A DNA stretch of 64,000 bases from Planctomycetota bacterium. GTDB taxonomy: Bacteria > Planctomycetota > UBA1135 > UBA2386. The position numbers and the translations under genes are program-made. Position 1 is the stretch's first letter. Every line of letters begins with the position of its first letter. The DNA is taken from assembly GCA_046290465.1 (NCBI GenBank), contig JBKAGP010000001.1, positions 4,160,001 through 4,224,000 of the forward strand, given 5' to 3'. The notes under the pieces were generated by a model that saw only the letters and a program-made list of their open reading frames with translations, was not told where the DNA came from and made no database searches. Positions 1-64,000 of the stretch are shown piece by piece.

Positions 1-1250
1 TGCCGATCCCGGTCTGTGAGTTCATCCCTGCCGGCGCGACGCAGTCGTTCTACGTCACCACGACGAACGGCGGCATCATGAACTACACCAACGGCTCGAC
101 CACGGGCGTGGTGTTCGCCTCCAACGCCGACCTCGAGTTCCTCGAGGGCGCTGGCGTCGCCTACCCGTTCGCGTCGAACTTCAACCCGCGCGTCTTCAAC
201 GGCAACATCTACTACAACGTCGGCAACGACCCGGCGGCCTGCACCAACGCGTTCCCGAGCAAGGAACTGTTCGGCACCGGCTGCTACGAGTCGGCCGCCT
301 CGTTCTACGAGGTCATGGACGCGGCCAGCATGGACCTGGGCGGCGTCGCCGTCATCGGCACCAACAACGGCAACGGCTACGACATCACGACGGCTCCGTC
401 GTCGATCGCGGCGCTCGGCCCGGGCGCGGTCAACACCAACCTCGGTGACGACGCGTCGGTCGACACCGCCACCATCGGCGGCACGCTCGGCATCCACGTC
501 GGCTCGAACGGCTGGGTCGCCCTCGGCGGCGGCAACAGCACCGGCTTCGCGCCGGACGTCGCCACGATGCTCAGCAACCCGGCCACCGGCCTCTACGCCT
601 GGACCGACATGCAGCCGCTGAGCGGCGGCGGCACCAACGGCGACATCTGGTACGAGGAGAGCGGCTCGGTCGCGACGATCACGTTCGACAACGTCGACGG
701 CTGGAACACCGGCCTCCCGAACACCATCCAGTTCACCTGGGACACGGCCACGGGCGACTTCGTGATCGCGTTCGGCGTGGTCAGCACCGGCAACCCGGAA
801 GACTGGCTGATCGGCTACTCGCAGGGTGGCGCCAGCGTCGACGGCGGCCCGACCGACCTCTCGGCCGGCCCGTTCTCGGTCGCCGCGACCGATGGCCCGG
901 CGCTCGCGCTGGACAGCTCGGTCCCGATCCTGGGCTCGATCTGGAGCCTGCAGCTCGACAACATCGACCCGGCCTCGCCGTTCGCCGTCTTCGGCTTCGG
1001 TGACGCGGCGATCGATCCGGGCTTCGACCTGACGCCGCTGGGCGGCCCGGGCTGCTTCCTCTACATGAACGGCAACCTCGGCTTCTTCATCCAGCCGCAG
1101 ATGGCCGGCTCGAGCTCGATCAACGTGCTCCTGCCGAACATCTCGTCGCTGCTGGGCGCGTTCGCCGCGGCCCAGGGCGCCGGCTTCACGTCGCAGAACG
1201 CCCTGACGTTCGCGACGTCGAACGGCCTGCGCGTCACGGTCGGCAACTAA
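1..1250 (+). CDS. Secreted/surface protein (5' truncated), nidogen-like middle region, lineage-type C-terminal domain
   Basis: Frame is open from position 3, upstream of the ATG at 78. G/N/T/D-rich extracellular composition; GIHVGSNGWV...WTD...TIQF pattern; ends SNGLRVTVGN. Confidence 0.7.
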   Translation, partial: PIPVCEFIPAGATQSFYVTTTNGGIMNYTNGSTTGVVFASNADLEFLEGAGVAYPFASNFNPRVFNGNIYYNVGNDPAACTNAFPSKELFGTGCYESAASFYEVMDAASMDLGGVAVIGTNNGNGYDITTAPSSIAALGPGAVNTNLGDDASVDTATIGGTLGIHVGSNGWVALGGGNSTGFAPDVATMLSNPATGLYAWTDMQPLSGGGTNGDIWYEESGSVATITFDNVDGWNTGLPNTIQFTWDTATGDFVIAFGVVSTGNPEDWLIGYSQGGASVDGGPTDLSAGPFSVAATDGPALALDSSVPILGSIWSLQLDNIDPASPFAVFGFGDAAIDPGFDLTPLGGPGCFLYMNGNLGFFIQPQMAGSSSINVLLPNISSLLGAFAAAQGAGFTSQNALTFATSNGLRVTVGN

Positions 1251-1291
1251 GCTGCTCGTGACCGAGCTCCGGCATCCCGCCGGAGGCCTCT

Positions 1292-1335
1292 GCGAAACGG
1301 CGCCGCTCCTTCGGGGCGGCGCCGTTTTGCGTTTT
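1292..1335 (+). terminator. Rho-independent terminator
   Basis: GCGAAACGGCGCCGCTC pairs with GGGCGGCGCCGTTTTGC, followed by GTTTT, about 40 nt after the stop at 1250. Confidence 0.8.
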
Positions 1336-1437
1336 GCGGCCGCGACCCGCCAGAAAACCATGTCGCAAGCCTGGGCCATCTGACGGATGTGCGTGCACCT
1401 CGTCGAGCCATCCTTCGACGGGTCCAACACGAACATC

Positions 1438-2493
1438 ATGGTCATCCGGTCCGTTCTCGCGCGCGCGCTCCCGTCGGCGCTTCTCGTCACCTCCTCCCTC
1501 TGCGCGCAGTGCCCTCCGATGTGGCAACCGCTCGGCAGCGGCCTCGACGGCAACGCCATCGGGCTCACCGTCGCAGGCGCCGACGTCATCGCCGCAGGCT
1601 CGTTCTCGTTCGCGGGTGGCAACCCCGCCAACCGCGTCGCGAGCTGGGGCGGCACGACCTGGCAGCCGCTCGGCTCGGGAACCAACGGCAACGTCTACGA
1701 AGCCGCGACGACGGCGACCGGCGACCCCGTGATCGCGGGCGGTTTCACGACGGCCGGAAGCAACACCGTCAACCACATCGCACGCTGGGACGGCAGCAGC
1801 TGGCACCCGCTCGGAGCCGGCGTCGACGGCAACGTCGAGAGCCTCACCCAGCTCGCCAACGGCGACCTGATCGTCGGCGGCACGCTCGCCAATGCCGGCG
1901 GCATCCCGTCACCCAACGTGGCTCGCTGGAACGGCTCCAAATGGTCGGCCGTCGGCGACGGCGTCGACGACGCGGTCATGACGCTGGCCTCCCGCTACGA
2001 CGGCACGATCGTGATCGGCGGCAACTTCACGGCGTCCGGCGACGTCGCGGCGCCCTACATCGCCAGCCTCGAGCCCGGTTGCCCCCCTACCAGCACCGTG
2101 CTGCCGACGAGCTGCATCGGCCCCAACGGTCCGATGACCATGACCGCGACGGCGGCCTGGGCCGGCTCGACCTACCGCGCCACCTGCACCGGCTACGGCG
2201 CGTCCTCGATCGCGGTCTCGGCGATCGGCTTCGGCCCGGCGTCGATGCCGCTGCCGCTGGGCCTCGTGTTCCCCACGGCGCTGCCCGGCTGCAGCCTGCT
2301 GGCCCCGACTCAGGTGATCGACGTCAGCCTGCCCGTCGCCGGCATCGCGAGCTACGCGCTGCCGCTGCCCAACGTGCCGACGCTCACCGGCGCACAGCTG
2401 ACGCAGCAGTTCACGCAACTGGAGCTGGGGGCATCCGGGTTCGCCTCGGTCAGCGTCTCGAACGGCATCACGTTCTCGATCGGCAGCTACTGA
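1438..2493 (+). CDS. Secreted beta-propeller-repeat protein with shared C-terminal domain
   Basis: Signal peptide MVIRSVLARALPSALLVTSSLCA-Q; repeated WxPLGxGxxGxV...GGxF...ARWxG units. Start at 1438 preferred over 1387. Confidence 0.75.
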   Translation: MVIRSVLARALPSALLVTSSLCAQCPPMWQPLGSGLDGNAIGLTVAGADVIAAGSFSFAGGNPANRVASWGGTTWQPLGSGTNGNVYEAATTATGDPVIAGGFTTAGSNTVNHIARWDGSSWHPLGAGVDGNVESLTQLANGDLIVGGTLANAGGIPSPNVARWNGSKWSAVGDGVDDAVMTLASRYDGTIVIGGNFTASGDVAAPYIASLEPGCPPTSTVLPTSCIGPNGPMTMTATAAWAGSTYRATCTGYGASSIAVSAIGFGPASMPLPLGLVFPTALPGCSLLAPTQVIDVSLPVAGIASYALPLPNVPTLTGAQLTQQFTQLELGASGFASVSVSNGITFSIGSY

Positions 2494-2575
2494 CGGCCCG
2501 GGCGGGCAGAGCCGCCAGGCGGCAGAGCGAGCAGGGCGGCCGGCATCGGCCGGGCGCCCCTGCTCGACGCACGCT

Positions 2576-3001
2576 TCAGTAGAGCTTGAAGTAGCTCGAC
2601 GCCGGCCGATCGCCGCTGCGCTCGTGCCAGTAGCTCTTCGTGTTCGGGTCGAGCTTCTTGCCGATCACGTCGCGGCCCATCAGCCGGAAGACCAGCGCGA
2701 TCGGCGTCAACACCAGGTAGTAGACCAGCGCGATCAGCACGTGCGAGATCACGAAGCCGATCGGCACGAACAGGATCGACAGGCCGAGGAACAGCGCGCG
2801 CGACAGCACGCGCACGCCGATCAGGTAGAGGCCGAGCTGCGACACGCCGACGGCGGCCGCGGCGAGGAACACCGGGTGCGCCCACTCGAACGTCGTCACC
2901 AGCCGCAGCACGAACCACGCCAGCAGCGGCAGGCCGAGCACGGCGAAGAACGCGAACTGCCGGACGATGCGCTCTTCGGGCTTGAGGTCGAGCTTGATCA
3001 T
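2576..3001 (-). CDS. SxtJ-family membrane protein
   Basis: Hydrophobic helices; PIGFVIS...YYLVLTPIALVFRLMGRD...SYW motif; directly downstream of a carbamoyltransferase. Confidence 0.8.
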   Translation of the reverse strand: MIKLDLKPEERIVRQFAFFAVLGLPLLAWFVLRLVTTFEWAHPVFLAAAAVGVSQLGLYLIGVRVLSRALFLGLSILFVPIGFVISHVLIALVYYLVLTPIALVFRLMGRDVIGKKLDPNTKSYWHERSGDRPASSYFKLY

Positions 3002-3011
3002 GGTCGTGCGG

Positions 3012-4841
3012 CTAGTCGAGGGCGAAGGCGGACAGGTACTTCTCGCGGTCGACCTCGGGCATGTCCTTCTGGTCGACGCGGCGGATGACGAAGTTCTCGA
3101 GCACGAGCACGTCCATCTCGGTGCCCATGAAGCAGCGCAGCGCGTCCTCGGGCGTGCAGACGATCGGCTCGCCACGCACGTTGAAGCTGGTGTTGATCAG
3201 CACCGGGCTGCCGGTGCGCGCGTGGAACGCGCGCATCATCGAGGCGAGGCGCGGATTGCGTTCACCGTCGACGGTCTGCAGGCGCGCCGAGTAGTCGACG
3301 TGCGTGACCGCCGGAATCACCGAACGGTTCTGCTTGAGCTTGTCGAGGCCGAACAGGCCCTGGTCGACGTCCTTGCGCTTGTCCTGCTTGACCGGCGCGA
3401 CGATCAGCATGTAGGGGCTGTCGTGGCGCTCCTCGATGTCGAAGTACTCGGACGCGTGTTCGCGCAGCACGATCGGCGCGAACGGCCGGAACGACTCGCG
3501 GAACTTGATCTTCAGGTTCATCACCGACTGCATCTTCGGCGAGCGTGCGTCGCCGATGATGCTGCGCGAACCGAGCGCGCGCGGGCCGAACTCCATCGGG
3601 CCCTGGAACCAACCGATCACGTTCTCCTGCTCGATCAATTCGGCGACGCGGTCCGACAGGCCCTGCTCGTCGTGCCGCTCGTAGACGACGTTCTGCGCGT
3701 CGAGGAACGACTGGATGTCCTCGGACTCGTACTTCGGCCCCAGCAAGCTGCCGCGCTGCGAGTCCGCCGGCATCACCGTGCGCGGCTCGCCGAGCAGGTT
3801 GTGCCAGACGAACTGCGCGGCGCCGAGCGCGCCGCCCGCGTCGCCGGCGGCCGGCTGGATCCAGATCTTGTCGAACGGTCCCTCGCGCAGGATCACGCCG
3901 TTGCCGACGCAGTTGAGCGCGACGCCGCCGGCCAGGCACAGGTTGTCCTTGCCGGTCACTTCCTTGGCGTAGCGCGCGGTCTTGAGCATGACCTCCTCGG
4001 TCACCTGCTGGATCGACGCGGCGACGTCCATCTGGAACTGCGTCAGGTCGGTCTCCGGCGACCGCACCGGCTGCCCGAACAGCGACGCGAACCGGTCGTT
4101 CGTCATCGTCAGCCCCTGGCAGTAGTTGAAGTAGCTGAGGTCGAGGCGGTAGCTGCCGTCCTCGCGCAGGTCGATCAGGTGCTTGCGGATGAGGTCCGCG
4201 TACTTCGGCTCGCCATAGGGCGCCAGGCCCATCAGCTTGTACTCGCCGCTGTTGACCTTGAAGCCGCAGTAGTAGGTGAACGCCGAGTAGAGCAGGCCGA
4301 GCGAGTGCGGGAAGCGGATCTCGCGGATCAGCTTGACCTTGTTGCCCTCGCCGACGCCGATCGACGTCGTCGCCCACTCGCCGACGCCGTCCATCGTGAC
4401 GATCGCCGCCTCCTCGAACGGCGACGGATAGAACGCCGACGCCGCGTGGCTCTCGTGGTGCTCGGGGAAGACGTAGCGGTTCTTCGGCTTGCAGCCGAGC
4501 GCGCGCGTCATCTTGCCCTTCATGTGCAGCTTCTCGCCGAGCCACGTCGGGATCGCCTTGCGGAACGACTGCAGGCCGACCGGCGCGAACGCGAGGTAGG
4601 TCTCGAGCAGCCGGTGGAACTTGAGGATCGGCTTGTCATAGAACGCGACGAAGTCGACGTCCTCGGCCGTGATGCCGGCCTGCGCGAAGCAGAACTCGAC
4701 CGCCTTCTTGGGGAAGTCCGGGTCGTGCTTCCTGCGCGTGAAGCGCTCCTCCTGGGCGGCTGCGACGATCTCGCCGTCGCGCAGCAGCGCCGCGGCCGAG
4801 TCGTGGTAGAAGGCGGAGATCCCGAGGATGTACTTCGGCAT
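3012..4841 (-). CDS. O-carbamoyltransferase (NodU/CmcH/TobZ family)
   Basis: ILGISAFYHDSAAAL, EERFTRRKH, EHHESHAASAF, DGVGE, EYKLMGLAPYG, LAGGVALNC, EFGPRALG, RPFAP, NTSFN. Confidence 0.95.
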   Translation of the reverse strand: MPKYILGISAFYHDSAAALLRDGEIVAAAQEERFTRRKHDPDFPKKAVEFCFAQAGITAEDVDFVAFYDKPILKFHRLLETYLAFAPVGLQSFRKAIPTWLGEKLHMKGKMTRALGCKPKNRYVFPEHHESHAASAFYPSPFEEAAIVTMDGVGEWATTSIGVGEGNKVKLIREIRFPHSLGLLYSAFTYYCGFKVNSGEYKLMGLAPYGEPKYADLIRKHLIDLREDGSYRLDLSYFNYCQGLTMTNDRFASLFGQPVRSPETDLTQFQMDVAASIQQVTEEVMLKTARYAKEVTGKDNLCLAGGVALNCVGNGVILREGPFDKIWIQPAAGDAGGALGAAQFVWHNLLGEPRTVMPADSQRGSLLGPKYESEDIQSFLDAQNVVYERHDEQGLSDRVAELIEQENVIGWFQGPMEFGPRALGSRSIIGDARSPKMQSVMNLKIKFRESFRPFAPIVLREHASEYFDIEERHDSPYMLIVAPVKQDKRKDVDQGLFGLDKLKQNRSVIPAVTHVDYSARLQTVDGERNPRLASMMRAFHARTGSPVLINTSFNVRGEPIVCTPEDALRCFMGTEMDVLVLENFVIRRVDQKDMPEVDREKYLSAFALD

Positions 4842-4945
4842 GGCAGAAGGGCAGGCGAGCGCCGGCGTGTCCATGCTGCCGGATCGCCAGAAGGGTACCA
4901 CGTGAAAATCGCCCCCAGGTGAGAACGAGCCGGTACGCTTCGGCC

Positions 4946-6115
4946 ATGGCTTCGAACGCCCGCAAGCCCCGTGCTCTGGTGCTGCTGCTCGCAGCGGGCA
5001 TCGCCACGCTGGTCGCGCTCGGTCTGGCCGAGCTCACCGTGCGCATGTTCGCGTCGAAGCCGCGCGTGCTCGGTGCCATCGCGTTCCAGACCGAGGACGG
5101 CACGCCGGTGGCGGACCTCGCCGAGGCCGCCGCCAAGGGCCTGGTCGTGCAGGTGCCGGGCAAGGTCCCGGAGCAGAAGCCGCGCCGGCGGTACATGTTC
5201 AAGCCGGGCACGAGCTTCTACATCACCTACGCCGACCAGGAGGTGCTGCAGCGCGACTGGCTCGACGACCAGGGCCGCGTGCTCAACCGGATCAACTCTC
5301 TCGGCGTGCGCGAACGGGAGGAGCTGGTCGCTGACAAGCCCGAGGGCCAGCGACGGCTGGTCTGCATCGGCGACTCGTTCACGTTCGGCTGGGGCATCCC
5401 CGAGGAGCAGAACTGGGTCCGTCTGCTCGAGCGCGAACTGCGCGCGGGCGGCGACGACATCCGCACCGTCAACTGCGGTGCGTCGGGCACGGTCGTCATC
5501 GACGAGTACGTCAACGGCCTGCAGCGACGCTTCCACCGCTTCGACCCCGACGCCGTGGTGCTGACCATCTGCCTCAACGATCTGGTCGGCAGCGATGGCC
5601 TGATGGTGTTCGGTCCGCCGATCGACACCGGCTCCGCGCTGCTGGACCTGTGCGTGGGGGCGATCGGGCACAGCCCGCTCGACCTGTCTCCCGACCGGGA
5701 CTGGATCGCCGACCTGCTCGCGATGCCGCAGGTCTACCCGGACGGCACCCCCAACCCGCGCTTCGGACCGGACAAGCCGTACGACGCGATGTGGGCACAA
5801 GGCACCCCGCAGAAAGCACTTCGGCAGGGAAAGGCGTGGTGCGACGAGCGTGGCATCCCGTTCCTGGTGGTGATCTGGCCGTTCTTGCAGGGGCTTGGCG
5901 AGGGCCGCCACTACCCGTTCCAGAAGCTGCACGACCTGGTCGCGGCGGACCTGGAGGAAGCGGGCATCCCGCTGCTCGACGTGACCCCGCAGCTGCGCGG
6001 CACCAACCACGAGGACCTGTGGGTCACGCCGGCCGACACGCACCCCAATCCGAAGGCCCAGCAGCTGGTGCTCCCCGCGATCACTGCGTTTGTGCGCGCG
6101 CAGACCGGCTGGTAG
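4946..6115 (+). CDS. Membrane-anchored SGNH/GDSL hydrolase
   Basis: N-terminal TM helix; INSLGVR, GDSFTFG (catalytic Ser), LND, DTHPN (Asp/His). Confidence 0.88.
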   Translation: MASNARKPRALVLLLAAGIATLVALGLAELTVRMFASKPRVLGAIAFQTEDGTPVADLAEAAAKGLVVQVPGKVPEQKPRRRYMFKPGTSFYITYADQEVLQRDWLDDQGRVLNRINSLGVREREELVADKPEGQRRLVCIGDSFTFGWGIPEEQNWVRLLERELRAGGDDIRTVNCGASGTVVIDEYVNGLQRRFHRFDPDAVVLTICLNDLVGSDGLMVFGPPIDTGSALLDLCVGAIGHSPLDLSPDRDWIADLLAMPQVYPDGTPNPRFGPDKPYDAMWAQGTPQKALRQGKAWCDERGIPFLVVIWPFLQGLGEGRHYPFQKLHDLVAADLEEAGIPLLDVTPQLRGTNHEDLWVTPADTHPNPKAQQLVLPAITAFVRAQTGW

Positions 6116-6402
6116 ACCCGCCGGATCGCCCTAAACCGCTGTACGTCGTTTGCGTCCGGCGTGTTAGCACCCTTCAAGGGGAATCTGCGAAGTCTGAAAT
6201 TGACCCCGCCGGAGCGATCTTTTACAGGGGTTGGCCTTTCGGGCTGACTGCACGTGCCCCTGTGCTCCCCCGCTGCGCGACCAACCGGTTAACGGTCGCT
6301 CGGTGACCGATCGCAGGGCGGCCCCACGTGCGCCCACCAGGGCGTTCGCGCGCCTGACTTTCCTGCGACCGCAATTCTGTCCCCACCGCGGAGGGGATTA
6401 CC

Positions 6403-7077
6403 TTGACCGTACTGTTCCCCAAGTGGACCAACAAAGTCCCGGCCATGCTGGCGCTCGGCGCTGCCATGACCGGACTCGTCGTGGTCCTCGTCGTTTCCTT
6501 CTGGTTCTCGCCGAAGCACACGGACGTCGGGTATCAGCCCTACCAGCCGATCCCGTACAGCCACAAGCTGCACGCCGGCTCGTTCGGCATGGACTGCCGC
6601 TACTGCCACCGCACCGTCGAGGAGAGCGCGACCGCCTCGATCCCGGACGCGGACACCTGCTACGGCTGCCACAAGCACGTCAAGAAGGACAGCGTCAAGC
6701 TGCAGCCGCTGCGCGACGCGTTCAGCGATGAGAAGCAGAACACGCCGATCGAGTGGGTGAAGGTCCACCTGCTGCCGGAGTACGCGTACTTCAACCACGC
6801 GGTCCACATGCGCGCCAACGTCGGCTGCAAGAGCTGCCACGGCCGCGTCGACCAGATGGAGGTCGTGCGCCAGGCCGAACCGCTGAGCATGGGCTGGTGC
6901 CTCGAGTGCCACCGCGACGCCTCGTCGCACATCCGCCCGGCCGACGTCAAGGTCACCGACATGGAGTGGGAGCCGACCGAAGCGTCGATCGCCTCCGCCA
7001 AGAAGCTGCTCGAGTGGAACGGCAACACCCCGCCGAGCCTCAACCCGCCGACCCACTGCTCCGCGTGCCACCGATGA
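6403..7077 (+). CDS. actA: Alternative complex III pentaheme cytochrome c
   Basis: One TM helix, QPIPYSHKLH, five CxxCH motifs (CRYCH, CYGCH, CKSCH, CLECH, CSACH); TTG start. Confidence 0.93.
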   Translation: MTVLFPKWTNKVPAMLALGAAMTGLVVVLVVSFWFSPKHTDVGYQPYQPIPYSHKLHAGSFGMDCRYCHRTVEESATASIPDADTCYGCHKHVKKDSVKLQPLRDAFSDEKQNTPIEWVKVHLLPEYAYFNHAVHMRANVGCKSCHGRVDQMEVVRQAEPLSMGWCLECHRDASSHIRPADVKVTDMEWEPTEASIASAKKLLEWNGNTPPSLNPPTHCSACHR

Positions 7078-10000
7078 GCAACACTGAGATGACGCACACC
7101 CAGAATCAGCAAGTCGGGAACCAGCAATCCGGCAACGAGGCCGGCACCTACTGGCGCAGCCTCGGCCAGTTGGAGAACTCGCAGGAGTTCCAGGAGATCC
7201 TGGCGCGCGAGTTCCCGGAAGGCATCACCGAAGCCCCCGACGCGGTCTCGCGTCGCGGCTTCCTCGGCGCCGTCGCCGCGTCGGTCGCGCTCGCAGGCAT
7301 GGCCGGCTGCCGCAAGCCGGAGACCAAGATCCTGCCGTTCACCAAGCGTCCGGAGGGCTTCAAGCCGGGCATCGCGCAGCAGTACGCGACGACGCTGACG
7401 CGCAACGGCTACGGCCTCGGCGTGCTCGTCAAGAGCAACGACGGCCGCCCGACCAAGATCGACGGCAACCCGGGCCACCCGAGCATGGGCGACGGCGGTT
7501 CGGACATGCAGCTGCAGGCCGAGCTGCTGCAGATGTACGACCCCAACCGCAGCCGCGAGGCCCGCAACCCGCACTCGGCGTCGCACGCCGAAGAAGAAGG
7601 GCACGGCGGTCACGGCGACGGGCACGGTGGCCACGAGGCGCACGAGGTCAACGTCTGGCAGGAGATGGCCGACTGGCTCGACGGCGACCAGGGTGCCGAC
7701 CTGCTCAACAAGCAGGGTCAGGGCATGCACGTCGTGATGCCGCCGAGCAGCTCGCCGACGCTGCTGGCCGCGGTCGCCCGCATGAAGAGCGGCAGCTTCC
7801 CGAAGGCCCGGTTCCACACCTGGAGCGCGCTCAACCAGGACCACGCGCTGCAGGGCGCGCAGATGGCCTTCGGCAAGCCGATGGCCGCCCACTACGACTA
7901 CGGCACGGCCGACGTCATCGTCTCGCTCGACTGCGACTTCCTCGCGACCGAGGGCGACAACGTCAAGAGCGCCAGCCAGTGGGGCAAGCGCCGCGCGCAG
8001 GCGCAGAACCCCAACCGCCTCTACGCCGTCGAGTCGCTCTACACGACCACCGGCACCGCGGCGGACCACCGCTTCCGCACCAAGAGCGGCGAGATCGCCG
8101 GCGTCGCGTTCGCGCTCGCCAGGCAGCTCGGCGTCGGCGCGGGCAGCGACCTGCAGGCCGCGCTCAACGGCCACTCGGCCGCCGCGTTCGAGAAGAACGG
8201 CAAGAAGTGGGTCGAGGAGATCGCCAAGGACCTGCAGTCGGCCAACGGCAAGAGCATCGTCGTCGCCGGCGCCACCCAGCCGCCGGTCGTGCACGCGATC
8301 GCGCACGCGATCAACGCCAAGCTCGGCAACCTCGGCAAGACCGTCACGATGACGGCCGTCGCCGACGGCATCGCCAGCAACTGCACCGCGCAGCTGCAGG
8401 AGCTCGCCGCCGCGCTCGCCGCCGGCACCTGTGAGACGCTGATCTTCCTCGGCACCAACCCGGTGCTCGACGGCCCGGCCGACCTCAAGCTCGGCCAGCT
8501 GCTCAAGGACAAGAAGCCGAAGACGACCATCCACGTCGGCCTCTACGACGACGAGACCGCGCACCTGTGCGACTGGCACTTCCCGATGACGCACGACCTC
8601 GAGGCGTGGGGCGATGCCCGCGCGCACGACGGCACGGTGTCGATGCAGCAGCCGCTGGTCGCGCCGCTGTTCGGCGGCGTCTCGGCGCTCGAGTTCCTGG
8701 CGTTCTTCAACCAGGACAGCGCCGGCAACGCGAGCTGGGACCTGCTCCCCGAAGGCCGTGACACGACCTTCGGCTACGAACTGGTCAAGCAGCACTGGCA
8801 GCAGCAGAGCGGCGCCCCGGACTTCGAGTCCAACTGGTGGCCCAACGCGCTGCACGCCGGCATGGTCGACGGCACCGGCCTCGCGGCCGAGACCGCGACG
8901 GTCAACGGCGGCGTGATCGCCACGGCGGTCACCGCCTGGCAGAAGCCGACCGGCATGGAAGTCGTCCTGCGCGGTTGCCCGAAGATGGCCGACGGCCGCT
9001 TCGCCAACAACTCGTGGATGGCGGAGATCCCGGACCCGATGACCAAGCTCAGCTGGGACAACGCCGCGATGCTGAGCATGGCGACCGCCCGTCAGCTCAA
9101 CGTCCAGAACGGCGACATGCTGACGATCAGCGCCAACGACGCGACGCTGCAGATCCCGGCGTGGATCCTGCCGGGTCACGCCGACGACAGCATCTCGATC
9201 TTCCTGGGCTGGGGCCGCAAGCTCGAGCACTGCAAGGTCGCCGCCGGCGCCGGCTTCAACGCCTACCCGCTGCGCACGAGCGCGCAGTCGTCGATCCTGA
9301 GCGGCGCCAGCGTCGGTCGGGGCAGCGGCTCGCACACGCTGGTCTGCACCCAGGAGCACGGCACGATGGCCGGCCGCGCGCTGGTGCGCGAGGCCGACGT
9401 CGCGACCAACAAGAAGGACCCGCGCTGGGCGCCGAAGATGTCGCCGCTCGACCAGGCCGCGCGCCTGCACGATCCGAAACACGGCACCGAGAAGGACCTC
9501 AACAAGTCCCTCTGGGAGGAGCGTGGCTACGACAAGGGCACCGCGTCCAAGGACGACGACGTGCGCAAGTCGCCCTACCAGTGGGGCATGGTGTTCGACC
9601 TCAACGCGTGCACCGGCTGCAGCGCCTGCATGACGGCGTGCGTCGCGGAGAACAACATCCCGATGGTCGGCAAGATCCAGGTCGCGCGGAACCGCGAGAT
9701 GTTCTGGATCCGCTGTGACCGCTACTTCAGCTCGACGGGCGAGGACGCGCTGTCGATGGCCGAGGACCCGCAGGTCGCGAGCATGCCGGTGCCGTGCATG
9801 CAGTGCGAGAACGCGCCGTGCGAGTCGGTGTGCCCGGTGGCGGCGACGATGCACAGCCCCGACGGCCTCAACGACATGGTCTACAACCGCTGCATCGGCA
9901 CCCGCTACTGCAGCAACAACTGCCCCTACAAGGTCCGCCGCTACAACTACCTCGACTACATCGGCAACGTGCCCGACACGAAGCAGATGGCGTTCAACCC

Positions 10001-10316
10001 CGACGTCACCGTTCGCAGCCGCGGCGTGATGGAGAAGTGCACCTACTGCGTGCAGCGCATCAACGGGGGCCGCATCGAGGCGAAGCTGAACGGCAAGAAG
10101 GTCGGCGACGGGGAGAACGACATCCGCGTCACCACGGCGTGCGCGCAGGCGTGCCCGACCCAGGCCATCACGTTCGGCAACATCATCGAGACGACCAGCA
10201 AGGTCGCCAAGCTCCGCGGCAGCGACCTCAACTACGGCCTGCTCTCCGAACTGAACACGAAGCCGCGCACCACCTACCTGGGCCGCGTGCGCAACCCGAA
10301 CCCCGCTCTCTCCTAA
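7074..10316 (+). CDS. actB: Alternative complex III molybdopterin-oxidoreductase-like/Fe-S subunit
   Basis: YWRSL...EFP leader then TAT motif SRRGFL; C-terminal ferredoxin motifs [46 protein letters not shown] overlap with actA. Confidence 0.93.
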
Positions 10317-10329
10317 CGGGCCACTATCG

Positions 10330-11754
<1,425 letters not shown>

Positions 11755-11765
11755 GGACCCTACTG

Positions 11766-12302
11766 ATGACGACTAGCAACAAGTGGGGCGTGGTCGCCGA
11801 GTTCGACTCGGCGCAATCCATCTACCACGCCGCCGAGAAGCTCACGGCCGAGGGCTACACGCGCACCGACGCGCACACGCCCTTCCCGGTGCACGGCATC
11901 GACAAGAAGCTCAACCACCGCGAGAGCCCGCTCGGTTGGATCGTCGTGTGCTGCGGCTTCACCGGCATCTGCCTGGCGCAGCTGATGATGTATTGGATGA
12001 ACGCGGTCGACTACCCGTTCTGGGTCTCCGGCAAGGAGCCCTACGCGTGGCCGGCCACGATCCCGATCACGTTCGAGCTGATGGTCCTGCTCTCGGGTCT
12101 CGGCGCGGTCTTCGGCATGTTCGGCCTGAACAAGCTGCCGCGTCTGCACCACCCGATCTTCAACCACAGCACGATCCACCGTGTGACCGACGACCGCTTC
12201 TTCCTCTCGGTGGAAGCGACCGACCCCAAGTTCGACAGCCAGAAGACCGTGCAGTTCCTGCAGTCGATCGGTGGCACGAACGTCGAGATCATCGAGGACT
12301 GA
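11766..12302 (+). CDS. actD: Alternative complex III subunit D (DUF3341)
   Basis: AEFDS...DAHTPFPVHG, GKEP, PITFELMVL, DRFFL; gene order. Confidence 0.9.
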   Translation: MTTSNKWGVVAEFDSAQSIYHAAEKLTAEGYTRTDAHTPFPVHGIDKKLNHRESPLGWIVVCCGFTGICLAQLMMYWMNAVDYPFWVSGKEPYAWPATIPITFELMVLLSGLGAVFGMFGLNKLPRLHHPIFNHSTIHRVTDDRFFLSVEATDPKFDSQKTVQFLQSIGGTNVEIIED

Positions 12303-12310
12303 TACCAACC

Positions 12311-12973
12311 ATGTTCTCCAAGAAGACTGTGACCCTGCTCCCGCTCCTGGCCGTGACGCTGTCGCTCGCCAGCTGTGAGGACTTCCGTGGCTTCCCCTCG
12401 GAGAAGCCGCCGATCCACCCGGTCCTCGACATGGACTTCCAGCCGAAGCTGCGCTCCCAGTCGGAGCACGAGTTCGAAGGCTGGAAGGACCACCGCGGCG
12501 CGCGTCGCCCGGTGTCGGACTCGTTCGGCAACACGCTCGTCGTCGCCCGCGGCAGCCTGCCCGACGCGAAGTACGCGCACCGCGACGGCAACGGCCAATA
12601 CGTGACCAGCAACCCCCTGCCGCTGACGCACAAGTTCATGGTCCGCGGCAAGGAGATGTCGACCATCGACCGCGGCCAGGAGCGCTTCGAGATCTTCTGC
12701 TCGATGTGCCACGGCCAGACGGGCCTGGGCGGCAACGGCCCGACGGGCCACGGTCCGGTCGGTCGTCGCTGGCCGGTCGCCGTGCCGAACTTCCACGTCA
12801 ACAAGGCCGACGGCGCCGACAACCGCGTCGCCAACCTGCCCGACGGCGAGATCTTCGAGACCATCACGACCGGTAAGGGCACCACGATGCCCGGCTACGG
12901 TGCCCGCCTCAGCGTCGAAGACCGCTGGGCGATCGTCCACTACGTCCGCGCCCTCCAGTCCCTGAGCAACTAA
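12311..12973 (+). CDS. actE: Alternative complex III monoheme cytochrome c lipoprotein
   Basis: Lipobox LSLAS-C, DMDFQPK, CSMCH, MPGYG...DRWAIVHYVRALQ. Confidence 0.92.
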   Translation: MFSKKTVTLLPLLAVTLSLASCEDFRGFPSEKPPIHPVLDMDFQPKLRSQSEHEFEGWKDHRGARRPVSDSFGNTLVVARGSLPDAKYAHRDGNGQYVTSNPLPLTHKFMVRGKEMSTIDRGQERFEIFCSMCHGQTGLGGNGPTGHGPVGRRWPVAVPNFHVNKADGADNRVANLPDGEIFETITTGKGTTMPGYGARLSVEDRWAIVHYVRALQSLSN

Positions 12974-14316
12974 TGACCTCCACTGCAACTCCCGCGACGG
13001 CTGCGAGCCTGCAGCAGCTCGCGCCCGACATCACGCCGAAGGTCAAGGAAGGCGACCTGAAGACGGCCCAGACGGGCCTGCTGGTCGCCGGTGTCGTGCT
13101 CACGGCACTCGGCTACTTCCTGGGCCACCACGCGGTCTCGTACCTCGTCGGGTACATGGGCGTCATCGGCATCTGCCTCGGCGCGCTGTTCTTCACGATG
13201 ATCCAGCACATCACCCGTGCTGGCTGGAGCGTCTCCGTGCGCCGCGTGACCGAGAACATCGCCGGCACGCTGCCGTTCATGCTGGTGCTGTTCATCCCGA
13301 TCGTCGTCGGGTTCGACGAGATCTACCACCACTGGACGGCGGACACGGTCAACATCACCGACAAGGACGCCGCCAACTACGACGCGGTGCTCGCCGGCAA
13401 GTCGGGCTTCCTGAACTCGACGTTCTTCTTCGTCCGCGTCGCGATCTACTTCGCGATCTGGATCGGCCTGGCCCTCTACTTCCGCGGCCAGTCGATCAAG
13501 CAGGACGAGACCGGGGATCCCGCACTCAGCATGCGCATGTCGCAGGTGGCCGCCCCCGGCCTGCTGCTGTTCGCGCTGTCGCTGACGTTCGCCTCGTTCG
13601 ACTGGGTCATGTCGATCGACCCGCACTGGTTCTCGACGATCTTCGGCGTCGCGTTCTTCGCCGGCGCCGTGATGGCGTCGCTCGGCTTCACGATCGTGCT
13701 GATCATGTGGCTGCAGAAGAAGGGCTACTACACCACCGCGATCACGAAGGAGCACTTCCACGATCTCGGCAAGCTGATGTGGGCGTTCATGCTGTTCTGG
13801 ACGTACACCAACTTCAGCCAGTACATGCTGATCTGGTACGCGAACCTGCCGGAAGAGACCGCCTGGTACGACCTCCGCACGCACGGCGGTTGGGGCGCGG
13901 TCGGCCCGATCCTGATCGTCGGCCACTTCCTGTTCCCGTTCGTGTTCCTGATGTCGCGCAACATGAAGCGCCACCGCGTCGCGCTGCCGGCCGGTGCCAT
14001 CTTCCTGATGGTCATCCACTGCATCGACATGCAGTACCTGATCCTGCCGTCGGCCCTGTCGGGCCACGAGCACGGTGACCACGGCGGCGACGGTGGCGTC
14101 ATCGGTGCCGCCGCCGAAACCGCCGGCGAGCACGCCGACGGCTTCGGCGCGCAGCTCGGCCAGTACTTCAGCACGATCGAGTTCGGCGACTTCGGCTGCT
14201 TCTTCGGTCTGCTGTTCGTCGTCGCCGGCCTGACGATCATGAACGTGCGCCGCACGAACCTGATCCCGCTGCGCGATCCGCGCCTCCGCGAGTCCCTCAA
14301 CTTCCACAACTTCTAA
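12973..14316 (+). CDS. actF: Alternative complex III membrane subunit F
   Basis: Polytopic; DWVMSIDPHWFSTIFG, HDLGKL, FSQYMLIWYANLPEET. Confidence 0.93.
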   Translation: MTSTATPATAASLQQLAPDITPKVKEGDLKTAQTGLLVAGVVLTALGYFLGHHAVSYLVGYMGVIGICLGALFFTMIQHITRAGWSVSVRRVTENIAGTLPFMLVLFIPIVVGFDEIYHHWTADTVNITDKDAANYDAVLAGKSGFLNSTFFFVRVAIYFAIWIGLALYFRGQSIKQDETGDPALSMRMSQVAAPGLLLFALSLTFASFDWVMSIDPHWFSTIFGVAFFAGAVMASLGFTIVLIMWLQKKGYYTTAITKEHFHDLGKLMWAFMLFWTYTNFSQYMLIWYANLPEETAWYDLRTHGGWGAVGPILIVGHFLFPFVFLMSRNMKRHRVALPAGAIFLMVIHCIDMQYLILPSALSGHEHGDHGGDGGVIGAAAETAGEHADGFGAQLGQYFSTIEFGDFGCFFGLLFVVAGLTIMNVRRTNLIPLRDPRLRESLNFHNF

Positions 14317-14320
14317 AGCC

Positions 14321-14614
14321 ATGGATCACGCTCCCGGAGCTACCCACGAAGCGGTCCCGCTCGATCCCGAGAACGACATCGACGCCAAGTCGGCGACCCG
14401 CTGGGTCATCGGCGGCTCGATCGTGCTGTTCCTCTCGCTGTGGGTGATGGTGCCGATCTTCGTGCAGGTGCAGGACTACGAGCACCGCCGCAAGGTCGAC
14501 CAGGCCCCCAACACCGAGCTCGACAAGATCCTCGAGACCGAGCGTTCGTTCCTGTCGGGTGGCAACCCCAACAAGAAGAACATCGACGACGTCGTCGACG
14601 GCCTTCGCCGCTGA
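14321..14614 (+). CDS. Small single-TM protein, probable ActG-like subunit
   Basis: 97 aa, one TM helix, between actF and sco where ActG usually lies. Confidence 0.6.
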   Translation: MDHAPGATHEAVPLDPENDIDAKSATRWVIGGSIVLFLSLWVMVPIFVQVQDYEHRRKVDQAPNTELDKILETERSFLSGGNPNKKNIDDVVDGLRR

Positions 14615-14627
14615 GCGCCACGTCCTA

Positions 14628-15521
14628 ATGGACCGCATGAGATCCCCGCTGCACATCCTCCTGACCGCCGCCCTGCTGAGCCCGCTCGCGCCGGCCCAGG
14701 GTCCGGGCCACTCGCCGACCAAGGATCTCGAGGTCGTCGACGAGGGGGCGCAGCAGCTGGACAGCATCGGTCGCATGGTCGATCGCAACCTGCAGTTCAC
14801 CGACGAGCGCGGCTACCCGTTCTCGCTCAAGCAGGTGTTCCCGGGCGAGCAGCCGGTCGTGCTGATGCTCGGCTACTACAGCTGCCCGGCGATGTGCGGC
14901 CAGGTGCTCGAGGCGGCGTTCTGGTCGCTGAGCCAGGTCGACCTCGAGCCCGGCATCGACTACCGCATCCTCAACGTCTCGATCGATCCGAAGGAAGACG
15001 TCGGGGTCGCCAAGAACCGCAAGACCGCGTTCCTGGACCGGCTCAACAAGGCCGGCCGCGACGAGGCCTGGCGGGTGCTGGTCGGCGACGAGGCCAACTC
15101 GTCGGCGCTCGCCGAGCAGGTCGGCTTCCAGTACTACTGGTCGGAGGCGACCAGGCAGTTCGCGCACCCGCCGTCGGTGATCTTCCTGACCCCCGAGGGC
15201 AAGGTCAGCCGCGTCATCGTCAACACCTACTTCGAACCCGAAGACATGCGCCTCGCTCTGGTCGAAGCCAGCGAAGGCACCCTCGGGACGTTCTGGGACC
15301 AGGTGAAGCTCAACTGCCTCACCTTCGATCCCCGGACCAACACCTACTCCATGGCCGCCATGACGCTGATGCGCATCGGCGGCGCCGTGACGGTCGTCGT
15401 GCTGGCCGCGATGATCTGGATCATGCTGCGTCGCGAGCGGCGCAAGGCACGGTCCGAAGCTTCAGATACCTCAACCCCTGGCAACTCCGAACCAGCCACC
15501 TCCCCCGCTGGCCAGGCCTAG
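14628..15521 (+). CDS. SCO1/SenC copper chaperone
   Basis: Signal peptide, CPAMC (CxxxC), FAH His, C-terminal TM; precedes coxB. Confidence 0.9.
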   Translation: MDRMRSPLHILLTAALLSPLAPAQGPGHSPTKDLEVVDEGAQQLDSIGRMVDRNLQFTDERGYPFSLKQVFPGEQPVVLMLGYYSCPAMCGQVLEAAFWSLSQVDLEPGIDYRILNVSIDPKEDVGVAKNRKTAFLDRLNKAGRDEAWRVLVGDEANSSALAEQVGFQYYWSEATRQFAHPPSVIFLTPEGKVSRVIVNTYFEPEDMRLALVEASEGTLGTFWDQVKLNCLTFDPRTNTYSMAAMTLMRIGGAVTVVVLAAMIWIMLRRERRKARSEASDTSTPGNSEPATSPAGQA

Positions 15522-15539
15522 CCAATACCGAGTGCAGCC

Positions 15540-16619
15540 GTGATCAACCATCTGATCCAAGACCCGCAAGACCCGCCGAAGACCCCTTGGGACGGCATGA
15601 CGCCGCCCACGGTCGACGAGTACGGCCAGCTCACCGAGCTGGCCAGCACGTTCGACCACGTCGACGGCCTGTTCTACTTCACCTACGCCGTCTGCATCTT
15701 CTTCTTCGTGCTGATCACCGGCGTGCTGCTCTACTCGGCCGTCGCGCACCGGCGGAAGACGTGGGACCAGAAGCCGATCTCGAACTTCACGCACAACACG
15801 CCGCTCGAGGTCATCTGGACGATCATCCCGCTGATCATCGTGATGGTGATGTTCGCGTGGGGCTTCAAGGGCTCGCTCGACATGACCACGGTGCCGCACG
15901 AGGCGCAGCAGAACACCTACAAGGCCACCGCCAAGCAGTGGAACTGGTCGTTCACCTACCCGAACGGCACGCAGAGCTTCAGCGAGGTCTGGGTCGAGGT
16001 CGACAAGCCGGTGCAGTTCATCATCGAATCGACCGACGTGCTGCACGCGTTCTACCTGCCGTCGATGCGCGTCAAGCGCGACGTCATCCCGGGCCGCTAC
16101 CAGTCGGTCTGGTTCCACCCGACCAAGCAGGGCGACTTCCACCTGTTCTGCGCCGAGTACTGCGGCGACGACCACTCCCGCATGTATGCGAAGCTGCACG
16201 TCGTCGACGCCGAGACCTACGCGAAGGAGCCGTGGAACGTGGTCCCCGACCTCGACGCGCCGATCGCGGACAAGGTCGAGTACGGCAAGACGCTGGCCGG
16301 CCAGCTCTGCTCCAGCTGCCACTCGTTCAACGGCTCGAAGGGCGTCGGCCCGAGCTGGAAGGCGGGCGGCGACGAGCCCGGCCTGTTCAAGAAGGACGGC
16401 GACAACTACGTCGGCACGACCCGCGACGTGATCGAGAACGGTGAGACCAAGTCGATCACCGTCGACGAGGAGTACATCAAGGAGTCGATCGCGATGCCCT
16501 CGCAGAAGATCGTCGCGCGCGACCCCTACAACAAGGGCGGCATGTCTGCCTTCGACAACCTCGACGAGAAGCGCGTGGCCTGCCTGATCGCGTTCATGAA
16601 GTCGCTGGCCGACAACTAG
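15540..16619 (+). CDS. coxB: Cytochrome c oxidase subunit II with fused cytochrome c (caa3 type)
   Basis: [15 protein letters not shown], CuA motif [12 protein letters not shown], heme c motif CSSCH. Confidence 0.95.
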
Positions 16620-16630
16620 AGGAACCAACC

Positions 16631-18289
16631 ATGACGACCAACACCCCTCCCGTTGACGTTTCGGTTGCCACGCCGGCCCCGCCGCGCGAGGACTACCTGA
16701 ACTGCTCCAAGGGCATCATGTCCTGGCTCGGTACGCTCGATCACAAGCGGATCGGCATCATGTACCTGATCGGCGTAGGCATCGCCTTCCTGTCGGGCGG
16801 CCTGTTCGCCCTGCTGGTCCGCCTGCACCTCTGGGAGCCCGAAGGTCTGCTGTTCACCAACCAGACCTACAACCAGATCTTCACCCTGCACGGCGCCTTC
16901 ATGGTGTTCCTGTTCGTGATCCCGGCGATCCCGGGATCGATCGGGAACATGGTGCTGCCGCTGATGGTGGGGGCCAAGGACGTGGCGCTGCCGCGCCTCA
17001 ACCTGCTGTCGTTCTACCTGTGGCTGACCGGCGCCGTGCTCGCGGCGCTCGCGATCATCATGGGCGGCTTCGATACCGGCTGGACGTTCTACGCGCCGTA
17101 CTCGATCTACACCGACCAGGCGGTCGTGACGATCGGCCTGGCGATCTTCATCCTCGGCTTCAGCTCGATCTTCACCGGCCTGAACTTCATCGTCACGGTG
17201 CACAAGCTGCGCGCGCCGGGCATGACGTGGTTCCGCCTGCCGCTGTTCGTCTGGGCCCTCTACGCCACCTCGCTGCTGCAGGTGCTGGCCACGCCGGTGC
17301 TCGGCATCACGGTGCTGCTGGTCGCGTTCGAACGCCTCTACCACATCGGCATCTTCGACCCGCGCCTCGGCGGCGACCCGGTGCTGTTCGAGCACTTCTT
17401 CTGGTTCTACAGCCACCCGGCCGTCTACATCATGGTGCTGCCGGCCTTCGGCATCATCAGCGAGCTGGTCACGGTCCACAGCCGCAAGCCGCTGTTCGGC
17501 TACAAGCTGATCGCGTTCAGCTCGCTGGCGATCGCCATCATCAGCTTCCTGGTGTGGGGCCACCACATGTTCACGTCGGGTCAGTCGACCTACGCGATGT
17601 TCGCGTTCTCCTTCCTGACCTTCTTCGTGGCCATCCCGACGGCCATCAAGGAGTTCAGCTGGGTGGCGACGGTCTGGCGCGGCTCGGTCGCGCTCAACTC
17701 GCCGATGCTCTACACGCTGGCCTTCCTGATCATCTTCGCGATCGGCGGCCTGACCGGCGTGATCCTCGGCGCGCTCAACGTCGACCTGCACCTGCACGAC
17801 ACCTACTTCGTCGTGGCCCACTTCCACTACGTGATGATGGGCTCGATCGCGCTGGCGTTCTTCGCCGGCCTGCACCACTGGTGGCCGAAGATGTTCGGCA
17901 AGATGTACAACGAGACGCTGGCCAAGCTGGCGTGCGGCATAATCTTCGTCGGCTTCAACCTGACGTTCCTGCCGCAGTTCATCATGGGCAGCCGCGGCAT
18001 GCCGCGTCGCTACGCCACCTACGTGCCGGAATACGCCGACTTCCACCAGTGGTCGACGATCGGCGCGATGATCCTCGGCGCGGGCGTCGCGCTGATGGTC
18101 TTCTACCTGGTCGCCTCGCTGCTGACCGGCAAGAAGGCGAAGGAGAACCAGTGGGGCGGTGTCACGCTCGACTGGAGGTGCCCGACGCCGCCGCCGCACC
18201 TCAACTTCGACGACGAGCCGAAGGTCGTCCACGAGGTCTACGACTACTCGACGCTCGACTACGAGTCGATGCAGCGTGACGCGACCTAG
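16631..18289 (+). CDS. coxA: Cytochrome c oxidase subunit I (A2 type)
   Basis: [20 protein letters not shown] (YS motif), [23 protein letters not shown]. Confidence 0.97.
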
Positions 18290-18351
18290 TCGCGTCCCCG
18301 CTCCAGCCACGCACACGCACTGTTCGCTACAGCCAACATTCAGGATCGTTC

Positions 18352-19086
18352 ATGAGTCACGATGATCACCACGCGGTAACGATCCCGGCCCCGGGGCCGG
18401 AGTTCGTCCCGCACGAGGTGGCGCACCACTTCAACACGCCGGTTCAGGAGTTCCAGGCGGGCAAGCTCGGCTTCTGGCTGTTCCTCGCCACGGAAATCCT
18501 GCTCTTCGGCGGACTGTTCGCTGCCTACTTCTACTACCACGAGATGTACCCCGAGACGTTCGTGCTCGGCGGCAAGCAGCTCGACTGGCAGCTCGGCGCC
18601 CTCAACACGTCGGTGCTGCTGCTGAGCTCGTGGACGATGGCGATGGGCGTGCGTTCGGCGCAGACCAGCCAGAAGAAGAAGACGCTGATGTTCCTGGGGC
18701 TCACCGTGCTCGGCGCGGCGATCTTCATGGTCATCAAGTTCTTCGAGTACAAGGCGAAGAACGAGCACGGCCTGATCGAGTTCGCGCACCTGTTCGAGCC
18801 CTACAACGACGCGACCGGGCAGCTGCCGTGGTTCACCGACCACGACAACGTCATGGCCGGCGTGCCGCACGGCCACATGTTCTTCGCGATCTACCTGACG
18901 ATGACCGCGATCCACGGCCTGCACGTCGTCATCGGCGCCGGCCTGATCATCTGGGTCATGGTCGGCACCGCGAAGGGTCGCTTCCACGCCGGCTACTACA
19001 TGCCCGTCGACCTGGTCGGCCTCTACTGGCACCTCGTCGACCTGATCTGGATCTTCCTGTTCCCGCTGCTCTACCTGGTCCCCTGA
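18352..19086 (+). CDS. coxC: Cytochrome c oxidase subunit III
   Basis: GFWLFLATEILLFGGLF, NTSVLLLSS, HGLHV, GLYWHLVDLIWIFLFPLLY. Confidence 0.95.
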   Translation: MSHDDHHAVTIPAPGPEFVPHEVAHHFNTPVQEFQAGKLGFWLFLATEILLFGGLFAAYFYYHEMYPETFVLGGKQLDWQLGALNTSVLLLSSWTMAMGVRSAQTSQKKKTLMFLGLTVLGAAIFMVIKFFEYKAKNEHGLIEFAHLFEPYNDATGQLPWFTDHDNVMAGVPHGHMFFAIYLTMTAIHGLHVVIGAGLIIWVMVGTAKGRFHAGYYMPVDLVGLYWHLVDLIWIFLFPLLYLVP

Positions 19087-19502
19087 TGTCCGACGCACAC
19101 GACACCCACGCCGATGGCCACGGCCACGGCGAACTGGACATGGGTCACCACCATGTCTCCAGCTCGGCGATGTTCTTCAGCGTCCTGGTGGCGCTGCTGT
19201 TCCTGACCTTCATCACGGTCGCCGTCGCGCAGTTCGACTTCGGCTCGGCCAACATGCTGATCGCGATGGGCATCGCCGCCGTCAAGGCGTCGCTGGTCAT
19301 CGCCTTCTTCATGCACGTGAAGTGGGACACCGCGATCAACAAGATCGTGTTCCTGAGCTCGTTCCTGTTCTTGTCCCTGCTGTTCGTGTTCACCCTGGCC
19401 GACCTGTTCACGCGTCGCCTGGACCACGAACTGCACACGACCAAGTCGCCGGTCGACAAGCAGTGGACGCACCCGAGCAACCTCCCGGACGGCGGTCACT
19501 AA
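19086..19502 (+). CDS. coxD: Cytochrome c oxidase subunit IV
   Basis: Three TM helices, IAAVKASLVIAFFMHVKW; start overlaps the coxC stop. Confidence 0.9.
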   Translation: MSDAHDTHADGHGHGELDMGHHHVSSSAMFFSVLVALLFLTFITVAVAQFDFGSANMLIAMGIAAVKASLVIAFFMHVKWDTAINKIVFLSSFLFLSLLFVFTLADLFTRRLDHELHTTKSPVDKQWTHPSNLPDGGH

Positions 19503-19503
19503 A

Positions 19504-22362
19504 CTGCACGCCGCCTACCTGCACACTCGCCAGCCCGCCGAAGCGCGGATCGCACTGTGGTCCGACGACGGCGTCGAGGCCCTGCGGTCGACGCTGCCCG
19601 CAGAGGTCCTGGCCAACGCGACGCCCGTCGACGCGCAGCTGCTGCTGCCGTCCGAGGAAGCGACGCTGCGGCCGCTGACGGCGATCCCCGACACGGAGAA
19701 CGACGAGGAGCGCAGCCAGTCGCGGATCGCGCCGGCGCTGTGGACGATCCCGGCGCTCGGCGTGCCGCTGGCCGACGCGGTCCCGTGGCTGGCGTCGCTG
19801 GATCCGGCGACCCAGCCGCCCGCGATGCGGCTGTTCGCGGCCGCCAGCCAGCTGGTCGACAAGATGGTGCGCCGCGGCGACTTCGCGCCCGCCCCCGAAG
19901 GCGTGCTCGCGTTCGTGCCGTTCTGGAAGCCGGAGACCCAATGGCTGGTCGCGGCGCTCGCCGACCTGGTGCCGGGCAACCTGTGCACCGCGCGCGTCGC
20001 CGTGCCGGACGACCCGGTCTACGCGGTGACCCAGCGCAACCTGATCGTCAGCTTCATCGGCCACGCGCTCGATCGGCACGCGACCACGCTCGATGCCGCA
20101 GCCGGCCACGAGACCGCCGACCGTCTGCCGCGCGAGTTCTGGCAGACGCCGATGACGCCGGTGCTCGAGATCCTGGTGCCCGACCAGCCGCTCGAAGAAG
20201 GCGCGCCGTGGGGCCTGTCGATCCTGGTCCGCCCGGTGCCGGGCATCGCCTACACCGAGACCATCGAGAGCCTGCACCAGCGCCTGCAGGCGTCGCCGTT
20301 CCGCAACGAGATCGCCGGCGAGAGCGTGCACAAGGTCGAGGACATCCTCGACCGCGTCGCCGACAAGCTGCCCGCCCTGCGCCGCGCGCGCAACCTCAGC
20401 GACGGTCGCGCCAGCCTGACCCGTCAGGAGCTCGACCAGATCCTCGACCACATCCCGCTGCTGGAGACCGAGGGTTTCGAGATCACCCTGCCGGGCATCG
20501 AGTCGATGCAGCGCCTCAGTGCGCGCGTCGCGATCGTCGAGGGCAAGGGCCAGGACAACGACCCGCGGCCGTGGTTCGAGTTCAAGTGGAGCCTCGCGCT
20601 CGGCGACCAGGAGCTCGACCAGTCGCAGTTCGAGCAGCTGGTCGACGCCAAGACGCCGCTGGTGTTCATCGACCGCCGGCCGGTGCTGCTGTCGCCCAAG
20701 GACCGCGAAGCGCTCAAGGACTTCAAGAAGCGCATGCTCGACGGCGGCGAGCGCATCAGCTTCTTCGAAGCGCTGCGTCTGCGCCTCGGCGGTGCCTCGC
20801 ACCTGCACGGCCTGGCGATGGAGTCGATCGCCAGCACGCCGAGACTCGAGCACCTGCTGCAGAACCTCGAACGGGCCCGCGCCGTCGAGGACCGCGTGGT
20901 GCCGGTCGAGTTCCACGGCGAACTGCGTCCCTACCAGGGCCGCGGCCACGCGTGGATGCACTTCCTCGTCGACCAGGGCTTCGGCGCGTGCCTCGCCGAC
21001 GACATGGGTCTCGGCAAGACGATCCAGGCGATCACGGTGATGCTGGACTGGCGCAAGCAGCGCAACAGCAAGACCGCGATCCTGATCGTCTGCCCGGTCT
21101 CGGTGCTCGGCAACTGGCGTCGCGAGCTGCTCAAGTTCGCGCCGTCGCTGCGGGTCTCGCTGCACCACGGCAAGGGCCGCGCCAACACGCCCGAGTCGTT
21201 CACCGCAGTCGTCACCGAGCACGACATCGTGCTGACCAGCTACAACCTGCTGCAGCGCGACGAGGAGCTGATGCAGGAGGTCACGTTCGACGGCGTGGTG
21301 CTCGACGAGGCGCAGAACATCAAGAACCCGACCACGCGGCAGTCGCGCGTCGCGCGCACGCTCAAGGGTCACTTCCGGCTGGCGCTTACCGGCACGCCGC
21401 TCGAGAACCGGCCGCTCGACCTGTGGTCGATCATGGACTTCCTCAACGAGGGCCTGCTCGGTTCGCGCACGCAGTTCACGCAGACGCTCGAGCACCCGAT
21501 CGTCAAGCAGCGCCGCCAGGGGTCGATGTCGGCGCTGGCGCGGCTGGTGCGGCCGTTCGTGCTTCGCCGCCTCAAGACCGACCCGGAGATCGTCGCCGAC
21601 CTGCCGGAGAAGACCGAGCAGATCGTCACCGCGACGCTCAGCCGCGAGCAGGCGATCCTCTACGAGTCCGTCGTGCGCAAGGGCCTGCAGGAGGTCGAGA
21701 AGGCCGGCGAAGGCATCCAGCGCCGCGGCGCGATCCTGACCACGCTGCTGCGCCTCAAGCAGGTCTGCAACCACCCGGCGCACTACCTGATGGACGGCAG
21801 CTCGCTGCCGAGCCGTTCGGGCAAGCTCGACTACCTGTCGCAGATGATCGAGGAGGCCGTCGAAGAGGGCGACCGTTCGCTGATCTTCACGCAGTTCAAG
21901 GAGATGGGGTCGATCCTCAAGACCCACTTCGAGAACCTCTACGGCCAGACGGTCCTGTTCCTGCACGGCGGCATCCCGCAGAAGGAGCGCGACAAGATGG
22001 TGACCGACTTCCAGGAGGCGCGTCCGGAAGGTCCGAAGCTGTTCGTGCTGTCGCTCAAGGCGGGCGGCACCGGCCTCAACCTGACCGCGGCCAACCGCGT
22101 GTTCCACTTCGACCGCTGGTGGAACCCGGCGGTCGAGGACCAGGCGACCGACCGTGCGTTCCGCATCGGCCAGCAGCGCAACGTGTTCGTGCACAAGTTC
22201 GTCTGCAGCGGCACGCTCGAGGAGCGCATCCAGCAGATGCTCGATCGCAAGCGCGAGGTCGCCGACGGCCTGCTCGCCGCCGGCGAGAACTGGATCACCG
22301 AGCTCAGCAACGACGACCTCAAGCGTCTGCTGACGCTCGATCGCAAGGAGGCCCTGGCGTGA
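19504..22362 (+). CDS. SNF2-family helicase/ATPase (probable CTG start at 19504; first canonical start is GTG 19762)
   Basis: LRPYQ, LADDMGLGKT, LDEAQNIKN, LTGTPLEN, LKQVCNHP, GLNLTAA, WWNPAVEDQATDRAFRIGQ; the frame reads as protein from 19501. Confidence 0.92.
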   Translation: MHAAYLHTRQPAEARIALWSDDGVEALRSTLPAEVLANATPVDAQLLLPSEEATLRPLTAIPDTENDEERSQSRIAPALWTIPALGVPLADAVPWLASLDPATQPPAMRLFAAASQLVDKMVRRGDFAPAPEGVLAFVPFWKPETQWLVAALADLVPGNLCTARVAVPDDPVYAVTQRNLIVSFIGHALDRHATTLDAAAGHETADRLPREFWQTPMTPVLEILVPDQPLEEGAPWGLSILVRPVPGIAYTETIESLHQRLQASPFRNEIAGESVHKVEDILDRVADKLPALRRARNLSDGRASLTRQELDQILDHIPLLETEGFEITLPGIESMQRLSARVAIVEGKGQDNDPRPWFEFKWSLALGDQELDQSQFEQLVDAKTPLVFIDRRPVLLSPKDREALKDFKKRMLDGGERISFFEALRLRLGGASHLHGLAMESIASTPRLEHLLQNLERARAVEDRVVPVEFHGELRPYQGRGHAWMHFLVDQGFGACLADDMGLGKTIQAITVMLDWRKQRNSKTAILIVCPVSVLGNWRRELLKFAPSLRVSLHHGKGRANTPESFTAVVTEHDIVLTSYNLLQRDEELMQEVTFDGVVLDEAQNIKNPTTRQSRVARTLKGHFRLALTGTPLENRPLDLWSIMDFLNEGLLGSRTQFTQTLEHPIVKQRRQGSMSALARLVRPFVLRRLKTDPEIVADLPEKTEQIVTATLSREQAILYESVVRKGLQEVEKAGEGIQRRGAILTTLLRLKQVCNHPAHYLMDGSSLPSRSGKLDYLSQMIEEAVEEGDRSLIFTQFKEMGSILKTHFENLYGQTVLFLHGGIPQKERDKMVTDFQEARPEGPKLFVLSLKAGGTGLNLTAANRVFHFDRWWNPAVEDQATDRAFRIGQQRNVFVHKFVCSGTLEERIQQMLDRKREVADGLLAAGENWITELSNDDLKRLLTLDRKEALA

Positions 22363-23069
22363 GCAGCACCGGCGAACGCAAGTCCGTCTCGCTCGGCGAG
22401 CGCTGGCGCCGCGAGGCGACCCGCGACATCGACGACCAGCGGCTGGCCGCGGCGCTCGAGGCGCTGCCGAGCATCCGCAAGCCGATGGTCCGGATCCGCG
22501 CCGGCGGCATCAACGCCGAGATGGAAGGCGCGATGGGCTCGATCCACGAGGTCAGCCTGCAGATCCGCACGCTGCCGATGAAGGACTGGCCGACGCTGAT
22601 CCGCGTGCTGCGTCGCAGCAAGTCGATCATCGAGGCGCTCAGCCAGGCGCGCGTGCCGCGTTCGTTCGACCGCCTGGTCGCGCGCATCATCGGCGAGCCG
22701 CTGTTCCCGGACGCGCGTAGCGTCACCTACGGGTGTTCGTGCGACCTCCAGGAGGAGCCGTGCCGCCACGTGCTCGCGCTGCACGAGCTGTTCGCGCGGC
22801 GTCTCGACGAGAAGCCGTGGGAGCTGTTGATGCTGCGCGGCGTCGACCTCCACGACACCCTGACCAAGGTCAAGCAGACCGAGCCCGACGCCGACCTGCC
22901 GCCGCTCGCCTACGGTGTTCCCGAGGAGCCGGTGCTCTACCCGGACGCCGAGGACGCCGACCTCGACCAGAGCCTCGGCATGCCGGCCCTGCGCTGGCTC
23001 ATCGGCGACGTCTCCCCCCGAGCCGTCGACGCCGCCCTCCAAGCCCTCGCCGCCCTCCCCGAAAAGTAG
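22359..23069 (+). CDS. SWIM zinc-finger protein
   Basis: CSCDLQEEPCRH SWIM motif; ...DEKPWELLMLRG; AAGGAGG SD and GTGA overlap with the helicase. Confidence 0.85.
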   Translation: MSSTGERKSVSLGERWRREATRDIDDQRLAAALEALPSIRKPMVRIRAGGINAEMEGAMGSIHEVSLQIRTLPMKDWPTLIRVLRRSKSIIEALSQARVPRSFDRLVARIIGEPLFPDARSVTYGCSCDLQEEPCRHVLALHELFARRLDEKPWELLMLRGVDLHDTLTKVKQTEPDADLPPLAYGVPEEPVLYPDAEDADLDQSLGMPALRWLIGDVSPRAVDAALQALAALPEK

Positions 23070-23376
23070 CCGTACGGTACGCGGTTCATCCTCCAACTTT
23101 CGAAGCGGAGGAGGGACCCGACGAAGCGACCCGACGCCACCGCGCGTCTCCGCTCCCGCCTTCGGCTGCTCCTCCCGGGAACGCGCGAACCGTCGCGTTC
23201 CGCGGCTCGATGCCAGCCGCCCGAGGCCCGCCGCCCGCGGCTCCAGGTCCGCCGCTCAAGGCCCGAGGCCCACGAAGGTTGCAGGATGAACCGCGTACCG
23301 TACGGCAACTCACGGCGTAGCGCGTCGTTCGCGGGTGCCCTCCGAAAGTTGGAGGTCGAACCGCGTACCGTACGGC
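23069..23376. repeat. Three ~34-bp repeats, one direct and two inverted (MITE/REP-like)
   Basis: GCCGTACGGTACGCGGTTCATCCTCCAACTTTCG at 23069-23102; reverse-complement copies at 23273-23306 and 23343-23376, each with 2 mismatches. Confidence 0.9.
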
Positions 23377-23379
23377 AAA

Positions 23380-23505
23380 TCAGTCGGTGAGGATGGTGAG
23401 GAGGACCTCGAGGACGTCGGGGTGGAGCGTCGTGGCCGGGCGCGCGAACGGGTCGATCGCGCCCCAGGGGTCGATCTCACAGTCGGCGTCGGGGAGCAGG
23501 AGCAT
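23380..23505 (-). CDS. Putative 41-aa acidic small protein
   Basis: ATG to TGA, MLLLPDADCEIDPWGAIDPFARPATTLHPDVLEVLLTILTD; almost all codons end in G/C. Confidence 0.5.
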   Translation of the reverse strand: MLLLPDADCEIDPWGAIDPFARPATTLHPDVLEVLLTILTD

Positions 23506-23711
23506 GGCGGGGGCTTGGAGCAATCGTCGTGCCACCGGGATTCGCCACGATCCGCCCGGGGGATCCCCGGAGAACGGTCGGCGGGTGACACCATCCCGAC
23601 AAGGCGCTGTCGGGGCACCGGCGTCACGAGCTTTTTCTCGCCACGGATCTGGCGGATCGGGCCGCGGCTTCCCCTCAGGGGGACGTGATCCCAAACTGTC
23701 AGACCTGTGCC

Positions 23712-24320
23712 GTGAGCGAGCCGACCGAAAGCCCCACGCTGGCGCGACTTCGCGCCGCCAAGTCCGGTGATCTGGACGCCTACGACGAGCTGTTCGCCAA
23801 CACCGTCGACCGGCTGCAGCTGTTCTTGCGGGTGCGGCTCGGCCAGGGTCTGCGCCTCGCCGAGGAGTCGGCCGACCTGCTGCAGGAGACCTACCTCGCC
23901 GCGCACCAGGCGTTCGCCAACTTCGAGATCCCGGCGACCGGCGACCCAGAACGCGCGTTCTTCGGCTGGCTCTGCACCATCGCCGAGAACTGCATCCGCC
24001 GCCGCGCCGACCACCACGGCGCGCAGAAGCGTCGCCCCAAGGGCAAGCTGCAGCGCATCAGCCGGATCATGGAGGGCGTCTCGGCGGGCTCGCTCGGCCC
24101 CGCCACCCGCGCCGAACGCCTCGACCAACGCCATCGCCTCGCGCAGGCGATGCTGCAGCTCGAAGACGGTCCGCGCCAGCTACTCGTGCTGCACCACTTC
24201 GAGAACCTGAGCGGCGCCGAGATCGCGCGCCGCACCCAGCGCAGCGAGAGCTCGGTGCGCCGCGACCTCGCCGCAGCCGTCCGCCAGCTCGGCGCCGCGC
24301 TGAAGGAGGTCGACGCGTGA
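23712..24320 (+). CDS. ECF sigma factor (Planctomycete kinase-associated type)
   Basis: GDLDAYDELF, SADLLQETYLAAHQAF...FFGWLCTIAEN, region 4 LSGAEIARR. Start 23712 or 23685; GTGA-coupled to the kinase. Confidence 0.88.
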   Translation: MSEPTESPTLARLRAAKSGDLDAYDELFANTVDRLQLFLRVRLGQGLRLAEESADLLQETYLAAHQAFANFEIPATGDPERAFFGWLCTIAENCIRRRADHHGAQKRRPKGKLQRISRIMEGVSAGSLGPATRAERLDQRHRLAQAMLQLEDGPRQLLVLHHFENLSGAEIARRTQRSESSVRRDLAAAVRQLGAALKEVDA

Positions 24321-26677
24321 GCACTCCGATCGAAGACGTCGTCGACGCGATCCGGGGGCAGCTGCTGCCCGAGCCCCCCGGCCCCGACGACTCGAAGCAC
24401 CTCGCCGCCCGCCTCGACGCCGACCCCGCCGTCGTCGCCGACTGCGTGCGCGGCCTGCGCGCGCTGCAGTTCGCGCTCGACGAGGACGAACAGCGCGCCG
24501 GCGCCGACGACCTCGCGCCGCCAAAGCTGCCCGACGACTACGAGGTGCGCGACGAACTCGGCCGCGGCGGCATGGGCGTCGTCTACCGCGCCTGGCAGAC
24601 GTCGCTGCAGCGCGAACTGGCCGTCAAGGTCCTGCGACCCGGCGAGCTGGTGTTCGGCGCCGCGATGAACCGCTTCCGTCGCGAGGCGCAGCGGCTCGCC
24701 AACCTGCGCCACCCGCACATCGTCTCGGTGCACGAGGTCGGCGAGGCCGACGGCCACGTCTACTTCACGATGGACCTCGTCGACGGCGGCACCATGCGCG
24801 AACTGCTGCAGCGCCGCCGCATGAACGTCACCCAGTCCGTGCGCCTGATGCTGCAGGTCTGCGAGGCGATCTCGTACGCACACGGCCAGGGCGTCGTGCA
24901 CCGCGACCTCAAGCCGGCCAACATCCTGATCGCCGAGAAGGAGGCCGGCCAGCTCGACGCGTTCGTGGTCGACTTCGGCCTGGCGCGCGACCTCAACACC
25001 GCCGGCGGCTACACGCTGACCGGCCAGGTGATCGGTACACCCGGCTACATGAGCCCCGAACAGGCGCTCGGCCAGACCGACCGCATCGGCGAACGCAGCG
25101 ACGTCTACGCGCTCGGCGTGATGCTCTACGAGTGCCTGACGCGCAAGGCGCCGTTCGCCGACCGCGCGCTGGTGCACACGCTGCAGGCCATCGTCGACGA
25201 ACAGCCGCAGCCCGCGCACGAGGCCAACCGCAACGTCCCGATCGAGCTCAGCGTCATCTGCCAGAAGGCGATGGCCAAGAAGCCGACGCAGCGGTTCGCG
25301 ACCGTGCAGGCGATGATCGAAGAACTGCGCCGCTTCACGTCGGGCGAGCCGATCCGGACGCCGCGGCCGACCGCGCTCGGCAACGCCGGCCAGTTCGTGC
25401 GACGCCACGCGCGCAAGGTGCTGTGGACCGTGCCGCTGCTGCTCGTGTGGGCGTGGCTGCAGAGCAACCACCACGCCGAACGCAACGCGCTGATCGCGCA
25501 GGGCAATGCGCTGTTCGAGCAGGGCAACTACACCGGCGCCGCGGCGTGCTTCGACAAGGGCACGTCGTTCGGCCACGAACTTCCCGACGACCCGCTGACC
25601 TGCATCCGCTACGCGTCGTCGCTGACCCAGGTCGCCGGCCAGCGCTACACCCGCCGGTTCGACATCAACGACGGCTACGACCAGATGCTGCACGCGAGCC
25701 TGCGGGCCGCGCGCGTCGTGCAACGATGGGCGGCGCCGTTCGTCGACGGCGATCGGGTCGACACCGTCATCCCCGCCGAACCGTCGCTGGAGCAACGCGC
25801 GCTGATCGAATGGGTGCGTGCCAAGGCGTGGACCAGCTCGGTCGTGCTCACCCAACCCCAACACAGCGACGCCTGGCTGTGGCCCGATCCGCAGGGCGTG
25901 CGCCACGCGAGCTGGCCGCTGCTGTTCCGACAGCACGCGATGAACCCGGTGCTGCACCAGAACCCCGAACTGGCGCGCGGCCTGGTGCTCGAAGCGTTTG
26001 CCAAGGCCGAGTGGGGCAACGATGCGTATCAAGACCTCGAGAAGCGCGCGCGGTGGCCGGTGCCGATGTTCTCGACCACCGATCGCGCGTTCGAACAGCA
26101 GCTCGTCGACTACGTGCGCACCGAGTCGCCGCTCGGCCGCACTGCGTCGCTGCTGCTGCAGCGTGCTTCGTGCGTGCCGCTGGTCGGCCTCGAGGTCCGC
26201 CGCGACTTCAAGAACATGCGCCGCTGGCTCGACGCCCACGCCGACCGCTGGGAACGCCTCGATCGCATGGACCCGCTCGAGCGCCGGGTCGCGCTCGTGC
26301 AGTTGCTCGCCGACTACCAGGAGGCGCCGCCGCGCGGCTCGCCATACCTGAGCAACCGCCTGAAGCGGTTCTTCCACGACGCGACCGGCAAGGAGCTGGT
26401 CCCGCGCGTCGGTGGTCCGGATCCGATGCCCGCGGGCGACGACCCGCGCGTCTGGATCCTCGACGCCGTCGGCTGGCAGGTGCATCCGGACTCGCTCGAC
26501 CCCCGCCAGACGCTGCGCCAGTGGCGGCGCGAGCGCGAACGGATCGCCGCCGGTCAGCAGGACCGCGGCCGCGACGGCCACTACGCGTCGCTGCTCGACC
26601 TGCTGGTGCCGCGCGACGTCACCCGGCCGCTCGCCGCCGACATCGACGCGTGGGCCGCGGTGATCGCGTCGCTGTAG
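24317..26677 (+). CDS. Membrane Ser/Thr protein kinase
   Basis: GRGGMGVVY, AVK, HRDLKPAN, DFG, GTPGYMSPEQ; TM segment, then uncharacterised C-terminal region. Confidence 0.93.
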   Translation: MSTPIEDVVDAIRGQLLPEPPGPDDSKHLAARLDADPAVVADCVRGLRALQFALDEDEQRAGADDLAPPKLPDDYEVRDELGRGGMGVVYRAWQTSLQRELAVKVLRPGELVFGAAMNRFRREAQRLANLRHPHIVSVHEVGEADGHVYFTMDLVDGGTMRELLQRRRMNVTQSVRLMLQVCEAISYAHGQGVVHRDLKPANILIAEKEAGQLDAFVVDFGLARDLNTAGGYTLTGQVIGTPGYMSPEQALGQTDRIGERSDVYALGVMLYECLTRKAPFADRALVHTLQAIVDEQPQPAHEANRNVPIELSVICQKAMAKKPTQRFATVQAMIEELRRFTSGEPIRTPRPTALGNAGQFVRRHARKVLWTVPLLLVWAWLQSNHHAERNALIAQGNALFEQGNYTGAAACFDKGTSFGHELPDDPLTCIRYASSLTQVAGQRYTRRFDINDGYDQMLHASLRAARVVQRWAAPFVDGDRVDTVIPAEPSLEQRALIEWVRAKAWTSSVVLTQPQHSDAWLWPDPQGVRHASWPLLFRQHAMNPVLHQNPELARGLVLEAFAKAEWGNDAYQDLEKRARWPVPMFSTTDRAFEQQLVDYVRTESPLGRTASLLLQRASCVPLVGLEVRRDFKNMRRWLDAHADRWERLDRMDPLERRVALVQLLADYQEAPPRGSPYLSNRLKRFFHDATGKELVPRVGGPDPMPAGDDPRVWILDAVGWQVHPDSLDPRQTLRQWRRERERIAAGQQDRGRDGHYASLLDLLVPRDVTRPLAADIDAWAAVIASL

Positions 26678-26692
26678 GCCGGCCCCGCGAAT

Positions 26693-26852
26693 CGGACCGA
26701 GCACGTGGTCCGTACAGAGAACGAGAAGGCTGCGCCCGGCGGTCGTTCCAAAGAGGTCGAGAAGGTGTTCCGGCGCAGCCTTCTCACCTCCAACTACGCC
26801 GGCAGGTCGTCGATGTTGCGAAACGGCGCGAAGTTTTCGCAGCCGTTTCGCA
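26693..26852. other. Cluster of hairpins between the convergent kinase and rtcB (terminator and/or structured RNA)
   Basis: CGGACC/GGTCCG (26693-26712); perfect 14-bp IR GAGAAGGCTGCGCC (26723-26736, 26772-26785); TGCGAAACGGC/GCCGTTTCGCA (26817-26852). Confidence 0.6.
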
Positions 26853-26940
26853 GCCGTTTCCCAGGTGTTCCATGGGGGCCGAACCCGACGGCCCGACGCG
26901 CGGTCAGGCCCCGCGAACGAAGCGCCGGTTCCGCGCGTGT

Positions 26941-28026
26941 TCAGCCGCCCTTGTAAGACAGCACCGGTGCCAGGGTGCGCACGATGCGCACCAGCTCCCG
27001 CTGCGCACGCATCACCTTGCCGATGTCCCGGTAGGCCCGAGGCGCCTCGTCGCAGAGCCTGCGCGCCAGCGATCGGTCGAAGGCGACGCCGTGCAGCTGC
27101 CGTTCGAGCTGCTGCGGCGAGATCCGGCGCATCGCCTCCCCACGCGGCAGGCGACGCCCCGCCCCGTGCGAGCTGGACCGCAACGCCGCCGCGCAGCCGC
27201 GACCTTCGACGTGGAACGTCGCGGTGCCCATCGAACCCGGGATGATGCCGCGCTCGCCTGCGTCGGCCGAGCATGCGCCCTTGCGATGGACCATCAGGGA
27301 CTCCCCGTCGTGCACTTCGTGACGCACGAAGTTGTGGGTCACGTCGAACCAGGTCGACCAGTAGAGCTCGACGCCGAACCGCTCGCGCAACCGCTGCTCG
27401 ACGGCCACCGCCATCGCCCGCCGGCTCGCCTGCGCAAATCCGACCGCGAGGTCGTGGTCGCGCAGGTAGCCTGCGGCCTCGCCACCGCGCAGGTCGACCA
27501 GCCCGCGCCGGCCGCGCAGATGGTGGTCCCGGATCGCCGGCCCCAGCGCTCGCGAACCGCTGTGCACCGCCAGCCACAGCTCGCCGCATTCGTCGGCCTG
27601 CAGCTCGACGAAGTGGTTGCCACGCCCGAGCGTCGCAAACTGCACCCGCGCATCGCGCACGACCCGGCGCCGCAAGCCGGCGTCGAGCCGTTCTACGTCC
27701 GGCGCATCGCGCGCCCGGGCATGGCGCACGATCGGCACGGCGTGCTTCAGGTCTCCGAGTACCGCCTCGGCAGCCGGAGCGTCCAGCAGGCCGACGTCCG
27801 CACCGATGCGGGCCGTCGCCATGCCGCAGCCGATGTCGCCACCGACCGCCTGCGGGTAGACGATGGCATCGGTCGCGAGCACGGTGCCGACGCAGACGTC
27901 GCGCGACAGGTGCACGTCGGGCATGACCGCAACGCGCCGCACGCCCGGCGCCTCGGCCAGACGTTGCAGCGCGCGCTCGACCTGACGATCGAGCGGCTCG
28001 CTGAGCCAGCTGCGGATCTCGGTCAT
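26941..28026 (-). CDS. rtcB: RtcB-family RNA ligase
   Basis: MPDVH, GDIGCGM, TLGRGNHFVE, VHSGSR, HN, HRKGA, IIPGSMG, SSHGAGR, DEAP, YKG; GGAGGTGA SD. Confidence 0.95.
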   Translation of the reverse strand: MTEIRSWLSEPLDRQVERALQRLAEAPGVRRVAVMPDVHLSRDVCVGTVLATDAIVYPQAVGGDIGCGMATARIGADVGLLDAPAAEAVLGDLKHAVPIVRHARARDAPDVERLDAGLRRRVVRDARVQFATLGRGNHFVELQADECGELWLAVHSGSRALGPAIRDHHLRGRRGLVDLRGGEAAGYLRDHDLAVGFAQASRRAMAVAVEQRLRERFGVELYWSTWFDVTHNFVRHEVHDGESLMVHRKGACSADAGERGIIPGSMGTATFHVEGRGCAAALRSSSHGAGRRLPRGEAMRRISPQQLERQLHGVAFDRSLARRLCDEAPRAYRDIGKVMRAQRELVRIVRTLAPVLSYKGG

Positions 28027-28367
28027 GCGTCACCTCCCTCGGGAACGATCGTGAACGACAGTTGCGGCGCCTTGCCGCGGTGGATCTCCGCGGCGACGGC
28101 ACTTCGCAAGAACCCACGGGCCCGGTCGAGCGCGTCGAGCGCAGCGACCAGTCCGTGACGACAAGGGTCGACGAATCCGACCAGCAGGTGGCGATCGCCA
28201 CCGATGGCCTCGACGAACTCGACCCGCAGGTCGAGCAGCAACGGATCCGACGTCTCGCCCAGCGCGAACGCCAACGCGTCCTTCACCTGGGCACACAGTT
28301 GGAGGGTCTTCTGTACGGACCGCCCCCCGCGGTCATGAGCATCTGGCATCTGCAAGTCGGGACGCAC
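28023..28367 (-). CDS. RbfA-like (ribosome-binding factor A fold) paralog
   Basis: About 114 aa; LDALDRARGFLRSAVAAEIHRGKAPQLSF resembles the RbfA C-terminal GFLR...P.L.F pattern; ATGA overlap with rtcB. Start uncertain. Confidence 0.75.
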   Translation of the reverse strand: MRPDLQMPDAHDRGGRSVQKTLQLCAQVKDALAFALGETSDPLLLDLRVEFVEAIGGDRHLLVGFVDPCRHGLVAALDALDRARGFLRSAVAAEIHRGKAPQLSFTIVPEGGDA

Positions 28368-28414
28368 CGGTAGCGCGTCGAACAGGGTCCGGGATAGCGA
28401 ACGGGTCGACTTCA

Positions 28415-28500
28415 GCCCCGGCAGGCGCGCGGACTCAGATCAGTCCAGCGCAGACCGGGGCGCGTACACAGCTGTGCAGATGCTTCGCATGGTTGGCTCC
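28415..28500 (-). promoter_or_regulatory. Leader ORF (28440-28490, MRSICTAVYAPRSALD) whose stop lies in an attenuator-like hairpin
   Basis: GGAG SD before ATG 28490; mRNA stem GCCCCGG/CCGGGGC, GCGC/GCGC, GGACU/AGUCC with the UGA at the apex; in frame with the rbfA-like gene. Confidence 0.6.
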
Positions 28501-28561
28501 AGTGGGGTGGGGACGGTAGCCCGCCTTTTCCGATGCGCAACCCCCTCGCTACGATGGCCGC

Positions 28562-30280
28562 ATGCAGGGAACCACCAGGAGAGCGATCGTGTCCGCCTGC
28601 GCGTGGGCCGCCCTCGCGACGTCCGCGACGGCGCAGGAAGCCACGCGATGGCTGCGGGACGTCGGCGCTGCCGACCTGCGCGTCAGCGAGGCCGCCGAAC
28701 GCAAGCTCGTCGCGATGGGCGCCAAGGCGGTGCCGTTCGTCGAACGCGCGATGGACGAGTGGGACGACCAGAAGGGCGAGGGCTACAACCGCTGCGCGGC
28801 GCTGCTCCGCGTGATCCGGCTGCTCGGCCCGGACGCGGCAGGGCTGTCGTCACGGCTGAGGCAGGTCGGGGCCGACTCGGGCAACCTCGGTCCCGAGATC
28901 TACCACGTGCTGGCCGGGCTCGAGCCGTTTGCCGGGGACAAGAACTGGCACGAGATGATGCACTTCCTGCATCACCAGGACCCGGAGCGGGTCAAGCAAG
29001 GCTTCGTCGGCTACATCCGCATGTATGCGCGCGTGCACTGCGGCGACGTCACCGACGCCGACCGGATGATCCAGGTGCTGCGCGAGGACAAGTCCGGCGC
29101 GCGCGAAGCGGCGGCCGAGGCGCTCGGACGGCTGCGCCATCCGCGCACGGTCGAACTGCTGCACGCGCGCCTGCGGCAGCGCACGCCGGCGGTCGACGCC
29201 GACCAGTTGACGCACAACGGCTTTCCGGTGCCGTTCGACGACGAGTTCGCGTTCCGCGCCAGCGAGGTGATGATCCAGCTCGCGCCCAACGACGAGCGGT
29301 GCGTGATCGCCTACGCCAACCGCGCGCTGCACCATCCGCACGCGACGGCGCGCCGGGAGGCGCTCAACCGGCTGGCGGCGTTCGGGCCGATGGCGGCGGA
29401 GGCGACGCCGGAGCTGATGCGGATCGCCGAGGGCGACGACGATGCCCTCGCGATCGAGGCGCTCAAGGTGCTCGGCATGGCCGGCAAGGCGGTCGCTCCG
29501 TTCGCCGTGCGGGTGCAGGCGATGACCCGCAGCGAGACCAAGGTCCGCGCCCGGCTCGCGGACGGCCTGATCGCGCGGCTGCGGGCGATGGGGGTCGAGG
29601 TCGCGGACGCCGTCGACGACGGCCCCGACGAGGGTCTCGCCGCGCTGCGCAAGACGATCGAGGCGCTCGACGACGACGCGACACCGGCGATTCGCAAGGA
29701 GGTGCTCGCGGACCAACGCAGCTGGGCGCTGCTGGTCGATCGCTACCGACGCAAGCGCCACGACGCGCCCGACGTCGTGTTCGAACTGCTGATGGACCTG
29801 GCCTGGCAACAGCCGAAGGAGCAGCGCGACCTGGTCCGCCATGCCGTCGCGACCCTCGGCGGCGACCACTGGAGCGCGTCGGTGATGTCGAGCACGTCGC
29901 ACGGCAACCAGAAGACGCGCGCGATCCACCGACGCACCTACGCGCACCTGTCGGTCGACCCCGAGGCCGACCTCGGTGCGCTCGTCGGTCTGCTCGACGC
30001 CAAGAACGCGCCGGTGCGGCTACGCGCCGTCGAACTGCTGTCGGCGCGGCGCGCCGAGTGGGCGGTCGGCAAGCCCGAGCACGAACGCGTGCAGACGGCC
30101 CTGCGGGCAGCCACGCTGGCCAAGGCACCCAAGCAGAGCGTGTACGAGCTGTCGGCCAACCACAACACCTCGCTCGACGGAACCGACCTGACCGACGAGA
30201 TCCAGGCGGCCGCCAAGGCGGCACTGGCGCCGGCGGACGACGGAAGCATCGACAAACGAAAGCCGCGAGGACCGACCTAG
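28562..30280 (+). CDS. Secreted HEAT/PBS-lyase repeat protein
   Basis: Signal peptide ending ATA-Q; repeats such as AREAAAEALGRL, ARREALNRLAAFG, VRLRAVELL. Confidence 0.75.
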   Translation: MQGTTRRAIVSACAWAALATSATAQEATRWLRDVGAADLRVSEAAERKLVAMGAKAVPFVERAMDEWDDQKGEGYNRCAALLRVIRLLGPDAAGLSSRLRQVGADSGNLGPEIYHVLAGLEPFAGDKNWHEMMHFLHHQDPERVKQGFVGYIRMYARVHCGDVTDADRMIQVLREDKSGAREAAAEALGRLRHPRTVELLHARLRQRTPAVDADQLTHNGFPVPFDDEFAFRASEVMIQLAPNDERCVIAYANRALHHPHATARREALNRLAAFGPMAAEATPELMRIAEGDDDALAIEALKVLGMAGKAVAPFAVRVQAMTRSETKVRARLADGLIARLRAMGVEVADAVDDGPDEGLAALRKTIEALDDDATPAIRKEVLADQRSWALLVDRYRRKRHDAPDVVFELLMDLAWQQPKEQRDLVRHAVATLGGDHWSASVMSSTSHGNQKTRAIHRRTYAHLSVDPEADLGALVGLLDAKNAPVRLRAVELLSARRAEWAVGKPEHERVQTALRAATLAKAPKQSVYELSANHNTSLDGTDLTDEIQAAAKAALAPADDGSIDKRKPRGPT

Positions 30281-30435
30281 ATCCCGACGCGCACCAGAAC
30301 CGCGCAGCGAAGCGGAGCTCATGGTTGGGGCTGTTCTCGGTGGGAGGGCTGGCGACCGCTCGGCGCGGATGCTACCACCAGGACGCCCGCTCGGGCAGGC
30401 CCGCCGCGTCGCTGCGCGGCGGGGCGCTCCGCCGG

Positions 30436-31842
<1,407 letters not shown>

Positions 31843-31843
31843 G

Positions 31844-32128
31844 TTACTTCTTCTCCTTCTTCTTGAACGAGCCGAGCATGCGGTCCGTGACCATGTAGCC
31901 GCCGATCACGTTGACCATCGCGAGCGTGATCGCGAGGAACGCGACCGCCTGCACCAGGAAGCCCTCACCGCGCGACGCGTAGATCGCGCCGACGATGGTG
32001 ATGCCCGAGATCGCGTTGGAGCCGCTCATCAGCGGCGTGTGCAGCGTCGGGGGCACCTTCGTGATCAGCTCGAAGCCCAGCAGGGCCGCGATCACGAAGA
32101 TGAAGATGATGGTGAAGTACTGTTCCAT
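31844..32128 (-). CDS. pntAB: NAD(P) transhydrogenase alpha, membrane part
   Basis: VPPTLHTPLMSGSNAISG, NVIGGYMVTDRML. Confidence 0.95.
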   Translation of the reverse strand: MEQYFTIIFIFVIAALLGFELITKVPPTLHTPLMSGSNAISGITIVGAIYASRGEGFLVQAVAFLAITLAMVNVIGGYMVTDRMLGSFKKKEKK

Positions 32129-32131
32129 CGA

Positions 32132-33262
32132 TCAGCTCTCCAGGGCCTTGGCAGTGGGTTCGTGACGAACGGCGCCATCGTGCACGATGCTGACCGCACC
32201 GAGGATCTCGCCCTCGATGTCGAACGTCATCGTGCCTTCCTTGTCGATGAACTCGCCGAGGAACGCAATCACGTTGCGCGCATACATGCGCGACGCGTCG
32301 TTGGCGACCTGCGCCGGCAGGTTGGTGTCGCCGATGATCGTGACGCCGTCGACGACGACCGTCTCGTCCGGCTTGCTGCCGACGACGTTGCCGCCCTGGC
32401 CGGCCGCCATGTCGACGATCACCGAGCCCGGCGCCATCGCCTTGCGCATCTCCTCGGTCACCAGCACCGGCGCCTTCCTGCCCGGCACCAGCGCGGTCGT
32501 GATCAGCACGTCCGACGACGAGATGTGCTTGGTCAGGATCTCGCGCTGCTTCTTGAGGAACTCCTCGCCGGCCTCCTTGGCGTAGCCGCCGGAGGTCTCG
32601 GCGTCCGGCGGCGAGCCGGTGTCGACGAACTTGCCGCCGAGCGACTCGACCTGCTCCTTGACCGCGGGGCGGATGTCGTTGGCCTCGACCACCGCGCCGA
32701 GCTTCTTGGCGATCGAGATCGCCTGCAGGCCGGCGACGCCGGCGCCGAGCACCAGCACCTTGGCGGGCGTGATGGTGCCGGCAGCCGTCATCATCAGCGG
32801 GAACATCTGCGGCAGGTTGACCGCCGCCAGCAGCACCGCCTGGTAGCCGCCGCAGCTCGCCTGCGAGCTGAGGATGTCCATCTTCTGCGCGCGGGTGATG
32901 CGCGGCATGAACTCGAGGCCGATCGCGGTCACCTTCGCGTCGCGCAGCGCCTTGATCGAGTCGAGTGCGTTGCCCGGCGTCAGCGTGCAGACCAGCAGCG
33001 ATCCGGCCTTCTGCTGCGAACACAGCTCCGGCGTCGGGATCTGGATACCGAGCACGATGTCGGCCGAACCGCGAGCGGCGGCGTCGACCAAAGTCGCGCC
33101 CGCCTCCTCGAAGTCCTTGTCGGAGAAGCCTGCCGCGAGGCCAGCGCCTCGCTCTACCTGCACGGTCAGGGACAGCTTCTGCATGCCCTTGACGGTCTCG
33201 GGAATCGCAGCGACGCGCGTCTCGCCCGCCGCCGATTCCTTCGGCACGAAGATCACAACCAT
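32132..33262 (-). CDS. pntAA: NAD(P) transhydrogenase alpha, NAD(H)-binding part
   Basis: PKE...ETRVA, PRITRAQKMDILSSQ, GAGVAGLQAI, TTALVPGRKAP. Confidence 0.95.
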   Translation of the reverse strand: MVVIFVPKESAAGETRVAAIPETVKGMQKLSLTVQVERGAGLAAGFSDKDFEEAGATLVDAAARGSADIVLGIQIPTPELCSQQKAGSLLVCTLTPGNALDSIKALRDAKVTAIGLEFMPRITRAQKMDILSSQASCGGYQAVLLAAVNLPQMFPLMMTAAGTITPAKVLVLGAGVAGLQAISIAKKLGAVVEANDIRPAVKEQVESLGGKFVDTGSPPDAETSGGYAKEAGEEFLKKQREILTKHISSSDVLITTALVPGRKAPVLVTEEMRKAMAPGSVIVDMAAGQGGNVVGSKPDETVVVDGVTIIGDTNLPAQVANDASRMYARNVIAFLGEFIDKEGTMTFDIEGEILGAVSIVHDGAVRHEPTAKALES

Positions 33263-33463
33263 AGGGGTCCTTGCCTCGGTCCTTTCGCGGATGAAGTGCG
33301 ACAAGAGAAACAGAACCCGCCGCCGCGCGCCACGTGTTCCTACGGTGCCGCATCAATTCCGAACGCGACGCGCGTCGCCGGCCGAGGCACGCCCAGCGCC
33401 GCGCCGAATCCGTTGCGTTTTGTTACGGCACCGCACGAACACGAACGGCTAGTCTGGGCGCCC

Positions 33464-34330
33464 GTGAGAAGCTTCGTAGGTGATCTCGCGGATCGCATTC
33501 TCGGTGGCCAGGCACCGATCGTCATCGGACTCGACCCGCGCCTCTCGGCGTTCCCCGAACGTCTGCTCCCCGGCGCCGCGCCGGCGGCCCGCATCGTTGC
33601 GTTCTACCGTGAGGCGCTGCCCGTCATCGCCCGACACGCGCCGGCGGTGAAGCCCAACATCGCGTTCTTCGAGGCCTACGGTTCCGACGGCTACCGCGCC
33701 TACGAGGAGGTCTGCAAGCTCGCCCACGAGAACCAGCTGCTGATCGTCGGTGACGTCAAGCGCGGCGACATCGGCAGCACCGCCGAGGCATACGCCGAGG
33801 GCCACTTCCGCATCGCCGACTCGCTGACGCTGCACCCCTACCTCGGCAGCGACTCGGTGGCGCCGTTCCTCAAGTGGTGTCCCCGGGACGGCGGCGGCCG
33901 CGGCGTGTTCGTGCTGGTCCGCACGAGCAACCCCGGCGCCAAGGACCTCCAGGATCTGCGAATCGGTGACGAACCCCTCTGCGACAAGGTCGCGCGAGCG
34001 GTGAACGACTGGGGCGCCACGCTCGAGCAGGAGCACGGCTACCACGCGGTCGGTGCGGTGGTCGGCGCGACCTGGCCCGAAGAACTCGCCCGCCTGCGCC
34101 AACTCCTTCCCAATTCGTGGCTTCTGCTCCCGGGCGTCGGAGCCCAGAGGGGCAGGGTCGAGGACCTCGCGGCGGCGTTCGACGACCGCGGCCTCGGCGC
34201 CCTGGTCAACCAGAGCCGCGGCGTGATGCAGTGCTTCTCCCCGGCGAACGATGACTGGCTCGATCGTATCGAGCAGGCCTGCGCCACCTTCGCGGCCGAC
34301 TGCCGCGCCGTCGCCGTCCCCAACAGCTGA
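33464..34330 (+). CDS. pyrF: Orotidine-5'-phosphate decarboxylase
   Basis: IGLDP, KPNIAFFE, DVKRGDIGST, RTSNPG, GAVVGAT, PGVGAQ, NQSR. Confidence 0.93.
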   Translation: MRSFVGDLADRILGGQAPIVIGLDPRLSAFPERLLPGAAPAARIVAFYREALPVIARHAPAVKPNIAFFEAYGSDGYRAYEEVCKLAHENQLLIVGDVKRGDIGSTAEAYAEGHFRIADSLTLHPYLGSDSVAPFLKWCPRDGGGRGVFVLVRTSNPGAKDLQDLRIGDEPLCDKVARAVNDWGATLEQEHGYHAVGAVVGATWPEELARLRQLLPNSWLLLPGVGAQRGRVEDLAAAFDDRGLGALVNQSRGVMQCFSPANDDWLDRIEQACATFAADCRAVAVPNS

Positions 34331-34339
34331 GCCCCGCCC

Positions 34340-35911
34340 TTGCCTCCCCAAGTGACCTCGACCCTGCGCCACATCTCGTTCCGCCACCTCGGCACCTCGG
34401 AGGTCCACCAGCGCTTCCTCGAGGACGACCGCGACCTCGGCAACTTCCTCGGCATGCGGGCGCGCAACGTGGCCGAGCTGTTGAAGCGCGCGCCGACCGG
34501 GGCCGGGCGGGTGGTCCCGCGCGAACAGCTGGTCGCGTCGCTGCGCGCCTACGCCGAACGTCACGACGCGCCGCCCGAGGTCCTGGCCAACGTCGAGGCG
34601 CTGCTCGACCCGGAGACGCACGTGATCGTCACCGGCCAGCAGCCCGGTCTGCTCGGTGGCCCGCTGTTCTGTCTGCACAAGGCCGCTACCGCGATCCGGC
34701 TGTGCCGCGAGATCGAGGCGCAGGGCGGGCCGCGCTGCGTGCCGCTGTTCTGGAACCACAGCGACGACCACGATCTCGAGGAAGGCAACCGCGCGTTCCT
34801 GGTCAACCAGAACCAGGAGGTCCAGCGCTTCCGCCTCGACCTCACCCGACACAACGAGTCGCTGCGCAGGATCCACGTCGGTCGCGACGTCGAGCGCCTG
34901 GTCGAGGAGATCACGCCGCTGCTGCCGGAGACCGAGTTCCACCAGGGCGTCGTCGACACGATCACGCCCAAGCACCCGGACGACACGCTCGGCGACCTGC
35001 AGGCGCGCATGATGTTCGAGGTGTTCGGCCGCCACGGACTGATCGTGATCGAACCGCGCGACCTGCCCGACAGCGCGTTCGCGCCGCTCGAGCGCTGGTG
35101 GACCCGGTCCGAGGAGATCCGCGAGAAGGTCAAGCAGACCTGCGACGACCTGCACGACCTCGGCGTCGACATCACGCTCGACCCCGGCGCGACGATGATG
35201 TTCGCGATGAACGGCGACCGCCGCGAACCGCTGGCCGACGGCGAGGAGTTCGGCGAGCGCGGCAACCTGTCGCCGGGCGTGCTGCTCCGGCCGCTGTGGC
35301 AAGACGCGTGCCTGCCGACGATCGGCTTCGTGGTCGGCCCGGGCGAACTCAGCTACCTCGCCGCGGTCGCGCCGCTCTACCGCCTGCTCGGCGTGCCGCA
35401 GCCGGTGTTCGTGCCGCGCTCGTCGCTGACCTTGGTCGAACCGTCGATGCAGCGGCTGCTGCAGCGATTCGAGCTGGACCTGACCGACCTCGGCGAGACC
35501 CCCGAGCGGCTCGCCGAGAAGCTGCTGCAGAACGACGAGGAAGGCGGCGGCGACATCGAGGACCAGCTCGACGACGTCAAGCATCGCCTGCGCACCGAGC
35601 TCGAGAGCGTCGAGAAGAAGCTCAAGGCGCTCGACGCGTCGATGATGGGGGCGCTCGACCGCGCGCGCACCAAGTCGATCGAGGAGCTCGACCGCCTACA
35701 GAACAAGGTGCGCAACGCGCGGCAGAACCGCGAGGGCACCGGCATCAAGCAGCTGCGGCGGCTGTGCAACTCGCTGCGGCCGCGGGCGCGCATCCAGGAG
35801 CGCGTCTACGGGCCGGTGACCTACCTCAACGCCTACGGGCCGCGGCTGGCCGACGAGCTGATCACGGCGGCGGATCCGTTCCGGATCGAGCACGGGGTGC
35901 TCGAGCTGTGA
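34340..35911 (+). CDS. bshC: Bacillithiol cysteine-adding enzyme
   Basis: IVTGQQPGLLGGPL, PLFW...DHDLEE, SPGVLLRPLWQD, GPGELSY, coiled coil, QER. Confidence 0.88.
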   Translation: MPPQVTSTLRHISFRHLGTSEVHQRFLEDDRDLGNFLGMRARNVAELLKRAPTGAGRVVPREQLVASLRAYAERHDAPPEVLANVEALLDPETHVIVTGQQPGLLGGPLFCLHKAATAIRLCREIEAQGGPRCVPLFWNHSDDHDLEEGNRAFLVNQNQEVQRFRLDLTRHNESLRRIHVGRDVERLVEEITPLLPETEFHQGVVDTITPKHPDDTLGDLQARMMFEVFGRHGLIVIEPRDLPDSAFAPLERWWTRSEEIREKVKQTCDDLHDLGVDITLDPGATMMFAMNGDRREPLADGEEFGERGNLSPGVLLRPLWQDACLPTIGFVVGPGELSYLAAVAPLYRLLGVPQPVFVPRSSLTLVEPSMQRLLQRFELDLTDLGETPERLAEKLLQNDEEGGGDIEDQLDDVKHRLRTELESVEKKLKALDASMMGALDRARTKSIEELDRLQNKVRNARQNREGTGIKQLRRLCNSLRPRARIQERVYGPVTYLNAYGPRLADELITAADPFRIEHGVLEL

Positions 35912-36636
35912 GTCGGTTCGATGCGTCGGCGCTGCCGCAGTGCGACGTGCTCGCGTTCGGGCCGCACCCGGACGACGTCGAGATCGGCTGCGGCGGCACG
36001 CTGCTGCTGATGAAGCAGGCCGGCATGAAGGTCGCGATCGTCGACTGCACGCGCGGCGAGATGGGCTCGCGCGGCACCGCCGCCGACCGCGACGCCGAGG
36101 CCGCGGCCGCGGCCAAGGCGCTCGGCCTCGACGCGCGCGGCAACCTCGGCCTGAAGGACACCGGCATCCGCGACGACGACGCGTCGACCGACCTGGTGGT
36201 CGCGGCGATGCGCGCGGTGCGGCCGAAGGTCGTGTTCGCTCCGCACGAGCGCGACGTGCACCCCGACCACACCAACGCCGCCAAGCTCGTCGGCCGCGCG
36301 CACTTCCTCGCCGGCCTGCGCAACTACCGCCCGGAGCTCGGAGCGGCGCACCGCGCGCAGACCTTGTTGCGCTACCCCGGCAACCAGCTGGTCGAACCGA
36401 CATTCGTGGTCGACATCTCGTCGGTCGCCGACCAGAAGGTCGACGTCGTGCGCTGTTACGCCTCGCAGATCGCCCCCGACGAGAAGGGCCACCTGGTGCA
36501 GGGGCTCGACTTGTTCGACCGCACGGTCGTTCGGCAGCGCGCGATGGGGGCGATGGTCGCCGCAGTCGCCGGCGAGGGCTTCTGCCACGACGGGCCCATC
36601 AAGGTGTCGGACCTCGGCTGGCTGATCGGCGGCTAA
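35908..36636 (+). CDS. bshB1: Bacillithiol deacetylase (PIG-L/LmbE family)
   Basis: HPDDVEIGCGG, TRGEMGSRG, HPDH, FLAGL, VVDIS, YASQ; GTGA overlap with bshC. Confidence 0.88.
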   Translation: MSRFDASALPQCDVLAFGPHPDDVEIGCGGTLLLMKQAGMKVAIVDCTRGEMGSRGTAADRDAEAAAAAKALGLDARGNLGLKDTGIRDDDASTDLVVAAMRAVRPKVVFAPHERDVHPDHTNAAKLVGRAHFLAGLRNYRPELGAAHRAQTLLRYPGNQLVEPTFVVDISSVADQKVDVVRCYASQIAPDEKGHLVQGLDLFDRTVVRQRAMGAMVAAVAGEGFCHDGPIKVSDLGWLIGG

Positions 36637-36669
36637 ACGAACGGCCAACCAGCGGCATACGCTCGAACC

Positions 36670-37182
36670 ATGCTACGGAAGGCAGCGGTGGTCGTGCTAT
36701 TCGGATCGTGCACCGTGCTCCAAACCGCGGATCCCACGGCGCCCGTCGCGCTCGCGACCGTCCCCCAGATCGCCTCGCTGGAGCTCGCCGATTCGCTGAT
36801 CGCTTCGGGCGACGCCGACGCGCGGGCCCGCGGCTACGCGATGCGCTCGCTGCTGCACGTCGACGGCTCCGACCACCTGTTCCGCATGTCGGGGTCCATG
36901 GCCACGTCTGAATGGTGGCCGCTGCTGCCGTTCGGGCTCGTCTACGACACGCTCTGCATGCCGGCGCAGTGGTGGCACCATCTGCGCGTGACCGACATCC
37001 ATCGCGCCCGGGCCTCGCGGGACGTCGACGAGGCCCGCAGGCTCGGCGCGCGGTGCGACGAGCACGGCAACCTCCGACTGTTCGACCGCACCTTCGTGCC
37101 GATCGCAAGACGACCTACTACGTTCCGGCCGACGCCGGCCGACGCATCCGGTAGCGCGGCAGCGACACCCCACCCCGCGTGA
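36670..37182 (+). CDS. Hypothetical protein, possible lipoprotein
   Basis: N-terminal MLRKAAVVVLFGS-C and a hydrophobic segment; 3' end overlaps the convergent GNAT gene by 65 nt. Confidence 0.5.
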   Translation: MLRKAAVVVLFGSCTVLQTADPTAPVALATVPQIASLELADSLIASGDADARARGYAMRSLLHVDGSDHLFRMSGSMATSEWWPLLPFGLVYDTLCMPAQWWHHLRVTDIHRARASRDVDEARRLGARCDEHGNLRLFDRTFVPIARRPTTFRPTPADASGSAAATPHPA

Positions 37183-37591
37183 CCACCTCGCGCTCGACGA
37201 CCACATACCCCTGCCGCTCGAAGAACGGCCGCGCCACCTCGCTCGCCTCGGTGTAGAGCCCCGTCACCCCCAGCTCGCGCAGCGCCGCCACCACCTCGTC
37301 GTGCAGCCGCGTCGCGACGCCGCGCCGCGCGTGGTCGGGGGACGTGTAGAGGAAGTCGACGTGGCCGTCGGATTCGAAGCCGACGAAGCCGAGCAGGTCG
37401 CCCTGGTCCTCGGCGAGCAGCACGGTCATCGTGGAGAACCGCGCGCGGAACCGTTCGTGGTCCGGCTCGGCCGGTGCCCAGGCTTCGCGCTGCTCCGGGT
37501 CGTAGTGCGGCGCGCCGAGCGCGTGCACCGAACGGGTGAACAACTCGGTGACCCGCTGCAGATCGGCTTCGACGTATCGGCGCACGCGCAT
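37118..37591 (-). CDS. GNAT N-acetyltransferase
   Basis: LYTSPDHARRGVATRL acetyl-CoA motif; TEASEVARPFFERQGY. Confidence 0.88.
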   Translation of the reverse strand: MRVRRYVEADLQRVTELFTRSVHALGAPHYDPEQREAWAPAEPDHERFRARFSTMTVLLAEDQGDLLGFVGFESDGHVDFLYTSPDHARRGVATRLHDEVVAALRELGVTGLYTEASEVARPFFERQGYVVVEREVVTRGGVSLPRYRMRRPASAGT

Positions 37592-37709
37592 GGGCCCGGT
37601 CTACCCGTTCTGCGGTCGCAAAGGGGCTCGAAGATGCCTGATGACACCGGATTCACGCTCGCACCGGCACGCGTTGTCCGCCAACATGCGGGGACCAGGG
37701 AGGCTCCTC

Positions 37710-38579
37710 ATGAAGCGCATCGCGGTCATCAATCAGAAAGGTGGCGTCGGCAAGACGACCACGACGGTCAATCTCGGCGCCGCGCTCGCGCACCACGGTC
37801 GGAAGACGCTACTGCTCGATCTCGACCCGCAGGCGAACATGACGGTGCACGTCGACAAGCGCCCCGACCTCGAGAGCGACACGCTCACCAACCTGCTGAT
37901 CGACGACACGCCGCTCAACGAACTGATCCAGTCGACCTCGCTCGAGAACCTGTTCGTGGTGCCGAGCGACACGTCGCTGGCGGGGGTCGAGCAGGTGCTG
38001 GCCAACCGCATCGGCCGGGAGACGATCCTGCGCCAGGCGCTGGCCAACGCCAAGGCCGACGACCGCTTCGACTTCGTGCTGTTCGACTGCCCGCCGTCGC
38101 TAGGCGTGCTGAGCGCCAACGCGCTGGTCGCGGCCGACTACGTCGTGATCCCGATGCAGGCCGAGTACCTGTCGCTGCAGGGCATGGCCAAGCTGCTCGA
38201 GGTCATCGATCTGGTGCAGAAGCAGCTCAACCCCAACCTGCAGATCGCCTGCGTGCTGCCGTGCATGCTCGACTCGCGCACCAACCTGAGTGCCGAGGTG
38301 CTGCACGAGATCGAGGCGCACTTCGGCAAGCTGCTGACCGAGACGCGCATCCGCAACAACGTCAAGCTGGCCGAGGCGCCGAGCTTCGGGCGAACGATCT
38401 TCGAGCACGCGCCCGACAGCAACGGTGCCAAGGACTATGCCGCGTTCGGCCTCGAGTTCCTGGCGATGATCGGCGAGGCCGCTGCGCCGGTCGCCGAGGA
38501 GGACGTCAGCGAGGACCCGGAGCTGGTCGAGCGTCCGGGCGAGCCGCCGGCGACCGCCGAGGCCGAAGCGGACGCCTGA
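37710..38579 (+). CDS. parA: ParA/Soj family ATPase
   Basis: NQKGGVGKTTT, DLDPQAN, DCPPSLG, RNNVKLAEAPSFG. Confidence 0.92.
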   Translation: MKRIAVINQKGGVGKTTTTVNLGAALAHHGRKTLLLDLDPQANMTVHVDKRPDLESDTLTNLLIDDTPLNELIQSTSLENLFVVPSDTSLAGVEQVLANRIGRETILRQALANAKADDRFDFVLFDCPPSLGVLSANALVAADYVVIPMQAEYLSLQGMAKLLEVIDLVQKQLNPNLQIACVLPCMLDSRTNLSAEVLHEIEAHFGKLLTETRIRNNVKLAEAPSFGRTIFEHAPDSNGAKDYAAFGLEFLAMIGEAAAPVAEEDVSEDPELVERPGEPPATAEAEADA

Positions 38580-38649
38580 GGGTCGGGCCGCGCGATTTCG
38601 CGACGGCGACTCATCCTGGGGCCGGGGAACGGTCGATAGCGCCGATGCC

Positions 38650-39258
38650 ATGGCGCACGACGATCCCGACCTCGAGAAGCTGACTGCGATGCTCCAGCAG
38701 TGCCTGGGCCGCATCGACGAAGAGGCCTACCGCCTGCAGGATGCGGCGGCGGACACCTTCGACTTCGGCGAGGTCGACCGCCTGGACGAGGTCACGGCGG
38801 ACCTGCAGCAGCTGATCGACTCGCTGCTGGTCGTCGACATGGGCGACGACGAGGCCGACGTCAACCAGGTCGTCGAGCGGGTCGCCGACGCGTGCCTGCA
38901 GCGCATCGAGGTGCCGATCGTGCAGCGGCTGGAGCTGTGCCCGGAGGCCGCGCGGGTCGCCGTGCCAACGGCGCTGGTCACGGTCGCGGTGCAGCGCGCG
39001 ATGGACCTGGCGACCGATCCGCTGGGGCCCGGTGACGAGATCCACCTGATCACGCGGGTCGAGCACGACGCGGTGGTGTTCGAGGTCGAGAGCCACGGCA
39101 GCCACCCGATCGAGGCCGCCGACGAACGCGCCGAGACGCTGCGCGACTTCGTCGCGGGGTTCGGCGGCGGCTGCACCGTGCGCAGCGAGCGCGAGGACCT
39201 GTTCCTGGTGCTCGAACTGCCACAAGTGATGGCGACCGACCGGAGCGATCGGGCCTGA
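38650..39258 (+). CDS. Acidic hypothetical protein with degenerate HATPase-like layout
   Basis: Helical N-terminus, then DVNQVVE...EIHLITRVEHDAVVFEVE...FVAGFGG.CTVRSE...LELP; no DxGxG. Confidence 0.6.
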   Translation: MAHDDPDLEKLTAMLQQCLGRIDEEAYRLQDAAADTFDFGEVDRLDEVTADLQQLIDSLLVVDMGDDEADVNQVVERVADACLQRIEVPIVQRLELCPEAARVAVPTALVTVAVQRAMDLATDPLGPGDEIHLITRVEHDAVVFEVESHGSHPIEAADERAETLRDFVAGFGGGCTVRSEREDLFLVLELPQVMATDRSDRA

Positions 39259-39277
39259 TTGTCGTAGGATCCGCACC

Positions 39278-40381
39278 ATGCGGATCGGCATCGTCTGTTA
39301 CCCCACGGTCGGCGGCAGTGGCGTCGTCGCGACCGAGATGGCCATGGCGCTGGCAGCGCGCGGCCACGAGGCGCACCTGCTCAGCTACGACCGACCCGGA
39401 CGGCTGCGCGGCGGCATCCCGGGTCTGCGCTTCCACGAGGTCGCGGTGTCGGCGTATCCGCTGTTCCGCTACCCGCCGTACGACCTGGCGCTCGCGACCC
39501 GCATGCTGGAGGTGCGCGAGGAGGCCGGCGTCGACCTGTTCCACGTGCACTACGCGATCCCGCACGCGGTCAGCGCGTTCCTGGCGCGCAGCATGTGCGG
39601 CGGCGACCTCAAGTTCGTGACGACGCTGCACGGCACCGACATCACCGTCGTCGGCAGCGACCGCAGCTACCTGCGGCCGACCCGCTTCGCGCTCGAGCAG
39701 TCCGACGCGATCACGTCGGTCAGTCAGTATCTCGCCGACGAGACCCACTTGATGTTCGGTGTCAAAAGAGACGTCGACGTGGTGCACAACTTCGTCGACA
39801 CCGAGCGCTTCAAGCCGCGCGACCACAAGCCGTGGCACCAGCGCGAGGACGAGGAGCGGATCCTGGTGCACGCGTCCAACTTTCGGCCCGTCAAGAGAGT
39901 GGCGGACGTGGTGCGCGCGTTCGCCGAGATCAACAAGCAGATCCCGGCGCGCCTGCTGCTGCTCGGCGACGGCCCCGACCGCGAACACGCGCTCGCGGTC
40001 GCGACCGACCTCGGCTGCAGCAACCGCGTCGAGCACCTCGGCATGCGCGGCGACCTCGAAGAACTGCTGCCGCAGGCGGACCTTTTCTTGTCGGCCTCGC
40101 AGACCGAGAGCTTCGGCCTGTCGATGCTCGAGGCGATGAGCTGCGGCGTGCCGTGCGTCAGCAGCGACGTCGGCGGCGTCGCCGAGGTCGTGGGTGACAC
40201 CGGCCGGCTGGTGCCGCTGAGCGATCCCGAGGCGATGGCGCGCGCGGCCGTCGCCGTGCTGACGGATGCGAAGACCTACGACGCGCTGGCAACGGGCGCC
40301 CGAGCGCGCGCGATCGAGAACTTCACGACCGATCGCATCGTCGCGCAGTACGAAGGCATCTACGAGCGTGTGCTGAGTTGA
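39278..40381 (+). CDS. bshA: GlcNAc-malate synthase (GT4)
   Basis: MRIGIVCYPTVGGSGVVATE, YPLF.YPPY.LAL, HVHYAIPHA, TTLHGTDITVVG, SNFRPVKR, ESFGL. Confidence 0.95.
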   Translation: MRIGIVCYPTVGGSGVVATEMAMALAARGHEAHLLSYDRPGRLRGGIPGLRFHEVAVSAYPLFRYPPYDLALATRMLEVREEAGVDLFHVHYAIPHAVSAFLARSMCGGDLKFVTTLHGTDITVVGSDRSYLRPTRFALEQSDAITSVSQYLADETHLMFGVKRDVDVVHNFVDTERFKPRDHKPWHQREDEERILVHASNFRPVKRVADVVRAFAEINKQIPARLLLLGDGPDREHALAVATDLGCSNRVEHLGMRGDLEELLPQADLFLSASQTESFGLSMLEAMSCGVPCVSSDVGGVAEVVGDTGRLVPLSDPEAMARAAVAVLTDAKTYDALATGARARAIENFTTDRIVAQYEGIYERVLS

Positions 40382-41502
40382 GCGGCGACGACCGAGGTCC
40401 CTGGTTCTGCGACGCCAACGCCGGCGCTCCGGTGCTGCCCGAGGTGCTCGACGAGTTCTGCGCGGTCGAGCGCCGCTGCCCCGCCAACCCGGCGAGCGCG
40501 CACACGGCCGGCCGACGCGCGCGCGGCGAACTCGAGCAGGCGCGCGAACGGATCGCCGCAGCGCTGCGGGTTACGTCCAACGACGTACTGTTCACGAGCG
40601 GCGGTACCGAGGCTGCCAACCTGGCGGTGCGCGGCCTCGGCGATGCCACGCTGCCGGTGCTGCTCGGCGACCTCGAGCACCCGGCCGTGCGCGAGGCGGC
40701 GGCGCAGCGCGGCGCCCTCTCGTGGCAGGTCGACGCAAGTGGCGCGGTGATCGTCACCGAGCCCGACCGGCCGATCGGCCTGGTCGCACTGGTGCACGCG
40801 CAGAGCGAGGTCGGCACCTTGCAACCGGTGATCCAGGCTGCCGAGATCGCGCGTACCCGTGCTGTCCCGTTGTTGGTCGACGCAGCGCAATCGCTCGGAC
40901 GCGTCGCGCTCGACGACGTGTTCGCTGCGGGCGCCGTGACGGCGCTGTCGCCGCACAAGGCCGGTGGCCTGCGTGGACACGGCGTGCTCGCCGGGAGCGG
41001 ACTACACGGCCTGCTGCGACCGCTGATGCACGGCGGTGGTCAGGAGCTCGGCTTGCGACCCGGTACGCAGAGCCCGGCACTCGCGGCGGCCAACGCACTC
41101 GCGATCGAACTCGCGGTGCGGACGTGCGCGACGCGCGCGGCCACGATGCGCGACAACCGCGCGGCGTTTCTTGACGCGTTGCGTACCACCGGCTGCGAAC
41201 ACCGCATCTTGACGCCGCTCGAGCACAGCATCGCGAACACCGCGATGGTGTGCTTCGTCGACGTCGACGGCAGGAACCTGCTGCCGGCGCTCGACCTCGC
41301 CGGCGTGCAGGCCTCGCACGGCTCCGCGTGTTCTTCGGGTTCGCCGACGCCGCCTCGCATCTTGACTTCGATGGCGATCGAAGAGTCGCTCGCGCGCGCG
41401 TGCGTGCGCTTCAGTTTCGACTGGTTCGAACGAGGCGAAGCATGCGCGCAGGTCGGGCGCGTGGTCGGTGACGTGGTCCTACGCTTGCGCAAAAAAAAGT
41501 AG
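40378..41502 (+). CDS. Cysteine desulfurase (IscS/NifS group)
   Basis: NPAS.H, FTSGGTEA, DAAQ, SPHKAGG (PLP Lys), GGGQE...RPGT, SHGSACSSG (catalytic Cys). Confidence 0.88.
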   Translation: MSGDDRGPWFCDANAGAPVLPEVLDEFCAVERRCPANPASAHTAGRRARGELEQARERIAAALRVTSNDVLFTSGGTEAANLAVRGLGDATLPVLLGDLEHPAVREAAAQRGALSWQVDASGAVIVTEPDRPIGLVALVHAQSEVGTLQPVIQAAEIARTRAVPLLVDAAQSLGRVALDDVFAAGAVTALSPHKAGGLRGHGVLAGSGLHGLLRPLMHGGGQELGLRPGTQSPALAAANALAIELAVRTCATRAATMRDNRAAFLDALRTTGCEHRILTPLEHSIANTAMVCFVDVDGRNLLPALDLAGVQASHGSACSSGSPTPPRILTSMAIEESLARACVRFSFDWFERGEACAQVGRVVGDVVLRLRKKK

Positions 41503-41978
41503 CCGCACACGACGCTGCGACGCGCACCTCGGTGGAAGCATCCAAGTCGTTGTTCTTCCCCCGTAGGACGTTCAGAACTCATCAAGACAGTGTGGGGAAC
41601 GACCCACGCGCGGCGCCGCAAACTTGGCCGTGCAGTCTTGCAACACCCGTTGAGGTCGTTAGAAACGGACCCGTCAGTCGCGAGCGGTTCGCGACGGCTT
41701 GCCTGGCCGTCCTGATCGTTCGTGCGCGTTCCCGAAGCGGCTTGCCTGGCTGCATCTGTGACGCGTTCGTCAGCCCTCTCGTCTCAACAACCAAGGAACA
41801 CTCCCCACGCTCGACCGGCAAGCCCAGGTGCTCGGTCAGCAGTTGTGAAGGACATCCGACAACCCAACCCGCCACCGGTCTGTACGCAGCCAAGCCAGAC
41901 TGCAGCCGACGCGCCTGCCTAGCGCCCGCCAGATCGTTACCCGCAACCACCGACACCAGAAGCCCCGACCCGACACCC

Positions 41979-43697
41979 ATGGTGGCCCACAAACCCGACC
42001 TCGACGCACACAACTCCACCCCACGATCCCCGAACCCGAGTTCCGTAAACCCGAGTTCCCGAAACCCGGGTCCGCGAAACCCGAGTGCCCAGGGCCCCAA
42101 CTCCTCGAACGGTGCGCAGCCTGGAGCTGCCAACACCGAAACCCTGAAGAAGCTGCTCGACCACCTGGTCGTGCACGTCCGCCGCGAGCAACTCGAGACC
42201 TGGTTCCGGTCTCTGGTCGTCGTGCGGGCCGAGGAGTCCGAAGTCGAATTGTCGGTCACCAGCCAGTTCGTCCGCGACTGGCTCGCCAAGAACTACCTCG
42301 CCGAACTGCAGGCGGCCGTCGACTCGGCCACCGGCTTTTCGAAGCACGCCGGCGCGACCGCCGGGCGCCGCCGTCTGATCCTCACGCACCGCGCCGAGGA
42401 CGGTCAGGACAGCCTGCGCCTGGTGCAGCCGTCGCCGACCGAGGAGATCGAGCGCCTGATGCGCGCGAGCGGCGCCTACGAAGGCGACGCCAACCGCGTG
42501 TCGTCGGCGAGTCCTTCTGCGACTCCTGCTGCTGGTCACCCGGCCGCCGGCAACTCCAACCCGGACGTGCGCACGATGGACGGCACGGCGATCCCGCCGC
42601 AGACGCGGACCTCGGCCAACGTGCCGGCCGCTCCCAGGGACGCCGCCGGTTCGAAGCGCCGCCTCGGCAACCCGCTCAACCCCAACTACACGTTCGACCG
42701 CTTCGTGGTCGGGCCGTGCAACCGCCTCGCGCACGCCTCGGCGCTGGCGATCGGCGAGAACCCGGGCCACGCCTACAACCCGCTGTTCGTGCACGGCAAC
42801 GTCGGCCTCGGCAAGACCCACCTGCTGCAGGCCATCTGCCACACGGTGCTGCGCCGCGACCCGAACGCCCGCGTGCTCTACATGAGCTGCGAGGACTTCA
42901 CCAACAGCTACATCCAGGCGATCCAGGCGCACGAGATCGACACGTTCCGCGACTACCACCGCGGCGCCGACGTGCTCGTCATCGATGACGTGCAGTTCCT
43001 CGCCAACAAGGAGAAGACCCAGGACGAGTTCTTCCACACGTTCAACGCGCTGTTCGACGGACAGCGCCAGATCGTGCTGTCGTCGGACCGGCCGCCGGTC
43101 GAGATCCCGACGATCGAAGAACGCCTGGTCAGCCGCTTCAAGTGGGGCCTGGTCGCCGAGGTCGAGACGCCGTGCGTCGACACCAGGAAGGCGATCGTCA
43201 GCCACAAGGCCGCCGGTCGCGGCGTCGACCTGCCGGACGACGTCGCGCAGTTCCTGGCCGAGCGCGTCACGTCGAACATCCGCGAGCTCGAAGGCGCGGT
43301 CATCAAGGTGGTCGGCTTCGCCGCGATCACCGACCAGCCGATCACGCTGGCGCTCGCCGAGAGCTGCCTGCGCGGCATGCCGATGCGTCGCGCCCAGGTC
43401 ACGGCCGAAGAGATCATGAGCCTGATCACCAGCGACTTCGCCATCACGGCGCGCGAGCTGATCGGCAAGAGCCGCACGCAGTCGGTCAGCCTGCCGCGAC
43501 AGATCGCGATGTTCCTGCTGCGTGAGCACACCGAGAACTCCCTCGAGGACATCGGCAAGATCTTCGGCAACCGCGACCACACCACGGTCATCTACGCGGT
43601 CAACAAGATCCGTGAGCGCTCGCAGAAGGACCGCATGTTCAAGGAGACGCTCGACGGTCTGAGCAGTCGCCTGATGACGCGCTCGTTCCGCTCCTGA
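41979..43697 (+). CDS. dnaA: Chromosomal replication initiator
   Basis: LNPNYTFDRFVVG, YNPLFVHGNVGLGKTHL, IDDVQF, RLVSRF, NIRELEG, RDHTTV. Start 41979 preferred over 41532. Confidence 0.96.
   Translation: MVAHKPDLDAHNSTPRSPNPSSVNPSSRNPGPRNPSAQGPNSSNGAQPGAANTETLKKLLDHLVVHVRREQLETWFRSLVVVRAEESEVELSVTSQFVRDWLAKNYLAELQAAVDSATGFSKHAGATAGRRRLILTHRAEDGQDSLRLVQPSPTEEIERLMRASGAYEGDANRVSSASPSATPAAGHPAAGNSNPDVRTMDGTAIPPQTRTSANVPAAPRDAAGSKRRLGNPLNPNYTFDRFVVGPCNRLAHASALAIGENPGHAYNPLFVHGNVGLGKTHLLQAICHTVLRRDPNARVLYMSCEDFTNSYIQAIQAHEIDTFRDYHRGADVLVIDDVQFLANKEKTQDEFFHTFNALFDGQRQIVLSSDRPPVEIPTIEERLVSRFKWGLVAEVETPCVDTRKAIVSHKAAGRGVDLPDDVAQFLAERVTSNIRELEGAVIKVVGFAAITDQPITLALAESCLRGMPMRRAQVTAEEIMSLITSDFAITARELIGKSRTQSVSLPRQIAMFLLREHTENSLEDIGKIFGNRDHTTVIYAVNKIRERSQKDRMFKETLDGLSSRLMTRSFRS
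42033..42092 (+). repeat. Four 15-bp tandem repeats in the dnaA 5' region
   Basis: AACCCGAGTTCCGTA, AACCCGAGTTCCCGA, AACCCGGGTCCGCGA, AACCCGAGTGCCCAG. Confidence 0.85.
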
Positions 43698-44243
43698 TCG
43701 CCGATCGGCGGACGGGTCTCTTGAGGCTCGCCCCTCGCAGGGGAGGATCCGCCGTCGCGCCCCCGAAGCCCATCGGATGCGGCGTGGTGCGGCAATCTCT
43801 TGACGCCTTGGGGCTCGCCGACGAGCCGCGTAGCACCACCGGAAACGAAGCCGTCACGAGACCCGTGCAAACGCTCCGGACTCGTTTTGGAGCCTCCGCG
43901 GACAACCCTGGACGCTTGTCCGCAGGTCTGGCGACGACCCCCGTCGACTCTCCCCGTGGGGGGAACCGCTCGAACTCTCCGAGCACGTTTTCCGATCGCT
44001 TTTCAACAACCGAGATCGCAGGGAAACAGGGCTTTCGCGTCGATCCTGAGGGGTTTGGCGGCTATCCTCCTCAGACTCGTGACGGCACGGGTGAGTGAGT
44101 AAGAGAGAGAATTCTCTACCTAAGAACACTCACCCCGTGTCGCGCGCGATCGGCCAGGCTCGGAGCTGGCTTCACGAACCAGAACCAGGACGTGAAGCAC
44201 GAGTCGGGTCCCACCTGCATCTGAGTTCTCTGACCTGCTAACG
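43698..44243. other. Probable oriC (dnaA-dnaN intergenic region)
   Basis: 546-bp gap without a convincing gene; degenerate DnaA boxes at 43897-43905 (minus), 43916-43924 and 44000-44008; A/G-rich tract 44091-44132. Confidence 0.6.
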
Positions 44244-45347
44244 ATGAAAATCCTCTGCGATCGAGCGGCGTTGCTGGAAGCCGTCAGCGTCGTGTCCTCG
44301 GTGGTCCCGTCGAAGACCACCAAGCCGATCCTGCAGAACGTCCTGCTGCGCGCCGACAGCGAAGGCATCTCGCTGTTCGCCACCGACCTCGAGATGGCGG
44401 CGAAGGTCCGCCTCGACTCGGTCAAGGTCAGCAAGGAAGGTTCGGTGTTGCTGCCGGGCAAGGAGACCGCCGCGCTGCTGCGCGAGCTCAGCGACCCGAC
44501 GGTGACGTTCGAGAGCTCCGACCTGCGTTGCCGCATCGACAGCGGCGGCGGTTCGTTCGTGCTGCTCGGCGAGGATCCGGAGCAGTTCCCGGCCGAGGCT
44601 TCGGTCGCCTCGGGCAAGAAGCTCGATATCCCGTCCGGTGTGCTGCTCAGGATGATCCAGGAGACGATGTTCGCGGCGGCCCGGGAGGAGACCCGCTACG
44701 CGATCAACGGCGTTCTGGTGGACGTTGGCGGCGGCTGTGTGCGTCTGGTGGCGACGGACGGTCGTCGACTGGCGATCAGCTACCAGAACGACGTGCACTC
44801 CGAGGACGACGTCGCCTTCAAGGCGGTCGTGCCGCTGCGGGCACTGCAGACGCTGGCGCGCGCGCTCACCGACGAGAGCAAGGAGAACCTGAGCATCGCG
44901 GTCGGCGACAAGCAGATCGTGTTCACGACCGGCCAGATGCAGCTCGTCAGCCAGCTGCTCGACACGCGCTTCCCCGACTACGAAGGCGTCATGCCCAAGG
45001 CCGCCGACACCACCGTCGAGGTGCAGAAGGCCGTGCTCGAAGGGGCGCTGCGCCGCGCCGCGATCCTGTGTTCGGCCGACATGCGCATGGTGCGCTTCGA
45101 CGTCGGCGACCAGCAGATGAAGATGACCGCCGAGAGCTCGGCCCGCGGCCGCGCCGACATCGCGATCGACGCGGTGGTCAAGGGGGCCGGCGGCAACATC
45201 AACTTCAACCCGGACTACATCCTCGAGGCGCTGCGGCAGTGCGACCTCGAGCAGGTGCGTCTGGACATGTCGGACGACTCGATGCCGGCCAAGTTCACGC
45301 TGGGCGAGTCGTTCACCTACGTCGTCATGCCGATCAGCGGCGCCTGA
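44244..45347 (+). CDS. dnaN: DNA polymerase III beta clamp
   Basis: KPILQNVLL, ATDLE, TRYAINGV, VATDGRRLA, FPDY, FNPDY, VVMP. Confidence 0.96.
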   Translation: MKILCDRAALLEAVSVVSSVVPSKTTKPILQNVLLRADSEGISLFATDLEMAAKVRLDSVKVSKEGSVLLPGKETAALLRELSDPTVTFESSDLRCRIDSGGGSFVLLGEDPEQFPAEASVASGKKLDIPSGVLLRMIQETMFAAAREETRYAINGVLVDVGGGCVRLVATDGRRLAISYQNDVHSEDDVAFKAVVPLRALQTLARALTDESKENLSIAVGDKQIVFTTGQMQLVSQLLDTRFPDYEGVMPKAADTTVEVQKAVLEGALRRAAILCSADMRMVRFDVGDQQMKMTAESSARGRADIAIDAVVKGAGGNINFNPDYILEALRQCDLEQVRLDMSDDSMPAKFTLGESFTYVVMPISGA

Positions 45348-45361
45348 TCGGTAGCCCACCC

Positions 45362-45679
45362 GTGAAGCGACCCAACGGATCCGACCCGCTGCCGATCGGC
45401 GACTTCCTCAAGGACATCGTCAAGCAGGCTGGTTCCGGCAGGTCGCGACGGGTCTACCTCGACGCGCTCGAACAGATCCTCGGACCCGAACTCTCGCCCC
45501 ACTGCCAGATCCTGAGCTGCCGCAAGGGCCGACTCGTCGTCGAGCTCGATTCGGCGCCGCTCTACGCCGAACTGAGCGGCTTCCGCAGGGAAGAGCTCCG
45601 CAACCGCATCAACGAACTCGTCCCGGACCAACCGATCGCCGACCTGGCCTTCCGTCTGGGCGGCACGGGACACGCCTGA
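45362..45679 (+). CDS. dciA: DciA/DUF721 family helicase-loading factor
   Basis: 105 aa; PIGDFL...ILGPELSPHC...GRLVVELDSAPLYAEL...LRNRIN; position between dnaN and gyrB. Confidence 0.78.
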   Translation: MKRPNGSDPLPIGDFLKDIVKQAGSGRSRRVYLDALEQILGPELSPHCQILSCRKGRLVVELDSAPLYAELSGFRREELRNRINELVPDQPIADLAFRLGGTGHA

Positions 45680-48220
<2,541 letters not shown>

Positions 48221-48247
48221 GGCACGACACACACCGGGGGACGTCTG

Positions 48248-48679
48248 ATGTCCGATTCGCTACGGCCGTTCCACTTTGCGTTTCCGGTCGACGACCTCGA
48301 AGCGTCGCGTCGCTTCTACGTCGACGTGCTCGGCTGCGGCGTCGGCCGGTCCAGCGACCGCTGGATCGACTTCGACCTGTTCGGCCACCAGGTCGTCGCG
48401 CACCTGGTCGACCGCTCGGAGCTGCCGCCGAGCAACGTCAATCCGGTCGACGGCGACCATGTCCCGGTGCCCCACTTCGGCGTCGTGCTCGAGTGGCAGC
48501 GCTGGCACGACTTTGCCGACCACCTGCGCGAGCGCGGCGTCGCCTTCGTCCTCGAGCCGCGCGTGCGCTTCGAGGGCCAGCCCGGCGAGCAGGCGACGAT
48601 GTTCTTCCGCGACCCGGCCGGCAATGCGCTGGAGTTCAAGTCGTTCCGGGACCTCGGCCAGCTGTTCGCGCAGCAGTAG
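48248..48679 (+). CDS. VOC/glyoxalase-family protein
   Basis: [46 protein letters not shown]. Confidence 0.92.
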
Positions 48680-48703
48680 GAGCGCAGCGCGGCGCGCAGC
48701 CGC

Positions 48704-49444
48704 TCAGCGCTCGTCGGGTTCGCGGCGACGGAGCTGCTCGAGCTTGACCGTCAACGCGGCTCGCGCCCTCGACAGCAACATGCGGGTCGCCGCGATCGAG
48801 CGGCCGCTGGTCGTCGCGACCTCCTCGACCGGAACCCCACCGAACACGACCTGCTCGATGACGCCGCGATGTTCGTCGCGTAGCTCGCCGAGCGCGCGGT
48901 AGACCAGCTCGACGTCCTCCTGCCGCTGCAGCTGCGACAACGGCGATGTGGTCGTGCGCAGGTAGGCGAGCGTCAGTGCATCGAGCTCGGTCGTGCGGCT
49001 CGGCGGCTTGCGCTTCTTGGCGGTCAGGAACCGGTGCTGCCGGCGTGCGGTGTTCTCGATGATGGTCGTGATCCACGAGTAGAACTCGGCCTCGCTGGAT
49101 CCCTCGAAGTTCGGCGCCTGACGAACGACCTCGACGTAGGCGTCCTGCAGCACGTCGGACACCCGGGTCCGGCCGCGCAGCGCATCGCCGACGCGTCGTT
49201 CGCCGTCCTGGCGGAAGCGGCTCTGCAGGCGGGTCAGCAGGCGATCGAGGGCCTGGTGGTCGCCGTTGCGAACGCGCTGCAGGTCGAGCAGGAACGCATC
49301 GCCCTCACCAGGGTCGATCGGATCGGGGCCTGCGGGATTGGGGCCTGTCGGATCAGAACCTGTCGGATCAGAGTTTGCCGGATCGGAGTCTGCCGGATCG
49401 GGGCCTGCCGGATCGGGACCTGTCGGATCGCGCGTCTCGTTCAT
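48704..49444 (-). CDS. ECF sigma factor with N-terminal pentapeptide repeats
   Basis: GDHQALDRL, SDVLQDAY...FEGSSEAEFYSWITTI, EEVA...AATRMLLSRARAAL. Confidence 0.88.
   Translation of the reverse strand: MNETRDPTGPDPAGPDPADSDPANSDPTGSDPTGPNPAGPDPIDPGEGDAFLLDLQRVRNGDHQALDRLLTRLQSRFRQDGERRVGDALRGRTRVSDVLQDAYVEVVRQAPNFEGSSEAEFYSWITTIIENTARRQHRFLTAKKRKPPSRTTELDALTLAYLRTTTSPLSQLQRQEDVELVYRALGELRDEHRGVIEQVVFGGVPVEEVATTSGRSIAATRMLLSRARAALTVKLEQLRRREPDER
49320..49430 (-). repeat. About seven 15-bp tandem repeats encoding DP(T/A)xx pentapeptides
   Basis: GGAT(C/T)-anchored 15-bp units; protein DPTGP DPAGP DPADS DPANS DPTGS DPTGP NPAGP. Confidence 0.9.
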
Positions 49445-49626
49445 GTGCTCGTTGCATGGCGCGGCTGCGCTCGCCATCTCCCGCGCAGGTTAGGATCGCA
49501 TCCGTTCGGGGTCTTCGACAAGTCCCACCGACGCTCGACGCAATTTGGAGAGATGGTGCGTTATGTCACCGAACGACCTGCACCCTGGTGACGGCTCGTC
49601 GTGAGCCGCCATACAGAGGAAACCGT

Positions 49627-50772
49627 ATGAACCGCAAACCGTCGCCACGGCTCGCCGCCGTTCTCTTCACCGTCACGCTGCTCGCCGCACTGCTGCCGGC
49701 CCAGTCCTACCCCTCGTTGGTGATCGACGACGAGAGCAGCCAGCCGGTGCTCGAGTTCGACCTTGGCAACCCGACCGGAACCGGCGAGGGCGCTCGTCGG
49801 GCGATGCTGGTCTGCTACGTCGACATCATCGGCGACAGCGGGGGCCTGGCCGTGTTGATCAAGAAGTCGCTGGGCGCCGTCAGCACCTACCAGAGCCCGC
49901 CGACCACCGACCTGACGTCGTTCGTCGTGCCGGGCGCCGAGATCGTCGCCGGCGGGCTCCCCGTCAACGAGGTCTACACCGTGCCGCCGTCGGTGATCGC
50001 GCACGCGCTCGCCGAGATCGAATGGGCCTCGCTGGGAGGCTACGCCAAGACGTTCGGTGCGCCGATGACCTGGGACGCGACCGGCATGACCGGAGCCAAC
50101 GGCCTGCCGTGGGGCTCGTTCACGCACGGCACGTCGACGACCATGTTCGATATCGAAGGGCTGGTCCGAGCCTGCCTGGCCCGCCAGATCCACTACGCCA
50201 GCGGTCTTGCCATCGATCATGTCACCGTGCTCTCGCAGGTGGAGGCGATCGTCAGCACCTGCCGGACCGAAGCGCAGGACATCGCCCTCAACGCGGTCGT
50301 CGTCGAACTGCAGAACGGCGACGTCAACGATCCGCCGACGCCGTTGCGCATCAAGCTGTCGCGCAAGCGACGCGTCACGCTGCAGATCCCCGGTGCCGGT
50401 GGCACCACCAACGGCGCCTACGACGGCTTCTACCACTTCAACTACATCTACCCGGTGCACCAGGGTTCGACGCTCAAGGCGGAGCTGTTCGCGCAGCCCG
50501 AGGTCGGGCCCTACGAGTTCTTCCTGCCGACGGCTGCTGGATACATCGCCGTGCCCGCGACCCTGCACTCGCTGACGCCGCCGGGATACACCGACGCGAT
50601 CTTCTGGCTCGAGGCCACCGTGCCCGCCGGGGTCATCACGGGTCCGTTCGCGTGTTGGAACCTCAGCACGAGCCAATACCTGACGATGCAGGGCCTCAGT
50701 GGTGCAACCACCAGCTGCCACGTCTTCCACTCGCCGCACTCGGTGGCGTTCGTCCCGTTCGACCTCCCCTGA
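49627..50772 (+). CDS. Secreted hypothetical protein
   Basis: AGAGGA SD; signal peptide MNRKPSPRLAAVLFTVTLLAALLPA-Q; no recognised family. Confidence 0.7.
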   Translation: MNRKPSPRLAAVLFTVTLLAALLPAQSYPSLVIDDESSQPVLEFDLGNPTGTGEGARRAMLVCYVDIIGDSGGLAVLIKKSLGAVSTYQSPPTTDLTSFVVPGAEIVAGGLPVNEVYTVPPSVIAHALAEIEWASLGGYAKTFGAPMTWDATGMTGANGLPWGSFTHGTSTTMFDIEGLVRACLARQIHYASGLAIDHVTVLSQVEAIVSTCRTEAQDIALNAVVVELQNGDVNDPPTPLRIKLSRKRRVTLQIPGAGGTTNGAYDGFYHFNYIYPVHQGSTLKAELFAQPEVGPYEFFLPTAAGYIAVPATLHSLTPPGYTDAIFWLEATVPAGVITGPFACWNLSTSQYLTMQGLSGATTSCHVFHSPHSVAFVPFDLP

Positions 50773-50799
50773 CCGGGGCCGTCACCAGGTCCGCATCGA

Positions 50800-53598
50800 A
50801 TGCACGATTCTTCGTCCGACGCCGACGACCCTCGGCTCGAGGCCGTGCTCGCACGGTGGTTCGAGCAGCACTACCAGGGTGCTGTTCCGGACCTGCTCGA
50901 ACTGTGTGACGGGGACCGGCAGCTGGCCGAGCGCGTCGGCGGGATGTTGGACCGACAGCAGGATCTGCTGGATCCGGTCGAGTCCCGCCAGATCCGTCGC
51001 CCGCTGCCGTTCGACCGCCTCGGCGACTACGAACTGAAGTCGCGGATCGGTGCCGGCGGCATGGGCGAGGTCTACCTCGCGCGCGAGGTCGCGCTCGATC
51101 GCATGGTGGCGCTCAAGGTGCTGCGCCGCGAGTTCGCCACGGACTCGATCCGACGACTCCGATTCCGCCGCGAAGCGCTGCTGATGGCCGCCCTGGACCA
51201 TCCGGGGATCGTGCCGATCTACGGCTCCGGCGAGGACCAGGGCTACGTGTTCCTCGCGATGAAGCTGCTGCCCGGCACGACCATGGATCGCGTCGGCGGC
51301 ACCTTCGAGCCACGGCGCATGGCGAAGATCGGCGCGCAGCTGGCGCGGGCGCTGCACGCCGCGCACGAGGTCGAGATCGTGCACCGGGACATCAAGCCCG
51401 GCAACGTGCAGATCGACGGCGACGACGCCTGGGTGCTCGACTTCGGCCTCGCGCGTGGTCGCATCGACATGACGCTGACCAGCGAGGGCGAGGCGCCCGG
51501 CACGCTCGCCTACATGCCGCCCGAACAGCTGCGCGGCGACGGTTCGGGCTTCGACCCCCGCGGGGACATCTACTCGCTCGGCGCAACGCTCTATCACGGC
51601 GTCGCCGGCGTGCCGCCGTTCGACGAGGACACGCCCGAGGCGTTGGTGCGCACGGTCCTGCTGCAGGATCCGCGCCGCGTCTGCGATCAGCTCAAGGACC
51701 GCGACTTCGACACGATCCTGCAGCGCGCGCTCGAGAAGCAGCCGACGCGTCGCTTCCCGACCGCGCTCGCATTCGCCGAGGATCTCGAACGGTTCGCCGC
51801 TGGCGAGCCGATCGAATCGCGCCCGCCGAGCGCGCTGTCGCGCGGGCTGAAGCTGGTGCGGCGCCACCGGGTCGTCGCCGCCTCGCTGTTGGCCGCCATG
51901 CTGGTCGCGGTGGTGCTGGTGCCGCAGCTGTGGCGCAACGCCCGCGAACGGGCCGCGCAGCTCGATCGTCGCTTCGCCGTGGTGCAGAGCGCGATCGACG
52001 ACGAACGACCGGCGGTGGCGCTGCGACGGTTGCGTGAGTTGCGCCAGGACGACGGCGTGCGCGCCAGCGTGCGGTTCGCGGCGGCGTGGCGGCTCGCCGA
52101 GGCGACGCTGCGGCGCGATGCGATGCTCGATCGCATCCAACTCGACTGCGTCTATCGGGGCAGCGTGCTCGACGAGGAGTTTCCGGCCGCCCTGCAGGAC
52201 CTTCCGGATGCTCTGCGCGAGCAACCGATGACCCTTCTCGCCATGGCCTTCGTCCAGCGCGAACGGGGGGACGCGGCCGCGTCCACGCGGCTCGCCCACC
52301 GTCTCGGTGCCACCGGCGCGTGCCCGCGCCTGGTCGCCGCGCTGCTCGCCGAACGCGAGGGCCGGGACCCCGTCACGGCCGCGACGGCCGCGCCGACCGG
52401 CACGCGTCCGGTCGACGACCATGTGTTCACGGCGGTCCTGCTGCGGCTCGTCGACGCTCCCCAAACCGCCGTCGACGCCGAGATCGAAGCGGCGTTGGCC
52501 AGCGACGACGAACATCCGCGCGCGCGGCTGATGGTCGGGGTCCGCCACTGGATCGCTCGCGACACGCGGCGGGCAGCCGAGGTCTTCACGCTGCTGCTCG
52601 ATCGCGACCGGCCGCGCGCGGAGCTGCACGTGATGATGGCCCAGATGGCCAACCATGACGGTGAGCCCGAGCGCGCGCGCAGCCACCTCGATCGGGCCCG
52701 ACGGGCTCTGGCCGAGACCGGTCGGGAGCCCAACCGGTGGCTCGCCCAGGCCGACTGCACCTGCGAGACGATCCTCGGTCGTCACGATCGGGCCGAGGAG
52801 TTGTTGGACCGGGCGCGCCAACGGTTCGGCGAGGACGAGTGGTTCGCGCTGGGTCGCGCGCACCTGCTGCTCGAACGCGAACGCTACCAACAGGCCTACG
52901 AACTGCTCGCGCGCCTGGCGACCTCCGCCGAGGTCCCGTGGAACCGCAGGCGGGCGCAGTCGTCGATGCTGCAGCTCGAGGTCGATGCGGCCGGGGACGA
53001 GCTGACGCCTGCACGTCTTCAGCAGCTGTTGGAACGCGCCGAGGACCTGTGCGCGCGCGCCGCCGCAGTGCGCGACCTCGGCACCGTGGTCGAATCCTCG
53101 ATGGTCCGCGCCGGGCTGTGCTACGCGATGTACGAAGCCACCATGGCGGCTGGCGATGCCGACCTGGCATCGGACTGGGAGCAGCGCTACTGGACGTCGC
53201 TCGAGCGGGTCGTGGCCATCGACGACCTGCACGTCGACGCGACGTTCGACATGGCGCAGCACGTCGCCAACCAGGTGTTGGCGTTCGAGTCCGGCCAGGG
53301 CAGCGCGCTCCTGGTCGGCGATCGTGCATTCGCGGCGCGGCGGCGTGCCGCCGAGCTGGTCCGACGTGCGCGCAGCGATGTCCGGCCGCCGACGCACCAG
53401 CTCGAACTCGCCGCGTTCGCGGCCCTGCTCAGCGCCGCGGTCGGGGACCGGCAGATGGCGATCGAGATGGGGGCGATCGCCCAGCACCTGCAGCGCGACG
53501 ACGACGACGGGGATCGGGCGCTGCAGATCCGCGCGCTGCTGGACCGCGCCCTCGCCTACCTGGGTCGCAGCGACTGGCCGGAGCCGCGCGACGGGTAG
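50800..53598 (+). CDS. Membrane Ser/Thr kinase with helical (TPR-like) C-terminus
   Basis: GAGGMGEVY, ALK, HRDIKPGN, DFG, GTLAYMPPEQ, TM helix. Confidence 0.92.
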   Translation: MHDSSSDADDPRLEAVLARWFEQHYQGAVPDLLELCDGDRQLAERVGGMLDRQQDLLDPVESRQIRRPLPFDRLGDYELKSRIGAGGMGEVYLAREVALDRMVALKVLRREFATDSIRRLRFRREALLMAALDHPGIVPIYGSGEDQGYVFLAMKLLPGTTMDRVGGTFEPRRMAKIGAQLARALHAAHEVEIVHRDIKPGNVQIDGDDAWVLDFGLARGRIDMTLTSEGEAPGTLAYMPPEQLRGDGSGFDPRGDIYSLGATLYHGVAGVPPFDEDTPEALVRTVLLQDPRRVCDQLKDRDFDTILQRALEKQPTRRFPTALAFAEDLERFAAGEPIESRPPSALSRGLKLVRRHRVVAASLLAAMLVAVVLVPQLWRNARERAAQLDRRFAVVQSAIDDERPAVALRRLRELRQDDGVRASVRFAAAWRLAEATLRRDAMLDRIQLDCVYRGSVLDEEFPAALQDLPDALREQPMTLLAMAFVQRERGDAAASTRLAHRLGATGACPRLVAALLAEREGRDPVTAATAAPTGTRPVDDHVFTAVLLRLVDAPQTAVDAEIEAALASDDEHPRARLMVGVRHWIARDTRRAAEVFTLLLDRDRPRAELHVMMAQMANHDGEPERARSHLDRARRALAETGREPNRWLAQADCTCETILGRHDRAEELLDRARQRFGEDEWFALGRAHLLLERERYQQAYELLARLATSAEVPWNRRRAQSSMLQLEVDAAGDELTPARLQQLLERAEDLCARAAAVRDLGTVVESSMVRAGLCYAMYEATMAAGDADLASDWEQRYWTSLERVVAIDDLHVDATFDMAQHVANQVLAFESGQGSALLVGDRAFAARRRAAELVRRARSDVRPPTHQLELAAFAALLSAAVGDRQMAIEMGAIAQHLQRDDDDGDRALQIRALLDRALAYLGRSDWPEPRDG

Positions 53599-53740
53599 CG
53601 AAGCAGCCGTTCTCGAAAGCGCCCGTTATCGGCGATCGGGGATGGCACCTCTGTTGGTGGGACCCGCGTCGACGTGATGCGGCGACCACCTCCTGAGCCG
53701 GGCGCACCGAGGCCGGCTCGATCCCTTGCAGAGGTCCATC

Positions 53741-55666
53741 ATGCGACTCCACTCGTTTTCGTGCGCCGCCGCCGCGGCGCTGCTCGTCGGGGCTTCGGTC
53801 GAAGCCCAGACCACCATCTACGTCGACCCGACCCATGGGGTCGACCACACCAGCGGCCCGTCGCCCAGCGCTCCGTATCGCACCATCAACTACGCGATCG
53901 GCATCGCCAACTTCGGCGACATCGTGCACCTCCACCCCGGGATCTACAGTGCGCAGACCAACGGCGAGACGCTGCCGGTGCGCATGCAGGCCGGTGTCGA
54001 CGTGCACTCGGCCGGCGCCGACAAGGTCGTGATCCTGGGCGACGGCAGCTCGCAGTGGATCGGGCCGCAGCACTTCCCGGAGGCGGTCGGTGTGTTCCTG
54101 CCGGAGAGCCCGATCGGCACCGACGGCCGACGTGATGCCACCCTCGAGGTGCTGGTCGACTTCTCCGGCGCCGGCGCTGGCGAACGCATCGAGGGCGTGA
54201 CGTTCCGCGGTGGCGACATCCAGGTCTACCAGGAGTACGAGACGTTCGGTCGCAGTGCCGTGCAGAACTGCGTGTTCGACATGCTGCACGAAGCGCCCGA
54301 TCCGAACGCCGATCCGCGCTGGGGTCCGATCGCGGGTCCGGCGTTCGGTGTGCTGTCGGTCGCCGTCTACGACTGGGACGCGCCGCAGCCGATCTACCAC
54401 CAGGGCTCGATGGAGTTCCTCAACAACACGGTGATGATGGCGTGGCAGCCGCACCCGGGTGCGCTCGCCACCGAACTCGTGACCTGTCGCAACGGCGCGG
54501 TCGGGTTCTGTGACGTCAACGATCCGGCGACGATCTACCCGATGCCGATCATCGGCGACACCGACAACTCGCTGCGTTCGATCAACGACCACCTGCTGGT
54601 CAACAACATCTTCCGCACCGTCACCCCGCAGGGAACGGGCGCGACCCGCGCGCTGCTCGGCGTCGATTCGACCGACACCGACGTCGTCGTCGGCACCCAG
54701 CTCGAAGAACGCAACGCGTTCGATCGCAACCTGGTTGGCGGCACCACCGGTCCCGGCGGCAGCCTGCCGCAGTACTGGTCGATCGTCGTGCCGGCGCTCC
54801 AGTACCCGCGTCCCGTCATCGACGTCAATCCCGCCAACGTGGCGATCCCCGGCTTCCCGGCCGGTCGCGATGCCGGCTACGTCGGCGAGTACATCACGCG
54901 CACCCACGGCTGGGCCGCGGGGGAAGGCCCCAACGACCGCTACATCCGCGACTGGCGACTGCTGCCGGCCACGCCCTACAAGGAGCTGGGCACCTCGCCG
55001 GTCGGCAACATCATCCGCGTCGGCAACGGCCTGACCTACACGGATCCGGTCGGCATCATGTCGGTGTTCGACTACGACGGCGAAGAGCACGGCAACCCGC
55101 GCATCGCGTCGGACCCGCAGGCGCCGAGCAACGGCGGTGAGGTCGATCTCGGTTTCGACGAGGCCAGCAACCTGATCATGGCGCGCAGCAACGCCAACGA
55201 CTCGGTCGCGCACGACGACTTCGTGCAGGACCTGATGACGACGCGCAGCACCATGCAGGCCTACCCGGACGGCGTCGGCCGCGGCCAGGACCTGCGCGAC
55301 CTGGTGACCCCGTCGGCGGGCAACCTGCTGTTCTACATGAGCCTGTCGCTGCCGATGATCCCGACGCTCTACGATCCGCCCTACATCCAGACGGTGGAGT
55401 GGCCGACGCTGATCCAGCCGGTGCTGCTCGGTGGCTTCACCGGCTACGACAGCTACTACCTGGCGAACGCCAGCGGCCCGCTGTCGATCGCGACGACGGC
55501 GGTGACCAACTACCTCGCCCCGTACGATCCGAATGGCCTGTCGTTCGGCAGCGTCGCCAACGTGGTCGAGCCGAGCCAGGGTCTCTACTTCATCTCGGTG
55601 CAGGGTCTGTTCACGCCGACGGTGGGCAACGCCGCCTACACCAACGTGCAGAACTACCACTTCTGA
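53741..55666 (+). CDS. Secreted DUF1565-like/beta-helix protein
   Basis: Signal peptide ending VEA-Q; IYVDP..G.D...PYRTINYAI...GDIVHLHPGIYSAQTNGETLP; DYDGE..GNPR...VDLGFDE motif. Confidence 0.72.
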   Translation: MRLHSFSCAAAAALLVGASVEAQTTIYVDPTHGVDHTSGPSPSAPYRTINYAIGIANFGDIVHLHPGIYSAQTNGETLPVRMQAGVDVHSAGADKVVILGDGSSQWIGPQHFPEAVGVFLPESPIGTDGRRDATLEVLVDFSGAGAGERIEGVTFRGGDIQVYQEYETFGRSAVQNCVFDMLHEAPDPNADPRWGPIAGPAFGVLSVAVYDWDAPQPIYHQGSMEFLNNTVMMAWQPHPGALATELVTCRNGAVGFCDVNDPATIYPMPIIGDTDNSLRSINDHLLVNNIFRTVTPQGTGATRALLGVDSTDTDVVVGTQLEERNAFDRNLVGGTTGPGGSLPQYWSIVVPALQYPRPVIDVNPANVAIPGFPAGRDAGYVGEYITRTHGWAAGEGPNDRYIRDWRLLPATPYKELGTSPVGNIIRVGNGLTYTDPVGIMSVFDYDGEEHGNPRIASDPQAPSNGGEVDLGFDEASNLIMARSNANDSVAHDDFVQDLMTTRSTMQAYPDGVGRGQDLRDLVTPSAGNLLFYMSLSLPMIPTLYDPPYIQTVEWPTLIQPVLLGGFTGYDSYYLANASGPLSIATTAVTNYLAPYDPNGLSFGSVANVVEPSQGLYFISVQGLFTPTVGNAAYTNVQNYHF

Positions 55667-55843
55667 TCGCGCGGTCGGTCTGCGCGCGGACGGTCGTTCT
55701 GGCCGTCCGCATGGCGGGGGTGGGATGGGATCGGCGGGGAAACCACCGCCAATCCTTGCCTGGTCGTCGCGGTGCCGGGAGAGTGCTTCCCGGGCCACGA
55801 TTCGCGACCGAACGGGACCGCGTTCGGCCACATCCCCCAACCG

Positions 55844-57316
55844 ATGCACCGCCTCCGCTACTTCATCGGCCTCTGCACCCTGATCGCGGCCGTGCTCGGC
55901 GCGATCTGGATGGTGCGACTGCTCCGTAGCATCGACGAGAAGCCGGGCATGTCGCTGACGCTCGAGTTCAAGAACGCCCAGGGCCTGCGCGCCGGCACCG
56001 ACGTGCGCTACCGCGGCGTCACCGTCGGCACCGTGCGTTCGGTCGCGATCTCCGGCGACGGCAGCAAGGCGGTCGCGCAGCTGCTGCTGGAGCCGGCCGG
56101 CGCCGCGCACGCGTGCGTCAACAGCAGCTTCTGGGTCGTGCGCCCGCGCTTCGGCGGGCTGACCTCGGGGGCGACCGGCCTCGACACGCTGGTGCGCGAC
56201 TCCTACGTCGCGTTCCACACGCCGGTCGACCGTGGCTCGATGCTGCAGTCGGGCAGCCTGCTCGCCGGCAACGAACGTCCGCCCGAGGGCTCCGATCCGG
56301 AGGTGCTCGACGACGTGCAGCACGGCGACCTGCTGATGACGTTGCTGGTGCCCGAGAACCACGGCCTCAAGCCGGGCAGCTCGGTGATCTTCCGCGGCAT
56401 GAAGACCGGCGACGTGCGCAGCGTGCAGCTGGCTCCGTCGGGCACGCACGTCGAGGTCGCGCTGCGGATCGCGCGCAAGCATCGCCAGACGGTCACCGAC
56501 CTGACCCGCTTCTGGGTCGCGCGCCCCTACGTCAGCGGCGCGCTGTTCAGCGGCTTCACGGTCACCGACGTCAGCGCGCTGCTGACGCCCTACATCAGCT
56601 ACTACGGCGAGCCGGGCGAGGGCGTGTTCGTGCAGGACGGCTACCGCACCGCCGCCGAGCCCGACCGCCCGCAGCTCGAGATGGGCGCGGTGCCGAAGCA
56701 CGCCGTCGCCACCGAGCGCCCCAAGGCGCCGCCGATCACCGACGACGTCGTGCTGGTGCGCATCACCTACAAGGCGGTCGAGCGCGACACGTTCAGCAGC
56801 GACGACAAGATCCTGCGGCACGGCACCGGCGTGCTGTTCCTCGACAAGGCGGGGCGCACGGTGGTGGTCACCGCGCGAGCCCTGGTCGACGCGAGCTACA
56901 CCGAGAGCGACTTCTGGGGCGATCCCGAGATCGACGACGAACAGATCAAGGTGCTGCTGCCCGATGGTTCGGTGCTGCGCGCGGGCCGAGTGTGGGTGCA
57001 TCCCGAAGGGCAGAACCTGGCGGCCCTGGTGCTCGAGGACGCGCGGCCGGACCTGACCGGCACGCCGAGCCACCGCTTCTCGGACGGCGCCGACGTCGAC
57101 GAGGGCGCCGATCGCAAGCTGCGCATCGCCGGCCCCGACGGCGCGCCGCTGCCCGGCACCAGCTACACCGCCGACGGTGTCGTCGAGGACGACCAGCTCG
57201 GCGGCGCGGTGCTCGCCGACGGCAAGGTGCTCGGGTTGCTGGCGTTCAAGCCCGGCGGCGGCGAGCGCGCGGTCGTCGCGCTCGACAGCCTGCCCAACGA
57301 CCTGCGGCCGCGCTGA
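55844..57316 (+). CDS. PqiB-like protein: two MCE domains plus C-terminal degenerate trypsin-like domain
   Basis: TM anchor; two copies of GL..G..V..RG...G.VRSV...FWV.RP; C-terminal GTGV...VVTARAL...NLAAL...DQLGGAVLADGKVLGL. Confidence 0.8.
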   Translation: MHRLRYFIGLCTLIAAVLGAIWMVRLLRSIDEKPGMSLTLEFKNAQGLRAGTDVRYRGVTVGTVRSVAISGDGSKAVAQLLLEPAGAAHACVNSSFWVVRPRFGGLTSGATGLDTLVRDSYVAFHTPVDRGSMLQSGSLLAGNERPPEGSDPEVLDDVQHGDLLMTLLVPENHGLKPGSSVIFRGMKTGDVRSVQLAPSGTHVEVALRIARKHRQTVTDLTRFWVARPYVSGALFSGFTVTDVSALLTPYISYYGEPGEGVFVQDGYRTAAEPDRPQLEMGAVPKHAVATERPKAPPITDDVVLVRITYKAVERDTFSSDDKILRHGTGVLFLDKAGRTVVVTARALVDASYTESDFWGDPEIDDEQIKVLLPDGSVLRAGRVWVHPEGQNLAALVLEDARPDLTGTPSHRFSDGADVDEGADRKLRIAGPDGAPLPGTSYTADGVVEDDQLGGAVLADGKVLGLLAFKPGGGERAVVALDSLPNDLRPR

Positions 57317-57324
57317 TCCGATCG

Positions 57325-58839
57325 ATGGGCGCCGCGCTCGAGTTCTGCAACTTCGGCCTCGCGCACCGCCGACCCGGCGGCGACGAGGTGCTGCTCGAAG
57401 GCGTCGACCTGACGCTGAAGCGAGACGGCTTCTACGTGTTCGTCGGCACCAGCGGCGGCGGCAAGTCGTCGCTGCTGCGCGTGCTCGCCGGCCTGATCGA
57501 GTCGCGCGAACCGGCGCCCCGGTTGAGCGGCAAGCTGGTCGCGTTCGGCAAGGAGCTGACCGGCGACGCACCGCAGATGCTGCAGGGCAACGTCGCGGCG
57601 ATCCTGCAGGACGAAGGGCTGCTGGACGAGTTGAGCCCGCGCGCCAACGTCGAGATGGCGCTGCTGGCGGCCAACCGTTCGCGCAAGCTGGCACCGGCGC
57701 TGCTCGCGCAGGCCGGCCTGCCCGACCCGCCCGAACGCGTCGCGCAGCTGTCCGGCGGCATGCGTAAGCGCGTCGCGGTCGCGCGCGCGCTGGCGTCGTC
57801 GCCGCAGCTGCTGCTGTGCGACGAACCGACCGCGGGGCTCGATCCGGCGGCGGCTCGCACGATCGCCAGGTTGCTGCGCGACGCGCACGACCAGGACAGC
57901 GAGCGCACGACGATCATCATCACCCACGACCTCGAGGCCTTCGACGGCCTGACCGACGGCGTGCTGGTGCTCGATCGTCCGGCCCGTTCGCTGCGGCTCG
58001 AGGCGCCCGCGTGGCGGCCGCCCGAGGGCAGTGGTGGCGGGCCGCTGGTCGGCAGCAACGGCGACGACGACGACGGCGGCGAGCCGGCCGCGCTGCACTG
58101 GTTCCGGCGCGCGCTGCTGCAGATGGCCGCGATCGGTGAGACCGTCTGGGACTCGGTGCGGCGGTTGCCGCCGGTCGAACTCGGCCAGGTGTTCCGCACC
58201 ACGATGCGGTTCGCGCTCGAGCCGGCGCTGTTCGTCGCGGTCGCCGGCGCGGTGATCGGTGGCCTGGCGACGTTCTTCGCGCTGCGCAACAACCCGATCG
58301 ACGGCGGCTTCGAGACCGCGCTGCTGACCGGCACCGGCAAGGTCGCGACCGCGGTGCTGGTGCCGCTGCTCAGCGGCTTCTTCTTCACTGCGCGCATCGC
58401 GGCGGGCGCGTCGGCACGCATCGGCACGATGAAGCGCACCAACCAGATCGCCGCGCTGCGCATGATGGGGGTGCACCCGGCCGACTACCTGCTGACGCCG
58501 CTGGTCTGGGGCATGATCCTGGCGATGCCGCTGGTCACGCTCGGCGGCGTGGTCGCCGCCGCGCTCGCCGCCGCGTTTGCCGCCAATGCGGTTTCCGGCA
58601 CCACGATGGTCAACTGGGCGACCGCCTACTTCATGACCGTCGACGCGCACGACGTGTTGATCGTGTTGGGCAAGTCGACGCTGTCCGGCTACCTGGTCGC
58701 GCTGGCCTGCTACCACCTCGGCACCGGCCCGAAGCGCTCCGGCGCCGAGGTCGGCGAATCGGTCAACTCGGCGATCGTGGTCGGCATGGCGCTGGTGCTG
58801 GCGGTGCACGCCGGCATCACGTTCGTCGTCTACGCCTGA
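57325..58839 (+). CDS. Fused ABC ATPase (MlaF-like) and MlaE-like permease
   Basis: GTSGGGKS, LSGGM, LLLCDEPTAGLDP, ITHD; then ASARIGTMKRTNQIAALRMMGVHPADYLLTP and G...VGESVNSAIV. Confidence 0.88.
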   Translation: MGAALEFCNFGLAHRRPGGDEVLLEGVDLTLKRDGFYVFVGTSGGGKSSLLRVLAGLIESREPAPRLSGKLVAFGKELTGDAPQMLQGNVAAILQDEGLLDELSPRANVEMALLAANRSRKLAPALLAQAGLPDPPERVAQLSGGMRKRVAVARALASSPQLLLCDEPTAGLDPAAARTIARLLRDAHDQDSERTTIIITHDLEAFDGLTDGVLVLDRPARSLRLEAPAWRPPEGSGGGPLVGSNGDDDDGGEPAALHWFRRALLQMAAIGETVWDSVRRLPPVELGQVFRTTMRFALEPALFVAVAGAVIGGLATFFALRNNPIDGGFETALLTGTGKVATAVLVPLLSGFFFTARIAAGASARIGTMKRTNQIAALRMMGVHPADYLLTPLVWGMILAMPLVTLGGVVAAALAAAFAANAVSGTTMVNWATAYFMTVDAHDVLIVLGKSTLSGYLVALACYHLGTGPKRSGAEVGESVNSAIVVGMALVLAVHAGITFVVYA

Positions 58840-58961
58840 GTCGATCGCCCGCACGAAGGTGCAAATCGGTGCCGGATCGCGTCACATACGACGCGTAGGA
58901 GATGTCGCCGCCGATCGCGGCGCCGCGCGAACCGCCCACCGGGGTGTCCAGAGCCAAGACC

Positions 58962-61022
58962 ATGCGCAGCCGATCCACGTTCGTCACGTTTCCCCTGCTG
59001 GCCGCGGCGTTGTGCGCCCAGCAACCTTCGCTGGCCGAAGCGAGGCGGCTCGCCGAGGCCAAGGCGTGGACCTCGCTCGCAGCGCTCGCCGAGCAGGGCA
59101 TGCAGCGCGAGCCGCACTCGCTCGACTGGTGCTACCACGCCTGCCTCGCCTACCGGCGCATCGACCGACACGACCAGGCCGATGCGCTGCTGGTAGCGTT
59201 GCGCGAGCGCATCGCCCTGCTCGATCGGCCGGCGCGGCCCGGAGGGGGCGTGGCGCGCAGCAGGGGGCCGGGTGACCACGGCACCGGGCGCGATCCGTCG
59301 GCAGCGTCGACGCCGTCGGTGACATCCAAGGCGAACGAGCCCGCGACCAACCGACCCGGGACGACCCCCGTGGCAAGCGATCCGTCGGCTGCCGCGACCG
59401 ATGCGAGCGGTGACAAGGATGCGCCCCGGCCACCGCTGCTGGCCGACAGCCTGGGAGACGACTATCCGTTCTTCGACGGCAACGACGAGCAGAAGCAGAA
59501 GGGCCGTGAGCAGGTCGAACGCAAGGTCGCGGTGGCTCCGCTGTCGCAGGTGCTGGCGTTGGATCCGGAGACGGTGCCGCCGTCGGCGCGTGAGGCCGTG
59601 AAGTCGGCTCTGGCGAGGCGCCTGCAGCGGGAGCTGTCGCAGCTCGTGGTCGGGTTCGGCGAACGCCTGTCCGCCGGCGACGCGGCGCGCGACGCGCTGA
59701 TCGTCACGCTCGAGGCGATCGTCGCCGCGATGGAGCGCAGCGACGCGGTTGCGTCCGAGCCGTTCCTGACGCTGCTGCAGGACCGGCAGGTGCTGCAGGT
59801 GCGGCAGGCGAGCGCGCGCGTGCTGCGCGCCTGCGGCCGCGCGCTGGAGCGGTGGGCCACGGCGATCGACCTGCGTCCCGAAGAACGAGAACGCCTCGCG
59901 TATCGCAGCACTCTGACGTCGGCGACCAAGGTGCACGCCGCTGGCCCGACCCAGGTCCGTGAACTGCTCGAGGGGCTGCTGTTCAAGCTGCGCGCGTCGC
60001 GATCGACCGAGGTGTCGCAACCGGCCGAGACCGAGCTCGCCGCGTTTGCCCAGGCACGGCTCGCTTCGGGTCGCGAGGCCGAGCAGAACGAACGCCGAGA
60101 ACGTGCCGCGCTCGACTACGAGGTCGCCCAGCAGTGCGACCCGGCGCTGGTCGACAGCCTCGCCAAGGCGGCGGATCTGTTCGTGGCGAGCGGCCGGCGC
60201 GCCGGCGCGGTGCGCGCGTGGAAGCGCCTGCGCAGCGCCAGCCGGGCCGGCGCCCTGGCGACGCTGGCGACCGAGAAGCTCGAGGGCGAACAGGCTGCGG
60301 CCGTGGTTCGCCTGAAGGGGGATGTGACCCAGCTCTATCGGACCAACGACTGGCAGGCGGTGGTCCGGTTCATCCGCGCGGAGCTGCCGATCCTGGCCGG
60401 CCCCGAACTGCGGCAGATCGAGGACATGGTGCAACGCGGCGCCAGCAACGAAGCCCTGAAGGAACTCAACGGGCTGGTCGACCGCATCAAGAAGGGCACG
60501 CTGGTCGAGAAGATGGCGATCGTGCGGGGCCACCGGATGGGCGTCGAAGGCGATCTGCTGGTCGTGCCGAGCGTTGCGATGAAGATGCGTCCGGCCACCG
60601 ATGGTGGGGAGGAGATCTACATCAGCACGGCACCGATCGACGAGACGTTCTGGAGCCGCCTTCGAGCGGCACCGATCTTCTCCTACGAGAACAGCACCGG
60701 TCCGCGTTGCCTGAGCTACCCGAACTCGGAGAACCTCTGCGAGCTCCTCAACGAACGTGAAGCCGATCGTCTACCCGTAGGCATGCACTTCCGGATTCCG
60801 ACGTCGGCCGAGTTGGCGCGCTTCCGCGACAAGAACGGCAAGCTGCCATATACGGAGGTCGACCGGCTGTGGGTCAGCGATCCGTGCGCGTTCGGCGGAA
60901 CGCGGCAGTTCGCCATGCGGTGGCGGATCGGGGTCGACGACTCGAAGATGGAGCGAATCAAAGCCTGGCAGCACAACGTGGAGCCACCGACCGGCGTCGT
61001 GTTCGTGCTGGCACGCCGCTGA
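58962..61022 (+). CDS. Secreted helical-repeat protein with C-terminal degenerate FGE-sulfatase-like domain
   Basis: Signal peptide ending LCA-Q; TPR-like helices; S/T/P/A linker; FRIPTSAEL resembles RLPTEAEW. Confidence 0.6.
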   Translation: MRSRSTFVTFPLLAAALCAQQPSLAEARRLAEAKAWTSLAALAEQGMQREPHSLDWCYHACLAYRRIDRHDQADALLVALRERIALLDRPARPGGGVARSRGPGDHGTGRDPSAASTPSVTSKANEPATNRPGTTPVASDPSAAATDASGDKDAPRPPLLADSLGDDYPFFDGNDEQKQKGREQVERKVAVAPLSQVLALDPETVPPSAREAVKSALARRLQRELSQLVVGFGERLSAGDAARDALIVTLEAIVAAMERSDAVASEPFLTLLQDRQVLQVRQASARVLRACGRALERWATAIDLRPEERERLAYRSTLTSATKVHAAGPTQVRELLEGLLFKLRASRSTEVSQPAETELAAFAQARLASGREAEQNERRERAALDYEVAQQCDPALVDSLAKAADLFVASGRRAGAVRAWKRLRSASRAGALATLATEKLEGEQAAAVVRLKGDVTQLYRTNDWQAVVRFIRAELPILAGPELRQIEDMVQRGASNEALKELNGLVDRIKKGTLVEKMAIVRGHRMGVEGDLLVVPSVAMKMRPATDGGEEIYISTAPIDETFWSRLRAAPIFSYENSTGPRCLSYPNSENLCELLNEREADRLPVGMHFRIPTSAELARFRDKNGKLPYTEVDRLWVSDPCAFGGTRQFAMRWRIGVDDSKMERIKAWQHNVEPPTGVVFVLARR

Positions 61023-61046
61023 CCCGACGCCGCGGACCCGACCTGG

Positions 61047-63593
61047 CTACCGCCGCCGCCAGGGACGAGCGGCGCGCACGCCCAGGTCGGTCTCGCGGTT
61101 GTTCGGATCGACGAAGTGGCGCGTGTGCGCGCAGGCCCTCGAGACAACCGTGCGGAAGCTGCCGCCGCGGGCGATGCGCACCGGGTGATCGAGGTCGTCG
61201 ACGATGCCGAGACCGTCGGGCGCGACCTGGTCGTAATCGCCGTACATCTGGGCTGGATCGCGACACCACTCCCGCACGTTGCCGTGCATGTCGTAGAAGC
61301 CCCAACGGTTGCCGCGGCTGGCCCCGACCGTCACGCTCAGCTGGTCCTTCGACCGCTTGTCCTGCAACGGCTCGAGCGCCTCGATCACCTCAGGATCCGA
61401 GCCCGTCCACCACGGCGTCGTCGTGCCCGCGCGGCAGGCGTACTCCCACTCGGTCTCCGACGGCATCCGCAGGCCGTGGCGCGCCAGCACGTGCTCGGCC
61501 TGCGACCACGTCACGTCGCCGATCGGATGGGTCTCGCTGTTGTGCAGGCGGTCCAGGTCGATGGGGCCACCGAGCCGCCGCCACTGCGCGCGCGTCAGTT
61601 CGTGGCGCGCCAGCAGGTACGGCGCCAGCTCGCGCGTCTGCTGGGGGCGTTCGCGCAGTCGGGCCATCGCCGATCCGGATGGCGCGCCGATCCGCGTCGT
61701 GCCACCGGGAACGAGCACGAACACGATCCCGAAGTCGTCGCGCCCACGGACGTTCCCCCGCTCGTCCGGATTGGGCACCCGCATCTGCCGAGGATCGAGG
61801 TCGGCGTCGCAGCCGCTGCGCGGGTGGTAGAACTCCCAGTGGCCGGTCGCGGCGTTGACGCCGATCGGGATCAGGTCGACGACGTCGTCGATCTCGAAGC
61901 GGCAGTCCGCGTCGCGGTAGACCGGACTCTCGGCGAGCGAACGGCGCACCTGCTGCCACGACGGCACATCGCTGCGGCCATCGGCGGCGGCGACCAGCTT
62001 GCCGTTCCACTCGATGGCGCGCTGCACCTCGTCGCGCCGCCCCGCCAGCCAGTCCATTCCGACCAGCAGCTGGCGCAGCTCTGCTTGCAGGTGGTCCTCG
62101 GCCGACAGGTCCCGCCGACCGGCCAGCTCCGCCACCGTCGCCTCGACCGACGGACGTCGCGCCAGCAGCGCATCGGCGTCCGCGAGCCAGGAGCCGAGCT
62201 CCGGCGTGAACGTCGGCGTCTCGACGGCCTCCCGGTCGCGCTTGTGCAGGTTGCCCAACAGGATCACGCCCTCGAGCTGCTCGTAGCGCTGCACGGTGCG
62301 ATCGAGCGTCACCGCCGACACCGCGCTGAAGCCGCCCGCGATCGCCAGCACCAGCGCGACGAAGGCGGCGACGGCGAGCATGCCGCGGTTGCGCCGAGCG
62401 AACTTGCGCGCGAGGTAGAGCCGCGACGGTGGCCGTGCCTCGACCGGTTCGTCGCGCTGGTAGCGCTTCAGGTCGGCGGCGAACTCGGCGGCGCTGGGGT
62501 AGCGCAGCGACGGGTCCTTGTGCAGCGCGCGCATCACGATCCAGTCGAGGTCGCGGGTCAGCGCGGTGCGAAGCTCGGCCACCGACGTCTGCCGCAGCTC
62601 GGCCGTGCGCCGCGCGTCGGCAGGGTCGCAGCGGTCGAAGCGAACGCTCGGGCGATCCGGTTCGTGGTCGCGCAGCAGCCTCAGCATGTCGACACCGCCG
62701 TCGCGGAACAGCAGCTCCGCCGGCAGCGGCAGCGACCCGACCAGCAGTTCGTAGAGCAGCACGCCGATCGAGTAGACGTCGACGAGCGTGTCGAGGCTGT
62801 CGCTGGCACCGGCCTGCTCGGGCGCCATGTAGACCGGCGTGCCGCCGCCGAAGTCCCCGACCACGGTCCGGAAGTCGGCCGCCGGCAGCTCGGCCTCGAT
62901 CGACTTGACCAGGCCGAAGTCGATCAGCTTGACCTGCAGGACCCCGCTGGTGTCGGTGACCAGCACGTTGCCGGGCTTCAGGTCGCGGTGGATCATGCCG
63001 CGTCGGTGCAGGTGGTGCACCGCGTCGCACAGCTGGCGCACCAGCCGGATGCGCTTCCACAGCGGCAGCCGCCGGCGGTCGCAGTAGGTCGTGATCTCCT
63101 CGCCCTGCACGAACTCCATCGCCAGGAACGGCTGGCCCTGCTCGGTCGCGCCGCACTCGTGCACCTTGGCGATGCCGTCGTGCGCCATCATCGCGAGCGT
63201 CTGGCGTTCGCGCTCGAACCGCTGCATGAACTCGGCGCTCGCCTGCGCGTGGTTCATCACCTTGAGCGCGACGCGCCGCCGCACAGGCTGTTCCTGCAGC
63301 GCCTCGTAGACGGTGCCCATGCCGCCCTGGCCGAGCTGGCGCACGATGCGGTAGGGACCGATCGCTGCCGGCAGCGGCGCCCCGGCCGCACGTTCGCGCG
63401 CGACGGCGTTGCGCGCGGCATCGACCAGCGAGCCGTCGCCCTCGCGGTGGTCGCGCAGCAGGCTGAGCACCTCGGCGACGACCCGATCGTCGCCGCGCGC
63501 ATGTTCGGCGAGGAACGCGCGCCACTCGCGCTCCGGCACCGAGCAAGCGCGCTCGAACAGGTCGAAGACGATCGAGAACGGCGGGCGGGTCAC
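61047..63593 (-). CDS. Ser/Thr kinase with C-terminal FGE-sulfatase domain
   Basis: GQGGMGTVY, HRDLKPGN, DFG, GTPVYMAPEQ, TM; RMPSETEWEYACRAG, DMHGNVREWC, RGGSF. Confidence 0.93.
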   Translation of the reverse strand: MTRPPFSIVFDLFERACSVPEREWRAFLAEHARGDDRVVAEVLSLLRDHREGDGSLVDAARNAVARERAAGAPLPAAIGPYRIVRQLGQGGMGTVYEALQEQPVRRRVALKVMNHAQASAEFMQRFERERQTLAMMAHDGIAKVHECGATEQGQPFLAMEFVQGEEITTYCDRRRLPLWKRIRLVRQLCDAVHHLHRRGMIHRDLKPGNVLVTDTSGVLQVKLIDFGLVKSIEAELPAADFRTVVGDFGGGTPVYMAPEQAGASDSLDTLVDVYSIGVLLYELLVGSLPLPAELLFRDGGVDMLRLLRDHEPDRPSVRFDRCDPADARRTAELRQTSVAELRTALTRDLDWIVMRALHKDPSLRYPSAAEFAADLKRYQRDEPVEARPPSRLYLARKFARRNRGMLAVAAFVALVLAIAGGFSAVSAVTLDRTVQRYEQLEGVILLGNLHKRDREAVETPTFTPELGSWLADADALLARRPSVEATVAELAGRRDLSAEDHLQAELRQLLVGMDWLAGRRDEVQRAIEWNGKLVAAADGRSDVPSWQQVRRSLAESPVYRDADCRFEIDDVVDLIPIGVNAATGHWEFYHPRSGCDADLDPRQMRVPNPDERGNVRGRDDFGIVFVLVPGGTTRIGAPSGSAMARLRERPQQTRELAPYLLARHELTRAQWRRLGGPIDLDRLHNSETHPIGDVTWSQAEHVLARHGLRMPSETEWEYACRAGTTTPWWTGSDPEVIEALEPLQDKRSKDQLSVTVGASRGNRWGFYDMHGNVREWCRDPAQMYGDYDQVAPDGLGIVDDLDHPVRIARGGSFRTVVSRACAHTRHFVDPNNRETDLGVRAARPWRRR

Positions 63594-63600
63594 GGTGGCG

Positions 63601-64000
63601 TCACTCCAGTTCGCGCTGCAGGAAGCGCCGCGCGTAGGTCCATTCCTTGCCGGCGGTGCGCACCGAGACCTCGAGCGTGGCGGCGGCCTCCTCGACCGTC
63701 ATCTCCCCGAAGATGCGCAGCTCGGCGAGGCGCGCCATGCGCGGCTGCAGCTCGGCGAGCCGACGGATCGCGTCGTCGATCTCGACCAGACTGGCGCGCT
63801 GGTCGCGACCGATCATGGCCGTGGTCGAGAGCGTCACCGCCCGCCTGCCGTCGCCGCGCTTGGCCGCGTGCCGGCGGCGCGCGTGGTCGACCAGCACGTT
63901 GCGACACTGGCGCGCGAAGCACGCGCGCAAGAACAGCAGATCGGCCTCCTCGAGCCCCTTCTGCTGCAGCAGGTCGAGCAGCGCCTGGTTCATCAACGCG
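63601..64000 (-). CDS. ECF sigma factor (5' end beyond window)
   Basis: RNVLVDHARRRHAAKRG, LRIFGEMTVEEAAATLEVSVRT...W..AR; directly upstream of the kinase. Confidence 0.88.
   Translation of the reverse strand, partial: ALMNQALLDLLQQKGLEEADLLFLRACFARQCRNVLVDHARRRHAAKRGDGRRAVTLSTTAMIGRDQRASLVEIDDAIRRLAELQPRMARLAELRIFGEMTVEEAAATLEVSVRTAGKEWTYARRFLQRELE

Follow-up and report, generated by a model that had tools for sequence, protein, structure and literature searches.

A conserved gene pair of an RbfA paralog and an RtcB RNA ligase in Planctomycetota, preceded by a leader open reading frame and possibly involved in repair of the small ribosomal subunit

Organization of the locus

We identified a gene pair on the minus strand of a Planctomycetota genome in which a paralog of the 30S assembly factor RbfA is followed by an RtcB RNA ligase. 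The window, to which plain coordinates refer, is the whole stretch of 64,000 nucleotides that was analysed. The two genes and the ribosome binding site at their junction are:

26941..28026, minus strand: RtcB RNA ligase of 361 amino acids; its clade sits behind an RbfA paralog and the catalytic positions are intact
28023..28349, minus strand: RbfA paralog of 108 amino acids with a type II KH fold; the C-terminal helix seen in E. coli RbfA is missing
28030..28037, minus strand: strong Shine-Dalgarno sequence of rtcB, inside the last codons of the paralog gene

The stop codon of the paralog gene is shared with the start codon of rtcB in an ATGA overlap (28026-28023), and the sequence GGAGGTGA at 28037-28030 is complementary to the 16S 3' end from the same genome at all 8 nt. 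The ATGA coupling and the strong Shine-Dalgarno sequence claimed in the initial annotation are thus both present on the minus strand. A GGAGG-like motif and an NTGA overlap are found at this junction in most close relatives. The start of the small gene had been placed at GTG 28367, which is six codons too early; the database protein and the aligned homologs all begin at the Met encoded by ATG 28349.

The pair is flanked by a convergent Ser/Thr kinase gene behind an ECF sigma factor gene and by a divergent HEAT-repeat gene, both unrelated to the pair, and in agreement with the initial annotation no prfH, rtcA, rtcR, rsr or archease gene is adjacent. The ECF sigma factor gene overlaps that of the kinase, which has TPR-like repeats (window 23685-26677); pairing of ECF sigma factors with Ser/Thr kinases is frequent in planctomycetes. 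Open reading frames in 16631-23069 and 30436-36636 presumably encode cytochrome oxidase subunits, a SNF2 helicase with a SWIM partner, transhydrogenase subunits, PyrF and bacillithiol-type BshC and BshB1, to judge from their resemblance to these proteins. Between the ends of the kinase gene and rtcB lies an intergenic hairpin element with 13-bp arms (26710-26800; region z -4.27), of which one second copy is present in the genome (G000:C1:1811264-1811354, 77% over 92 nt). This small repeat or RNA has no Rfam match and was not seen in related loci, and an Rfam scan of 26400-28800 gave nothing above the gathering score. In one metatranscriptome two near-identical contigs cover 27861-28225 and none covers the flanking genes, a weak sign of expression given that carry-over of DNA is possible.

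The small protein is a paralog of RbfA

The small protein is an RbfA paralog and not the housekeeping copy. It scores below the RbfA cut-offs, with 21.1 bits against the Pfam RBFA model PF02033 (cut-off 34.7), 17.9 against TIGR00082 (cut-off 51.15) and 21.7 in a further comparison (cut-off 142). When a profile of the paralogs was compared with PDB sequences, RbfA chains were the top seven matches. The AlphaFold model (pLDDT 89) has the type II KH fold with the helix-kink-helix and superposes on RbfA of T. thermophilus (2dyj) with a TM score of 0.71-0.85, a Z score of 13.1 and an rmsd of 1.6 Å over 89 residues, so that the divergent RbfA fold proposed in the initial annotation is borne out despite the scores below the Pfam and TIGR cut-offs. 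The canonical rbfA gene is found elsewhere in the genome (G000:C1:1307051) in the order nusA-infB-DUF503-rbfA, which places the small gene outside the housekeeping context, as had been supposed. Both copies were found in five further genomes in one search, and a quick tree resolves 28 paralogs from 12 canonical RbfA proteins as distinct clades with a support of 97. The paralog family comprises 713 representatives at 50% identity (E ≤ 1e-10).

The contacts of RbfA with the 30S subunit have been described in two species. RbfA of E. coli lies in the mRNA exit channel, where its AxG motif and Phe78 hold 16S nucleotides 1531-1535 (PMC8177701). In S. aureus, the Asp-Pro-Arg loop specifically reads the 16S 3' end, the α3/β3 loop goes between two rRNA bends, and β1/β2 faces h28 and the h44-h45 linker (PMC9917171). 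The initial annotation stated that RbfA binds 30S and displaces helix 44; the first part stands, and the second is a simplification, since in the newer structures RbfA sits in the exit channel, grips the 16S 3' end and helps h28 and h44 to mature (PMC8177701; PMC8201178).

Conservation of these residues was analyzed over 135 diverse paralogs. The equivalent of RbfA Arg80 is kept in 133 and that of Arg/Lys90 in 134 of them, Pro93 is present in 100%, and the α3/β3 loop has an extra, invariant Arg as well as a third basic residue; the basic α3/β3 loop and the RxxPxLxF domain end are retained in the family. A PAPDA-type family motif is found in β1/β2 and a near-invariant QLCxQ motif on helix 1. 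The residues that hold the 16S 3' end are less well kept. Compared to E. coli RbfA, the paralog studied here retains AxG (A77, G79), the stacking Phe78 (F80 here), Arg80 and RxxPxLxF, whereas over the 135 paralogs the positions of AxG and Phe78 are occupied by Ala in 81, by Gly in 104 and by F, Y or W in 61. Outside the family of this genome the counts are 9/17 (Ala), 11/17 (Gly) and 4/17 (aromatic) for paralogs paired with rtcB, and 7/20, 11/20 and 3/20 for solo paralogs. An apparent tendency of paired copies to keep AxGF better than solo copies disappears once the family of this genome is removed. In this protein and in most of the family a hydrophobic residue takes the place of the Arg of the Asp-Pro-Arg loop, and the C-terminal helix is mostly absent (tail of at most 15 residues in 108 of 131 paralogs); short-tailed canonical RbfA proteins occur too, including the T. 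thermophilus protein of 95 amino acids and those of loci L050 and L053. Set against RbfA as defined by PF02033 and TIGR00082, the paralog shares the type II KH fold, AxG-Phe in this member, Arg80 and the domain end, and differs in its scores, its separate clade, its presence as a second copy outside the infB operon, the altered DPR loop, the QLCxQ and PAPDA-type motifs and the lack of the C-terminal helix.

As the basic loop is kept while the 3'-end-binding residues are eroded, we infer that the paralog still docks on the 30S subunit near the h44-h45 linker, with the state of the 16S 3' end mattering less to it than to RbfA. The same residue data fit a change of RNA target. The paralog could be a repurposed KH-type RNA adaptor that brings RtcB to non-ribosomal RNA such as tRNA halves, mRNA or small RNA, which is what the eroded DPR and AxGF motifs, the new QLCxQ on helix 1 and a C-terminal helix that most members have lost would suggest. 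The substrates of E. coli RtcB1 and RtcB2 are moreover mutually exclusive (PMC9304027), and a new RtcB clade may have a third kind. We nevertheless hold such an adaptor to be unlikely, given that conservation of the basic loop that faces the rRNA equals that in RbfA itself, that canonical RbfA proteins with short tails exist and that, for this locus only, no RNA gene was detected nearby with Rfam.

The paired RtcB is an intact ligase by sequence and forms a clade of its own

The paired RtcB scores 237.9 bits against PF01139 (cut-off 27) and has D37, D64, C67, N137, H138, H155, H231, H287, E327, Y332 and K359 as equivalents of the catalytic residues of the P. horikoshii enzyme, which we take to be the metal ligands, the guanylylated His and the residues of the GTP site. 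These positions are invariant in all 39 paired RtcB proteins that were compared. The intact catalytic motifs reported in the initial annotation are thus present at every position, and judged by its sequence the paired RtcB is an intact ligase. Each partner carries a family-specific Cys (C45 / C19), which is invariant in the 39 paired RtcBs and present in 97% of the 135 paralogs.

To relate the enzyme to the PrfH-linked clades, as proposed in the initial annotation, a quick tree of 49 rows was made. The 19 paired RtcBs in this tree group together with an SH-aLRT of 98, and RtcB1, RtcB2 and another RtcB group are each distinct from them with a support of 100; the tree gives no order among the groups. 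The paired RtcB lies outside RtcB2 and scores below the RtcB2 cut-offs, with 156.7 against TIGR03073 (cut-off 271.8) and 194.2 bits against NF007153 (cut-off 407). A second RtcB, which belongs to the RtcB1 clade, is encoded elsewhere in the genome (C1:4306294-4307514) with an RtcA-like gene after it (pair span G000:C1:4305270-4307514). Searches of the genome for prfH gave two matches, both under the TIGR03072 cut-off, and no archease gene and no MazF-family gene were found in it. Compared to the RtcB1 of rtcBA-rtcR operons, which is reported to act on the MazF-cut 16S 3' end by re-ligating it (PMC5416887), the paired RtcB shares the catalytic residues and a candidate substrate region next to the RbfA site; it differs by its separate clade, by being about 45 residues shorter and by having no rtcA or rtcR beside it, the rtcB-rtcA pair being located elsewhere in the genome.

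RtcB2 was found in 4 of 301 genomes of the phylum. Two genomes have an RtcB2 in addition to the RbfA-paired RtcB (G091/L182 and G155/L183); prfH adjoins the L182 copy, and the match in G155 has an internal TGA. The presence of both enzymes in one genome hints at different jobs. In two relatives (L025, L035) rtcB is interrupted, by sequencing error or by decay.

All 24 RtcBs of the clade in the phylum sample have the paralog

In close relatives rtcB directly follows the paralog gene in 20 of 21 loci, and the remaining locus has an interrupted start of rtcB. For the wider survey both queries were run against one even set of 401 genomes of the phylum. In these genomes 24 RtcBs score above 210 bits against this RtcB, and every one of them has the paralog upstream, 23 directly and one with a SpoU methylase gene in between, whereas none of the six next-ranked RtcBs that were checked has it. 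Three of the 24 paralogs, too diverged to be among the strong matches, were identified through their RtcB. The pair (24/401 genomes) is commoner in the phylum than RtcB2. The paralog is solo in 14 of 38 genomes, in four of which this query detects no RtcB at E ≤ 1e-20; one further paralog copy in G042 lies outside this count. The link is one-sided, all 24 RtcBs of the clade occurring with the paralog and the paralog often solo, and the pairing is far beyond chance. The conserved pairing on which the initial annotation had made its proposal depend is therefore found.

Across 59 loci no other gene was found repeatedly next to the pair, and the surroundings shift. The codon overlap between the two genes is retained across many families. 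The single SpoU-family methylase gene between paralog and rtcB is at L110 475-1428 (G201:C77); if the enzyme methylates the repaired junction, it would echo Hen1-type sealing.

These data bear on two alternative explanations. Chance adjacency or a decaying remnant is extremely improbable: interruption of rtcB in two relatives (L025, L035) is what decay would produce, yet it stands against the 24/24 linkage, the invariant catalytic residues and the conserved promoter, leader and overlap. The two genes could also be co-regulated ribosome-stress genes whose products act independently, the paralog as a spare maturation or 30S-parking factor and RtcB as a general repair ligase. Solo paralogs occur in 14/38 genomes and have the same motif profile as paired copies, and the genome already has an rtcB-rtcA pair, so that redundancy is tolerated. 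We consider independent action quite unlikely, however, as the RtcB clade was never seen without the paralog and coupling by codon overlap extends across many families. Pairwise distances of the two proteins also correlate (r 0.90 over 39 loci), although shared descent alone yields such a correlation.

Named relatives of the paralog are nearly all from Planctomycetota. Carriers with a species name include Planctomicrobium piriforme, as its source labels P0277, which strongly matches the profile of the paired RtcB, and Zavarzinella formosa, whose record L045 contains a solo paralog. The paralog was not found in 301 genomes of the phylum of G431 or in 201 genomes of the phylum of G432 (E ≤ 1e-15 in both), the single match in the latter being a canonical rbfA, and a search of plasmids and phages with one family member as query gave no match. 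A solo paralog lies on a 6-kb contig (L048) labelled as the archaeon Nitrosotalea, which may be misbinned. No longer homologs that would represent fusions were found among 8000 candidates. Two candidate fusions were set aside: P0108, in which the paralog is joined to an RtcB1-type ligase by a linker of about 75 residues, on one Logan contig, and P0311, a fusion to the paired-type RtcB whose junction lacks the conserved domain end and looks like a frameshift.

A leader open reading frame precedes the pair

The initial annotation was right about the genes of the operon, but overlooked a conserved promoter and a leader open reading frame upstream of them. The features of this region are:

28535..28540, minus strand: candidate -35 hexamer (TTG type) of a sigma-70-like promoter, following the family pattern
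28513..28518, minus strand: candidate -10 hexamer (TA...T type), following the family pattern
28497..28500, minus strand: Shine-Dalgarno sequence GGAG of the leader; a similar motif is present in 25/25 family loci
28440..28490, minus strand: leader open reading frame of 16 codons, with its stop in the loop of a conserved hairpin
28475..28483, minus strand: 5' arm of a predicted long-range helix of 9 bp, in leader codons 3-5
28346..28354, minus strand: 3' arm of the predicted helix, covering the AUG of the paralog

A TTG/16-17 nt/TA...T pattern 21-31 nt before the leader start was found in 20 of 23 family loci; a stricter scan for the E. coli consensus promoter gave no match. The candidate promoter and the start of the divergent HEAT-repeat gene are no more than about 50 nt apart (28513-28562). 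An open reading frame of 15-21 codons led by a Shine-Dalgarno motif occurs 131-222 nt upstream of the paralog in 25/25 family loci, a count which includes one near-duplicate pair and in which the motif itself was part of the search rule. The paralog itself has no Shine-Dalgarno sequence in any of the 25 loci, which is ordinary, as only 367 of 2272 first-ATG open reading frames of the genome show one by the same crude rule.

The leader region is predicted to fold with an MFE of -77.5 kcal/mol (z -3.59) and to form the helix with nine perfect pairs. The U and G of the paralog AUG are paired to the leader with a probability of at least 0.87 in 20/25 family loci, and 90% of the helix cells are paired, against 15-44% when the helix is slid. 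RNAalifold recovers the start-burying helix together with a second hairpin around the leader stop (alignment positions 50-62 with 113-125). Covariation in the start-burying helix is weak, with one two-sided change that was matched by 46 of 500 shuffles; a second helix change in L036, seen by eye, was misplaced by the alignment. Differences at leader codon positions 1, 2 and 3 number 42, 76 and 28. As second positions vary most and third positions least, selection appears to act on the shape of the leader RNA and not on the peptide, in which a short motif may nevertheless be kept. The predicted structure suggests that the leader imposes translational control on the paralog.

More distant loci were searched for similar leaders. 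A short open reading frame with a Shine-Dalgarno motif was present in 16 of 33 loci, compared to 170 of 2258 genes (7.5%) of this genome, a one-genome control against loci that, being kin, are not independent. Pairing between leader and start above 0.5 was predicted in 4 of these 16, compared to 15 of 150 controls, which is not a significant excess (p 0.09). Searches with a profile of the leader detected neither another copy in the genome nor any matching sequence in the distant loci. Leaders of the erm type act by translational attenuation. The leader described here shares with them a short open reading frame with a Shine-Dalgarno sequence and RNA predicted to hide the next start, and differs in that the RNA structure seems to be kept rather than the peptide.

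Proposed function

RtcB enzymes join a 2',3'-cyclic phosphate or 3'-phosphate end to a 5'-OH end. We lean towards the view that the locus encodes an accessory, translation-controlled module for the repair of small subunits whose 16S rRNA is cut in the 3' minor domain, in h44 or the h44-h45 linker. The transcript would rest with the AUG of the paralog buried in the helix with leader codons 3-5; a ribosome at the leader start, present for longer if slow or stalled, would probably free this AUG, and translation of rtcB would follow by coupling. The paralog may then, with good probability, dock at the RbfA site on free 30S through its basic α3/β3 and β1/β2 loops, and would need an intact 16S 3' end less than RbfA does; RtcB would seal the 2',3'-cyclic phosphate or 3'-phosphate end of the cut 16S rRNA to the 5'-OH. 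Since RbfA binds beside the anti-Shine-Dalgarno sequence, we conjecture that surplus paralog lowers initiation on the leader and so shuts off its own synthesis.

Known substrates argue in favour of this view. RtcB2 repairs 16S rRNA cut at A1493/G1494 on free 30S (PMC9304027) and RtcB1 is reported to re-ligate the 16S 3' fragment released by MazF (PMC5416887), and both sites fall in the region bound by RbfA, which also has a role in h44 docking (PMC8201178). Against it counts that the paired RtcB is outside RtcB2, the clade for which specificity for the decoding site has been demonstrated, and that the genome yielded no MazF-family gene.

How the paralog would assist the ligase is a separate matter. 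In the initial annotation it was suggested to hold damaged 30S in a ligatable state, so that the enzyme could reach the cut fragment and an open h44, a role we find doubtful. A holder is not inherently needed, as RtcB2 alone repairs cut 30S (PMC13166195), and the holding step is further weakened by the poorly kept 3'-end-gripping residues and by the occurrence of the paralog without this RtcB in 14/38 genomes. Because RbfA grips the 3' end and aids maturation of h28 and h44, holding before ligation and refolding once the ends are sealed are equally plausible; that the paralog re-matures h28/h44 after sealing would still be a rather unlikely outcome.

A role of the pair in ribosome biogenesis, in which pre-16S ends are joined or circularised and no damage is repaired, was also considered. 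Archaea form circular pre-rRNA in an RtcB-dependent manner. RbfA itself acts in maturation, where it fixes the 16S 3' end (PMC8177701). The patchy presence of the pair (24/401 genomes), its shifting surroundings and the intact canonical rbfA fit an accessory role instead, and make biogenesis very improbable.

The repair module we favour resembles the RtcB2-PrfH operon (PMC9304027, PMC13166195, PMC9223846) in that two genes with overlapping codons encode a dedicated RtcB branch and a diverged translation-factor paralog. It differs in that the partner is an RbfA paralog placed upstream and not a release-factor homolog, in that its RtcB falls short of the TIGR03073 cut-off and does not group with RtcB2, and in that prfH was not found in the genome. 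By analogy the design would work like RtcB2-PrfH, but by subfamily, clade and the missing prfH the pair does not belong to that system. The initial annotation knew of no characterisation of the pairing, and in the literature searched, which lay outside the 2016 RNA-repair survey of Burroughs and Aravind and the supplement of PMC9304027, we likewise found no description of it, including in the parts consulted of PMC6514570 and PMC13247085; RbfA is not mentioned in the portions of the text and supplement of PMC6514570 that were covered. The RbfA paralog-RtcB pair is real, conserved and apparently undescribed, and a partner-dependent RtcB system.

RtcB2-PrfH is the dedicated ribosome-repair pair that we found described. 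In a bolder and rather unlikely reading, the locus is a self-contained circuit: the leader would sense, independently of its peptide, ribosomes stalled just after initiation and unmask a paralog that no longer recognises the intact 16S 3' end and so selects 30S cut in the 3' minor domain for its own RtcB clade. If true, this would add to RtcB2-PrfH another 16S repair system, of independent evolutionary origin and acting at a 30S step not covered by PrfH. The pair is directly testable, as it consists of two small soluble proteins for which toxin-cut 30S substrates are known, and E. coli K-12, in which rtcB2-prfH is deleted (PMC9304027), is available for this purpose. The outcome is also relevant to the rejoining of a cut 16S 3' end, both to whether it is possible and to what holds the fragment. 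A further RtcB clade whose members were in every case seen together with a re-purposed 30S assembly factor would demonstrate the recruitment of a biogenesis factor for repair in bacteria, and the RbfA paralogs, now mostly labelled RbfA or hypothetical, would gain a function.

Follow-up and report, generated by a model that had tools for sequence, protein, structure and literature searches.

A conserved leader ORF that folds over the start codon of an RbfA paralog–RtcB operon in Planctomycetota, a putative reporter of arrested ribosomes

Analysis of a 64,000-nt stretch of a Planctomycetota genome (the window, i.e. the whole stretch of DNA analysed) drew attention to a short leader ORF in front of a two-gene operon encoding an RbfA paralog and an RtcB-family RNA ligase (Table 1), and comparison of orthologous loci indicates that this leader is a real, conserved cis-regulatory element. 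We propose, at a probability of roughly 65%, that it acts as a translational attenuator which would signal that ribosomes have become arrested at, or close to, translation start. Because the leader folds back over the start codon of the rbfA-like gene, a ribosome stuck at its beginning is predicted to turn the operon on, and probably it is in this way that the repair genes are switched on. The architecture appears unusually simple, consisting of one helix with no Shine-Dalgarno (SD) sequence and no peptide code. In the literature searched, which comprised neither a 2016 RNA-repair survey (PMC5062991) and a study of a Myxococcus RtcB paralog (PMC4621082) nor supplements, no description of the RbfA-like/RtcB operon or its leader was found.

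Table 1 Coordinates of the leader, the operon and the flanking genes in the window.
Feature	Position	Strand	Remarks
Putative sigma-70 promoter	28513..28540	-	-35 at 28540-28535, -10 at 28518-28513, 16-nt spacer
Shine-Dalgarno GGAG of leader ORF	28497..28500	-	anti-SD duplex -5.6 kcal/mol at this locus
Leader ORF	28440..28490	-	16 codons (MRSICTAVYAPRSALD), ATG 28490, TGA stop 28442-28440
P1 5' strand, anti-start-codon sequence	28475..28483	-	leader nt +8..+16, codons 3-6
P2 hairpin, 47 nt	28415..28461	-	leader codons 10-16 paired with sequence past the stop; stop at apex
P3 hairpin just 5' of main start	28361..28379	-	contains GTG 28367
P1 3' strand with SD-poor start codon ATG 28349	28346..28354	-	pairs with 28483-28475
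RbfA paralog, 108 aa	28023..28349	-	start ATG 28349
RtcB-family RNA ligase, 361 aa	26941..28026	-	ATGA overlap with paralog stop; strong SD
ECF-type sigma factor, then Ser/Thr kinase	23685-26677	+	convergent on rtcB
HEAT-repeat protein gene	28562-30280	+	divergent from leader promoter

The protein encoded by the first gene scores below the cut-offs of both Pfam RBFA (20.9 bits against 34.7) and TIGR00082 (17.7 against 51.15). Its structural model (pLDDT 89.5) matches RbfA of T. thermophilus (2dyj; E 1.9e-5, rmsd 1.8), the top 8 Foldseek matches are RbfA or RbfA-30S entries, and RbfA was the only match when a profile of the paralog was compared with the PDB; by these models, the first gene product has the RbfA (type II KH) fold. 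As a canonical rbfA occurs at another place in the genome, following infB, we regard the rbfA-like gene as a paralog. Searches returned 44 homologs at E ≤ 0.001, the taxon-labelled ones being assigned to Planctomycetota or bacteria, and the family alignment (A3) collects 661 representatives at E ≤ 1e-10; a single-protein search of genome contigs gave only one spurious locus. The family in A3 is recognisable by K-x-x-Q-L-C-x-Q in the first helix, a motif whose Cys is near-invariant. The preliminary description had placed the start of this gene at GTG 28367, a choice that did not withstand comparison: 36 of the 44 homologs measure 105–109 aa, none aligns to the 24–30 residues upstream, and a GTG at the −18 offset recurs in only 2 of 35 orthologous loci. 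Judged from the homologs, the paralog starts at ATG 28349 instead.

The second gene product matches Pfam RtcB (PF01139) with 238 bits, above cut-off, and carries DxGCG, GNHF, HN and HGAGR, which we take to be the RtcB motifs, while remaining below the RtcB2 cut-offs of TIGR03073 and PRK09588 (156.7 < 271.8 and 194.2 < 407, respectively). The gene adjoins the paralog in 34 of 35 loci, the remaining locus ending at a contig edge, and the two overlap by a −1 arrangement in 31 of these 34. No prfH is present in the operon, the partner of RtcB being the RbfA-fold protein. The structure around the rtcB ribosome-binding site has a median stability of 20.6 kcal/mol, a value that stands without shuffle control, and is only suggestive of translational coupling with the paralog. 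At a distance of 120 kb, a second rtcB (C1:4306297-4307760) is followed by an rtcA-like gene and preceded by a sigma-54-like promoter and a long GC-rich 5' leader; the rtcA-like gene and the promoter were assigned by eye.

At the locus itself, the GGAG, the ATG, the 16 codons and the TGA that had been assigned to the leader ORF were all re-found on the minus strand. The standard anti-SD is present in the 16S tail, and the leader SD forms a duplex with it at a median of −9.3 kcal/mol over 31 loci. The TTG and TA columns of the putative sigma-70 promoter are invariant or near-invariant in the alignment of 34 loci (A2), and a promoter scan made 0 calls, the putative boxes being too distant from consensus. 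The ATG of the divergent HEAT-repeat gene lies only 22 nt from the −35 box, and the promoter of this gene probably overlaps that of the leader. Two short contigs of a metatranscriptome run (X1, a small share of words) cover 27861-28225, and no contig of this run covers the leader; as such contigs cannot show transcription or transcript ends, they were left out of account. An Rfam covariance-model search over the leader gave no match at E ≤ 5, and no further copy of this leader type stood out in scans of its own genome.

For the comparison of orthologs, 49 loci scoring at least 90 bits against alignment A1 were collected, from which 13 duplicates and 1 locus truncated within the leader were removed to leave 35 distinct loci, with the leader found by rule in 31 and placed by hand in 4. 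Two of the 35 differ in a single base, so that 34 were used for alignment A2, for pair counts and for counts of the P1 helix. The loci are drawn from a single family together with its metagenomic kin; as close relatives they are not independent, and part of the conservation reflects inheritance. The preliminary description had made its reading depend on a leader conserved in orthologs, and an SD-led leader ORF was indeed found at 35 of 35 assessable close loci. Of the further properties that it had proposed to align, the reading frame is not conserved and covariation is weak in the P1 helix described below. The leader spans 15 codons in 3 loci, 16 in 30, 17 in 1 and 21 in 1, i.e. 15–17 codons in 34 of 35, its start interchanges between ATG and GTG, and only two gaps of 3 nt each fall inside the ORF in A2. 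Over codons 2–16 of 30 leaders, pN exceeds pS (0.23 against 0.13), whereas 28 codons of the main gene display the opposite (pN 0.15, pS 0.37), so that, as judged from substitution patterns, the leader is constrained as RNA and not as peptide. The distance between leader and main AUG varies from 131 to 222 nt. The presence of a leader 5' of the rbfA-like/rtcB pair at 35 of 35 close loci and at 13 of 13 distant rtcB-linked loci bears out the suggestion that it is well placed to sense ribosome behaviour.

The preliminary description named UGA readthrough by impaired ribosomes as one possible switch. On such a reading, error-prone ribosomes would pass the leader stop, or selenocysteine would be inserted there, to yield an N-terminally extended RbfA-like protein. 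At the present locus the frame permits this: the 24 sense codons that had been noted after the TGA, in frame up to GTG 28367, were confirmed, 30 codons separate the stop from ATG 28349 with a gap of 90 nt, the frame is also open to the main ATG in four other loci, UGA is the stop in 30 of 35, and the genome contains tRNA-Sec. Against this, the leader lies in frame 0, 1 or 2 relative to the main ATG in 11, 10 and 14 of 35 loci, so that 24 are out of frame; 6 more contain further stops, leaving 5 of 35 open, and the extensions of these share no sequence. UAG (4) and UAA (1) replace UGA in the other 5 loci, the base after the stop is unconstrained, only 2 of 13 distant leaders are open in frame to the main gene, and no homolog covers the extension. 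With neither stop identity nor context, frame or extension conserved, the readthrough claim has to be abandoned, and we regard an extended protein as hardly credible; the in-frame arrangement seen here is, on these counts, a one-in-three accident. A selenoprotein was likewise excluded by the stop, frame and extension counts despite the tRNA-Sec. The alternative that orthologs carry a sense codon at this position, which would point to a nonsense mutation or a sequencing error, did not hold either, since a stop codon is present in 35 of 35 loci. In run X3, a contig from another strain that differs at 6 positions in 1001 nt has the TGA unchanged, ruling out a sequencing error; contigs of runs X2 and X4 break within the hairpin.

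The most conserved pairing of the leader is one that is absent from the preliminary description. A 9-bp helix (P1), present in both the MFE and the centroid structure and with a shuffle frequency of 0.003 at this locus, buries ATG 28349 and closes the whole leader, with the hairpins P2 and P3 nested inside; the 150-nt leader folds with a z-score of −4.3. The core of P1 pairs leader nucleotides +9..+15 with nucleotides −4..+3 of the rbfA-like start. A Watson-Crick P1 of at least 7 bp over the AUG occurs in 28 of 34 loci against a mean of 5% in shuffles, and in 27 of these 28 the register of the longest helix places leader +9 opposite the G of the AUG, whereas 6 of 34 loci have no such helix. 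The AUG is paired to the leader with a probability of at least 0.65 in 29 of 35 loci. P1 cells are paired in 82.8% and basal P2 cells in 96.5% of cases, and 0 of 500 shuffles were equally high. Double changes fall mostly in P2, the basal helix of which has 9 double-change cells; covariation in P1 is weak, with a double change in 2 of 9 pairs and one sequence each, and a single clean G-C to A-U double change at locus L003.

Both hairpins named in the preliminary description were recovered. The 47-nt hairpin P2, with the U of the UGA closing the stem and GA in the loop, reaches −34.4 kcal/mol (z −5.5, a stability attained by 0 of 200 shuffles), and in 30 of 34 loci its basal helix has leader +33 as the first nucleotide. 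The second stem around GTG 28367, P3, is less extreme at z −2.2, with 4 of 200 shuffles as stable; its arms (positions −30..−14) have mean pairing probabilities of 0.8–1.0 over 34 loci. The main gene is SD-poor, with a median SD duplex of −1.7 kcal/mol in 31 loci, and is preceded by a near-invariant GCAG. At the present locus, the main-gene duplex of −5.3 kcal/mol, similar to that of the leader, stems from a far-spaced GGUG buried in P3.

A C/U-rich stretch between P2 and P3 offers a foothold for mainly transcriptional control, in which leader translation would gate Rho-dependent termination or mRNA decay in this pyrimidine-rich spacer and P1 would be secondary; the PA5471.1 leader works by transcription attenuation of armZ (PMC13041342). 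Since no intrinsic terminator was found in 26600-28800 and the start codon itself lies within the best-conserved pairing, we consider such control improbable.

Leader codons 4, 5, 7, 8, 12 and 15 are near-invariant (28–30 of 31), and a second, SD-led mini-ORF in the genome, located upstream of an SPFH gene, also begins with M-x-x-I-C, both of which would fit a specific nascent-peptide or codon signal (Ile-Cys, Ala-Val) that senses one drug, cysteine or one tRNA. The invariance, though, concerns single codons that lie largely in helices, pN is above pS, orthologs of the second mini-ORF lose the I-C, and the distant leaders are without a common peptide, which makes a signal of this kind very unlikely. 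Given that pN/pS relation and the distant leaders, no conserved nascent-peptide stall motif was found. A partner helix of at least 6 bp for leader +16..+28, which includes codons 7–8, was found in only 10 of 35 loci, and the near-invariance of these two codons is not accounted for by pairing in most loci. M-x-x-I-C was also considered as a regulon motif and rejected as chance, as six similarly placed mini-ORFs among 22 other SPFH loci are without it. The region upstream of the SPFH/Band-7 gene (C1:3662850-3664830) comprises a sigma-70-like promoter, a short ORF with a terminator-like hairpin and a second, SD-led ORF of 10 codons, as well as a tRNA-like element (Rfam tRNA, 56 bits) with a broken acceptor stem that was missed by ARAGORN. 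In 17 of 23 loci a T-loop motif recurs 370–490 nt upstream of the SPFH gene, with anticodon loops that vary between loci, and the locus may represent a further translation-stress module that includes a conserved tRNA mimic. A gene pair for an HTH protein and a HipA-like kinase lies nearby (L091:13580-15786, plus strand).

To describe how a translating ribosome may act on P1, a footprint model was used in which the leader nucleotides covered by the ribosome were forced single-stranded and the energy required to open the main start region was computed. The median opening energy amounts to 10.2 kcal/mol for the free RNA, 5.7–7.1 with a ribosome at codons 1–9 and 9.4–10.7 from codon 11 to the stop; with the 3' edge of the footprint at +15, the medians are 5.0 kcal/mol for a ribosome on the leader start codon and 9.5 for one on its stop. 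A ribosome at the start lowers the energy by at least 2 kcal/mol in 28 of 35 loci compared with 10 of 35 for a ribosome at the stop, and the present locus yields 11.7, 5.3 and 11.7 kcal/mol for the free, start and stop states, respectively. The test is partly circular, in that masking the P1 5' strand necessarily removes P1; what it adds, within the model, is that the AUG is not re-closed early by anything else and that P1 re-forms late.

From the alignments and this model we infer induction by stalling on the leader, with the following course. With no ribosome on the leader, or with one at codon 11 or later, the AUG would be buried, and it would be open while a ribosome occupies codons 1–9. 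Healthy ribosomes would pass these codons fast and the AUG would close again, whereas ribosomes that initiate without elongating would park on the anti-AUG strand; candidate causes of the arrest are a cut decoding centre, damaged or missing tRNA, and early-elongation inhibitors. The remaining intact ribosomes would then produce the RbfA paralog and, through coupling at the ATGA, also RtcB, the leader peptide sequence and the identity of its stop being incidental. SD-less initiation requires an unfolded AUG (PMC3121790), and ribosomes whose decoding centre has been cut by colicin E3 are arrested on the start codon, their toeprint lying about 15–16 nt downstream (PMC13166195). We count the latter for arrest at the start, as this span coincides with the P1 5' strand. 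Short-range reinitiation has been proposed for gaps of about 10 nt (PMC4833913), as compared with 90 nt here. Start-codon arrest is what we predict as the signal.

Ordinary initiation events on the leader are expected to open P1 part of the time as well. Were ordinary leader translation alone to open the helix, output would track leader initiation and there would be no induction by damage, a logic of long-range translational coupling that is represented by the MS2 coat-replicase pair and plasmid repA leaders. Such constitutive coupling would present an identical helix and footprint profile together with an unconstrained peptide; as P1 re-forms after codon 10, however, fast transit would open the start only briefly, and among distant paralogs leaders track linkage to rtcB (13 of 13 against 5 of 25), which suggests stress control. 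We therefore hold it to be unlikely.

These distant paralogs were gathered with the broader profile A3, which matches 59 of the 301 genomes searched in the class and 46 of the 401 in the phylum. From the 30 best matches of each search, 38 distant loci were taken, 10 of them in the class search and 28 in the phylum search. An SD-led ORF of 9–32 codons lies upstream of every rtcB-linked member and of the few unlinked ones counted above. The 13 rtcB-linked leaders end in TGA (9), TAG (3) or TAA (1), and at several distant loci the SD is paired with an anti-SD located after the leader stop in place of a direct AUG helix. In the footprint model for 16 distant loci, with main starts set by eye, the median is flat (10.0 kcal/mol free against 9.6 at codon 3), and the opening energy drops by at least 3 kcal/mol at codon 3 in only 4 of 16. 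Because of this flat profile, the exact anti-AUG logic cannot be generalised to the distant loci: the leader is general to this operon type, and the direct anti-AUG design belongs to the present clade. At three loci (L160, L165 and L166) the paralog has an 18-codon SD-led leader with no rtcB within 1.5 kb downstream, and here the leader may serve the paralog itself. Nine stand-alone paralogs of one family (L147, L153, L154, L156, L161, L163, L164, L170 and L173) have a −10-like hexamer a few bases 5' of the ATG, which suggests leaderless mRNAs instead of a leader ORF.

Returning to the proposed attenuator, a more specific version would make the damaged ribosome itself the inducer, opening a 30S-repair module in which the RbfA paralog brings the ligase to nicked small subunits. 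The anti-AUG strand at +9..+15 would then be placed for a ribosome that fails its first elongation step, e.g. after a 16S cut in the decoding centre, and the RbfA paralog would take the role that PrfH has for RtcB2. We put this version forward tentatively, as a possibility of clearly lower weight. If true, the leader would be a compact, peptide-independent start-arrest sensor of damaged ribosomes, the operon a third, hitherto undescribed kind of RtcB repair operon in bacteria, and ribosome repair a candidate new function for RbfA-fold proteins. More broadly, the pairing of an RbfA paralog with RtcB appears to be an undescribed ribosome-stress module, spread across Planctomycetota and equipped with a probable switch.

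Set against known systems, the leader would work like the erm/cat and PA5471.1 attenuators, yet it fails their peptide-motif, terminator and prfH features and has no Rfam match. In the erm/cat leaders (ermC, ermB, cat), a peptide- and drug-specific stall typically frees an SD via alternative stems. Common to both are a conserved SD-led uORF, a downstream initiation site that is sequestered (here in silico) and a stalled ribosome proposed to free it; unlike in erm/cat, there is no constraint on the peptide, the gene has a poor SD, and leader codons 3–5 pair directly with the AUG. With prfB frameshift autoregulation and stop-codon recoding the locus shares an in-frame UGA that precedes a coding region of translation-factor type, but recoding sites keep stop, context and frame, none of which is kept here. 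Also among the closest parallels is PA5471.1 of Pseudomonas aeruginosa, a leader peptide that controls armZ (PA5471, RtcB-like) and PA5470/prfH, the RtcB-like gene being induced via leader stalling and an amber at codon 3 mimicking the stall (PMC12057347, PMC13041342, PMC3884212). There, too, a short leader ORF lies 5' of an RtcB-family gene, which in our operon is the second gene (34 of 35 loci), and impaired ribosomes are sensed with early arrest meaning ON, as we propose likewise. Its proposed output is a transcription terminator and its partner a release-factor homolog, whereas here a helix hides the start codon, the partner is an RbfA paralog and 0 intrinsic terminators were found. In RtcR/sigma-54 rtcBA operons, RtcB is reported to be induced by translation damage, as proposed here, with a protein sensor and sigma-54 in place of a cis leader; the second rtcB of the present genome, as judged by eye, is of that kind. 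The RtcB2-PrfH ribosome repair module (PMC13166195) likewise combines two genes, for a ribosome-binding factor homolog and an RtcB ligase; the present operon differs in that its first gene has the RbfA fold and not that of a release factor, and in that its ligase stays below the RtcB2 cut-offs.
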